Below, in pieces: positions 1 through 37,277 of a DNA stretch of 37,277 bases; the stretch's first letter is position 1; each line of letters opens with the position of its first letter. Below the pieces are notes generated by a model. It was not told the DNA's origin, did not search any database, and was given only the letters and a program-made list of their open reading frames with translations. Made by a program: the position numbers and the translations under genes. The DNA comes from Candidatus Latescibacterota bacterium (GTDB lineage: Bacteria; Latescibacterota; UBA2968; UBA8231), in the NCBI GenBank assembly GCA_965221775.1, contig CBDCSU010000001.1, forward strand, positions 1 through 37,277, in the 5' to 3' direction.

Positions 1-1210
1 CCGTCGACGCGCGGTCGTCCTCGCGGGCCTGCTCGTCGGCCAGGGCCGCTTCCTCCCCCGGGGCGAAGGGCGAGGGGAAGGCCGGACCGCCGAAGAAGGG
101 GTCGGTGACGCCGGTCACGCGCTCGCGGATCTGCCGGTCCCGGGTGGCGGCGGCAATGGCCGCATCGATGTCGGCGACGCCGGGCAGGGCCTGCGGCTGC
201 CGCGCCTGCTCGAGGACGTCGCCCTGCTGCTGGAGGCGCTCGACCTGGGCCACGGCGTCGGAGACGAGCCCGAGGATCCGCGCCAGCTCGCGGCCGGCCT
301 CGTCGGTGACGGCGCGGCCGCTCAAGACCTCGAGCACGTCGCGGATGGGTCCGGTGTCCTCGGTGTCGACCAGCTGCTGCAGGCCGCGGGTGAGCGCGAA
401 GGCTTCCGCGGCGGTGATGTTCAGCTCCTCGCCCAGGGCCTTGACGTCGGTCAACAGCCGGCGCTCGTCCTGCACCGCGCGCAGGCCGCCGCGGCCGACG
501 GAGCGCGGCGCGGCAGCGCCGACCAGGTCCTCGAAGGAGGCCAGGTCCGGGCGGCCGCGCAGACCTTCCAAGGTGTCATCGAGGCCGCGGGTGAACCCGA
601 ACAGCCCGCCGCGGGGGTCCAGCGGTTCGGCCGCGGCCTGCTGCAGCTGCGCCAGGGCGCCGGCGATGGACGTCTGCACGTCGACGAGGCCGCGGCCGAT
701 CTCCACGTCGAAGCGGATCGGGTCCTGGTTCCGCAGGGCCTGGATCTCGGCGTTGAGGCCGGCGGCCCCGTCTTTCGCGTCGTCGAAGATGCGGTCCAGG
801 CGCTCGCCGGCCTCGGCGGCCGCGGAGATCTTGTCCTCGGCGTTGAGCAGGGCGTCCACGACCAAGGCACCGACAGCGGCCGCGCCGCCGGCGATCGCGC
901 CGGCCGGCCCGAACACCGACAAGATCTGCGTCCCCTGTTGCGCGAAGATCGTCAGGGCCCGGGTGCCGCTCTGGGCCTGCACGGCCACGTCCTGGACCTG
1001 CAGGGCCACCCCGCCAAACGCGCCGCGCAGGGCGCCCATGTCGCGGCCGGCCCGTCGCGCGCCTTGGGAGGTGGTCTGCGCGGCCGCCTCGGTGTGCCGC
1101 GCGAACTGCCGGACCTCGCGGCCCATGGCCCGGAAGTCGGAGATGACCGAAGCCGAGTCCGTGTCGACGTCGATGTGGAGGTCGGCGACGCGGCCGGTGA
1201 CCTGCGTCAT
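1..1210 (-). CDS. Tail tape measure protein (5' part; runs off the window)
   Basis: Not in the ORF track. ATG at 1210 overlaps the upstream stop (ATGA). Reads MTQVTGRVADLHIDVDTDSASVISDFRAMGREV...GGVALQVQDVAVQAQSGTRALTIFAQQGTQILSVFGPAGAIAG, the Q-D-Q..G...QQG.Q motif of lambda-type TMPs. Ala-rich and open to position 1. Confidence 0.9.
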   Translation of the reverse strand, partial: MTQVTGRVADLHIDVDTDSASVISDFRAMGREVRQFARHTEAAAQTTSQGARRAGRDMGALRGAFGGVALQVQDVAVQAQSGTRALTIFAQQGTQILSVFGPAGAIAGGAAAVGALVVDALLNAEDKISAAAEAGERLDRIFDDAKDGAAGLNAEIQALRNQDPIRFDVEIGRGLVDVQTSIAGALAQLQQAAAEPLDPRGGLFGFTRGLDDTLEGLRGRPDLASFEDLVGAAAPRSVGRGGLRAVQDERRLLTDVKALGEELNITAAEAFALTRGLQQLVDTEDTGPIRDVLEVLSGRAVTDEAGRELARILGLVSDAVAQVERLQQQGDVLEQARQPQALPGVADIDAAIAAATRDRQIRERVTGVTDPFFGGPAFPSPFAPGEEAALADEQAREDDRAST

Positions 1211-1770
1211 CGTTGGGCTCCTCCGCGGCGGGCCTGCACCACGGCGCGCAGCTGCTCAGACAGTTTGTCGCGATAGGCCCGCAGGGCTGCGCCCTCGGAC
1301 CGGACGGCGGCCGGCCGCAGCACCGGCCTCCTCCTCACCCCGCGCCAGGTGCGCCCCGAGCCCTTGCGCCGTCGCCGGCGGGTGCCTCGCTCGAGAAACA
1401 GCGCGTAGAAGACGAGGGGGTAGACGATGGTGACGGCGCGGTCCGAGGAGATCCGGACATGGAGGCGGTTCTGCGCCTTGCGGATCTCCCTGTTCCGGGA
1501 GGGCGCCGCGCGGCGGATCGTTCGCCTCAGCGCCCCGCGGCGCCGGTAGACGTTGGGCCCTACCCGACGGTTGCGCGGTCTTCGGGCCCTGCGGCCCCGG
1601 CGCCGACGCGGTGCCGCGCTGACCGGCGCGCCCTCGCGGGCCTCGTCGCGCACGACGACGCCGGCGGCGCGGACCCCGGCTTGGGCGCCCTGACGGACGG
1701 CGGTGGACAAGGCCAGCAGGGAGTCGAGGGTCCCCTTGACCCCTTCCACCCGCATCGCACGGATCGGCAC
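1207..1770 (-). CDS. HK97 gp10-like tail/neck morphogenesis protein
   Basis: N-terminal VEGV, then YALFLERGT and RPVLRPA motifs. Basic protein, coupled to the TMP gene. Confidence 0.75.
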   Translation of the reverse strand: MPIRAMRVEGVKGTLDSLLALSTAVRQGAQAGVRAAGVVVRDEAREGAPVSAAPRRRRGRRARRPRNRRVGPNVYRRRGALRRTIRRAAPSRNREIRKAQNRLHVRISSDRAVTIVYPLVFYALFLERGTRRRRRKGSGRTWRGVRRRPVLRPAAVRSEGAALRAYRDKLSEQLRAVVQARRGGAQR

Positions 1771-1771
1771 C

Positions 1772-2167
1772 TCACGAGCCCTCCTCGTCGTCGCGGCGGA
1801 CGGACTCGGCCCGGACCCACCGGTACGCGAGCCGGTACCACTCGGCCGCGCCGGCCATGGCCTGCAAAACGCGGACGTCGTCCTCGCGTTCGTTGAGCCT
1901 CGACAGCCAGCGCCACGCGGCCCACCCGGCCGCCTGCACGGCCAAAAGCTGCACCCCGATCCACGCGATCCGCTGTTGCCGGAGCCGCCGGAAGGCGTCG
2001 TGCAGCAGGCGCATCTCGAGCCGGGCCAGGTGGACGCTGGCCAGGGTGAGCTGCCAGCGCAGGGCGGACCGCCACGGCAGGGTCACCCCCGCAAGCGGCG
2101 CCTCGATCCTCGGCCGCTCCACGTCCCAGACGCCGGGCGGGCCGGCGGGTCCGGTGGGACTCCTCAT
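1772..2167 (-). CDS. Hypothetical protein
   Basis: ATGA overlap with the upstream gene; ends 1 nt before the gp10-like start. Contains a hydrophobic stretch. Confidence 0.6.
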   Translation of the reverse strand: MRSPTGPAGPPGVWDVERPRIEAPLAGVTLPWRSALRWQLTLASVHLARLEMRLLHDAFRRLRQQRIAWIGVQLLAVQAAGWAAWRWLSRLNEREDDVRVLQAMAGAAEWYRLAYRWVRAESVRRDDEEGS

Positions 2168-4668
2168 GCGGCGGGCTCCACGGCGGCTTCGAGGTGAATG
2201 CTGATGCGGCGCTGGAGGTTCTCCAGGTATGGGACGGTGAACCCGACATCGCCGTTGACGTTGACGTGGGACGCGTTCGCGGTGTCGTCGACGTTGTAGA
2301 ACACCGACCCCGCCGGGAACATCTTGCCCACGGTCAGGGCGGCTGCGTCGGCGCCGTCGGGGACGCTGCCCGGAGTCAAGCTGAAGCGATTGGTGCCGGC
2401 GCCAACGCGGTCGAAGGTCACTTGGTACTTGCCGTCCCAGGTGTCCATCTCCGCGCCGGCGTTCTCCTGCACGATGACGCGGCCGCTGAAGGCATCGGCG
2501 GCGATGTTGTAGTCGGGCAGATCGAAGATGACGACGAAGGGCTGGCCCCGCGACACCCGCGTGATGTTCTCATCGACGTGCTCCGACGGCACGGTCAGCG
2601 TGTGGGTCTTGCTCGTGTCGGAGATCAGTGCGTGTTCGAGGTCCTCGTAGTACCACATCCGCGACTGGTTGCCCATGTAGGCATGGAAGTCGCTGTTCAG
2701 CGTGTCGGTGCCGTTGCTGGTCGGCACCAGGGCGCCGTCGCGCAGCTCGAAGAAGAGGTTGTCCGGTACGGCCTGTCCGTAGATGTCCTGCGCGAGGATG
2801 AGGGTGCCCTCCAGCACGTCGCCGGTGAGGTGGCCGGAGAATCGGACCGTCGCCACATCGTGGACGTGGCGAATGTCCCTGAACGTACTGGGGCTGGTGC
2901 CGATGTAGTCGAGGTTGCTCCCCGAGCCCATCATCAGCCGCCGTTCGGCGCCGCTGGTGGCGAGGAACACGGACCGGGGCGTGTCCTGGCGGCGGATGGC
3001 CCCGTTCCAGACCGGGGTGTGCGTCGCGGCCTGGAGCGAGAGGATGTCCCCGTCGCGCAGCAGCCCGATGGGCGCCGGCCCGGCGCCGGCGGGGGCGTAC
3101 CAGTAAAAGCGCGCCCCGTCCGGCAAGTTGTCCACGGCCGGCGGTGAGGACGGGTGCTTCCAGTGCGACAGCGGCAGGGTGTAGCGCACCGCGCCGTCCC
3201 GCAACACCTGGATGCGCAGGCCGGCCGGGCCCTGGCCCGCCGGCAGCACGAAGGCCAGGCCGAGGTCGGCCACGTCGGCCGTCAGGGTCACCGAGCGCGT
3301 GGGCATGGTGTCGTAGTCGAGGCCGGCATACCCGGCGGCGATGTCGGCGTCGGAGGTGATGGCTGCCAGCTTGATATCGTCGTCGGTGGTGTCGACCCAG
3401 GCGTGGGAGCCCTCGTAGCCGATGGCCCGGGTGCGGTCCTCCAGGTCGGCCAGCTGCCGCTCCTCGAGGGCGTCGCCGAGGGGGTCTTGGGCTACCCTCC
3501 CGATCTGCGACACCGACACCCCGACGTGGGCCCATTTCAGGTGGACGAACGTGGCCGCCGCGCGCTGCGTGAAGTTGTTGCGGTTGTAGCCTCTCAGCCG
3601 GAAGAGGATCTTGGCGGGGAAGCCGTCGCGGAAGTCCTGAGCGGTCACGGTGTAGGGCTGCCCGTCGTCCTTCAGCAGGACGGTGCCGACGCCGAAGGGC
3701 GTCACGAGCGAGAACGCGTCGGCCGTCTTGGAGGACTCCCGGTTCTGCTGCAGCGAGAAGAACACCTCGCGCCAGATCGTGACCTGCTTGTCCTCGCCTT
3801 CCCACAGCCGGTACCCCACCGACATCCCGACGTTGAAGGTGACGGTGGGGGAGATCTCCAGTTCGCCCTCGTAGTCGATCGACAGAGGATCGCCCGGCCG
3901 CAGCCTCTGGGTTCCCGCATCGAGGAGTTCCTCGGTGTAGTCTGCGTCGACGGCGACGGTGGTCGACGTACTGACCTCCGTCAGTTTGAAGGCCGGCGTC
4001 GTGGTCTCATCCCACTTCTCGAAGAAGCTGTACCCGGCGCGGCCACCGCTCTGGCTGGCCAGGGCGGCGATGGCCTGCTTGACGCGCTCGGGCGACCAGG
4101 CGCGGCGCAGCTGGCTGGTCCCGGCCTCGGCGTCGGCCTCCGACACGGTCGGCAGCAGGTGTTCGAGGACCGCTCGCACGCTGCTGGTTCCCCGCACCAG
4201 CCAGACCTCGACAATGAAGATCTCACCGGCCGGGCTCTGGGCGATGATATGGCCAGACGCGTCCGAGTAGAGCAGGATGCCGGTGACGTTGCGGGCCGTG
4301 GCTTGCCGCAGGGCGCGGAAGGTGCCCACATCGAGGGTGACCACGTCCGCGGCGCCGCCGCTGCTGACCTCGAAGACCAGCAAACCGCCGTCCAAGGCCG
4401 GCAGCACGACGGCGCCGCCGACGGTCCCTGCCAGAGTGTGGGGGTTGTTCGTGGAGTGCGCCCCCATGTGGAGACGCACCAATCCAGCCCCATCCTTGGT
4501 CAGATCGGCGAGATAGCGGATCCAGTCCTGGACGCTATTGCCCGCCGGGGGAAAGTCGTTGCCGGAGACGCGCACCTTGGCGGCGTTGGCCGCGGGCTGA
4601 CGGCTGGAGGGCTCCAGGCCGGCCGGCGGCCGAATGGGGTTCTGCAGTTCAGGCAGGACGGGGGCCAT
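2164..4668 (-). CDS. Large virion fibre / receptor-binding-like protein (834 aa)
   Basis: Long ORF of normal composition, rich in T/D/G/V and apparently beta-rich, within the structural operon. No family recognised. Confidence 0.65.
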   Translation of the reverse strand: MAPVLPELQNPIRPPAGLEPSSRQPAANAAKVRVSGNDFPPAGNSVQDWIRYLADLTKDGAGLVRLHMGAHSTNNPHTLAGTVGGAVVLPALDGGLLVFEVSSGGAADVVTLDVGTFRALRQATARNVTGILLYSDASGHIIAQSPAGEIFIVEVWLVRGTSSVRAVLEHLLPTVSEADAEAGTSQLRRAWSPERVKQAIAALASQSGGRAGYSFFEKWDETTTPAFKLTEVSTSTTVAVDADYTEELLDAGTQRLRPGDPLSIDYEGELEISPTVTFNVGMSVGYRLWEGEDKQVTIWREVFFSLQQNRESSKTADAFSLVTPFGVGTVLLKDDGQPYTVTAQDFRDGFPAKILFRLRGYNRNNFTQRAAATFVHLKWAHVGVSVSQIGRVAQDPLGDALEERQLADLEDRTRAIGYEGSHAWVDTTDDDIKLAAITSDADIAAGYAGLDYDTMPTRSVTLTADVADLGLAFVLPAGQGPAGLRIQVLRDGAVRYTLPLSHWKHPSSPPAVDNLPDGARFYWYAPAGAGPAPIGLLRDGDILSLQAATHTPVWNGAIRRQDTPRSVFLATSGAERRLMMGSGSNLDYIGTSPSTFRDIRHVHDVATVRFSGHLTGDVLEGTLILAQDIYGQAVPDNLFFELRDGALVPTSNGTDTLNSDFHAYMGNQSRMWYYEDLEHALISDTSKTHTLTVPSEHVDENITRVSRGQPFVVIFDLPDYNIAADAFSGRVIVQENAGAEMDTWDGKYQVTFDRVGAGTNRFSLTPGSVPDGADAAALTVGKMFPAGSVFYNVDDTANASHVNVNGDVGFTVPYLENLQRRISIHLEAAVEPAA

Positions 4669-4672
4669 GGGT

Positions 4673-5929
4673 TCAGCTCACCTCGATGACGGAGCCGTTG
4701 ATGGAGCTGTTGACGGCGTTGGCGGCGGCCAGGAGATAGATCTGGTAGTCCACGCCGCTGATGGTGCGGGCCACGGCCGCCTCGATGCTCGGGGTGATGT
4801 CCAGGGAGGACTGCACCCAGCGAGTGGGCTGCTCGGCGCCGGCGGGGACCACCCAGACCAGGCGGTAGTACTGCCCGTCGTCGGGGATCCCGGCCACGGT
4901 CCACTCTCCGGCGGCGCGGCTGCGGGTGGCGATGACGCGCGCGGTCGGGTCGACGTCGGCGGCGGTTTCGTCGTCGTCGACGTACCCGAGGGTGACCCGG
5001 TCGCCGGCGCCCTGGGCCACGAGGAGATGGTCGTGCCAGGCGGTGGCCGCGTCGGTGCCCGGGGTCTGGCCGGCGCCGTAGACCTCGAGGCGCAGCGTGT
5101 AGGCGTCCCCGGCGTTGGCCAGGGCCACGCCGGCGGGGATCGTGAGGGTGCCGCGGCCGTGCACCAGGTCGCTCACCGCGGCCAGCACCTCGGCCGCGGC
5201 CGGGGTGACGCCGGTGTCGTCCTGGCCGGCGAAACCGACGATGCGGGCGCTGGCGGCCAGGCCGTGCTGAGAGACGGCCACGTCGTAGAGGTAGGTCCGA
5301 CCCGCGATGGAGCCGATCGGCACCAGGCGCTCGCCGTCCACGTCGAAGGACAGGATGGTGGGCGTCGCCCCGCCGCCGCCCAGGGCGTCGATCTGCGTCC
5401 AGGAGGCGGTGTCGACGGCCGGGTTGTCGGTGTCGTCGGCGTCGCGCGGCGCCTCGCAGATGTAGAAGGCGCCGGCGTGGCGGACGATATCGGCGACGCC
5501 GAAGACGCCGGCGGACCAGGCGCCCTTGAAGAGGGTCGTGTCCGTCACTGATGCGCGGGCCGGCGTCAGGGACTCCCATCCCGTCGTGTCCGTGGCCGGG
5601 TCGTCGGTGTCCCCCGACGTGCGCGCCGCCCGGCAGCGGTAGAGCCGCGCGTTGTGGACCGTGAGCTCATCGACGGCGAAGGCGCCGGCGGCCCAGGTGC
5701 CGCGGTAGCGGCCGGCCCCGATCAGGTCGCGCAGGGCCTTGCGCTCGGCCGCGGTCAGGCTGGCCGGGGGGTTGGCGAAGAAGAGGCCGATGACCTCGCG
5801 CACCGTGTCGGCCGCGGGCGCCTCGGCGTTGTCGCGGGACGCGCTGAACGCGACGAGCACGTCGCCGAGCCCGATGGCGCGTCCGGAGACGGCCGCGGCC
5901 TTGAGGTTGACCCTTGTCGCTTCGGTCAT
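4673..5929 (-). CDS. Virion fibre-like protein with two CBM5/12-like repeats (418 aa)
   Basis: Repeats YRGTWAAGAFAVDELTVHNARLYRC...DDPATDTTGW and FKGAWSAGVFGVADIVRHAGAFYIC...DNPAVDTASW. Confidence 0.7.
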   Translation of the reverse strand: MTEATRVNLKAAAVSGRAIGLGDVLVAFSASRDNAEAPAADTVREVIGLFFANPPASLTAAERKALRDLIGAGRYRGTWAAGAFAVDELTVHNARLYRCRAARTSGDTDDPATDTTGWESLTPARASVTDTTLFKGAWSAGVFGVADIVRHAGAFYICEAPRDADDTDNPAVDTASWTQIDALGGGGATPTILSFDVDGERLVPIGSIAGRTYLYDVAVSQHGLAASARIVGFAGQDDTGVTPAAAEVLAAVSDLVHGRGTLTIPAGVALANAGDAYTLRLEVYGAGQTPGTDAATAWHDHLLVAQGAGDRVTLGYVDDDETAADVDPTARVIATRSRAAGEWTVAGIPDDGQYYRLVWVVPAGAEQPTRWVQSSLDITPSIEAAVARTISGVDYQIYLLAAANAVNSSINGSVIEVS

Positions 5930-5933
5930 CGTG

Positions 5934-6077
5934 TCACTCCCAGGTCAGCTCGAGGTCGCCCCATTCCAGGGTCACGGTGTCCCAGACCAGGACCTGGCGG
6001 GGCGCGCTCGGCGCGTCGCCGCCGGACGGCCGCCGGCGGGACCGCCAGAACCCCCATCCCCACCCGAACCCGGGCAA
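5934..6077 (-). CDS. Small 47-aa protein with an N-terminal GFGWGWGF motif (head-spike fibre anchor-like)
   Basis: Below the ORF-track cutoff. TTG start after a G-rich RBS; reads MPGFGWGWGFWRSRRRPSGGDAPSAPRQVLVWDTVTLEWGDLELTWE; stop lies 4 nt before the next ATG. Confidence 0.6.
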   Translation of the reverse strand: MPGFGWGWGFWRSRRRPSGGDAPSAPRQVLVWDTVTLEWGDLELTWE

Positions 6078-6153
6078 CCCTACACCCCCGGAACGGACGG
6101 CGAAAGCGCCCGCCTCGCGCGCTTAGCGCCGGCCGCCGCCGGCCGAGGCGCCC

Positions 6154-6774
6154 TCACGGGGCGGCGGACCGGAACACCTGCACGAAGACGGTCCAGTCCC
6201 CGTGGGGGCGGACGGCCAGGCCCGTCTCCGTCCACTCGGGCCGGTGCAGGTTCATGCAGTGGCCGGGCGAGTCGATCCAGCCCTGCAGGGCCGCGCCCGG
6301 GTCCGGGTCGGCGGTGGTGAGGTAGATGTTCTCGCCGGCGCCCTGCCCGCGGCCGACGTAGGGGCCGGCGCGGCCGGCGAAGTCGCCATGGCCCTGCAGG
6401 CTTTCCGGGTTGTCGGCCCACAGCGCCGCCAGCTCCTCCAGGTCCGCGGCCCAGGCCAAGGGCTCGGCCGGCGCCTGCTCCTGCCCGTCGCAGGTCCCGC
6501 CGGCGGCCCGGCGGCCGTTGACCGCCTCCGCGGTCCGGCAGGCGACGGGCGCCCAGTCGCAGGCCAGGTCCTGGCCGTCGGCCGCGTCGGCCGCGGCGGG
6601 CGCGTCCTGTTCCGGGTTGGCGATGACGCAGCCCGGCAGATGGCGCACGGTCCGGGTACCGTCGACGGCCGTGCTGTCGGCCGGCGCCTCGTCCGAGCCT
6701 TCCGGGGCCGCCGGCGGCGGTGCGTCCCCGCAAGCGGTGAGGGTGAGCAGGGCGGCGATCAGCAGCAGGTGCAT
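6154..6774 (-). CDS. Lipoprotein with a CAP/SCP domain
   Basis: Signal peptide and lipobox MHLLLIAALLTLTA-C. C-terminal GENI and WIDSPGHCMNL...GLAV...VQVF motifs are typical of bacterial CAP domains. Confidence 0.85.
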   Translation of the reverse strand: MHLLLIAALLTLTACGDAPPPAAPEGSDEAPADSTAVDGTRTVRHLPGCVIANPEQDAPAAADAADGQDLACDWAPVACRTAEAVNGRRAAGGTCDGQEQAPAEPLAWAADLEELAALWADNPESLQGHGDFAGRAGPYVGRGQGAGENIYLTTADPDPGAALQGWIDSPGHCMNLHRPEWTETGLAVRPHGDWTVFVQVFRSAAP

Positions 6775-6804
6775 GGGGGGGTCCCCCCTTTCGGTGAGTT
6801 TTCC

Positions 6805-6987
6805 TCACTCGTCGCGGCCGCAGCAGAAGGCGACCCGCTGACCAAGGACGACGCTGCCGGTGCCATCCTCCCCGCCGTCGAAGTGGGCGAGGGTGACCGG
6901 AGCGGCGTCGAGGGCCGCCTTGACCTCGGCGGCGGTGAGGAGGGGATGCAGGACGAGGATCACCCGGGTGGAGTACTCCTCGATCAC
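6805..6987 (-). CDS. C-terminal half of the shared ~95-aa module (probably a frameshifted continuation of 6984..7742)
   Basis: RVILVL..LTAAEVKAALDA...GGEDGTG...VAF..G aligns with the insert in 8115..8696. Confidence 0.55.
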   Translation of the reverse strand: MIEEYSTRVILVLHPLLTAAEVKAALDAAPVTLAHFDGGEDGTGSVVLGQRVAFCCGRDE

Positions 6988-7742
6988 GATGCCGAGCCCG
7001 TGCCCTCCTGGGTCTCAATCTCCCAGGCGTTACCGGCGGCGCCGGGCGGGCGGGTGAGGGTGACGCGGAGGCTACCGATGCTGGTGTGCAGGTGGGCCGT
7101 CGCGTTCATCGTCGGCGGTGGCGGCTCCGGTGGCGGTGGCCGTTCGGGGTCAGGGTCACGCGGCGGCGGGTCCTGTACCTCCACCTCCTCCTCCGGCGGC
7201 GGGTCCTCCGGCGGCGAGCCAAGTGGCTTCGGTGGCCGTTCGGGGTCAGGGTCACGCGGCGGCGGGTCCTGTACCTCCACCTCCGGGCAGTCGAGGGCGT
7301 CGTCCGCGGTGGCGCCGGGCGCCATTTGCGGGGTCGGCGAGGGCCGGCCCGGCGCCGGACAGACCCCATGGCGGGCGTAGAAGTCACTCACCCAGGCCGG
7401 CACCGGGCCCCCGTAGTCATAGGCGGCCCCGCAGTCGCGGTCCGGCCAGGCCGGGCGGTAACCGCGCACCTCGCTGCACCGGGCCTTGGCGCCGCCGAAG
7501 TTCAGCCAGCGCCCCCCCGCCCGCCGGCAGTCCTCGATGTCGGATCTGTCCCACTCGTCGTAGTGGACATCGAAATGCACCGTGTCGGCCGACGCCGTGT
7601 TCACGAGCGTGCTGTCGGAGGGGATCAACTTCGCCGCCGGGGGCCCGGGCGGCCGAGGCGGTGCCAGCGGAGACTCGCCCGCGTCCCCGCAGTGCAGCAG
7701 GGCGGCGCCCAGGGCCAGGATGGCCACGGCTCGATATCGCAT
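6984..7742 (-). CDS. Pro-rich, Cys-containing putative lipoprotein
   Basis: MRYRAVAILALGAALLH-C signal/lipobox-like N-terminus, duplicated EVEVQDPPPRDPDPERPP, GGAGG-like RBS upstream. Confidence 0.7.
   Translation of the reverse strand: MRYRAVAILALGAALLHCGDAGESPLAPPRPPGPPAAKLIPSDSTLVNTASADTVHFDVHYDEWDRSDIEDCRRAGGRWLNFGGAKARCSEVRGYRPAWPDRDCGAAYDYGGPVPAWVSDFYARHGVCPAPGRPSPTPQMAPGATADDALDCPEVEVQDPPPRDPDPERPPKPLGSPPEDPPPEEEVEVQDPPPRDPDPERPPPPEPPPPTMNATAHLHTSIGSLRVTLTRPPGAAGNAWEIETQEGTGSAS
7134..7284. repeat. 55-bp perfect direct repeat (7134-7188, 7230-7284) encoding the Pro-rich linker
   Basis: cggtggccgttcggggtcagggtcacgcggcggcgggtcctgtacctccacctcc occurs twice, 96 bp apart. Confidence 0.9.
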
Positions 7743-7762
7743 GGGTGAAACCCTCCTCCCCT

Positions 7763-8110
7763 TTACCGGTCCTGGTGAGCGAGCCGGTCGAGCAGGACCC
7801 GCAGGTCGGCCCGGGCCTCGCCCTGGTGCGTGCGGATGGACCGCAGCTCGACGAGGATCTCCTCGAGCAGCTGCGACTGGTGCTGGTTCTGCAGGGCGGC
7901 GGCCTCGCGGTTCTCGCGGCAGGAGTTGAACTCGGACCGGAGGCGGGTCGGGTCGACGGGGCAGACCGGCGCCGCCGCCGGCTGCTGGTTGCGCTGCTGA
8001 TACCAGGCGGACCGGATGACGCCGACCCCGGCCCGCAGCAGCAGGGCGCCGGCGCCGGCCGCCGAGACGATACCCACCAGCCAGATGACCCAGGTCGGCG
8101 CGTCGCTCAC
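7763..8110 (-). CDS. Single-TM, coiled-coil membrane protein (holin-like or i-spanin-like)
   Basis: N-terminal hydrophobic helix WVIWLVGIVSAAGAGALLL followed by a helical Q/E/L-rich tail. Confidence 0.55.
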   Translation of the reverse strand: MSDAPTWVIWLVGIVSAAGAGALLLRAGVGVIRSAWYQQRNQQPAAAPVCPVDPTRLRSEFNSCRENREAAALQNQHQSQLLEEILVELRSIRTHQGEARADLRVLLDRLAHQDR

Positions 8111-8114
8111 GGTG

Positions 8115-8696
8115 TCAGCTCCAGGCGTCGATGACGGCCGTCGAGCTCTGCCGGACGACGGCGACCCTCAAGTCGAGGGGCTCGCCGGCGGTGACGTTGA
8201 TGACCAGGTCCTGCTCGTCGTCGACGAGCCGGCACACCAGCGACCCGGCCTTCTCGACGCGGACCCCCTTCGAGACGCGCCGCAGGGTGCGGTCGCCGGC
8301 GTCGCGGCCGCCGCGGAAGGCGACGGCCTGCATCCCGGCGGCAAACGTCCCGGTGCCGTCCTCCCCGCCGGTGTAGGCGGCGCTGGTGGCCGCGTCGGCA
8401 TCGAGGGCCGCCTTGGCCGCGGCCGCGGTGGCGCCGGAGGCCAGGGTCAGGGTGACGCGGCCCTCGTCGGTGTCGACGACGACCCCGGTCGCGTTGCCCT
8501 CGACGGCGACCAGGTCCCAGGCGTTGCCGGCGTCGCCGGCGGGGGCCTTCAGGGTGACGCGCAGGCCCCCTTTGGAGGTGACCAGGTCGGCCGTGGCGTC
8601 GATGCGGTCGAAGGCGCCGGTGCCGCCGATCCGCTCGTGCTGGCGGGCCGAGGCCATCGGCGAGTCGGCGTAGGACGGGATTTCCCAAGGGTCCAT
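8115..8696 (-). CDS. Head-spike base-like protein (resembles RcGTA Rcc01079) carrying a ~95-aa insertion
   Basis: N-terminal DP...DSP.AR and C-terminal SKGVRVEKAGSLVCRL...NVTAGEPLDLRVAVVRQSST resemble my recollection of the Rcc01079 pattern. Lies downstream of the capsid and adaptor genes. Confidence 0.6.
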   Translation of the reverse strand: MDPWEIPSYADSPMASARQHERIGGTGAFDRIDATADLVTSKGGLRVTLKAPAGDAGNAWDLVAVEGNATGVVVDTDEGRVTLTLASGATAAAAKAALDADAATSAAYTGGEDGTGTFAAGMQAVAFRGGRDAGDRTLRRVSKGVRVEKAGSLVCRLVDDEQDLVINVTAGEPLDLRVAVVRQSSTAVIDAWS

Positions 8697-8699
8697 CGG

Positions 8700-9305
8700 T
8701 CACCACTCCCTGCGTGAGTCGTCCAGCTCGGCGCCGGCGTCGAGGTCGCCGCCGCCGATGCGCGGCCGGACGAGGCGAGACAGCAGCCGCTGTGACCCTT
8801 TCGGGTCCTCGTCGAGGTCCCAGGCCTCACGGACCAGCTGCACGACGGCCGGCACCGTCTCGACCACCTCGTCGTCGTCCATGCCGCGGCTCACCGTCAC
8901 CAGCAGCCGCGGCTCGCGGTTCACCTCCGGCCAGCCGGTCTCCGGCGGCCAGATCTCGTACAGCTCCGGCGGGTCCTGGTGGCCGTCGCGGTACTCGGAA
9001 CGGCCGAGGTCGCCGATGACCAGGTCGGCCGCCAGGCGCTGCGCCGTGGCCGGGCGCCAGCCCTTCACCGACACGACGGAGACGATGTAGTTGCGCCGGA
9101 TCAGCAGCGGGTCCTCGCGGGACCGCCGCGGCGCGATCCGGTACGTCTCCTGGCGCGTGAGGACGGGCAGGCCCGTCTCGCGCTGGACCTTGCGGACCGC
9201 GTCGCGGGTGAGGCGCTCGAAGAGGTCGTCGTGCTCGGTGCCGTCCTCCCCGAGCTGCGCCTTCAGCGCCGCGAGGCTGATGACGTCGGCCGGTGTCGTG
9301 GCCAT
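8700..9305 (-). CDS. Head-tail adaptor (HK97 gp6-like)
   Basis: VISLAALKAQLG..GTEHDDL...A...V.RETG motif; first gene after the capsid gene. Confidence 0.8.
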   Translation of the reverse strand: MATTPADVISLAALKAQLGEDGTEHDDLFERLTRDAVRKVQRETGLPVLTRQETYRIAPRRSREDPLLIRRNYIVSVVSVKGWRPATAQRLAADLVIGDLGRSEYRDGHQDPPELYEIWPPETGWPEVNREPRLLVTVSRGMDDDEVVETVPAVVQLVREAWDLDEDPKGSQRLLSRLVRPRIGGGDLDAGAELDDSRREW

Positions 9306-9395
9306 GGGCTGGAGGAGGCCGCCGTCTTCGCCCCGGGGTCTATCAGGCCCGGGCAGCGGCCCCCTCTTCAGGTATCCCCCCCGCTCGAAGCGCCG

Positions 9396-10823
9396 TCAGG
9401 CGTTCGAGATCGTGACGAAGGCGGGCGGCCGGTACACGCACAGCGCCCACCGGATGGTGGCCAGGATCCGCATGCGGTTCCTGGTGAAGTCGTCGTCGAT
9501 GAAGCCCCACTCGATCATGATCTCGCGGGCGATCCGGGCCTCGATCCACATCGGCAGGAAGGACCCGCAGATGGCGTTGACCTTGCCTTTGCCGGTCGTG
9601 GCGTCCAGGACCTCGGAGAACACCACGGGCAGGCCGTGGGCCCTCTCCTCGAAGCCGGTCACCGCCGAGCCGGCGTAGTAGCCGTTGTTGTTCTTGGCGG
9701 TGACGACGACGTCCCAGACCGTGGGGTGGAAGACGTAGTCGGTCGGCATGGACCGGCCCGGCGTCAGGACCTTGGTGCGCGCGAAGCGCAGCGTGTCCCA
9801 GGGGTCGGCGCGGCTCGCCTTCCAGTTCTGGTCCTGCAGGCCGGACACGTTGAGCAGCCCTTGGGGGGCGGGGGCGGTGCCGCTGCCGGTGAGCGACAGG
9901 TCGTCCGAGCGCTGAATGACCAGCGCCGGGACCCGCATGTTGAGGTAGGAGTCGACGAGGTCGCCGTCCTCCATCGTCTGCTTGGTCACCGGGACGTGGG
10001 TCCCGATGTCCCTCACGTCGACCTCGGTGTTGCTCATGTCGAGGTCGGACTCGGGGAAGGGCGAGTCCTCGGCGGTGGCGGCCGCCTTGCCGCCCTCGTC
10101 CTTGAGGGTCTCGACCAGGAAGATGGCCTTGTCCCGGCCCGGGCGGATCGTCGTCTTCGGGAGCAGGTCCCAGAAGTTGGGCGGACGCCACCGCGCCTCG
10201 ACGTAGCCGGGATCCCTGACCGAGAACGGCGGGTAGCCGTCGGTCCGGCTGAAGGTGGCGCCGGCGGACCGGCCGAGGATCTGCCGCGGGTTGTACTTCA
10301 CCGCCAGGACGCGCTTGCTCTGCCGGGCGTCCATGATGAAGTCCTCCCCGAACTCGGGGATGGCGGTCGCCTCGTTGGCCTCGTTGTACGCGGCCACGGC
10401 GGCGCGGAAGTCGGCGGCCAGCCCGGCCGGCTCGCCCTGACCCATCGCCTCGAGGCGCTGCTGCACGCTGGCCTCGACCAGGTCGCGGATCGTCTGCTCG
10501 CCCTCGGACCCCTGGGGGCCCTCGCCGTTGGCGATGGCGGCGGCCTGCGTCTCCTCCTCGCGGGCCTTGAGCAGGTCGTTGACCGCGGCCAGGCGGGTGT
10601 GGTTGGTGACCGCGGAGGCGACCTTCTCCTCGGCGGTGCCGGCGTAGACGTTGTTCTGGTCGATGTCGTCGGGACCGGCCTCGAAGCGGGTATGGAGGCC
10701 GTCCAGCTCCTCCTGCATCCGCGTCAGCACCCCGGTCGGCGCCGACGAGTAGTCGGCGAAGAAGCGGTGCCGCTCCTCGATGTCCACCGAGGTCACGGGC
10801 CGCATGAAGTTGGGCTTGGGCAT
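9396..10823 (-). CDS. Major capsid protein, HK97 fold, with N-terminal scaffold (delta) domain
   Basis: Motifs AE..PFPES, VTKQTMED, LTGSGT...PQGL, KNNNGYY, GLPVV, FTRN...I.A..R...VYRPPAF. Confidence 0.95.
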   Translation of the reverse strand: MPKPNFMRPVTSVDIEERHRFFADYSSAPTGVLTRMQEELDGLHTRFEAGPDDIDQNNVYAGTAEEKVASAVTNHTRLAAVNDLLKAREEETQAAAIANGEGPQGSEGEQTIRDLVEASVQQRLEAMGQGEPAGLAADFRAAVAAYNEANEATAIPEFGEDFIMDARQSKRVLAVKYNPRQILGRSAGATFSRTDGYPPFSVRDPGYVEARWRPPNFWDLLPKTTIRPGRDKAIFLVETLKDEGGKAAATAEDSPFPESDLDMSNTEVDVRDIGTHVPVTKQTMEDGDLVDSYLNMRVPALVIQRSDDLSLTGSGTAPAPQGLLNVSGLQDQNWKASRADPWDTLRFARTKVLTPGRSMPTDYVFHPTVWDVVVTAKNNNGYYAGSAVTGFEERAHGLPVVFSEVLDATTGKGKVNAICGSFLPMWIEARIAREIMIEWGFIDDDFTRNRMRILATIRWALCVYRPPAFVTISNA

Positions 10824-10843
10824 TTGGGTTTCCTCCCTGGGGA

Positions 10844-11668
10844 TCAGGTGCGCAGCCGCAGGAGACTGCGGCCGCGGATGACGTTCGAGGATCGGGGTTC
10901 CGGGTCCGGGGGTTCCGGGTCCGGATCGGCGGGCGGCTCCTCACCGCCCTCGTCGTCGTCGACGCCGGCCAGGACCTGGTGACACAGGCCGGCCTCGCAG
11001 GACTCGTCGCCGGTGAGCCAGCAGTCCTCGGTCAGCCACATGCTCCGCGTCTCGTCGTCGGCCGTGGTCCGCAGCGCGTAGACCTCACCGATCGCCTTGG
11101 CGTCCGCCTCGAGGACCTTGTCGGCCGCGCTCAACGTCTCGGCGACGTCGGCGCGGGTCCCCGAATAGAACCCGTGCACGATCCAGGGCTCGTGCAGGAA
11201 CATCAGCGAGCCGGCGATCATGCAGCGCTCCTCACCGGCCAGGAACGGGAGCACCGCGGCGGACGCGACCAGGCCGCGGCCCTCGGTGACGATCTCGACG
11301 CCGTCGCGGGCCCGGCCGTGCAGGTCGGCCCACAGCGCCAGGGCGTCGTCGATGAAGCCGCCCGGGGACTCGATCAGGACGCGGACGCGGGACAGGGGCG
11401 CCAGGTAGTCGAGGCGGCGGATCAGGGCCTGCGCGTCGCACCCGAACCACCAGCCGATGAGTCCTTGGATGCGGACGGTGACGTCGGCGCCGTCTTCCTC
11501 GGCCATCGCCTCGGGCCGCTCGTCGTCGTGCATCGCGCCGGCGGCGCGCACCGAGACGACGGTCTGCTCCGGGATCTGGCAGCCCGCGCGGCGGGCCCAC
11601 CGGGCCCAGGGCTGCAGGCGGTGAGGGTTCGGCGGCGCCTGGCCGCCGCTGGCGCCGAGGACTCTCAA
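10844..11668 (-). CDS. ClpP-family prohead maturation protease
   Basis: IESPGG, GLVASAA (catalytic Ser), MFLHEP (His) and WLTGDE..EAGL motifs; directly upstream of the capsid gene. The true start may be an internal ATG. Confidence 0.9.
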   Translation of the reverse strand: MRVLGASGGQAPPNPHRLQPWARWARRAGCQIPEQTVVSVRAAGAMHDDERPEAMAEEDGADVTVRIQGLIGWWFGCDAQALIRRLDYLAPLSRVRVLIESPGGFIDDALALWADLHGRARDGVEIVTEGRGLVASAAVLPFLAGEERCMIAGSLMFLHEPWIVHGFYSGTRADVAETLSAADKVLEADAKAIGEVYALRTTADDETRSMWLTEDCWLTGDESCEAGLCHQVLAGVDDDEGGEEPPADPDPEPPDPEPRSSNVIRGRSLLRLRT

Positions 11669-12375
11669 CGGGCCTGCCGCAGGGCCTCGGCCAGGGCCTC
11701 GATCTTGAGGACGTAGACCACGATGGCCGAGCCGCGGCAGTAGCCGAACTTGGCGCGCTTGTGGTAGCGGGGCTGCTCGAGCAGCGGCAGGGCCCGGGCT
11801 ACCCCCTCCCAGGTATCGGACGGCCAGCCCTGGACCTTGGCCAGGCGCTGCGCGTCGCGCACGTGGCCGGCGCCGCCGTTGTACGCGGCCAGGGACAGCC
11901 GGCGCGCGTCGTCGGCGTCGGCCACGTCAACCTGCTCGCGCAGCTGCTTCAGGTAGCGGGCGCCGGCCTCGATCCCCTGGGCCGGGTCGTGAGGGTCACG
12001 GACGCCGAGGGCGGCCGCCGTCGGGCCCGTCAGCTGCATCAGCCCGCGGGCCCCTCCCGGCGACACCGCCTCCGGCCGGAACCGGGACTCGGCCTGCACG
12101 ATGGCCGCCAGCCAGCGCCAGTCGTGACCGTAGCGGTCGGCGGCCGCCTGCAGCACGTCGTCAAAGGGCAGCCGGCCGTCGGTTTCGTAGGCGCTGACGA
12201 GGTCGGCCTGGGCGCTCACCCACCCTTCGACCCGCTCGGCGATCTCCGGGTCCGGCGGGGGCGCCTCGTCGTCGAAGATCGTCAACAGCCCCGCCACCAG
12301 GAGGCCGAGGCCGATGACGATGGGGATCAGGTAGGTCGGGTCGCCGCGGGTCAGCGCCTGCATCGCCCTGCTCAT
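11665..12375 (-). CDS. Lytic transglycosylase (SLT, MltF-like catalytic domain) with an N-terminal TM anchor; probable endolysin
   Basis: DWRWLAAI..AES.F...AVS..GA.GLMQL, LAAYNGG.GHV.DA and GYCRG motifs; TM segment YLIPIVIGLGLLVAGLLTIF. Start at ATG 12375 or 12363 rather than 12498. Confidence 0.9.
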   Translation of the reverse strand: MSRAMQALTRGDPTYLIPIVIGLGLLVAGLLTIFDDEAPPPDPEIAERVEGWVSAQADLVSAYETDGRLPFDDVLQAAADRYGHDWRWLAAIVQAESRFRPEAVSPGGARGLMQLTGPTAAALGVRDPHDPAQGIEAGARYLKQLREQVDVADADDARRLSLAAYNGGAGHVRDAQRLAKVQGWPSDTWEGVARALPLLEQPRYHKRAKFGYCRGSAIVVYVLKIEALAEALRQAR

Positions 12376-12652
12376 TGTGGATAACCTGTCGAAAAGGGCC
12401 CTGGGGATGGTGGACAACCCGGAAATTACGCCGAGATCGGGAGTTATGCATCGCCCGTTTTCCCCAGGGATTGTGGACCGATCCCCGGTTTTCCACACTT
12501 ATCAACATGGTTATCCACACCCGGTAAGATGGAACGCGCGCGGAGAACTGCAAGCAGTAGAGGGTACTAGGTACTCCTGAGTACCCCCTGCTGCTGCTGA
12601 GCAGCACCGAGGTACTTACCTAGGGCGAGGGTGTGGAAAACGGTTGTCCACA
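12376..12652. promoter_or_regulatory. Cluster of DnaA boxes; oriC-like replication origin
   Basis: Exact TTWTNCACA at 12376-12384(-), 12489-12497(+), 12511-12519(+) and 12632-12640(-). One-mismatch boxes at 12387(-), 12458(+), 12499(+) and 12644(+, TTGTCCACA). Non-coding and AT-richer than its surroundings. Confidence 0.8.
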
Positions 12653-12771
12653 ACGGGGCGCGCACGGGCCCCGTGTCGCCCCGCGGCCGGGGGCGGGCGG
12701 TTACCGGGACGCCGGCGGGGGCCGATCGGGCGACAGGAGCCGCCTGTGGGCGACGTGGGCGGTTTCCGGGG

Positions 12772-12996
12772 TCAGTCCCCGCCCCCGTCTTCGCCGCCCT
12801 GGGCGCGCACCCGGGCCGCGATCCGGTCCGCCAGCCAGTTTTCGGGGTCCTCGGCCGCCTCGTCCTCGCCGGCGAAGATCAGGGCCCACTCGCGGGCCTC
12901 GGACAGGCGGATCTCCCGCCGGGTCCGGGTCAGGGACCAGCCCAGCTCACCGGCCAGGCGCCGGGTCAGTCGGGCGCCTGGCCGGGCGAGTTTTTT
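12772..12996 (-). CDS. Tail assembly chaperone frameshift extension (gpGT-like) via a -1 slip
   Basis: Slippery A-AAA-AAC at 12990-12996, in phase. The -1 frame reads KLARPGARLTRRLAGELGWSLTRTRREIRLSEAREWALIF... to the stop at 12772, matching the LA..LG....E..EW pattern of gpT. Confidence 0.8.
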   Translation of the reverse strand, partial: KKLARPGARLTRRLAGELGWSLTRTRREIRLSEAREWALIFAGEDEAAEDPENWLADRIAARVRAQGGEDGGGD

Positions 12997-13343
12997 CGGA
13001 CCGTCTCGTCCGGGACGGAGAGGCCGTTGATCCGGATGGCCTGACGGACCAGGACCGCGCCGAAGGGCATGGGCAGGGTGTCCAGGTCCTGGCCGGACCA
13101 GGGGCTCCCGTCCTCGTTGACGAGGGTGAGGCGCAGCAGCTTGAGGATCCAGGGCCGGCCCCGGCGAGGGGGCGCGGCGCCGGCCTTCTTCTCGTCCGCG
13201 TCGTCGCCGTCCGGCCCGTAGAGGTCATCCCACTCGCCCAGGCTCAGCTCACGGATCCAGAACGGGATGCCGTTGACGGTGACCGGGTGGACCTCGGCCG
13301 CCAGGACCTGGCCGGCCGCGGCCGCCGCCTTTTTGCCGGCCAT
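12966..13343 (-). CDS. Tail assembly chaperone (gpG-like)
   Basis: Follows the tube gene; IRELSLGE and LVNEDG motifs; ends just after the slippery KN codons. Confidence 0.8.
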   Translation of the reverse strand: MAGKKAAAAAGQVLAAEVHPVTVNGIPFWIRELSLGEWDDLYGPDGDDADEKKAGAAPPRRGRPWILKLLRLTLVNEDGSPWSGQDLDTLPMPFGAVLVRQAIRINGLSVPDETVRKNSPGQAPD

Positions 13344-13777
13344 CAGCCGCTCGTCAGGCGGGCGATCTTCGAGTACGGCCGGAACTGCACCGGGGACTCG
13401 CGCAGCGCGCCCGGGCGGGCCGTGACCGGGTCGTAGCTGACCAGCGACCAGGTGCCGAGGTAGGCCGGGTTGCTGTCCGATCGCGATCCGGAGGCGGGGC
13501 GCACCTCGACGCGGGCCCGGCCCGAGGACGAGTTGTAGATGTCGAACAGGACCTCGTCGACCCCGTCGTCCTTGTAGTCCTGCTTCAGGCTCAGCGCCAG
13601 GGACCCGGACTGCAGGCCGGCCTCGACGACCTCGTGGTCGTCTTTGACGGTCGTCGCGTCGACCTCGGCGCGCGACAGGCGCAGCTCGACGGAGCGGCAG
13701 GCGTCGGACACCTCCTTCGCGGTGCCGCCGGTGTCGCCGGGGGTGATCTGTACGAAAGCGTCACGCCAGATGGCCAT
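13343..13777 (-). CDS. Major tail tube protein
   Basis: VS...RSVEL.....EVDATT......AGL....L...QDY and RP.......NPAY.G motifs; 144 aa, directly upstream of the TAC. Confidence 0.8.
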   Translation of the reverse strand: MAIWRDAFVQITPGDTGGTAKEVSDACRSVELRLSRAEVDATTVKDDHEVVEAGLQSGSLALSLKQDYKDDGVDEVLFDIYNSSSGRARVEVRPASGSRSDSNPAYLGTWSLVSYDPVTARPGALRESPVQFRPYSKIARLTSG

Positions 13778-13803
13778 GGTTTGTCTCCCATGGGTGAGGG
13801 GGT

Positions 13804-14565
13804 TTAGACGACGCCGTAGACGACGCCGAGGCAGGCGTGCGGGGAGTTGGTCCCGCTGATCGTCAACAACGTCTGGATCTCATTATGCACGATGGCCCCG
13901 GCGGCCGTCTTGACGTACACGCCGACGGTGGTCGGGTCCGTGAAGGGCGGGCCCTGGGCGTCGAAGGTGAGACGGTCCGTCCACGTGGTCGACCCCGTCC
14001 GGGTCTGCACCTTGAGCCGGACGGTGGTCCGATCGGCCAGGGCGAACAGGTGGAATGCGGCCCACAAGGTCCCGTCGGCCTTCACCCCCTCAAAGGGCAG
14101 CGTCTTCGACGGCTGGTCCGTGGCCGGGGTCACCATATCGCGGTGGTCGAGGACGGTGCCGGCCAGGACCGGGTCGGGCCCGGGCAGCTCCTCCTTCTCG
14201 GTCGCTACCGCCGACAGGTCCCACTGCCGCAGCTGACCGACGCGGCCGGTGTGCCGCCATTCCTGGATCCGGCCCTCGAAGACCCGGGCCTTGTCGCCGA
14301 CGCCGCCGGCGCCGTCCGGGACCACGGACATGACGACGACGTCGCCGCGCGAGTAGTAGTTCAGGGGCAACGCGTCGTCGGCCGGCTCGTCCAGGAACCC
14401 GGCCGCCTCGAGGCGCCCGGCGCGCAGCCCGGCGACGGTGCGGGTGTGGTCGTCTGAGACGGCGGTCCGGTCCAGCTCGGCGCGCCGCAGTCCGAGGCGC
14501 GCGCTCGAAGCGACGCCGGTAAGGTCCCACCCGCCGATCCAGCAGGTGGCGCGGGATACGGCCAT
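13804..14565 (-). CDS. Tube-fold-like tail protein with a C-terminal extension
   Basis: N-terminal DLTG..SSARL.LRRAELDRT..SDD....VAGLRAG parallels the tube protein 13343..13777. Confidence 0.65.
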   Translation of the reverse strand: MAVSRATCWIGGWDLTGVASSARLGLRRAELDRTAVSDDHTRTVAGLRAGRLEAAGFLDEPADDALPLNYYSRGDVVVMSVVPDGAGGVGDKARVFEGRIQEWRHTGRVGQLRQWDLSAVATEKEELPGPDPVLAGTVLDHRDMVTPATDQPSKTLPFEGVKADGTLWAAFHLFALADRTTVRLKVQTRTGSTTWTDRLTFDAQGPPFTDPTTVGVYVKTAAGAIVHNEIQTLLTISGTNSPHACLGVVYGVV

Positions 14566-14569
14566 GGTT

Positions 14570-14983
14570 TCAGCTCCCCTGCAATGGTGAGGCCAGGACC
14601 CGGAAGCGCAGGCTGCGCCAGTAGTGGCCCGTTTCCTCGTCCTTGCCGCCGTCGTAGCCGGCGTTCTCGATGTCGCACATCCGGCCGCTGTACCCGGGGT
14701 CGTCGGCCGGCCAGTGAATCAACGCCAGCTGCACCTGGTTGGAAACGGTCATCCGCTCCAGGGCCGTCTCGCCCCACACCGTCACCTCGACGATGTGCCG
14801 CTCGAGATGGTCCGGGCCCGACAGCCCGGGCTCGGCCGGGCCCGCGTCGTCGCTGGCCCAGGCCACGTCGAGGGCCGGCAGCGGCGTGTTCTCGGGCAGC
14901 TCGTCGGCGTAGACCCGCGCGCTGATCAGGGCCGCCAGGTCGGGGAACCCCTCGAGCCGCGTCTGCACCTGGGCTTCCATCAT
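14570..14983 (-). CDS. Tail completion/terminator protein (DUF3168 / SPP1 gp17-like)
   Basis: ATGA-coupled start at 14983; LAALISARVY...P...PLPA and VEVTVWG motifs. Confidence 0.8.
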   Translation of the reverse strand: MMEAQVQTRLEGFPDLAALISARVYADELPENTPLPALDVAWASDDAGPAEPGLSGPDHLERHIVEVTVWGETALERMTVSNQVQLALIHWPADDPGYSGRMCDIENAGYDGGKDEETGHYWRSLRFRVLASPLQGS

Positions 14984-15348
14984 GCCAGCCGCTCCGTCCC
15001 CGCGGTGATCTGCGTCACGCAGCGCCGGGCCCCCTTGCGGGCCGGCACCGGGCGCACGTCGTGCAGGTACCAGACCTGGCCGGCCTCGTCGACGACGCGG
15101 TCCCGGGTGGTGAGGCCGGCCTCGAGGCGCACCAGGCGCCAGGTCCGGGTGGTCACCTGCAGGACCTGGTCGGCCGCGTGCTCGTCCCGGCCGGCGTGGC
15201 GCATCAGCTGCGCCCACACCCGGGTCGAAGCCGGCGACGTCCGCTGAAGCGGCCCCCAGGTGGCGACGGGGTCCCCGACGCCGGAGCCCGAGGTCCTCAC
15301 GATCCGCTCGAGGGTGAGCCGGATCCGCGGGCCGAAGAGGCCGCTCAC
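14980..15348 (-). CDS. Head closure protein (SPP1 gp16-like)
   Basis: GTGA-coupled start at 15348; RLTLER....G.G.PV.TW......VWA and DRVV motifs. Confidence 0.75.
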   Translation of the reverse strand: MSGLFGPRIRLTLERIVRTSGSGVGDPVATWGPLQRTSPASTRVWAQLMRHAGRDEHAADQVLQVTTRTWRLVRLEAGLTTRDRVVDEAGQVWYLHDVRPVPARKGARRCVTQITAGTERLA

Positions 15349-15758
15349 GGCGCCCCCGGCGTCGGCCGCTGCAGCAGGGCCAGGGCGTCGGCCTCGTCGT
15401 CCGGCACCGCGTCGAAGCTGATCCGCCGGCGCGAATCCGGGTCCCCGCCGAGCAGCTGCAGGCACTTGAGCGCGTGGATGCGGGACGCGGAGATAAGTCG
15501 CTCGTAGCCCTGACTTTCCGCCCTCACGATCTCGCCCGCCCCCTTCCAGCGGCCGTCCTCGATCGCCTCCAGCGCCTCGACGGCCGACCACTGCTGCGCC
15601 TTGGCCTCGCACAGCTCGATGACGATGGGCCGGTCCGTGGACGTGAGGAACGGCCAGACGCGCCGGAGCATGGACCAGTAGGCCCGCCTCGGGTCACCGC
15701 CCGTCCAGGCCTTCGGCGGGTTGCCGATGGTGCGCGGCTTCTCGGTCTGATCTGTCAC
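15345..15758 (-). CDS. terS: Terminase small subunit, P27-family-like
   Basis: GTG start after GAGGGGG; PP..W, W, LT.TD...LC and LGGDPDSRRRI (LGLTPxSR-like) motifs. Confidence 0.75.
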   Translation of the reverse strand: MTDQTEKPRTIGNPPKAWTGGDPRRAYWSMLRRVWPFLTSTDRPIVIELCEAKAQQWSAVEALEAIEDGRWKGAGEIVRAESQGYERLISASRIHALKCLQLLGGDPDSRRRISFDAVPDDEADALALLQRPTPGAP

Positions 15759-16025
15759 TGCCCCCCCTCGGAACATCGAAGATACCACCCCCGCGCGGCC
15801 GAGGCCCTCACCGACGCCGGGCTGACGAGCCGAATCGGGCCCGGAAGCGCACGAAACCCGGGAAGAAAACGGCACCTGTGGGCCGATTCGGGGGGCCTGT
15901 GGAGCGCGAATCGCGAGGTCCGCTCCAATGGAGCCCGCGCACATGCGCCCACAAGGCGATTCTCAACGTGGCAGAAAAATGCCGACGCTACCGCGGGTTG
16001 TCGGCCCCCTCGGCGTGTCAGCGGA

Positions 16026-16056
16026 CACCCCCCCCCTTGGGACGCAGGGGGGGGTG
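16026..16056. other. Candidate cos site: 10-bp inverted repeat around an 11-bp core
   Basis: CACCCCCCCC-cttgggacgca-GGGGGGGGTG in non-coding DNA ~270 bp upstream of terS. Confidence 0.4.
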
Positions 16057-16302
16057 AGGGTCCCCGGGGGGGTCCCGGGGGGGTCCGCCGGGGGGTCCCG
16101 GACCGGCCGGCCGGGCGCCGGCGGGTCACCCTGGCCGGCCCGCGGCCAAGTGACCGGCGTGATTGGTCGGGTCCGGGACCGGCGCCGGGTCCGGGTCCGC
16201 CGCGTTTCCCGCCGCGTCCTCAAGGGCCCATTCGACAAACGCGTCAACCGGCGCGCCGGGTCCGGCGGCCCTCCTCGATCCGTCGTAGCGTAACGGCCGC
16301 AA

Positions 16303-16450
16303 GTACTGGATCCGCCGGGTGAGGCGCGGCCGTCCTGACGGGCCGGCCGGGGGTACCCGATCCGCCGGGTGGGAACCGCCGCCGGTACTGGATCCGCCGG
16401 GTGGGCGCGGCTGCCGCGGCCGCCTCGCCGGGGGTACTGAATCCGCCGGG
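16303..16450 (+). repeat. Four 17-bp direct repeats GTACYSRATCCGCCGGG (iteron/operator-like)
   Basis: Copies at 16303, 16353, 16385 and 16434; the last ends 4 bp before TTGACA. Confidence 0.85.
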
Positions 16451-16454
16451 CGCT

Positions 16455-16483
16455 TTGACAGGCCCGGAAAGAGTTACTAAAAG
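16455..16483 (+). promoter_or_regulatory. Sigma70-type early promoter
   Basis: TTGACA, 17-bp spacer, TAAAAG (weak -10), then GGGAGG RBS and ATG at 16508. Confidence 0.55.
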
Positions 16484-16507
16484 ACACACCCGAAGGGAGG
16501 GCCGCAG

Positions 16508-16714
16508 ATGCCCAGGAGCCGCAAGCACTACGTCCGCAAGTTCCAGGTGATGTTCACCGAGGAGCAGGCGGAGGCGATCGAGAAGGTCCAGCGCGAGAGT
16601 GACAACTGGCCGGCCGCGGAGGTGATTCGCGAGGCGACGGCCGCCGGCCTCAAGACGGTGAGCGCGCGCATCCGCCAGCGCCGCAAGCGAGCGAGGGCCG
16701 ATGCCGCTGCGTGA
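16508..16714 (+). CDS. Ribbon-helix-helix (Arc/CopG-like) DNA-binding protein
   Basis: KFQVMFTEEQAEAIEK......AAEVIREA pattern; strong RBS; first gene of the plus-strand block. Confidence 0.7.
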   Translation: MPRSRKHYVRKFQVMFTEEQAEAIEKVQRESDNWPAAEVIREATAAGLKTVSARIRQRRKRARADAAA

Positions 16715-17270
16715 CCTGCGAGGCGCCGACCTTTCCCACCGGGACCTGACGCACGGCTACCTCGTCGGGCGGGACCTCACCGAGGCCGACCTGCGGCGGC
16801 GGTTCTTCACCGGGTCCGACCTGCGTTGGTGCAACCTCTACCGGGCCCGGCTCGACAGCTCCCGGATGTCCGAGTGTGACCTGGCCATGGCGATCCTGAT
16901 CGAGGCGCAGGCGCCCCGCGTCCACCTCACCCGGTCCTGCCTCGTCGACGCGAAGCTGAGTCACGCGAACCTGGCCGGCGCGCACCTCGACGGCGCGGTC
17001 CTGCGGTGGGCGAAACTCGACGGCGCCGACCTACGCCAGGCCGACCTGCTCAACGCCAGCCTGATCGGCGCGGACCTCATCGGCGCCGACCTGCGCGGCG
17101 CGGACCTCACCGGCGCCGACCTGCGGTGGGCCAAACTGCTCGACGTGCAATGGGAAGGCGCGAACCTCACCGGCGTATGGGGCCTGGCCGGCGGGTCCGC
17201 CCGCCGCGACGGGGCCCCGCCGCCCGCAGCCCGCGCCGGCCTGCCCATGGCCTCGAGGTCGCCGGCGTGA
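16701..17270 (+). CDS. Pentapeptide repeat protein
   Basis: Long run of A(D/N)Lxx repeats (ADLRG, ADLTG, ANLTG). Confidence 0.95.
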   Translation: MPLRDLRGADLSHRDLTHGYLVGRDLTEADLRRRFFTGSDLRWCNLYRARLDSSRMSECDLAMAILIEAQAPRVHLTRSCLVDAKLSHANLAGAHLDGAVLRWAKLDGADLRQADLLNASLIGADLIGADLRGADLTGADLRWAKLLDVQWEGANLTGVWGLAGGSARRDGAPPPAARAGLPMASRSPA

Positions 17271-17830
17271 ACGTCCCCTCCTCACCATGGAAGCTGACGT
17301 TCCACGAGCGGGTCCGGCTGCGCCAGGACGTGCTCACCAACTGGCGCCTGCGCGTCTTCGCTGAGGTGATGGCCAGGGCCCTGAAGAATCACAAGGCCGG
17401 GCCGCTGGTGTGGTCCGGGATCGATCAGGAGATCCGCGTCGGGTATGACCGGGACCTGGCCTCGATCCAGGTCTGGCGGTACCGCCAAATCAAGCAGCAG
17501 GTCCGCCACGGGTCGATCCTGGCCTTCGGGTTCGGCGGCCGGACGAGGGGGGCCTGGAAGCGCGTCTACGGTCCCGACGGCGGGAGCCTGCCCGCCGAGA
17601 CGCCGGCGGCGCTGCGGCCGCCCTGGTGCGCCGTCGCCGTCCCGTCCCTGCTGCGGGGGGAGACGGCGGTGAACGCGACCAACCCGATCGCCGCCATGAT
17701 CGGCGTCTGGCTGCACCTGGGCGACGACGGCCTGCGTGAGACGGAGGTCCGCAGCGACGAGGAGCTGACCGAGGCCCTCGGCCGTATGTCCCTGCCCGTC
17801 ATCGACGGCGCCATGGTGTCGCCCAACTGA
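17267..17830 (+). CDS. Hypothetical protein (187 aa)
   Basis: GTGA-coupled start; composition is normal from VNVPSSPW onward. Confidence 0.7.
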   Translation: MNVPSSPWKLTFHERVRLRQDVLTNWRLRVFAEVMARALKNHKAGPLVWSGIDQEIRVGYDRDLASIQVWRYRQIKQQVRHGSILAFGFGGRTRGAWKRVYGPDGGSLPAETPAALRPPWCAVAVPSLLRGETAVNATNPIAAMIGVWLHLGDDGLRETEVRSDEELTEALGRMSLPVIDGAMVSPN

Positions 17831-17847
17831 GGGGAGGAGGGCCCGCT

Positions 17848-18057
17848 ATGCCGAAAGCCCCGGCCGGAGCGCAGACCTGCCGCGTCTGCGGGTGTTGGGA
17901 GTTGGACCCCTGCTTCGACGAGGACAAAGGCGAGTGCTACTGGGTCGAGTCGGACCTGTGCAGCCACTGCGCGGACAAACCCGAGGCGGCCGTCGTCACC
18001 GCCGGCGGCCCGGGGTTCCGCATGGACAAGGCGAACCGCCGCGACGGGGCCCGATGA
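17848..18057 (+). CDS. Small Cys-rich zinc-finger protein
   Basis: CRVCGC...C....CYWVE.DLCSHC; GGAGG RBS. Confidence 0.75.
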   Translation: MPKAPAGAQTCRVCGCWELDPCFDEDKGECYWVESDLCSHCADKPEAAVVTAGGPGFRMDKANRRDGAR

Positions 18058-18599
18058 TGCCGGAGATGAACCTGCCCCCCGGCGTTGCCTGGGTCGTCGT
18101 CCAGGACCTGCGCGTCCAGCCGATCTCGGTCTACGAAGAGGCCCCCGACGACCTGCGCCTGCTGCTCGAGGTCCTGGCGTCGCTGCGCAGGGCGAGTCCG
18201 ATCGTCCACGGCGCCGCGCTCGAGTGTCACGCGATATGGGACCAGCCCGGGCAGGATCGCTTCCTGGCCCTGACCTGGGGACAGCGGCACACCGACGAGC
18301 GCGGCCTCTGCGTCATCGCGGTCCGTGACCCCGCCTTCGGCCGCCGCTTCCTGCCGCCCGAGGTGATCCCCTCGTCGTCCACGTGGGCCTTGATCGGCAT
18401 GAACCCGGGCCTCGGGTTCACCGGGCCCCAGGCGGCCGCGTGGACGACGGTGATGCTGCGCTACGCCGAGGCGTGGTTGAGCTACGGCGCCGCGGGCCTC
18501 GACCTGCTCACGCCGCGGCCGGTCCGTGAGCTGCACCGGATCATGCTCGAGAACCAGGGGCGCATCGCCGCGGCCTGGTCGGAGGGGCGCGTCGAGTGA
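18054..18599 (+). CDS. Hypothetical protein (181 aa)
   Basis: ATGA-coupled start at 18054. Confidence 0.7.
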   Translation: MMPEMNLPPGVAWVVVQDLRVQPISVYEEAPDDLRLLLEVLASLRRASPIVHGAALECHAIWDQPGQDRFLALTWGQRHTDERGLCVIAVRDPAFGRRFLPPEVIPSSSTWALIGMNPGLGFTGPQAAAWTTVMLRYAEAWLSYGAAGLDLLTPRPVRELHRIMLENQGRIAAAWSEGRVE

Positions 18600-18793
18600 C
18601 CTTCTTCCGCGACCTCTACTGGCAGGCCCGTCGCGAGCAGGTGACCCGGGCAGCCCGGATGTACCGGGACACCGGCGACGCCGCGGCCGCCATGGGCATC
18701 ACCGTCAAGTCGTTCCTGAAGCTGTGCAAGAGGTTCGGGATCGAGCCCCCCGGCAAACGCCGCCGGCGTGAGGCCCGGGAGGCGCGGCGGTGA
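18596..18793 (+). CDS. Small Fis-like HTH protein (copy 1)
   Basis: AAAAMGITVKSFLKLCKRFGI HTH; paralog of 19926..20138. Confidence 0.75.
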   Translation: MTFFRDLYWQARREQVTRAARMYRDTGDAAAAMGITVKSFLKLCKRFGIEPPGKRRRREAREARR

Positions 18794-18872
18794 GGATCCT
18801 CGATTCCTCGGGCGCGCTGCGCCCGGGCCGGCGGTCCGTTTCGGGCCGCCGGAACGGCCGGCGGGTAAGCGA

Positions 18873-19256
18873 ATGAGCCGGGCAAGGACTCCTGGGGAGA
18901 GTGCGCCGCTCCCGCCGGCCACCAGATCTGGTGCCAGCTCAGCTGCCCGGGCAGACGTTTTCCCGCAAGATCTTGTGTTGGTCGAGGGCGCGCGTCGCCG
19001 CCTCGAGGAGGCCCGCGCGGCCGTCGAGGACCTGGCCGCGGCCCTCACCCCGCCTCGGCGGCCGGCCGGCCCGCGCCATGATCCGTCAGGGAGGGAGGCG
19101 CCTGATAGGGCGGCGCCCCTGCGGCCGGCCGGCCGCCCTCCTGAAACGACCCGGAAACCGGACCCCGATCGGTACGAGGGGGTCCCGGTCCGGCGCCTGC
19201 CTGACGCGCCGGCCTGGACCCGCCAGAACATCGCCTGCGGTGAGGGGTGGCGGTGA
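18873..19256 (+). CDS. Hypothetical protein, paralog of 20325..20840
   Basis: Shares PATRSGASSAARADV.PQD.VLVEGARRRLEEARAAVEDLAAALTPPRRP; start uncertain. Confidence 0.5.
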   Translation: MSRARTPGESAPLPPATRSGASSAARADVFPQDLVLVEGARRRLEEARAAVEDLAAALTPPRRPAGPRHDPSGREAPDRAAPLRPAGRPPETTRKPDPDRYEGVPVRRLPDAPAWTRQNIACGEGWR

Positions 19257-19266
19257 AGTACTCCCG

Positions 19267-19377
19267 TTGAACGCTGACTGGTTCCTGGCCGTGGCCTTCG
19301 TCGTTGGGGTGGCCTTTGGGCTGCCCTGGGGGTACTTCCTCGGCCGCCGCAGAGAGTGCCCAAAGGGCGCAAGGTAA
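19267..19377 (+). CDS. Small membrane peptide
   Basis: TTG start; MNADWFLAVAFVVGVAFGLPWGYFLGRRR is a single TM helix with a basic tail. Confidence 0.5.
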   Translation: MNADWFLAVAFVVGVAFGLPWGYFLGRRRECPKGAR

Positions 19378-19450
19378 TGGGAATTACCTCGCTCCACATG
19401 CCGAATCCGGCAACCAGCGCCCGCTTTCCCTTACACCGTGGAGGCCCCGT

Positions 19451-19567
19451 TTGAGTCGGTCCCGAAACACCAACCGGAAGCACCGTCGCAAGGGGTGGCG
19501 CAATGGCCGGGGCGCTCGTGAGCACAGGAAGCCGGGAGCAACGTCGTCGTCGCCGCCGCCGCCGTGA
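19451..19567 (+). CDS. Small basic peptide
   Basis: TTG after GGAGG; reads SRSRNTNRKHRRKGW... Confidence 0.3.
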   Translation: MSRSRNTNRKHRRKGWRNGRGAREHRKPGATSSSPPPP

Positions 19568-19614
19568 CGCTGTCGCCTCACGCCCCACACCCTTACACCA
19601 TGGAGGCCCTCCCG

Positions 19615-19929
19615 TTGACCCCCGAGACGATCGCCCTGCTTGAGTCCCCTGAGCGGCCCCGGATCTACCAGCCTGACCGATGGCGCTGCGCCAGCTGCGG
19701 CAAGGTCCGCTACGGCGGGACGAACTGCTGGCGCTACGTAGGTCCGCCGGTGACGCATTTCTGCCTGCCGTGTCGGACCGAGGCCCTGGCCCTTCTCGCG
19801 ATGGCGCTCGTCGAGCCGGCCTTCAAGGAGGAGATGGCGCGGATCGGCGCCTCCGAGGGGGCGGAACGCGCGGCCGCACGGGGCCGGGCCTTGGCCGCCG
19901 CCTATGAACGAGTGCAGGCGGCGTCGTGA
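19615..19929 (+). CDS. Zinc-finger hypothetical protein
   Basis: CASC...CLPC; TTG after GGAGG (alternative start 19564). Confidence 0.65.
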   Translation: MTPETIALLESPERPRIYQPDRWRCASCGKVRYGGTNCWRYVGPPVTHFCLPCRTEALALLAMALVEPAFKEEMARIGASEGAERAAARGRALAAAYERVQAAS

Positions 19930-20138
19930 AGCGCCTCGGCCGGCGGATCCTCCGCGACCTCTACTGGCAGGCGCGCCGCCAGCAGGTGGCCCGGGTGGCC
20001 CGCATGCACGGCGACACCCGCGGCGCCGCGGCCGCGATGGGCATCACCGTCAAGTCGTTCCTGGAGCTGTGCAAGCGGTACGGGATCGAGACCCCCGCCA
20101 AACGCCGCCGGCGTGAGGCCGAGGAGGCCCGGGGGTGA
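19926..20138 (+). CDS. Small Fis-like HTH protein (copy 2)
   Basis: RDLYWQARR...AAAAMGITVKSFLELCKRYGI. Confidence 0.75.
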   Translation: MKRLGRRILRDLYWQARRQQVARVARMHGDTRGAAAAMGITVKSFLELCKRYGIETPAKRRRREAEEARG

Positions 20139-20324
20139 GGATCCCCGAATTCCCCCCAGGGGGCGCCGCACGGCGCCCAGGACGCGCGTACCGTGGCAGG
20201 CGCGTGTTCCCGGCCGCGGCGCCGATCGGCGCGCGTCGTGGGCCCTCCCTGGGGTTCAACGACGGGGCGCGCTGCGCGTCCCGGCCGGCGGATCGTCCGC
20301 CGGCAACGGCCGGGCCGGGGTGCG

Positions 20325-20840
20325 GTGGATAACCTGCGGGGTGAGCGGATCGGGAGACCTCGCCCCGTGGGCTCTGGGGAGAGCGACCCGCGCCTTGGCC
20401 CGGCCACCAGATCTGGTGCCAGCTCAGCTGCCCGGGCAGACGTTTCCCCGCAAGATGTTGTGTTGGTCGAGGGCGCGCGCCGGCGCCTCGAGGAGGCCCG
20501 CGCGGCCGTCGAGGACCTGGCCGCGGCCCTGACCCCGCCTCGGCGGCCGGCCGCCCCGAGCTGCACGAATCCGGCCCGTTCCAAGGGGCTGTGCGGGGCC
20601 CATCTGAGCCAGGTATACCGGGGTCGGCCACTGACGCCGCTCAAGGGCATCGGCTACCTACCGCGCCGCGGCGGCGGCGATCCCTATCGCCGTCTGGCCG
20701 CTGCGGTGCTGCTGCAGGCCCACCGCGCCGCCGATCGCGGCGACGTCGGCGCCGGCGTGTTTCTCGACGCCGGCGGGGGCCTCTATGGGGACTACCTCGA
20801 CATCGAACCGCGCCGCCGCGGCGGGGAGCTGCTGTCGTGA
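20325..20840 (+). CDS. Hypothetical protein with a C-x8-LC-x2-H zinc-binding motif
   Basis: Paralogous N-terminal part, then CTNPARSKGLCGAH; start uncertain. Confidence 0.55.
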   Translation: MDNLRGERIGRPRPVGSGESDPRLGPATRSGASSAARADVSPQDVVLVEGARRRLEEARAAVEDLAAALTPPRRPAAPSCTNPARSKGLCGAHLSQVYRGRPLTPLKGIGYLPRRGGGDPYRRLAAAVLLQAHRAADRGDVGAGVFLDAGGGLYGDYLDIEPRRRGGELLS

Positions 20841-21004
20841 GGCGCCTCGGCCGGGTGATGGAGAGGCAGGTGTGCCTGTGCGCGTGCAGGGCCCTCTACA
20901 AAGCCGGGGGGTGGTTGTTCTCGTGGCATACCTGGATCAGCCAGACGCACGTCCGTCTTTGTCAGCGGTACGAGCGCCTGGCCCGGCGGGATGGGGTGTG
21001 GTGA
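20837..21004 (+). CDS. Small hypothetical protein
   Basis: GTGA coupling at both ends; reads VRRLGRVMERQVCLCAC... Confidence 0.5.
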   Translation: MRRLGRVMERQVCLCACRALYKAGGWLFSWHTWISQTHVRLCQRYERLARRDGVW

Positions 21005-22281
21005 GCGGCCCCGCCTGGGAGCGGCGTCTCCTCGACTGGTGGCGCCGGCGCGTCCGGCGCCGGGGGCAGGTGATCCACCCACCCCCTCGGCCCGGGCCCT
21101 ACCCGCCTCGGCCGGACTCGCAGAAGGCCCCGCCCCCCCCCGCCGGCGGAACGGGCGCCGTGAACGTCCGCCGCTTGAACCAGGTCGCCCTGCAGGGGCG
21201 CCTCGAGTACGTCACCCGGCCGACGTCGATGGCGCCGCTCGTCGGGTTCCTCCACGTCGACGGCGCCCGCGGCGGCCGCTTCCTGCTCCACCTGCCGGAC
21301 GCGATCGACCTCCCCGATCTGCCGGCCTGGGTTTTCGTGTCCGGGTGCCTGGCGCGCGACGAGACGGCCACGGGCTGCGTCGTCGCCGTCCGCGGCCTGC
21401 AGGTCCTGCGCCCGGGGATGTACGGCGTGGAGGCGCCCGACGGGCCTGACGGGGCCGAGGACGTTGACCCTTCGGGAGTGCCGATGACTCACGCCGAGGT
21501 AGCGCAGCGCGCGGTGGCCAACCCGCGCCCGGGCGAGGCCCAGGACAACCTCGAGCGCATGGCGCTGTTCCTGCCCGAGATCTTGCGCGGCCGGCGCTGG
21601 TGGCCGTCCTGGCGGGTGGAGCCCTTCGACGCGGACGACGAGCGCGTCGCCGTCCACAAGGCGCTTCAGGAGGTCCGCGCCAATCACCTCGGCCGCCTCC
21701 TCGAGGCCGGCCGGCTGCAGGTCCCCCGCCACGTCCAACAGGCGACCATGCGCGAGGAGCTGCGTCAGCGCCAGGTCGACGCGAACCGCCTCACGCTCGA
21801 GGAGGTGAACCAGCGCCGGCGGGCCGCGGGGTTCCCGAACCTGCCCACCCTGACCGGCATCGATCGGGGGACCGCGGAGCCGTCCCATAGCGGCCCGCGG
21901 GGCCGGCCGCCCTGCATCCGGTGCGGTGAGCTGTCCGAGGAGCTGCACCGCGCCGGCCCGGCCGACGTCGAGACTCACCGAGCCAACACGGCGCTGCGCG
22001 AGGGGGACGCGGTGCCGGTGTGCCGGACGTGTCACGTCGAGCTGCACCGGCACGCCGCGGAGGAGGCCGACACGCGGTCCGCGTCGCGCGAGGAGGTGCG
22101 GGCCATATCCTGCGCCGCCGGCATCGACGACGGCCGCTACGGCCCCCTGCACGGCCTCACCCAGGAACAGCTCGCGGACGAGCGGCCCGGCCGCGAGGCC
22201 ATGGCCCGCCGGCTTCGCCAGCTCGCGCGGCATTACGTGCGGACCGCCCCCCTTTTCTCCGGCCGCCGTCCCGGCGGCTGA
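21001..22281 (+). CDS. Composite protein: SSB-like OB-fold start motif plus C-terminal HNH-like zinc finger
   Basis: LNQVALQGRL (SSB-like) and CIRCG...H...VCRTCH..LH. Likely internal starts at 21159 and 21484. Confidence 0.55.
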   Translation: MSGPAWERRLLDWWRRRVRRRGQVIHPPPRPGPYPPRPDSQKAPPPPAGGTGAVNVRRLNQVALQGRLEYVTRPTSMAPLVGFLHVDGARGGRFLLHLPDAIDLPDLPAWVFVSGCLARDETATGCVVAVRGLQVLRPGMYGVEAPDGPDGAEDVDPSGVPMTHAEVAQRAVANPRPGEAQDNLERMALFLPEILRGRRWWPSWRVEPFDADDERVAVHKALQEVRANHLGRLLEAGRLQVPRHVQQATMREELRQRQVDANRLTLEEVNQRRRAAGFPNLPTLTGIDRGTAEPSHSGPRGRPPCIRCGELSEELHRAGPADVETHRANTALREGDAVPVCRTCHVELHRHAAEEADTRSASREEVRAISCAAGIDDGRYGPLHGLTQEQLADERPGREAMARRLRQLARHYVRTAPLFSGRRPGG

Positions 22282-22294
22282 GTAGGAGACACCG

Positions 22295-22591
22295 ATGGAC
22301 GACGCCGAATACAAGGCGGTGCAGGACCGCCTCCTGCAGCTGGCCGTGCTGGCCGGTTGCGGGACCTTCGACCTGCGCGGGTTCCTCGCCCGCGTCGACA
22401 GGGCCGAGACGGTCGGGCCGATCCTGGACCCGACCCTGTTCCGGGACGCGAGCGGCAACCTGTCGAAGATCCGCCGCCTGGCCGAGGCCCTGCTGCCTTT
22501 CGTGGACGAGGCCGAGACGTTCTTCGAGGGCCTCACCGGGATCCCCGCCGAGCAGCTGCACGACGTGTCCGGTCGACGGGATGCGGGTTGA
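22295..22591 (+). CDS. Hypothetical protein
   Basis: AGGAG RBS, ATG start, normal composition. Confidence 0.75.
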   Translation: MDDAEYKAVQDRLLQLAVLAGCGTFDLRGFLARVDRAETVGPILDPTLFRDASGNLSKIRRLAEALLPFVDEAETFFEGLTGIPAEQLHDVSGRRDAG

Positions 22592-22859
22592 GGCGTACCA
22601 GACGCGGCTCCCCTTCCCCGGGGACGAGCCGTCGCCGGACGGTCAGTGCCTGGCGCTCACGCGCCGGGGAAAGCGCTGCCGGCAGCCGGCCCTCGAGGGC
22701 TGCGGCCACTGCTGGCATCCCCTTCATGCAGCCGCCCTCCTCACCGGCCACGTGGCCGCCCAGGAGACTCCCCCTTCATGTCCGACCCCACCCCCCTCCG
22801 CGGCCGCGGCCCCGCTGGCGCGTGCGAGGACCTCTCCGGAGATGACCCCCGAGCCTTAG
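22581..22859 (+). CDS. Small zinc-finger protein (QC.A.T..G.RC...C..H type)
   Basis: QCLALTRRGKRCRQPALEGCGHCWH. Confidence 0.6.
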   Translation: MRVEAYQTRLPFPGDEPSPDGQCLALTRRGKRCRQPALEGCGHCWHPLHAAALLTGHVAAQETPPSCPTPPPSAAAAPLARARTSPEMTPEP

Positions 22860-23854
22860 CCCGGGCTCACCTCGACCAGCTGCGGGCCCAGGTCGGCGGC
22901 GCCCGGGCGGACGCGACGCTGCGGGCCTACGCGGCCGCCCTGGGCGCGCTCGAGGCGGCGGCCGGCCGTCCCGTCGACGAGCTGAGCGACCAGGACCTGG
23001 CGGCGCGCCTGGCCGTCCTGCCGGCCGGCGCCGCGAACCAGCTGGCGGCCGCGGTGAGGTTCCGCGGGCGGCGCCTGGTCGGCGCGCGCAGCGCCTTCGG
23101 GCCGCTGTCGGACCGTCAGCTCGAGGCGCAGCGCCGGGCCGCCGGCGCGCCGTCCCAGGTCCTGGGCCTGACCTGGGAGCAGGCCGACGCCATGGTGGCC
23201 GAGGCGCAGCGGACGGCCGCCTCGCTCCTGGAGCGCTCCCCGATCCAGCGGTACGCGCAAGTGTTCCGTCTGCGGGCCCTGCGCGACGCGGCCCTGATCG
23301 CGGTGGGGTCTGACGCGATGCTCCGGATCGGCGAGGCGGTCCAGCTCAACGTCGACGACGTCGAGCCGCAGGCCGGCGGTCACGCGCTTGTGAGGATCTC
23401 ACGCTCGAAGACGGACCCGGCCGGCCGGCGCCCGGCGCTGCTCTACCTGCGGCCCGAGACGCTCGAGGCGGTCCGGACCTGGTGCGCGGCCGGGTGGATG
23501 GCCCAGGGGTCCCTGCTCGAGGCGGCCCTGTTCCGTCCCGTGGTCAACCAGGCGGCCGACGCCGGGTCGTGCGGCCGGCGGCTGTCGACGTCGGCGGCGC
23601 GCCGGGTCGTTCAGCACTGGGCCCGGAAGGTGGGGATCGAGGGCCGGGTGTCCGGTCACTCGTTGAGGGTGGGCGCGGCGCAGTCCCTGGTGGAGCGCGG
23701 GGCGACGGTGGTGGAGCTGCAGCAGGCCGGGCGCTGGACGTCGTCGGACATGCCGGCCTACTACGCTCGCGGGCAGGCGGCCGCGCGCGGCGCCGTGGCG
23801 CGTCTGCGCGGCGGTGCGGATCAGCGCTTCGAGCGGCGCCGCGGCAGCGTGTAG
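22778..23854 (+). CDS. Tyrosine recombinase, Cre-like subgroup
   Basis: RDAALI..G.DAMLRIGE, RSKTD, SGHSLRVGAAQ and GRW.S.DM..YY give the full R-K-H-R-W-Y catalytic set. Confidence 0.93.
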   Translation: MSDPTPLRGRGPAGACEDLSGDDPRALARAHLDQLRAQVGGARADATLRAYAAALGALEAAAGRPVDELSDQDLAARLAVLPAGAANQLAAAVRFRGRRLVGARSAFGPLSDRQLEAQRRAAGAPSQVLGLTWEQADAMVAEAQRTAASLLERSPIQRYAQVFRLRALRDAALIAVGSDAMLRIGEAVQLNVDDVEPQAGGHALVRISRSKTDPAGRRPALLYLRPETLEAVRTWCAAGWMAQGSLLEAALFRPVVNQAADAGSCGRRLSTSAARRVVQHWARKVGIEGRVSGHSLRVGAAQSLVERGATVVELQQAGRWTSSDMPAYYARGQAAARGAVARLRGGADQRFERRRGSV

Positions 23855-24612
23855 TTGCGGATCAGCAGCAGCTGCGGGAAACGGTCTCGGCCGCCGGGGC
23901 GGGTCATGGTATAGCGGTAGGCCAGGTGGTGGATGGCCGTCCAACCGCGGTAGCGGGCCACGATGGACGGGTCGGCGTCGTAGACGAGCAGGAACCGCAG
24001 CCGGTCCCGGTGCCGCCTCAGACACGCCGCCAAGCGGTCGTGATCGTCGATCTCGAAGTTGTACTCGTAGACATCGCAGCCCACGTAAGGGGGGTCGAGG
24101 AACGCGAACGCATCCTTAGGGGCCTTTCCGATGGCCTCCTCGAAGTCGCCGACGGTGAGGTCCACCCCCTGCAGGCGCTCGGACGCGCCCCGGATCCGCG
24201 GCCACCAGTGTTCCGTGTTGGCGGTGATGTTGGCGCTCGACCCCTGATACCCTCGGCCGACCATGCAGCCGTAAGAGACCCGGACCAGGTAGTACCAGCG
24301 CATCGCCCGTTCCAGCGGCGTTTCCGGCTCGAAGACCTTGGCGAAGTAGCGCCACTGCTCGCGGTTGAGGGGCAGGTCCCGCAGGGCCTCGATCAGGCGC
24401 TCGGGCTCGTCGCGGATGAAGCGGTGACAGTTGATGAGGTCCGCGTCGACGTCGTTGAGCGTCTCGCTGCCGGCGGCCCGCTGTTTGGCGAAGAGGACGT
24501 GGCCGGCGCCGGAGAACACCTCGGCGTAGTGCCGATGGCGCGGAAAGACGGGGAGCAGGTACTTGGCGCAGCGGCTCTTCCCCCCCGGGTAGCCGAAGGC
24601 CGATCGGGCCAT
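23821..24612 (-). CDS. DNA adenine methyltransferase (D12/Dam-like class)
   Basis: YPGGKS, YAEVFSG.G, LND.D and DPPY motifs. No cognate restriction enzyme nearby. Confidence 0.92.
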   Translation of the reverse strand: MARSAFGYPGGKSRCAKYLLPVFPRHRHYAEVFSGAGHVLFAKQRAAGSETLNDVDADLINCHRFIRDEPERLIEALRDLPLNREQWRYFAKVFEPETPLERAMRWYYLVRVSYGCMVGRGYQGSSANITANTEHWWPRIRGASERLQGVDLTVGDFEEAIGKAPKDAFAFLDPPYVGCDVYEYNFEIDDHDRLAACLRRHRDRLRFLLVYDADPSIVARYRGWTAIHHLAYRYTMTRPGGRDRFPQLLLIRNYTLPRRRSKR

Positions 24613-24618
24613 GGGGGT

Positions 24619-25920
24619 CTAGTCCTCTTCGAGTCTCACCGGCGCCGGCGAGCCCTTGGGCGGCAGCAGGCGATCGCCGTCGGTCCGCGGCGGGTAGCCC
24701 ATCAGGCCGCGGCCCTCGTTGACGGTGAGCAGGCCGCCGCGGGTGACCAGCAGCTCGACAGACTTGGCGACCTCGGACAGGGACCCGAGCAGGGCGCGCT
24801 CAAGGGGGAGTCTCACGGCCCACCCGCGGGTGCGGGCCTCGCGGGTGAACAGGCGCTGCGTGTACTGCGCCTCGATCCGGGTGACGTGTCCGGAGAGGGT
24901 CCGCCGTTCCAGCCAGGCGTTCTGCGCCTCGATGGTGCGGCCGGACGTTTCCCCCTGGTTGGAGAACAGCTCCATCGGCGGGACGCCGAAGATCCGGGCG
25001 ATGTCCTCCACCCCCCACTTGAGCAGCTCGACGATCTGCAGGTCCGCCGGCGACGTCTGCGGGTGAACCAGCCGGAACCCCGGCGGCAGGATCGGGACCT
25101 TGCCGGCGGCTTGGGCCCCGGTCCACTGCTCGCGCAGGTCCGTGTACAGGCGGCCGCGGTCGGCGTCGCCGAGGCCCTGCATCTCCCAGGCCGTCTCGAT
25201 CGCGTTCTTGAGCTGCACCCCCTTGAGATGTTGCAGCTGATGCTGCACGGCGCGGCCGAGGACCTCCACGTGGGCGCGGCCGGCCGCCTCGATCGGCGAC
25301 GGCGACGCCAGGCCGTCGAAGCCCGGGCCGTGGACGGCCAGGACCTCGGAGGCCGGCCAGCGGGTCGCGCGCTCCTGCTGCGTGACCAGGTGACCGCGGA
25401 ACGTGGTCAGCGGGTAGAGGTGATACTGCCGGGTGCGCTCCCCGCCGCGGCCGACCCACTCGGCGCGGGCCGCCTCGGCCAGCTCGAGCTGCACCGGCCG
25501 CATGCGCAGGTCGCGGTGGATGATGGCGTAGCCGTTGCCGCCGGCCACGAGGCCGCGGTAGTAGTAGCCGCGCCACTGCTGAGGGTCCATGCGCCCCGGG
25601 TCCGGGTCCGCCAGCAGGCGCGAGACGGGGTGGTCCGGGTCCGGCTGCCAGTAGCCGTCGACCCACCGGCCGGCCACGTGCGGCAGCCGGGCCAGCAGCT
25701 GAGACACCAGGGTCACCGCGGCCCAGATCGCCGGCACCGCGGCCACGTCGGTCCCCGTCTCGCGGTCCGGGCGGCCGGGGAAGATCCAGTGCTGGTCGCC
25801 GCGCTCCTTGTAGCGGGTCCCCGACGGCCAGCCGAGCGCGCCGGCGCCGCGGGCCATCAGGTCGGCGCCCCAGGTCAGGACCCCGGCGCCCAGGGTGCGC
25901 AGGATGTTGGATGGCGGCAC
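24619..25920 (-). CDS. Portal protein, HK97 family
   Basis: AV..IWAAV..VS...A.LP, HP...LL, GNGYA, G.SPI, IARIFGVPP and LTVNEGR motifs. Confidence 0.95.
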   Translation of the reverse strand: MPPSNILRTLGAGVLTWGADLMARGAGALGWPSGTRYKERGDQHWIFPGRPDRETGTDVAAVPAIWAAVTLVSQLLARLPHVAGRWVDGYWQPDPDHPVSRLLADPDPGRMDPQQWRGYYYRGLVAGGNGYAIIHRDLRMRPVQLELAEAARAEWVGRGGERTRQYHLYPLTTFRGHLVTQQERATRWPASEVLAVHGPGFDGLASPSPIEAAGRAHVEVLGRAVQHQLQHLKGVQLKNAIETAWEMQGLGDADRGRLYTDLREQWTGAQAAGKVPILPPGFRLVHPQTSPADLQIVELLKWGVEDIARIFGVPPMELFSNQGETSGRTIEAQNAWLERRTLSGHVTRIEAQYTQRLFTREARTRGWAVRLPLERALLGSLSEVAKSVELLVTRGGLLTVNEGRGLMGYPPRTDGDRLLPPKGSPAPVRLEED

Positions 25921-25959
25921 CGATCAAATCCCCCCCGGATTGCTCGATATCGAGGCCGT

Positions 25960-26033
25960 GGCTACCTTCGCGGGCGGTGGCCTCACCGCCGCCATTGGGC
26001 TACCTTCGCGGGCGGTGGCCTCACCGCCGCCAT
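25960..26033. repeat. Tandem 36-bp repeat (x2, period 38), each copy with a GGCGGTG-GCCT-CACCGCC hairpin
   Basis: ggctaccttcgcgggcggtggcctcaccgccgccat at 25960-25995 and 25998-26033. Confidence 0.9.
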
Positions 26034-26076
26034 GGTGTCTCTACTCGCTCCCTCACCGGAGAGGGTGGAAAAGGGA

Positions 26077-26112
26077 AAGGCGCCGCCCCCTGAATATCGG
26101 GGGCGGCGCCTT
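26077..26112 (-). terminator. Intrinsic terminator-like hairpin after terL (possibly bidirectional)
   Basis: Perfect 14-bp stem AAGGCGCCGCCCCC/GGGGGCGGCGCCTT with an 8-nt loop, running into TTTCCCTTTTCC on the minus strand. Confidence 0.7.
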
Positions 26113-26124
26113 GTTGTGCAGCGG

Positions 26125-27957
26125 TCACAGGGGCTTGAGCCAGGGCGGCGTCTCGGCCTCCTCGTCGCGGTCCGCGTAGCCGTCGAACATCGGGATCCCC
26201 CCCGGCGCGTCCTTCAGCGCGCAGGACAGGCCCTCGGCCATGGACAGGGCCACGATGGGATCGATCAGGACGCCGCTGCGGCTCTTGGTCCAGCGCCGGT
26301 TCTTGCTGTCGTCGATGATGACCGAGGCGCCCAGGGCCGCCCACCGCAACACCGGCGAGCGCAGCACGGACAGCGTGAGGTTCACCGCGGCCGCCTCCAG
26401 GTCCTCGATCGACTGCGGCATCCACAGCCGGACCTTGTTCTCGTCCCGCTTCGTCATCCCGCCCACCCAACTCTGCGGGTGAGGCAGCAGCACGATCCGC
26501 CCGGTCTGCCGGCCCAGGGCCCGCGGGTCCGAGGTGACGGACGCGTTCTCGCGCTCGAGGCTGGCGCGCAGCCGGTCGATCTTGGCCGGGTCGTAGGCGC
26601 AACCCCGCAGCCGCGGCCAGCTCTCGTGCTGGCCGATGATCCACTGCGCGATCGTGTCGTAGTTGATGACCGGCCCCTCGCAGGCCGTGAGATACCCGTC
26701 CTCGACCCAGGCGTCGAACGGTACGTCGTCCTGGATCGAGCGCTCGGCCAGGCCGTCTTTCGGGATCCAGCACTGGACCCGGGCGTAGTGGTGGCCGTCG
26801 GGCAGCTCCCAAAGGTGCGCGGCCGCGGTGAGGTCCCGGCGCACCGACAGGTCGATGGCCAGCCGGCTCACGCATTCGCGCAGCACGTCCTCGGACGGCG
26901 CCTCGTCCGGCTCGACCTCGATGGCGCGCCAGGACTCCGGCTCGATCCAGGTCCCCGTACCGCCCCCCCACCGGCCCCACAGCAGGCGGTCGACCAGGGT
27001 CCGCTTCGACGGCAGCGAGCGGGCCTCGTTGGTCTGCTCGCGCAGGTAGGGGTAGCCGGGCAGGCCGAGGGACAACGACGGGTGCGCCTTCGGCCAGCAG
27101 CCCTCGTCCGTCCAAGGGTCATCCTTGTCGTCGACGCTGAAGATCAGCGCGAAGAGCGAGTCCAGGACGGTGCGGTTTTCCAGGACCGCGACGGCGCGGC
27201 CGTGCTCGCGGCCGCAGGCCGTCTCCATCGACTCCCCGGCGTTGGTGGTTATCAGCGTGAGCGGCTGCCGGCGGTCCTTGGTCCCGAGGTTCATTACCTC
27301 GAGCATCGCTCCGGAGTCGTGCTCGTGCAGCTCGTCGACCAGGACCACGTGCGGCGACGGTCCGGAGCGGCCGCGCGCGTGACGGTCCGACGACCATCGC
27401 CAGAGGAACCCGCCGTCGGGGATGACGATCTGGTACTCCGCTTCGAGGCCGCCGCGGATCTTGCACAGCCGGCTCAGGACGGGGGAGCCCTTCACCATGT
27501 CCACGGCGGCCCGGAACATCGGTTTCCCCTGGTCGGCGGTGCGCGCCACGACGTAGCCCTGGACCTTGGGCTCCATGTCCGCGACCAGCATGTACAGCCC
27601 GATCCCCGCGGCGATGGGACTCTTGCCCGCCCCCTTCGGCGTCTCGACGTAGGCGCGCCGGAAGCGCCGCAGGCCGGACCCGTCGCCGACGTTGACCCAC
27701 CCGAACAGCGAGCCGATCAGGAACACATGCCACGGCAGCGGCTCGAAGGGCTTACCCGCGTGAGGGCCGGCCGGGACCTTCAACACCTGCCGGAAGAACG
27801 TCAGGGCATGGTCGGCCAGCGTCTCGTCGAAGCGGATATCGACGCGCACCCGGTCCTCCTGGTGGCGCCGCGCGGCCGCGCGCACGTGGCGGTTGGCCAG
27901 GACCTCTCCGCAGAGAACGGCCGCCGCGTACGCGTCGACCTCGTGCTCGCCGCTCAC
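26125..27957 (-). CDS. terL: Terminase large subunit
   Basis: Adenine-binding PWH, Walker A PKGAGKS, Walker B VLVDELHE, ITTNAG, nuclease AIDLS..RDLTA, YDP and C-terminal IDP.VA. Confidence 0.96.
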   Translation of the reverse strand: MSGEHEVDAYAAAVLCGEVLANRHVRAAARRHQEDRVRVDIRFDETLADHALTFFRQVLKVPAGPHAGKPFEPLPWHVFLIGSLFGWVNVGDGSGLRRFRRAYVETPKGAGKSPIAAGIGLYMLVADMEPKVQGYVVARTADQGKPMFRAAVDMVKGSPVLSRLCKIRGGLEAEYQIVIPDGGFLWRWSSDRHARGRSGPSPHVVLVDELHEHDSGAMLEVMNLGTKDRRQPLTLITTNAGESMETACGREHGRAVAVLENRTVLDSLFALIFSVDDKDDPWTDEGCWPKAHPSLSLGLPGYPYLREQTNEARSLPSKRTLVDRLLWGRWGGGTGTWIEPESWRAIEVEPDEAPSEDVLRECVSRLAIDLSVRRDLTAAAHLWELPDGHHYARVQCWIPKDGLAERSIQDDVPFDAWVEDGYLTACEGPVINYDTIAQWIIGQHESWPRLRGCAYDPAKIDRLRASLERENASVTSDPRALGRQTGRIVLLPHPQSWVGGMTKRDENKVRLWMPQSIEDLEAAAVNLTLSVLRSPVLRWAALGASVIIDDSKNRRWTKSRSGVLIDPIVALSMAEGLSCALKDAPGGIPMFDGYADRDEEAETPPWLKPL

Positions 27958-27959
27958 CC

Positions 27960-28034
27960 TCAGTCCCGCAGCATGGCGTAGAAGCAGACCACGGCGAGGA
28001 CGGCGACGACGACGACGACGATGACGGTGGTCAC
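27960..28034 (-). CDS. 24-aa hydrophobic peptide
   Basis: GTGA-coupled; reads TTVIVVVVVAVLAVVCFYAMLRD; fills the gap up to terL. Confidence 0.5.
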   Translation of the reverse strand: MTTVIVVVVVAVLAVVCFYAMLRD

Positions 28035-28246
28035 GATCCCTTCTCCTTGACGGGCGCCTTCTCGACGGGCGCGGCCGAGGCCCCCCGGACGAGGTCGATG
28101 GCGGCCAGGCACTTGGCCTTGTCGCGGTAGCCCTGCCCGCCGTTGGCGATCTTGCGGCCGTTGCGGGCGCGGAGGTACCAGCGCCACTGACCTCGCTTGT
28201 CGCGGTAGATGAGGAACTTCGTTGGCGGCGTCGTCGGCGTCGGCAT
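28031..28246 (-). CDS. YegP / DUF1508 family protein
   Basis: KFLIYRDKRGQWRWYLRARNGRKIA.G.QGY..K..C..AI; GGAGGAG RBS before ATG 28246. Confidence 0.88.
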   Translation of the reverse strand: MPTPTTPPTKFLIYRDKRGQWRWYLRARNGRKIANGGQGYRDKAKCLAAIDLVRGASAAPVEKAPVKEKGS

Positions 28247-28311
28247 GGGGGGTCTCCTCCTCGAGGGGATCTCCTCGGGCTTGAGCCAGTCCCAGGCGGC
28301 CCGCAGGAACC

Positions 28312-28617
28312 TCACGGGCCCCGGCCCTGGGGGGTGGGGGTCCGCGGCCGCGGGTTGCCGTCCCGGTCGGCGCCGAGGCGCCGCCGCGGGCCGTGCTCCG
28401 GCCGGCCTCGGTGACAGGGCCGACAAAGCGGCATCACGTTGTCCCGGGCGAAGGCCAGGTCCGGGCGCTTGTGCAGGGGCTGGACGTGGTGCAGCTCCGC
28501 GGCCGCGATCCAGCGGTTCCGGGACGCGCACAGACGGCAGAGGGGTTCCTCCGCCAGAACCCGCCGGCGGAACCGGCGCCAGCGGTGCGTCCGGAGAATC
28601 TCATGGGACCTCGCCAT
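28312..28617 (-). CDS. HNH endonuclease (HK97 gp74-like packaging cofactor)
   Basis: W.R.R..VL.EEPLCRLC...ELHH..P......N.MPLC.PCH. Confidence 0.92.
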   Translation of the reverse strand: MARSHEILRTHRWRRFRRRVLAEEPLCRLCASRNRWIAAAELHHVQPLHKRPDLAFARDNVMPLCRPCHRGRPEHGPRRRLGADRDGNPRPRTPTPQGRGP

Positions 28618-29029
28618 GGGTGAGCCAGCCCCCCTCCTCGATCCTCGCCACGACGGCGGGCCACATCCCCGGGTTCGGCGCCGCCAGCGCGTCCCGGATC
28701 CGCCGGCGCATCGACCAGGCGGTCCGCAGGTCCAGCTCGAGGTCGTGCGCCAGGGCCCGGATGGGGACCCCGCCGTCCTCGTCGACGACCTGCTCGATCA
28801 TCGTGAACCAGGTCGCCAGCGGCAGCCGCGTCTTCGACAGGAAGGTATTGTTCAGGACGTTGAACGAGCGGCGGCAGCCGTGGCAATTCCACCGGCCCAG
28901 GCGCCCCCCGTCCCGTTTGCGCGCCACGTCCTGCGACCCGCAGCTCGGGCAGATCGCCCCGATCGGCCAGCGGACCTCCTCCAGCAGCGCCAGACACCGC
29001 AACTGCAGCTCGCAGGCCTCGTCGCTCAC
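28601..29029 (-). CDS. IS1595-family transposase N-terminal Zn-ribbon/HTH domain only (no DDE domain)
   Basis: RWP.G..CPSCG...W.C.GC.R.F.V...T....TRLPL.TWF...L...L.L..RTAW.M..RIR.AL, then the ORF ends, overlapping the HNH start. Confidence 0.85.
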   Translation of the reverse strand: MSDEACELQLRCLALLEEVRWPIGAICPSCGSQDVARKRDGGRLGRWNCHGCRRSFNVLNNTFLSKTRLPLATWFTMIEQVVDEDGGVPIRALAHDLELDLRTAWSMRRRIRDALAAPNPGMWPAVVARIEEGGWLTHGEVP

Positions 29030-29035
29030 GGCCGA

Positions 29036-29166
29036 AGGCCCGGATCCGCGGAAACGGCCGCCGGAGCCCGGCCAAGTGCGCGAGATCTCGGCCACGTCCG
29101 GGTCCGTAGACCCGGCACCGGCCGAGGCCCACAACGGCGCCCTGCGGGCCTCTGACGGGAAATCGG
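29036..29166. repeat. 131-bp dispersed direct repeat, copy A
   Basis: Ungapped alignment to 36074-36204 with 21 mismatches by my count (~84% identity). Confidence 0.9.
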
Positions 29167-29339
29167 GGGTTTGAAAAGGGGGAGGAGGGCCGGGTGCCGC
29201 CGGCGATGAGGGCGGCCGGCGCCGGCGCAGCGTCCGGAAGCCGAAGCAAGAACCGCGGGCCCCACCCGCAGCTCCAGGGGGGATACCTCAGCACGAGAAT
29301 CGGGGATCCCGCGCCGGACGGCCCTCCTCCGAGGCGACC

Positions 29340-29367
29340 AAGGTAGACCCCCCGGATCGAGCGTCAA
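29340..29367 (-). promoter_or_regulatory. Putative sigma70 promoter for the Zn-ribbon/HNH/terL block
   Basis: TTGACG, 16-bp spacer, TACCTT on the minus strand, in intergenic DNA. Confidence 0.4.
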
Positions 29368-29396
29368 GCCCGTAACGCAACGGGCCTCGGCCGCGC

Positions 29397-29696
29397 TCAC
29401 GTCGCCTTGATGACCTCGGCGTCGGTGAGGGCCTCCTCCAACTCGTCGTGCTCCACGGTCGCCCGGGCGAGGGCCTCGGTCGCGTGCTCGACGTTGCGGT
29501 CCGCGTGGCGCTGCTGCTTCTGGATCGACTCCGGGACCTCCTTGCTGGCGTCGATCTTCTCCTGGGCCTTGCTGTCCCAGTACACCTTGTCCGCGTCCCA
29601 CTGCGCCTTGTGGTGTGTGGCCTCCTTCACGCCGCGCGCGAACGTCGCGAGCCGGTCGCGCATGTCCTGGTCGGTGATGACGATATCGGGTGGCAT
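29397..29696 (-). CDS. Helical/coiled-coil hypothetical protein
   Basis: AGGAGG RBS before ATG 29696; E/K/A-rich. Confidence 0.75.
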   Translation of the reverse strand: MPPDIVITDQDMRDRLATFARGVKEATHHKAQWDADKVYWDSKAQEKIDASKEVPESIQKQQRHADRNVEHATEALARATVEHDELEEALTDAEVIKAT

Positions 29697-29724
29697 GTCC
29701 ACCTCCTACGGGGGTTGGGGGGGG

Positions 29725-30696
29725 TCAGGTCTCGTCCGCGAGCGGGCCTACGGGCTCGCTGAAGCGGACGGTGATCTGGTACGTTCGGGTCGAGGTCTTG
29801 TCGGCCGCGGCCACGGTGACGGTGAAGAGGTTGTCCTGGCCGGCCGTTAGCGCTCCGGAGGCCGGCCGCGTGACCGTGGCGCCCTCGTTGAACGGTACCG
29901 CCGTGAACGCGACCTCGGTCGTACCGGCGCGGACCTCGACGACGTGCTCGGTCACCTCGGGCTCGAAGGTGACGGTGAAAGGCGCCCGCGTCCCCTCGAT
30001 CCAGACGGCCAGGTCCCGCAGCCGGGTGTCGCTCGGCGCCTCGGCCGCCATGCGGGCCTCGCGCCACAGCTGCTGCGCGGTGAGGGCCTCCAGGGCCGCG
30101 TGCTGCGCGTCCGTGCGGTACTCGGTGCCGTCGGAGTGCGTGGTCGTCTGCGCGGCCACGTGGGCGTCCAAGGCGGCCGACAGGCCCTTGAGGGCCCGGT
30201 GCCGCAGGGATACCTCGTCGCCGACGAGACGGGCGACCCGTTGCACCTGGGCCGGCTCGTGGACCGTCACCCCGTCCGCGTGGCGCAGGTAGGACGGGCG
30301 CGGGACCAGCGCCTCCCGGGCCGCGTGGTGCAGGTCGTGGAGGGCGCCGTCGTCCACCTCGTAGCGGAGGCCGTCGACCAACTGAGGCGCGAGCTGGTAG
30401 GCCGGACCCTGAGCCTCGTCGTGCAGGGCTTGGATGATCTGATCGAGGGGGCGACGCCAGCGGTAGGCTTTCGTTCCGTCGTCGGCGATGGACCGAACCT
30501 CGCGCAGGTGTTGCCACGTCATACTGGCAAGATCCGCGGGCAACTCGGAGAGGGGGATTAGGTACTGGGTGTCGTTGGGGACAGTGGAGATCGTATTGCA
30601 CTCGAGCCACTCCGATGCGAACCATCTCTCCCCGAGAGTGTCCCATACGGCAATCCAACAACGGCCAGGGATCGCGTGGTTGTGTGTCGTCGCCAA
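29725..30696 (-). CDS. Tail-associated protein with a C-terminal cadherin-like beta-sandwich
   Basis: DTRL.DL.V....F.PEVTE..V.V....V..TA.P..GATV...L.AG.N...VTV.AAD..TRTY.ITV pattern; TTG start after GGAGGG. Confidence 0.75.
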   Translation of the reverse strand: MATTHNHAIPGRCWIAVWDTLGERWFASEWLECNTISTVPNDTQYLIPLSELPADLASMTWQHLREVRSIADDGTKAYRWRRPLDQIIQALHDEAQGPAYQLAPQLVDGLRYEVDDGALHDLHHAAREALVPRPSYLRHADGVTVHEPAQVQRVARLVGDEVSLRHRALKGLSAALDAHVAAQTTTHSDGTEYRTDAQHAALEALTAQQLWREARMAAEAPSDTRLRDLAVWIEGTRAPFTVTFEPEVTEHVVEVRAGTTEVAFTAVPFNEGATVTRPASGALTAGQDNLFTVTVAAADKTSTRTYQITVRFSEPVGPLADET

Positions 30697-30729
30697 GAGA
30701 AAAAACCCTCCCCTCTTTTTTTTGGGTCC

Positions 30730-33700
30730 TTACTGATTCACCCCAGTGGTCTGGGAACGGTAGCCCGGCGCCGGGGATGTCGCGTACTGCAGATACGAGT
30801 GGGTGTGCGTCCCCACCGACGTCCCTGCCGGCCCTCGAGGGCCCTGGATCCCCTGCGGTCCGCGGGCTCCGGTAGCGCCCGTAGTCCCTGCCGGCCCTCG
30901 AGGGCCCTGGATCCCCTGCGGTCCGCGGGCTCCGGTAGCGCCCGTAGCCCCTCGAGGGCCGGTGGCGCCGGTGAAACCTCGCGGTCCGCGGGCTCCGGTG
31001 ATTGCGTAGGCGGTCCCCCCGATGTCGAGGGTGGTCAGGTTGGAGAGGCCGGTCCCGCCCGGGTTGGCCGTCACCGTCGGCGGGAGCGCGGAGGTCCGGG
31101 CCAACCCCGCGGGAAACTGCGCCAGGGGGAAGTCGAGGAGCCTGCGCAGGACGTAGGTCCTCTCCGCGGCCGCGGGGATGTTCTGGATCGACGGGATGCC
31201 GTAGGCGGTTTGGCTGGCCGGCGCCGGGACCGCCGGCGGTATGTCGGCCGCGCGGGCCAGCACGGCGGGGAAGTCGCCGTCGCCGAGGCCGCGGGTGAGG
31301 TTGCCGAGCAGGGCGTAGGAGGGCGCCGTGGCGCCGGCGGCGACCTGCACCACGCGCGGGGACTGACTCGCGGTGATCGCCGGCAGCAGGACCCCCGTCG
31401 GGATGTTGGCCGTCCTGGCGAGCCCTGCGGGGAACTGCGCCAGGGGGAAGTCGAGGAGCCGGCGCAGGACGTAGGTCCGCTCGGCCGCGGCGGGGATGTT
31501 TTCGATCGAGGGGATGCCGTAGGCGGTTTGGTTGGCCGGGTCCGGGATGGCCACGCCGCCGCCGCCGCCGCCGCCGGAGGGCAGGGCGTAGCTGACGCTG
31601 CCGATGCCGAGGGTGGTCAGCTTGGAGAGGCCGGTCCCGCCCGGGTTGGCCGTCACCGTCGGCGGGAGCGCGGAGGTTCGGGCCAGGCCGGCCGGGAACT
31701 GCGCCAGGGGGAAGTCGAGGAGGCGCTTGAGGAGGTAGGTGCGCTCGCCGGGGACGGGGACGGCCGAGATCGCGCCGACGGCCCAGGGCATGCCCGCAGC
31801 GGGGTCCTCGAGGACGCGGGTATCGTCCTGCAGCAGGTAGCGGGCCAGCTCCGCGGGGGCGTTGCCTTCCTGGACGGGCAGGAACCCGACGATGGTAAGC
31901 TGCACCGAGTCGTTCGCGACCTCGACCAAGGAGACGGTGCCGACGGGCAGCGTGTCGAGGCGCTCGAGCCGGATGTAGGACCGGCCGAGGGTGATCTCGT
32001 CCTCGTCGCCGTCCGTCCCGTCCCAGTACCCCCACAGCTCGAGGGCCGGCACCGAGTCGGCGACGCGGATCGTGGTCTGGCCGGAATCCGCGACGGCCGG
32101 GTCGCGGTAGGGGGCGCCGGTGGACGTGTCTTCTTCTTCGGCCCGGGCCGGTGAGGCCCGCAGCGCGGACACGACCCAATAGGCGTCGCCGCCGCCGGCG
32201 CCTTGGCTGTGGGCGATCAGCTCTCGGATGGTGGGCGCCCGGGCCCGCAGCCACTGCCGGCCGCCGGCCGCGCCGGCGGGGCGCTGCGCGGCGTTGGGAC
32301 CAGCGCCGAAGGGGACGGCGGTGGCGCACGCGGCCTCGGGCGGCACCCCCCCGCTGAACGCGATGCTCCTAGGGGTGAGGCCCTCGAAGATGCCGGTGCC
32401 GTCCTCGGTGCCCAGGTAGTCGGCGCTCAGCTGCGGGTGCGCGTCGATCAGGGCCTTGATCTCGGCCGCGGTCAGGGTGGGCGCGAAGGTGAGGGTGACC
32501 GTCCGGGCCTGCTCATCCAGGACGGTCGACGAGGCCGGCGGCGGCGGGATGCGCTGGGCGCCGAAGGTCCAGTCGTTGGCGTCAACCCGGGCCAGCGACA
32601 CGCGAAGCCCGCGGTTGAGTCTTTGCCCAAAGCGGTCGGTCTCGTACCAGTCGACGGTGCCCGGCTGCCCGGCGCCGGCCGGGATCCGCGCCCCGTAGGC
32701 GTTCACGTCCCGGCGGTAGGTCCGCAGCCAGTAGCACCGCTCCTCGTCGATCGGCGCTTGGATGGCGACGGAGTTGGCCAGGCCCCGCCACTTGACCCTC
32801 GCGGCCGCGAAGTCGCGGGTGGCCGATTCGTAGAGGACATACTCGTCGAAGCCCGTCTCGGGCTGCGGCGGATCCCAGGTGAGCAGGACCTCCTCTTCCC
32901 CGGCGGTGGCGACCAGGTTCCGGGCCGCGGGGATGGGCGGCACCGCGATCGCGGGGGTGGCCGGCGTCGAGGGCGCGGTGTAGTCGGCGCCGGCCGGGTC
33001 GGCGTAGACGCTGGCGGCGTCCTCGCGCAGCAGCAGCTCGGCGCCTTGGTCGGCGGCGGCCTGGGCGTGCTCGACGAGGAAGGTCTTGTTGGCCCAGCCG
33101 TAGCGGCTCGAGCTGATCCGGATGGCGTCGCCGGCGACGAGGCGCAGGCCGCGCACGTCGGTGCGGGCCCTCACCTGCAGGCGCTGCGACTCGGCGGCCA
33201 GCAGCCCCCGCGCGATCCGCTCGGCGCGCCAGGCTTCCTGGACGGCGGGCAGGTCGACGCGCAGGTCGCGCCCGGGCTCGGCGCCGGCGTTGCGGACCGG
33301 GGCGATCTGCCGCGGCCCGTCCGGCAGCGAGGCGCCGCCGTAGCTGGCCTGCACGCCGGTGTACCCGGGCTCGTTGGAGATCTGCTGCACCTCGTCCTCG
33401 TGGACCCAAGTCCCGGCCACCACCGTCTTGGCCTGGAAAGGGACGAAGCGCCATTGGCGGCCGGTGTAGACGGCGGTGGCCAGGGCGGCGCCCAGGACCT
33501 GGTCGAGATGCTCGCGGGTGGGGGTGTTCTCGAGATCCAGCACGGCGCCGCATTCGAAGCGCCGGCGGTTGAGGAAGCTCGATCCGTCGGGCAGGCCCGA
33601 GGGGACGGAGGCGTCGCAGTGATTGGCCAGGGCCACCACCGAGGGCCAGTCGATCCGGTCCGGGCCCAGGTCGAGGCCCCATTCCTCGCGGAGGATCTGC

Positions 33701-34422
33701 GCGGCGATGAGTCCCGGGTTTCGGGTGTGATCGATGTAGGCGGCCGTCGAGGGGCCGGCGCCGGCCCCGCCCCGATCGGCGCGGGGGTCGTAGCAGCGCA
33801 GGCCGTCGACCTCGACAAAGAACCCCGAGGGCAGGCCGTGGCCGAAGGCGGGCCGGGTGTCGTCGTCGATCCGGAGTCTCAGCTGCGCCCAGGCGACGCC
33901 GGCGCCGACGTGCGCCGCCGTCCAGTCGTGGAAGGCGGCGGTCAGGTCCGGAGACGCGGCCTGCGAGGCCCCGCCGTAGAACGCGCGGCCGTGGACGGCG
34001 CCGGAGTTGAAGGCGGCGTTGCGCTCGGCCGTGGAGCCCGGCAGGGGCTCGTCGAGGGTGGCCTGGCCGTTGCCCGGGCCGTCGCCGGCCCAGGGGACGG
34101 TGAGCAGGTCCGAGTCCAGCCGCAGCCGCCCGAACCCCTCGATCGGGTGGGCCGCCAGCGCCAGGGCCAGGTACACGTCCTGGCGGCCGCCGCGGGGGAT
34201 GTGGGTGTTGCCGTAGCTGATCTGCCCGCCGACCCAGGCGCGCCCGACCACGGCCTGGGCGCCGCGCTCGCCGGCGGCCGACAGGATCAGCGGCCCCGAC
34301 GCCGTCGGCGCCTCCCGCCGCCGGCCGCGGCTGCCGCCCAGGCGGTCCGAGGCGTAGCCCACCGCCAGGGACAGGCCGACGGAGACGCCGACCTCTTTCA
34401 GCACCGGAATCCAGGCGACCAT
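30730..34422 (-). CDS. Tail tip / central fibre (host-specificity J-like) protein with FnIII-like domain, internal repeats and collagen-like C-terminus
   Basis: V.G....G, G..CYDPR, NP.L, IDW.S...AN.CD, L...GD.I and E.A..VY motifs; LTWDPP FnIII-like segment; terminal G-X-Y run. Confidence 0.88.
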   Translation of the reverse strand: MVAWIPVLKEVGVSVGLSLAVGYASDRLGGSRGRRREAPTASGPLILSAAGERGAQAVVGRAWVGGQISYGNTHIPRGGRQDVYLALALAAHPIEGFGRLRLDSDLLTVPWAGDGPGNGQATLDEPLPGSTAERNAAFNSGAVHGRAFYGGASQAASPDLTAAFHDWTAAHVGAGVAWAQLRLRIDDDTRPAFGHGLPSGFFVEVDGLRCYDPRADRGGAGAGPSTAAYIDHTRNPGLIAAQILREEWGLDLGPDRIDWPSVVALANHCDASVPSGLPDGSSFLNRRRFECGAVLDLENTPTREHLDQVLGAALATAVYTGRQWRFVPFQAKTVVAGTWVHEDEVQQISNEPGYTGVQASYGGASLPDGPRQIAPVRNAGAEPGRDLRVDLPAVQEAWRAERIARGLLAAESQRLQVRARTDVRGLRLVAGDAIRISSSRYGWANKTFLVEHAQAAADQGAELLLREDAASVYADPAGADYTAPSTPATPAIAVPPIPAARNLVATAGEEEVLLTWDPPQPETGFDEYVLYESATRDFAAARVKWRGLANSVAIQAPIDEERCYWLRTYRRDVNAYGARIPAGAGQPGTVDWYETDRFGQRLNRGLRVSLARVDANDWTFGAQRIPPPPASSTVLDEQARTVTLTFAPTLTAAEIKALIDAHPQLSADYLGTEDGTGIFEGLTPRSIAFSGGVPPEAACATAVPFGAGPNAAQRPAGAAGGRQWLRARAPTIRELIAHSQGAGGGDAYWVVSALRASPARAEEEDTSTGAPYRDPAVADSGQTTIRVADSVPALELWGYWDGTDGDEDEITLGRSYIRLERLDTLPVGTVSLVEVANDSVQLTIVGFLPVQEGNAPAELARYLLQDDTRVLEDPAAGMPWAVGAISAVPVPGERTYLLKRLLDFPLAQFPAGLARTSALPPTVTANPGGTGLSKLTTLGIGSVSYALPSGGGGGGGVAIPDPANQTAYGIPSIENIPAAAERTYVLRRLLDFPLAQFPAGLARTANIPTGVLLPAITASQSPRVVQVAAGATAPSYALLGNLTRGLGDGDFPAVLARAADIPPAVPAPASQTAYGIPSIQNIPAAAERTYVLRRLLDFPLAQFPAGLARTSALPPTVTANPGGTGLSNLTTLDIGGTAYAITGARGPRGFTGATGPRGATGATGARGPQGIQGPRGPAGTTGATGARGPQGIQGPRGPAGTSVGTHTHSYLQYATSPAPGYRSQTTGVNQ
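30821..30946. repeat. 63-bp perfect tandem duplication in the collagen-like G-X-Y region
   Basis: 30821-30883 is identical to 30884-30946. Confidence 0.9.
31018..31746. repeat. Three internal repeats encoding ERTY.L.RLLDFPLAQFPAGLART with interleaved duplicated linkers
   Basis: Copies start (minus strand) near 31746, 31482 and 31164. Confidence 0.9.
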
Positions 34423-34435
34423 CAGCCGAATTCCC

Positions 34436-34465
34436 TTGACTGGTAAGTTACGGGTGACTTACCAT
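34436..34465 (+). promoter_or_regulatory. Sigma70 promoter overlapped by a palindromic operator
   Basis: TTGACT, 18-bp spacer, TACCAT; inverted repeat TGGTAAGT-N8-ACTTACCA at 34441-34464. Confidence 0.7.
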
Positions 34466-34520
34466 CGTCGCGGCCGCCATGGAGCGGCCCCCTTTTCCCC
34501 CTCCAACGAGGAGACAGCTC

Positions 34521-34748
34521 ATGCCACACCCCCGCCCGTTGAAGCAGTGCGCGAAGGTGAAGGCCGACGGTCACCGTTGCGGCCGGAACCACCGCGGGCT
34601 GTCGGACTACTGCTGGCAGCACGGCGGCCGGACCCCGGCGGGCTCGGGGTTCCGTCAGGAGCCGACGCTGCCGGCCCAGGTCGAGCGCGAGCTGGCCAAG
34701 GTCGGCGTGTTCCGCCGGTCCGCGGCCGCTCACCTGGGGAGGAGCTGA
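34521..34748 (+). CDS. Small zinc-finger protein (C..G.RC...C..HGG)
   Basis: QCAKVKADGHRCGR...YCWQHGG; GAGGAG RBS. Confidence 0.75.
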   Translation: MPHPRPLKQCAKVKADGHRCGRNHRGLSDYCWQHGGRTPAGSGFRQEPTLPAQVERELAKVGVFRRSAAAHLGRS

Positions 34749-34751
34749 GCG

Positions 34752-34982
34752 ATGGACCGTGACCGCTTCAACAGGGTGACCGGCGTCCTGCTGGCCGCCG
34801 GCGGCACCGCCTGCTCGTTCCCCGTCGAGGACTACCTGGCCGCCGTCGACGACCACCTGGACCCGGAGTCGGCCGAGGCGCTGCGCCGTTGCGCGCGGTC
34901 CCTCAACGTCTTCAAGCAGCAGGTCCGCCGCTTCGTCGACGGCCCGCCCCCGTCCACCACTCACCACCCGCAGGAGGACTGA
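34752..34982 (+). CDS. Hypothetical protein
   Basis: GGAG RBS; tightly packed with its neighbours. Confidence 0.7.
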   Translation: MDRDRFNRVTGVLLAAGGTACSFPVEDYLAAVDDHLDPESAEALRRCARSLNVFKQQVRRFVDGPPPSTTHHPQED

Positions 34983-35189
34983 ATGACCAAGCGCCGCGGC
35001 GATCGCCGCCAGCTCACCGTGCAACTGACGACGGGCCAGTACGAATTCCTGGAGCAGGAGGCCCGCAACCACGGCTGCTCCTTGAGCGACGTCGCGCGGG
35101 TCTGCGTCTACGTCGCCGGGTCCCGGCCGGCCCAGGTCAAGAAGGCCCTCGAGTCCCTGCGGACCCCCTCGCCGATCGCCGGCGGGTAG
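34983..35189 (+). CDS. Ribbon-helix-helix (CopG-like) regulator
   Basis: QLTVQLTTGQYEFLEQEA...G.SLSDVAR pattern; GGAGG RBS. Confidence 0.7.
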   Translation: MTKRRGDRRQLTVQLTTGQYEFLEQEARNHGCSLSDVARVCVYVAGSRPAQVKKALESLRTPSPIAGG

Positions 35190-35216
35190 GTCCCGACCCT
35201 TTCCCGAGGAGACACC

Positions 35217-35975
35217 ATGTCCACGCACCAGAACACTCTCATCCCCCCGCCCCTCGACTGCTTCGTAGAGCGGCTCCCGGCCGACGCCGCGTCGGCGCTG
35301 GCCAAGGGCTACCTGGCCGGCGTGAGGCGCTGGACCGAGGGCGACGAGCCGGACAAGACCCTGGCCCGGGCGCGGGCCACGGACGCGGCCGTCGCGGCCT
35401 CGAGGGCCTGGGGCTTCGTCGGCGCGCTGATCGACACGCCGGACCGCGCGAACGGGACGGCCCACCCGGACTCCCCGGCGCACCCCTGCACCCGGGCCGA
35501 CCTGCCGGCGCAGATCCTGGCCGCCGAGTCGGCGGCGTTCCACGCGGCCAAGGCGGCCCGCCTGCTGGCGTCCGGCGAGGGCCTCGGCAGCGGCGCGGTG
35601 CCGCGCGAGCCGTCCGAGCAGGAGCGTCAGGCCCGGGTCGACGCGCTGGCCCCGCGCCTCTACCGCGGGCGCCGGCTGCCGTCCGGTGAGGTCGAGGTCT
35701 GGCGCCCGGACGGGACGCCGCTGCCGCTGAAGCCGTCCCTGGCGCTGCACGAGCACTCGCCGACGGGCTTCGAATGGGGCTACCCCGGATCGGGCCCGGC
35801 GCAGCTGGCCCTGGCCCTGGTCCTGGACGTGACGGGCCTGGCCTACGCCGCGCGGCGGACGTACCAGGCCCTCAAGGACGAGATGGTCGTCGGGTGGGCC
35901 GAGTCCTGGACCCTCGAGCCCGACGAGCTGCTGACCTGGGTCGACGACGAGCTGCACCACCGGCGGGAGGGCTGA
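35217..35975 (+). CDS. Protein with a C-terminal DUF6166-like domain
   Basis: HSPTGFEWGY.GSGPAQLALAL motif; GAGGAG RBS. Confidence 0.8.
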   Translation: MSTHQNTLIPPPLDCFVERLPADAASALAKGYLAGVRRWTEGDEPDKTLARARATDAAVAASRAWGFVGALIDTPDRANGTAHPDSPAHPCTRADLPAQILAAESAAFHAAKAARLLASGEGLGSGAVPREPSEQERQARVDALAPRLYRGRRLPSGEVEVWRPDGTPLPLKPSLALHEHSPTGFEWGYPGSGPAQLALALVLDVTGLAYAARRTYQALKDEMVVGWAESWTLEPDELLTWVDDELHHRREG

Positions 35976-36019
35976 CCCATGGGCATCATCTGGTAGGCGT
36001 CCGCCGCCGGCGTTCCTGG

Positions 36020-36054
36020 AGGCCCTCGGGGTGACGAGCCCCGGGGGCCTTTCT
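36020..36054 (+). terminator. Intrinsic terminator closing the plus-strand cassette
   Basis: AGGCCCTCGGGG/CCCCGGGGGCCT stem followed by TTCT. Confidence 0.65.
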
Positions 36055-36073
36055 GCGTACGGCCCCTCTCCGG

Positions 36074-36204
36074 AGGCCCGGATCTGCGGAAACGGCGCCC
36101 GGGAACCGTCCACGTGCGCGAGATCCCGGGCGGGCCCGTATCCGTAGACCCGGCGCCCCCCGCGGCCCACAGCGGCGCCCTGCGGGCCTCTGACGGGGAA
36201 TCGG
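36074..36204. repeat. 131-bp dispersed direct repeat, copy B
   Basis: Matches copy A at 29036-29166; offset 7038 bp. Confidence 0.9.
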
Positions 36205-36214
36205 CCCATTCCGC

Positions 36215-36829
36215 TCACCCCCGCAATCCTCGGCCCGTGGGGGTTCCGCCGGCGTTCTCGGGGACGTCGCCGGGCAGGATCAGCTCGCGGAAGGTCACGC
36301 GCCGGGTATCGACCTCGACGGACACGTGGGGCATGCGGGCCGCGAAGGCGAAGAAGGGGTCGCCGGGGTGGCGCTGCTGGTGCGAGTCGTCGCTGAAGCG
36401 CCAGCCGGCGGCCCGGTCGAGCCGGGCCAGGGCGGACTCGCAGTGCACGACCTGGCGGGCCCCCTCCTCGTGGGTCCCGATGATCTCGCCGGCCCACAGC
36501 TCGAAGGGGGCGGCCACGGTGCCGCCGTCCTGGTTCAGGCAGGTCAGGTGCAGCTCGGCCGGCTCCCCCTGCCGGTCCGTGGCCCACAGCCGGCGGATGG
36601 AGGCGTCCGCGGCGGTGACCCTCACGTCGAAGCGGGGCGAGCCGGTGCGCAGGGACTCGATGACGGCGCCGACGCCGTCGACCAGGCCGCCGCGCCAGGT
36701 GTGCCCGCCGGCGGACACGTCGCCGGCGACGGCGGCCAGGCGCAGGGTGCCGAGCCGGATCAGCATCACCGGCTCGACGGTGTCGTCGGTGAGGGCGGCG
36801 AGGATGGCGGCGGGGATGGTCCGCGGCAT
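36215..36829 (-). CDS. Minor tail / baseplate hub-like protein
   Basis: ATG 36829, MPRTIPAAILAAL...; G.TW.G.G and SD..HQ.RHPGD.FF.F motifs seen in post-Dit tail proteins. Confidence 0.75.
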   Translation of the reverse strand: MPRTIPAAILAALTDDTVEPVMLIRLGTLRLAAVAGDVSAGGHTWRGGLVDGVGAVIESLRTGSPRFDVRVTAADASIRRLWATDRQGEPAELHLTCLNQDGGTVAAPFELWAGEIIGTHEEGARQVVHCESALARLDRAAGWRFSDDSHQQRHPGDPFFAFAARMPHVSVEVDTRRVTFRELILPGDVPENAGGTPTGRGLRG

Positions 36830-36830
36830 T

Positions 36831-37277
36831 TCAGATACCGACGTCCTGGAGCAGCTCGACGCGGGCCTCGGCGCGGCGGCCGCGCAGGTCGGTGACGGAG
36901 CTGTTCTGCAGCAGCCAGGTCCCGGCCGGGGCGGTGAGGTCGACCACGGCGTTGTCGCGGATCCCGGACGCAGGACCGGCGGGTAGCAGGCGATGGCGCC
37001 GGTGGCGCCGCCGGCGTTCGACGAGACGGCCCCGGCGGTCACGCGGTAGAGGAACCCGCCGATCTCGAGCTGATCGCCTTGGCGCAGCACGGTCCTCGAG
37101 CCCGGCCAACCGTCCAGCGCCGCGATCCGCCGGGCGCCGGCGGCCGTGGCGCCGCGGGCCCGGATCGAGCGCCCGGCCGCGGCGGCCGCCTCGGCGTTGC
37201 CGGGATGAGCCGGGTCGGCCATGCGGATCCGGTCGCCGGCGTTGATCCCGTCCAGGAACCCGGCCAGGGTGCGGCGG
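36831..37277 (-). CDS. Distal tail protein-like gene (3' part) with an apparent 1-nt frameshift near 36965
   Basis: Frame 1 reads RRTLAGFLDGINAGDRIRMADP...GDQLEIGG...YPPVLR; frame 2 continues GIRDNAVVDLTAPAGTWLL...ELLQDVGI to the stop. Confidence 0.6.
   Translation of the reverse strand, partial: PPHPGRVPGRDQRRRPDPHGRPGSSRQRRGGRRGRALDPGPRRHGRRRPADRGAGRLAGLEDRAAPRRSARDRRVPLPRDRRGRLVERRRRHRRHRLLPAGPASGIRDNAVVDLTAPAGTWLLQNSSVTDLRGRRAEARVELLQDVGI

Follow-up and report, generated by a model that had tools for sequence, protein, structure and literature searches.

A 396-bp non-coding gap in a tailed-phage genome of the Latescibacterota carries an array of DnaA boxes that is real and non-random, far beyond what chance would give. 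Judged by its sequence, the array has the DnaA-assembly part of a replication origin, without a recognisable opening part. We tentatively read it as a DnaA-docking array that has no unwinding module and does not itself fire, and that would serve as a sink for host DnaA, as a gate on transcription, or as both; we rate this reading a little short of even.

The window, that is the whole stretch of DNA analysed, is one entire contig of 37,277 bp with 72.8% GC, in a genome of 5.36 Mb assembled in six contigs. Pfam and PHROGs matches identify it as a tailed-phage genome. On its minus strand it encodes the large terminase (26125-27957), the portal (24619-25920), a D12-class adenine methyltransferase (23821-24612), a tail-completion protein with two major-tail-like proteins and a tail chaperone (12966-15217), a ClpP-type prohead protease (10844-11668), the capsid (9396-10823), an adaptor and a Neck1-type protein. 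The N-terminal 403 residues of the tape measure run off the contig start, and the Dit- and J-like/collagen tail proteins lie at the opposite contig end. An early block on the plus strand (16508-23854) ends in a recombinase of the Phage_integrase family. Between this contig and the remaining assembly no shared sequence exceeds 40 nt; the contig has neither overlapping ends nor a terminal repeat. Two other small contigs (C2 and C3) were considered as missing phage parts and rejected, being chromosomal (DnaE, sulfatases, transporters).

The gap (12376..12771), delimited by a frame plot and a stop-codon map, separates the genes of the tail chaperone G/GT and of an SLT-domain protein. The minus-strand gene of tail assembly chaperone G (12966-13343) together with its frameshift-type extension covers 12772..13343 (phrog_344; frame plot), and the third-position GC signal of the extension is clear as far as 12772; the array is preceded directly by this gene. 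Downstream of the array, the SLT-domain (lytic transglycosylase) gene (11665..12375, minus strand; PHROGs; Pfam SLT, 2.7e-24) is the first of the protease-capsid block. The array is therefore situated within the late structural gene block and outside the early region. The left half of the gap (12376-12652), with the boxes, has about 55% GC, and the right half, with palindromes, about 80%; with 53% GC versus 73% overall, the 150-bp stretch 12369-12518 shares the minimum of the contig. Between the two box groups, the segment 12553..12616 contains an inverted repeat (arms 12553-12568 and 12580-12595, 88% complementary) and four GGTACT motifs, at 12563, 12570 and 12611 and, on the minus strand, at 12580. 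GGTACT occurs 16 times in the window versus 4.1 expected, and a phage protein may have its sites in this block. The motif was rejected as a second origin factor shared with the host family, because the family origins carry 0-3 copies and most of them none. A GC-rich palindrome (12654..12683), located just downstream of the chaperone gene in the sense of transcription, resembles a terminator hairpin devoid of a U-tract, and the terminator scan made no call for it. The promoter scan of the gap found no sigma-70-like site and no promoter-like hexamers, Rfam gave no family above threshold for the gap (two sub-threshold chance matches), and ARAGORN predicted no tRNA in the gap or elsewhere in the contig.

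Searching with the consensus TTWTNCACA, we obtained within 12376-12652 four exact boxes (12376 and 12632 on the minus strand, 12489 and 12511 on the plus strand) and four with one mismatch (12387 on the minus strand; 12458, 12499 and 12644 on the plus strand). These eight are among 14 matches in the window, where 3.2 were expected, and none of 100 shuffles reached 14. The earlier note had claimed four exact and four one-mismatch boxes within about 280 bp, and this count was thus reproduced. When the 9-mer TTATCCACA was used at up to one mismatch, the window gave seven matches for an expectation of 0.66, a number again reached by 0 of 100 shuffles, and six of the seven fell inside 12376-12652: exact copies at 12376 (minus) and 12511 (plus), and single mismatches at 12489, 12499 and 12644 (plus) and at 12632 (minus).

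The layout of the boxes is as follows. An exact TTATCCACA (12376..12384, minus strand) abuts the ATG of the SLT gene at 12375. Three weak boxes come next: TTTTCGACA (12387..12395, minus; one mismatch to TTWTNCACA), TTGTCCACC (12409..12417, minus; two mismatches to TTATCCACA, with the GG 5' extension of the strong boxes) and TTTTCCCCA (12458..12466, plus; one mismatch to TTWTNCACA). The tandem trio TTTTCCACA, TTATCAACA, TTATCCACA occupies 12489..12519 on the plus strand with start-to-start spacings of 10 and 12 bp, and a back-to-back pair, TTTTCCACA on the minus strand and TTGTCCACA on the plus strand 3 bp apart, occupies 12632..12652; both arrangements are as they had been described before. 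The pairs 12499/12511 and 12632/12644 each have a 3-bp spacer. A GG 5' extension is common to the strong boxes, and several boxes lie within local direct repeats of 17-22 nt.

We give a negligible probability to an artefact, whether the boxes clustered by chance or mis-assembly fused a segment of host oriC to the phage. A chance cluster is ruled out by the shuffles, none of which reached the observed count with either version of the consensus. Short-read contigs from four runs of one sample span 7255-18944 (7255-18396 in one run) with 0 differences, which indicates that the array is contiguous with both flanking genes. In BLAST comparisons, the gap shared with the host origin patches of at most 12 nt plus one 27-nt stretch at 78%, and its best match to 26 origins of the host family was 22 nt long, corresponded to a tandem box pair and scored no higher than the best of 60 shuffles. 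The suspicion that the segment is chimeric host oriC is excluded by the four-run contigs together with this lack of homology to origins. Likewise, an array copied from a captured oriC of the host or its family was rejected, the similarity being at shuffle level. A search of sequencing runs found the stretch only in the source sample, and no RNA run was among the matches. Elsewhere in the window, the short-read contigs of the four runs have an extra C after position 6996 (at full depth in two); a one-base indel in the window is probable where the ORFs 6805-6987 and 6984-7742 meet, and the two may form a single gene. The contig of one run reaches about 480 bp past window position 1.

The boxes were then compared with those of the host. 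The 9-mer TTATCCACA, which is also read by E. coli DnaA, has only four exact copies in the 5.36-Mb genome, and two of them are in the array. Counting boxes with no more than one mismatch, no 300-bp segment of the genome is as dense as the array, which has six; all others have at most three. A runner-up with three boxes (C6:1806982) is the dnaA-dnaN intergenic region, the host origin, at half the density of the array. Its three strong boxes, TTTTCCACA, TTATCAACA and TTATCCACA, are the variants of the phage tandem trio; order, orientation and spacing differ. In the host origin (C6:1806900-1807480), two weak boxes, (TAG)5 and then an AT-rich stretch form a textbook unwinding module, and its box layout, a tandem pair with a convergent box 26 bp on, recurs across the host-family origins.

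A dnaA match was obtained in 28 of the 31 host-family genomes searched, the host included, and DNA downstream of it was fetched from the 27 others; the origin survey comprised 26 regions of at least 600 bp downstream of dnaA, the host's own among them. The maximum per 280 bp was 2-6 boxes (median 4, n=26), so that the box density of the array equals the highest value among these origins. Box pairs of the same orientation 11-13 bp apart occur in 15 of the 26, the phage equivalent being 12499/12511, and every variant box of the phage is found among the variants of the family origins. Since number, variants and 12-bp tandem spacing match those of the family, the array is, as far as its sequence tells, of origin grade for the host lineage in box number and quality. 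The box variants match the host DnaA specificity, and binding of DnaA to the array is predicted.

The earlier note had proposed that the phage carries a mini-oriC. In the available text of PMC8287927, the rule for finding the bacterial basal unwinding system asks for a box with at most two mismatches, followed after 0-16 bp by three or more NAN triplets. The NAN runs in the gap, of four and three triplets, formally reach this minimum, and both overlap another box or the SLT start codon; for comparison, the host has (TAG)5 and runs of five or more were seen in 20 of the 26 family origins. No AT-rich unwinding element was found in the gap, where the AT-richest 30 bp (19/30) are the box trio itself, as compared to 23-29/30 in 25 of the 26 family origins. 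The GC-skew check that had been suggested gave no sign change at the gap, the skew being positive on both sides, which is a weak criterion for a 37-kb phage. Of the mini-oriC proposal, real and host-matched boxes and the lack of a recognisable replication gene stood up; an AT-rich element, a convincing DnaA-trio run and a skew switch were not found. Because the parts needed for DNA opening are missing, the array more likely captures DnaA than starts replication.

No initiator, helicase, helicase loader, primase, polymerase, ParA/ParB or plasmid Rep was found in the 52 ORFs with Pfam, PHROGs and NCBIfam. Relaxing Pfam to E = 5 brought up nothing relevant, and an ESM Atlas search with the 498-aa frame gave no usable match. 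The previous statement that the phage has no recognisable replication genes is borne out by the three libraries; as evidence, however, it is weak, because 11 other early genes were scanned and placed by no family library, and the three largest are complete ORFans. These are, all in the plus-strand early block, p373 (21160-22281), p185 (17273-17830) and p180 (18054-18599); a search of 5.8 billion proteins gave for each of them no match except itself, and the same holds for p373 in a HMMER search of 1.84 billion representatives. A single-sequence AlphaFold model of p373 had a pLDDT of 39.8 and was unusable. The early ORFans may include a hidden initiator. The idea of a phage-plasmid system received no positive support from the three libraries, with neither ParA/ParB nor a plasmid Rep, and the recombinase that had been called Cre-like and taken as a hint of such a system belongs to the ordinary Phage_integrase family. 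At the gap itself, there is no iteron series and no adjacent Rep gene.

Several other features of the early region deserve mention. The segment 16340-16510, probably the region of the lysis-lysogeny switch, contains three operator-like repeats (approximately GGGGTACYSRATCCGCCGGG) with a spacing of about 49 bp, followed by an early promoter (TTGACA-17-TAAAAG) and a GGAGG ribosome site that lead into the first early gene, whose product is RHH-like and 68 aa long. Next in the early operon, a second gene (16701-17270, plus strand) encodes a pentapeptide-repeat protein (Pfam, 1.5e-38), which may be a host-takeover or anti-defence protein of the DNA-mimic type. Two paralogues of about 65-70 aa, p65 and p70 (18596-18793 and 19926-20138, both plus strand), have a C-terminal HTH-like segment, the second with a weak HTH_50 match (E 0.066), and are candidate DNA-binding regulators. 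Apart from the pentapeptide-repeat protein, no family library placed the small early genes of 16508-22591 (plus strand), p215 having a weak HNH match only.

Relatives of the phage were sought through the capsid. One of the 167 other genomes of the phylum that were searched has a capsid relative, and identity across the relatives is 34-49%. Six loci were found among genome contigs, one in this same Latescibacteria genome and five in three Vicinamibacterales MAGs; single-protein and two-sequence-profile searches with the capsid had no match in viral or metagenome contigs, and the gap had none in 50,697 phage records. The array was looked for in these relatives, as the earlier note had advised, and was not found in the six, all of them distant, where any boxes within 10 kb of the capsid gene are single and scattered. 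Since the array is not conserved in the capsid lineage, conservation is uninformative for or against a function. In the Latescibacteria relative, terminase, portal, protease and capsid genes are contiguous in this order. This closest relative (G131:C1:3393000-3411600; loci L009/L010) has a length of about 18 kb, is compact and phage-like, and is flanked by recA/M42 peptidase on one side and by an LRR protein gene on the other. It encodes TerS, a ParB_N protein, TerL, portal, protease, capsid, a GH108 lysin and a collagen-like tail protein, no integrase or replication gene was detected in it, and it may be defective or GTA-like.

The comparison with this element also identified p199 (15345-15944, minus strand) as a P27-type small terminase (26% identity over 118 aa to its Terminase_4 protein, E 5e-6), 10 kb from the large terminase (26125-27957, minus strand) and portal genes. 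The gene order of the window is scrambled: TerS, tail completion, tail tube, chaperone, the array, SLT, protease, capsid ... Neck1, tape measure, Dit ... tail fibre ... TerL and portal, with the array at one module junction. Two further peculiarities of the structural genes are an exact 38-bp tandem duplication (25960-26033; 1.9 copies, 100% identical) between the large terminase and the portal, and a CAP/SCP-domain protein (6154-6774, minus strand; Pfam, 1.9e-12) inside the head-tail block, which is unusual for a virion module.

DnaA-box arrays carried by phages are already known from the T5-like phages, and what is new here is the uncultured phylum and the unusual position. According to the available part of a preprint (bioRxiv 10.1101/866236), T5-like phages have, in their terminal repeat, a non-coding injection-stop region with about eight DnaA boxes, paired at a distance of 3 bp. 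The mapped origins lie elsewhere, and membrane-bound DnaA was proposed to hold the DNA at this region. A literature search, with subscription journals outside its scope, returned no description of phage arrays beyond this preprint. IMG/VR was scanned for a perfect tandem pair (9-mer, 3 bp, 9-mer), and at least 119 stretches were found versus 16 for the reversed control. Among 80 loci fetched of the at least 119, 34 have four or more boxes per 280 bp, 21 five or more and 12 six or more; the loci were selected for a perfect pair, so these proportions are not population estimates. No DnaA or DnaN was found among the 73 ORFs flanking the 21 densest loci. In three of the 34 dense loci the array adjoins or lies within an initiator-like gene (replication-initiation PHROGs, two of them O-like), from which some phage arrays are probably parts of origins. 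A terminase gene is located within 1.5 kb in five of the 34, endolysin and/or GP88 genes flank the array in six, and in one viral contig (L072) seven boxes lie in a 188-bp gap between a minor head gene and a scaffold gene. The IMG/VR arrays (L047-L126) have up to 12 boxes per 280 bp, their neighbours include endolysin/GP88, terminase, head genes and RusA, and lambda-O-like initiators are only sometimes near. The Shigella phage VB_Ship_A7 (Berlinvirus, T7-like, NC_048180.1) has eight boxes, four of them exact, in about 126 bp (positions ~22-147), all in one orientation and beside the large terminase gene at the genome end. DNA polymerase, primase/helicase, SSB, ligase and RNA polymerase are all encoded by this phage itself. 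Dense arrays thus recur in phages, including one with a replisome, and are not diagnostic of a Rep-less life style. The survey suggests that they are common in viral contigs; most are away from replication genes, and phage arrays may be a general and under-studied means of capturing or sensing the host initiator.

The docking reading is favoured because the opening elements are missing and because phages whose replication does not require DnaA have arrays of equal density. Host DnaA would oligomerise on the array. With 8-10 boxes on each copy of a multicopy, replicating genome, the phage would outcompete the host origin, which has three strong boxes, and take up the DnaA; a DnaA complex at the entry to the SLT-protease-capsid operon, with an exact box touching the start codon, might also gate transcription of the head genes. 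The array fits the anatomy of a titration locus, with several predicted high-affinity boxes outside the chromosomal origin and no unwinding element. The datA-like titration that the earlier note gave as its alternative hence agrees with this anatomy better than a mini-oriC does, and lowered initiation in the host is a prediction of it. T5 and T7 degrade host DNA, which argues against titration as a universal role of phage arrays. That the scan found no sigma-70-like promoter in the gap counts against gating. Two observations are counted against docking: no replication gene was found, as a DnaA-dependent replicon would predict, and the distant relatives are without the array, which leaves no function supported by conservation.

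The array could instead be the vegetative origin of the phage, on which host DnaA assembles and recruits the host helicase, either alone, as a Rep-less mini-oriC, or with a phage co-factor; this is possible, and on balance we doubt it. The co-factor would be encoded among the ORFan early genes, and, in place of an AT-rich element, the passage of transcription across the gap or the inverted repeats would open the DNA. Such an origin is consistent with the lack of any initiator, helicase, loader, primase or polymerase in the 52 ORFs and of missing phage parts among the other small contigs, which are chromosomal, with a box density that equals the maximum of the family origins and the tandem spacing found in them, and with a position at the lowest-GC spot of the contig. 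The GGTACT motifs and inverted repeats between the box groups loosely recall iteron origins and could bind a phage co-factor, and three of the 34 dense viral arrays lie in or beside initiator-like genes. However, the gap has no AT-rich element or DnaA-trio run comparable to those of the family, its GC skew does not switch, it is placed in the late structural block rather than in the early region, and phages with their own replisome have equally dense arrays; the absence of a Rep is itself weak evidence, with early genes unplaced and p373, p185 and p180 strict ORFans. The more specific version, in which a temperate tailed phage without an initiator of its own replicates as a host-DnaA-driven minichromosome opened by transcription or by box-bearing inverted repeats, is in our opinion unlikely. 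If true, a Rep-less replicon of the oriC type would be the first tailed phage shown to replicate without its own initiator, and the array as an origin would offer an explanation of how small temperate phages without recognisable replication genes copy their DNA.

Two further readings dispense with both sink and origin. DnaA might act here purely as a transcription factor, the array being the control region of the SLT-protease-capsid genes and coupling the head genes to the level of DnaA-ATP, and so to growth or replication state. The array lies immediately upstream of this operon with an exact box against the start codon, GC-rich hairpins follow the upstream chaperone gene, the array of L072 also sits between head genes, and DnaA regulates promoters in bacteria (available text of PMC13438810). 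The promoter scan weighs against it: the gap has no promoter-like hexamers, although the early promoter of the phage is clear. Known DnaA-regulated promoters also need far fewer than the 8-10 sites present, and we consider a purely transcriptional role quite improbable. Very improbable, finally, is a merely coincidental likeness to DnaA boxes, with the repeats serving as sites for phage proteins, such as arm-type sites of the integrase at attP or operators of p65/p70. In its favour, attP regions are low in GC and non-coding and have many short repeats of either orientation, no non-coding DNA adjoins the integrase gene, and duplication is suggested by the direct repeats of 17-22 nt found locally around the boxes. 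But two sites are exactly TTATCCACA, a word so rare in the 5.36-Mb genome, the variants are those of host-family origins, and the gap is 10 kb from the integrase gene; an attP core shared with the chromosome was sought, and nothing was found beyond chance-level 17-19-mers.

Among known systems, chromosomal origins with a basal unwinding system, as in the host family, resemble the array in box number, quality, variants and 12-bp tandem spacing; the phage gap differs in having no comparable DnaA-trio run and no AT-rich region, in its location away from dnaA/dnaN, and in the absence of a skew switch and of homology to the surveyed origins. Phage-borne DnaA boxes are also present in P1 oriR, which, like the origins of pSC101 and F, is an iteron origin with auxiliary DnaA boxes flanking the repeats. 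The array shares with these origins DnaA boxes on either side of a central block of short repeats, and differs from them in being without an adjacent Rep gene, an iteron series of 17-22 bp and partition genes. The E. coli datA locus and the DBCs of B. subtilis are clusters that titrate or inactivate DnaA, datA being defined by an IHF site and by its DnaA-ATP hydrolysis activity. As in these loci, the phage boxes are clustered outside the origin, have no unwinding element and would compete with oriC for DnaA; unlike datA, the array is phage-borne, and its copy number would rise during replication.

The closest likenesses in phages are of two kinds. VB_Ship_A7 and the IMG/VR arrays have the same dense boxes at 11-12-bp spacing in non-coding DNA near morphogenesis or packaging genes, with the difference that in VB_Ship_A7 the boxes are co-oriented at the genome end of a phage with a complete replisome of its own. 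The injection-stop array of the T5-like phages, as far as the available part of the preprint describes it, is also non-coding, has about eight consensus and near-consensus boxes with pairs separated by a 3-bp spacer, includes, within inverted repeats, variants such as TTATCAACA and TTATCCCCA-type boxes, and is not at a mapped origin, just as ours is not where an origin would be expected. The T5 array, in the same text, is built on an IRC/IRD inverted-repeat scaffold in the terminal repeat of a virulent phage with its own replication genes, and its function, a stop of injection by membrane DnaA, is itself put as a hypothesis; the array described here separates tail from head genes, belongs to a phage that bears an integrase and comes from an uncultured phylum, and has no sequence similarity to T5. 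If DnaA binds it, a phage of this phylum would be using a T5-like trick, with a DnaA landing pad of origin grade on its own DNA.
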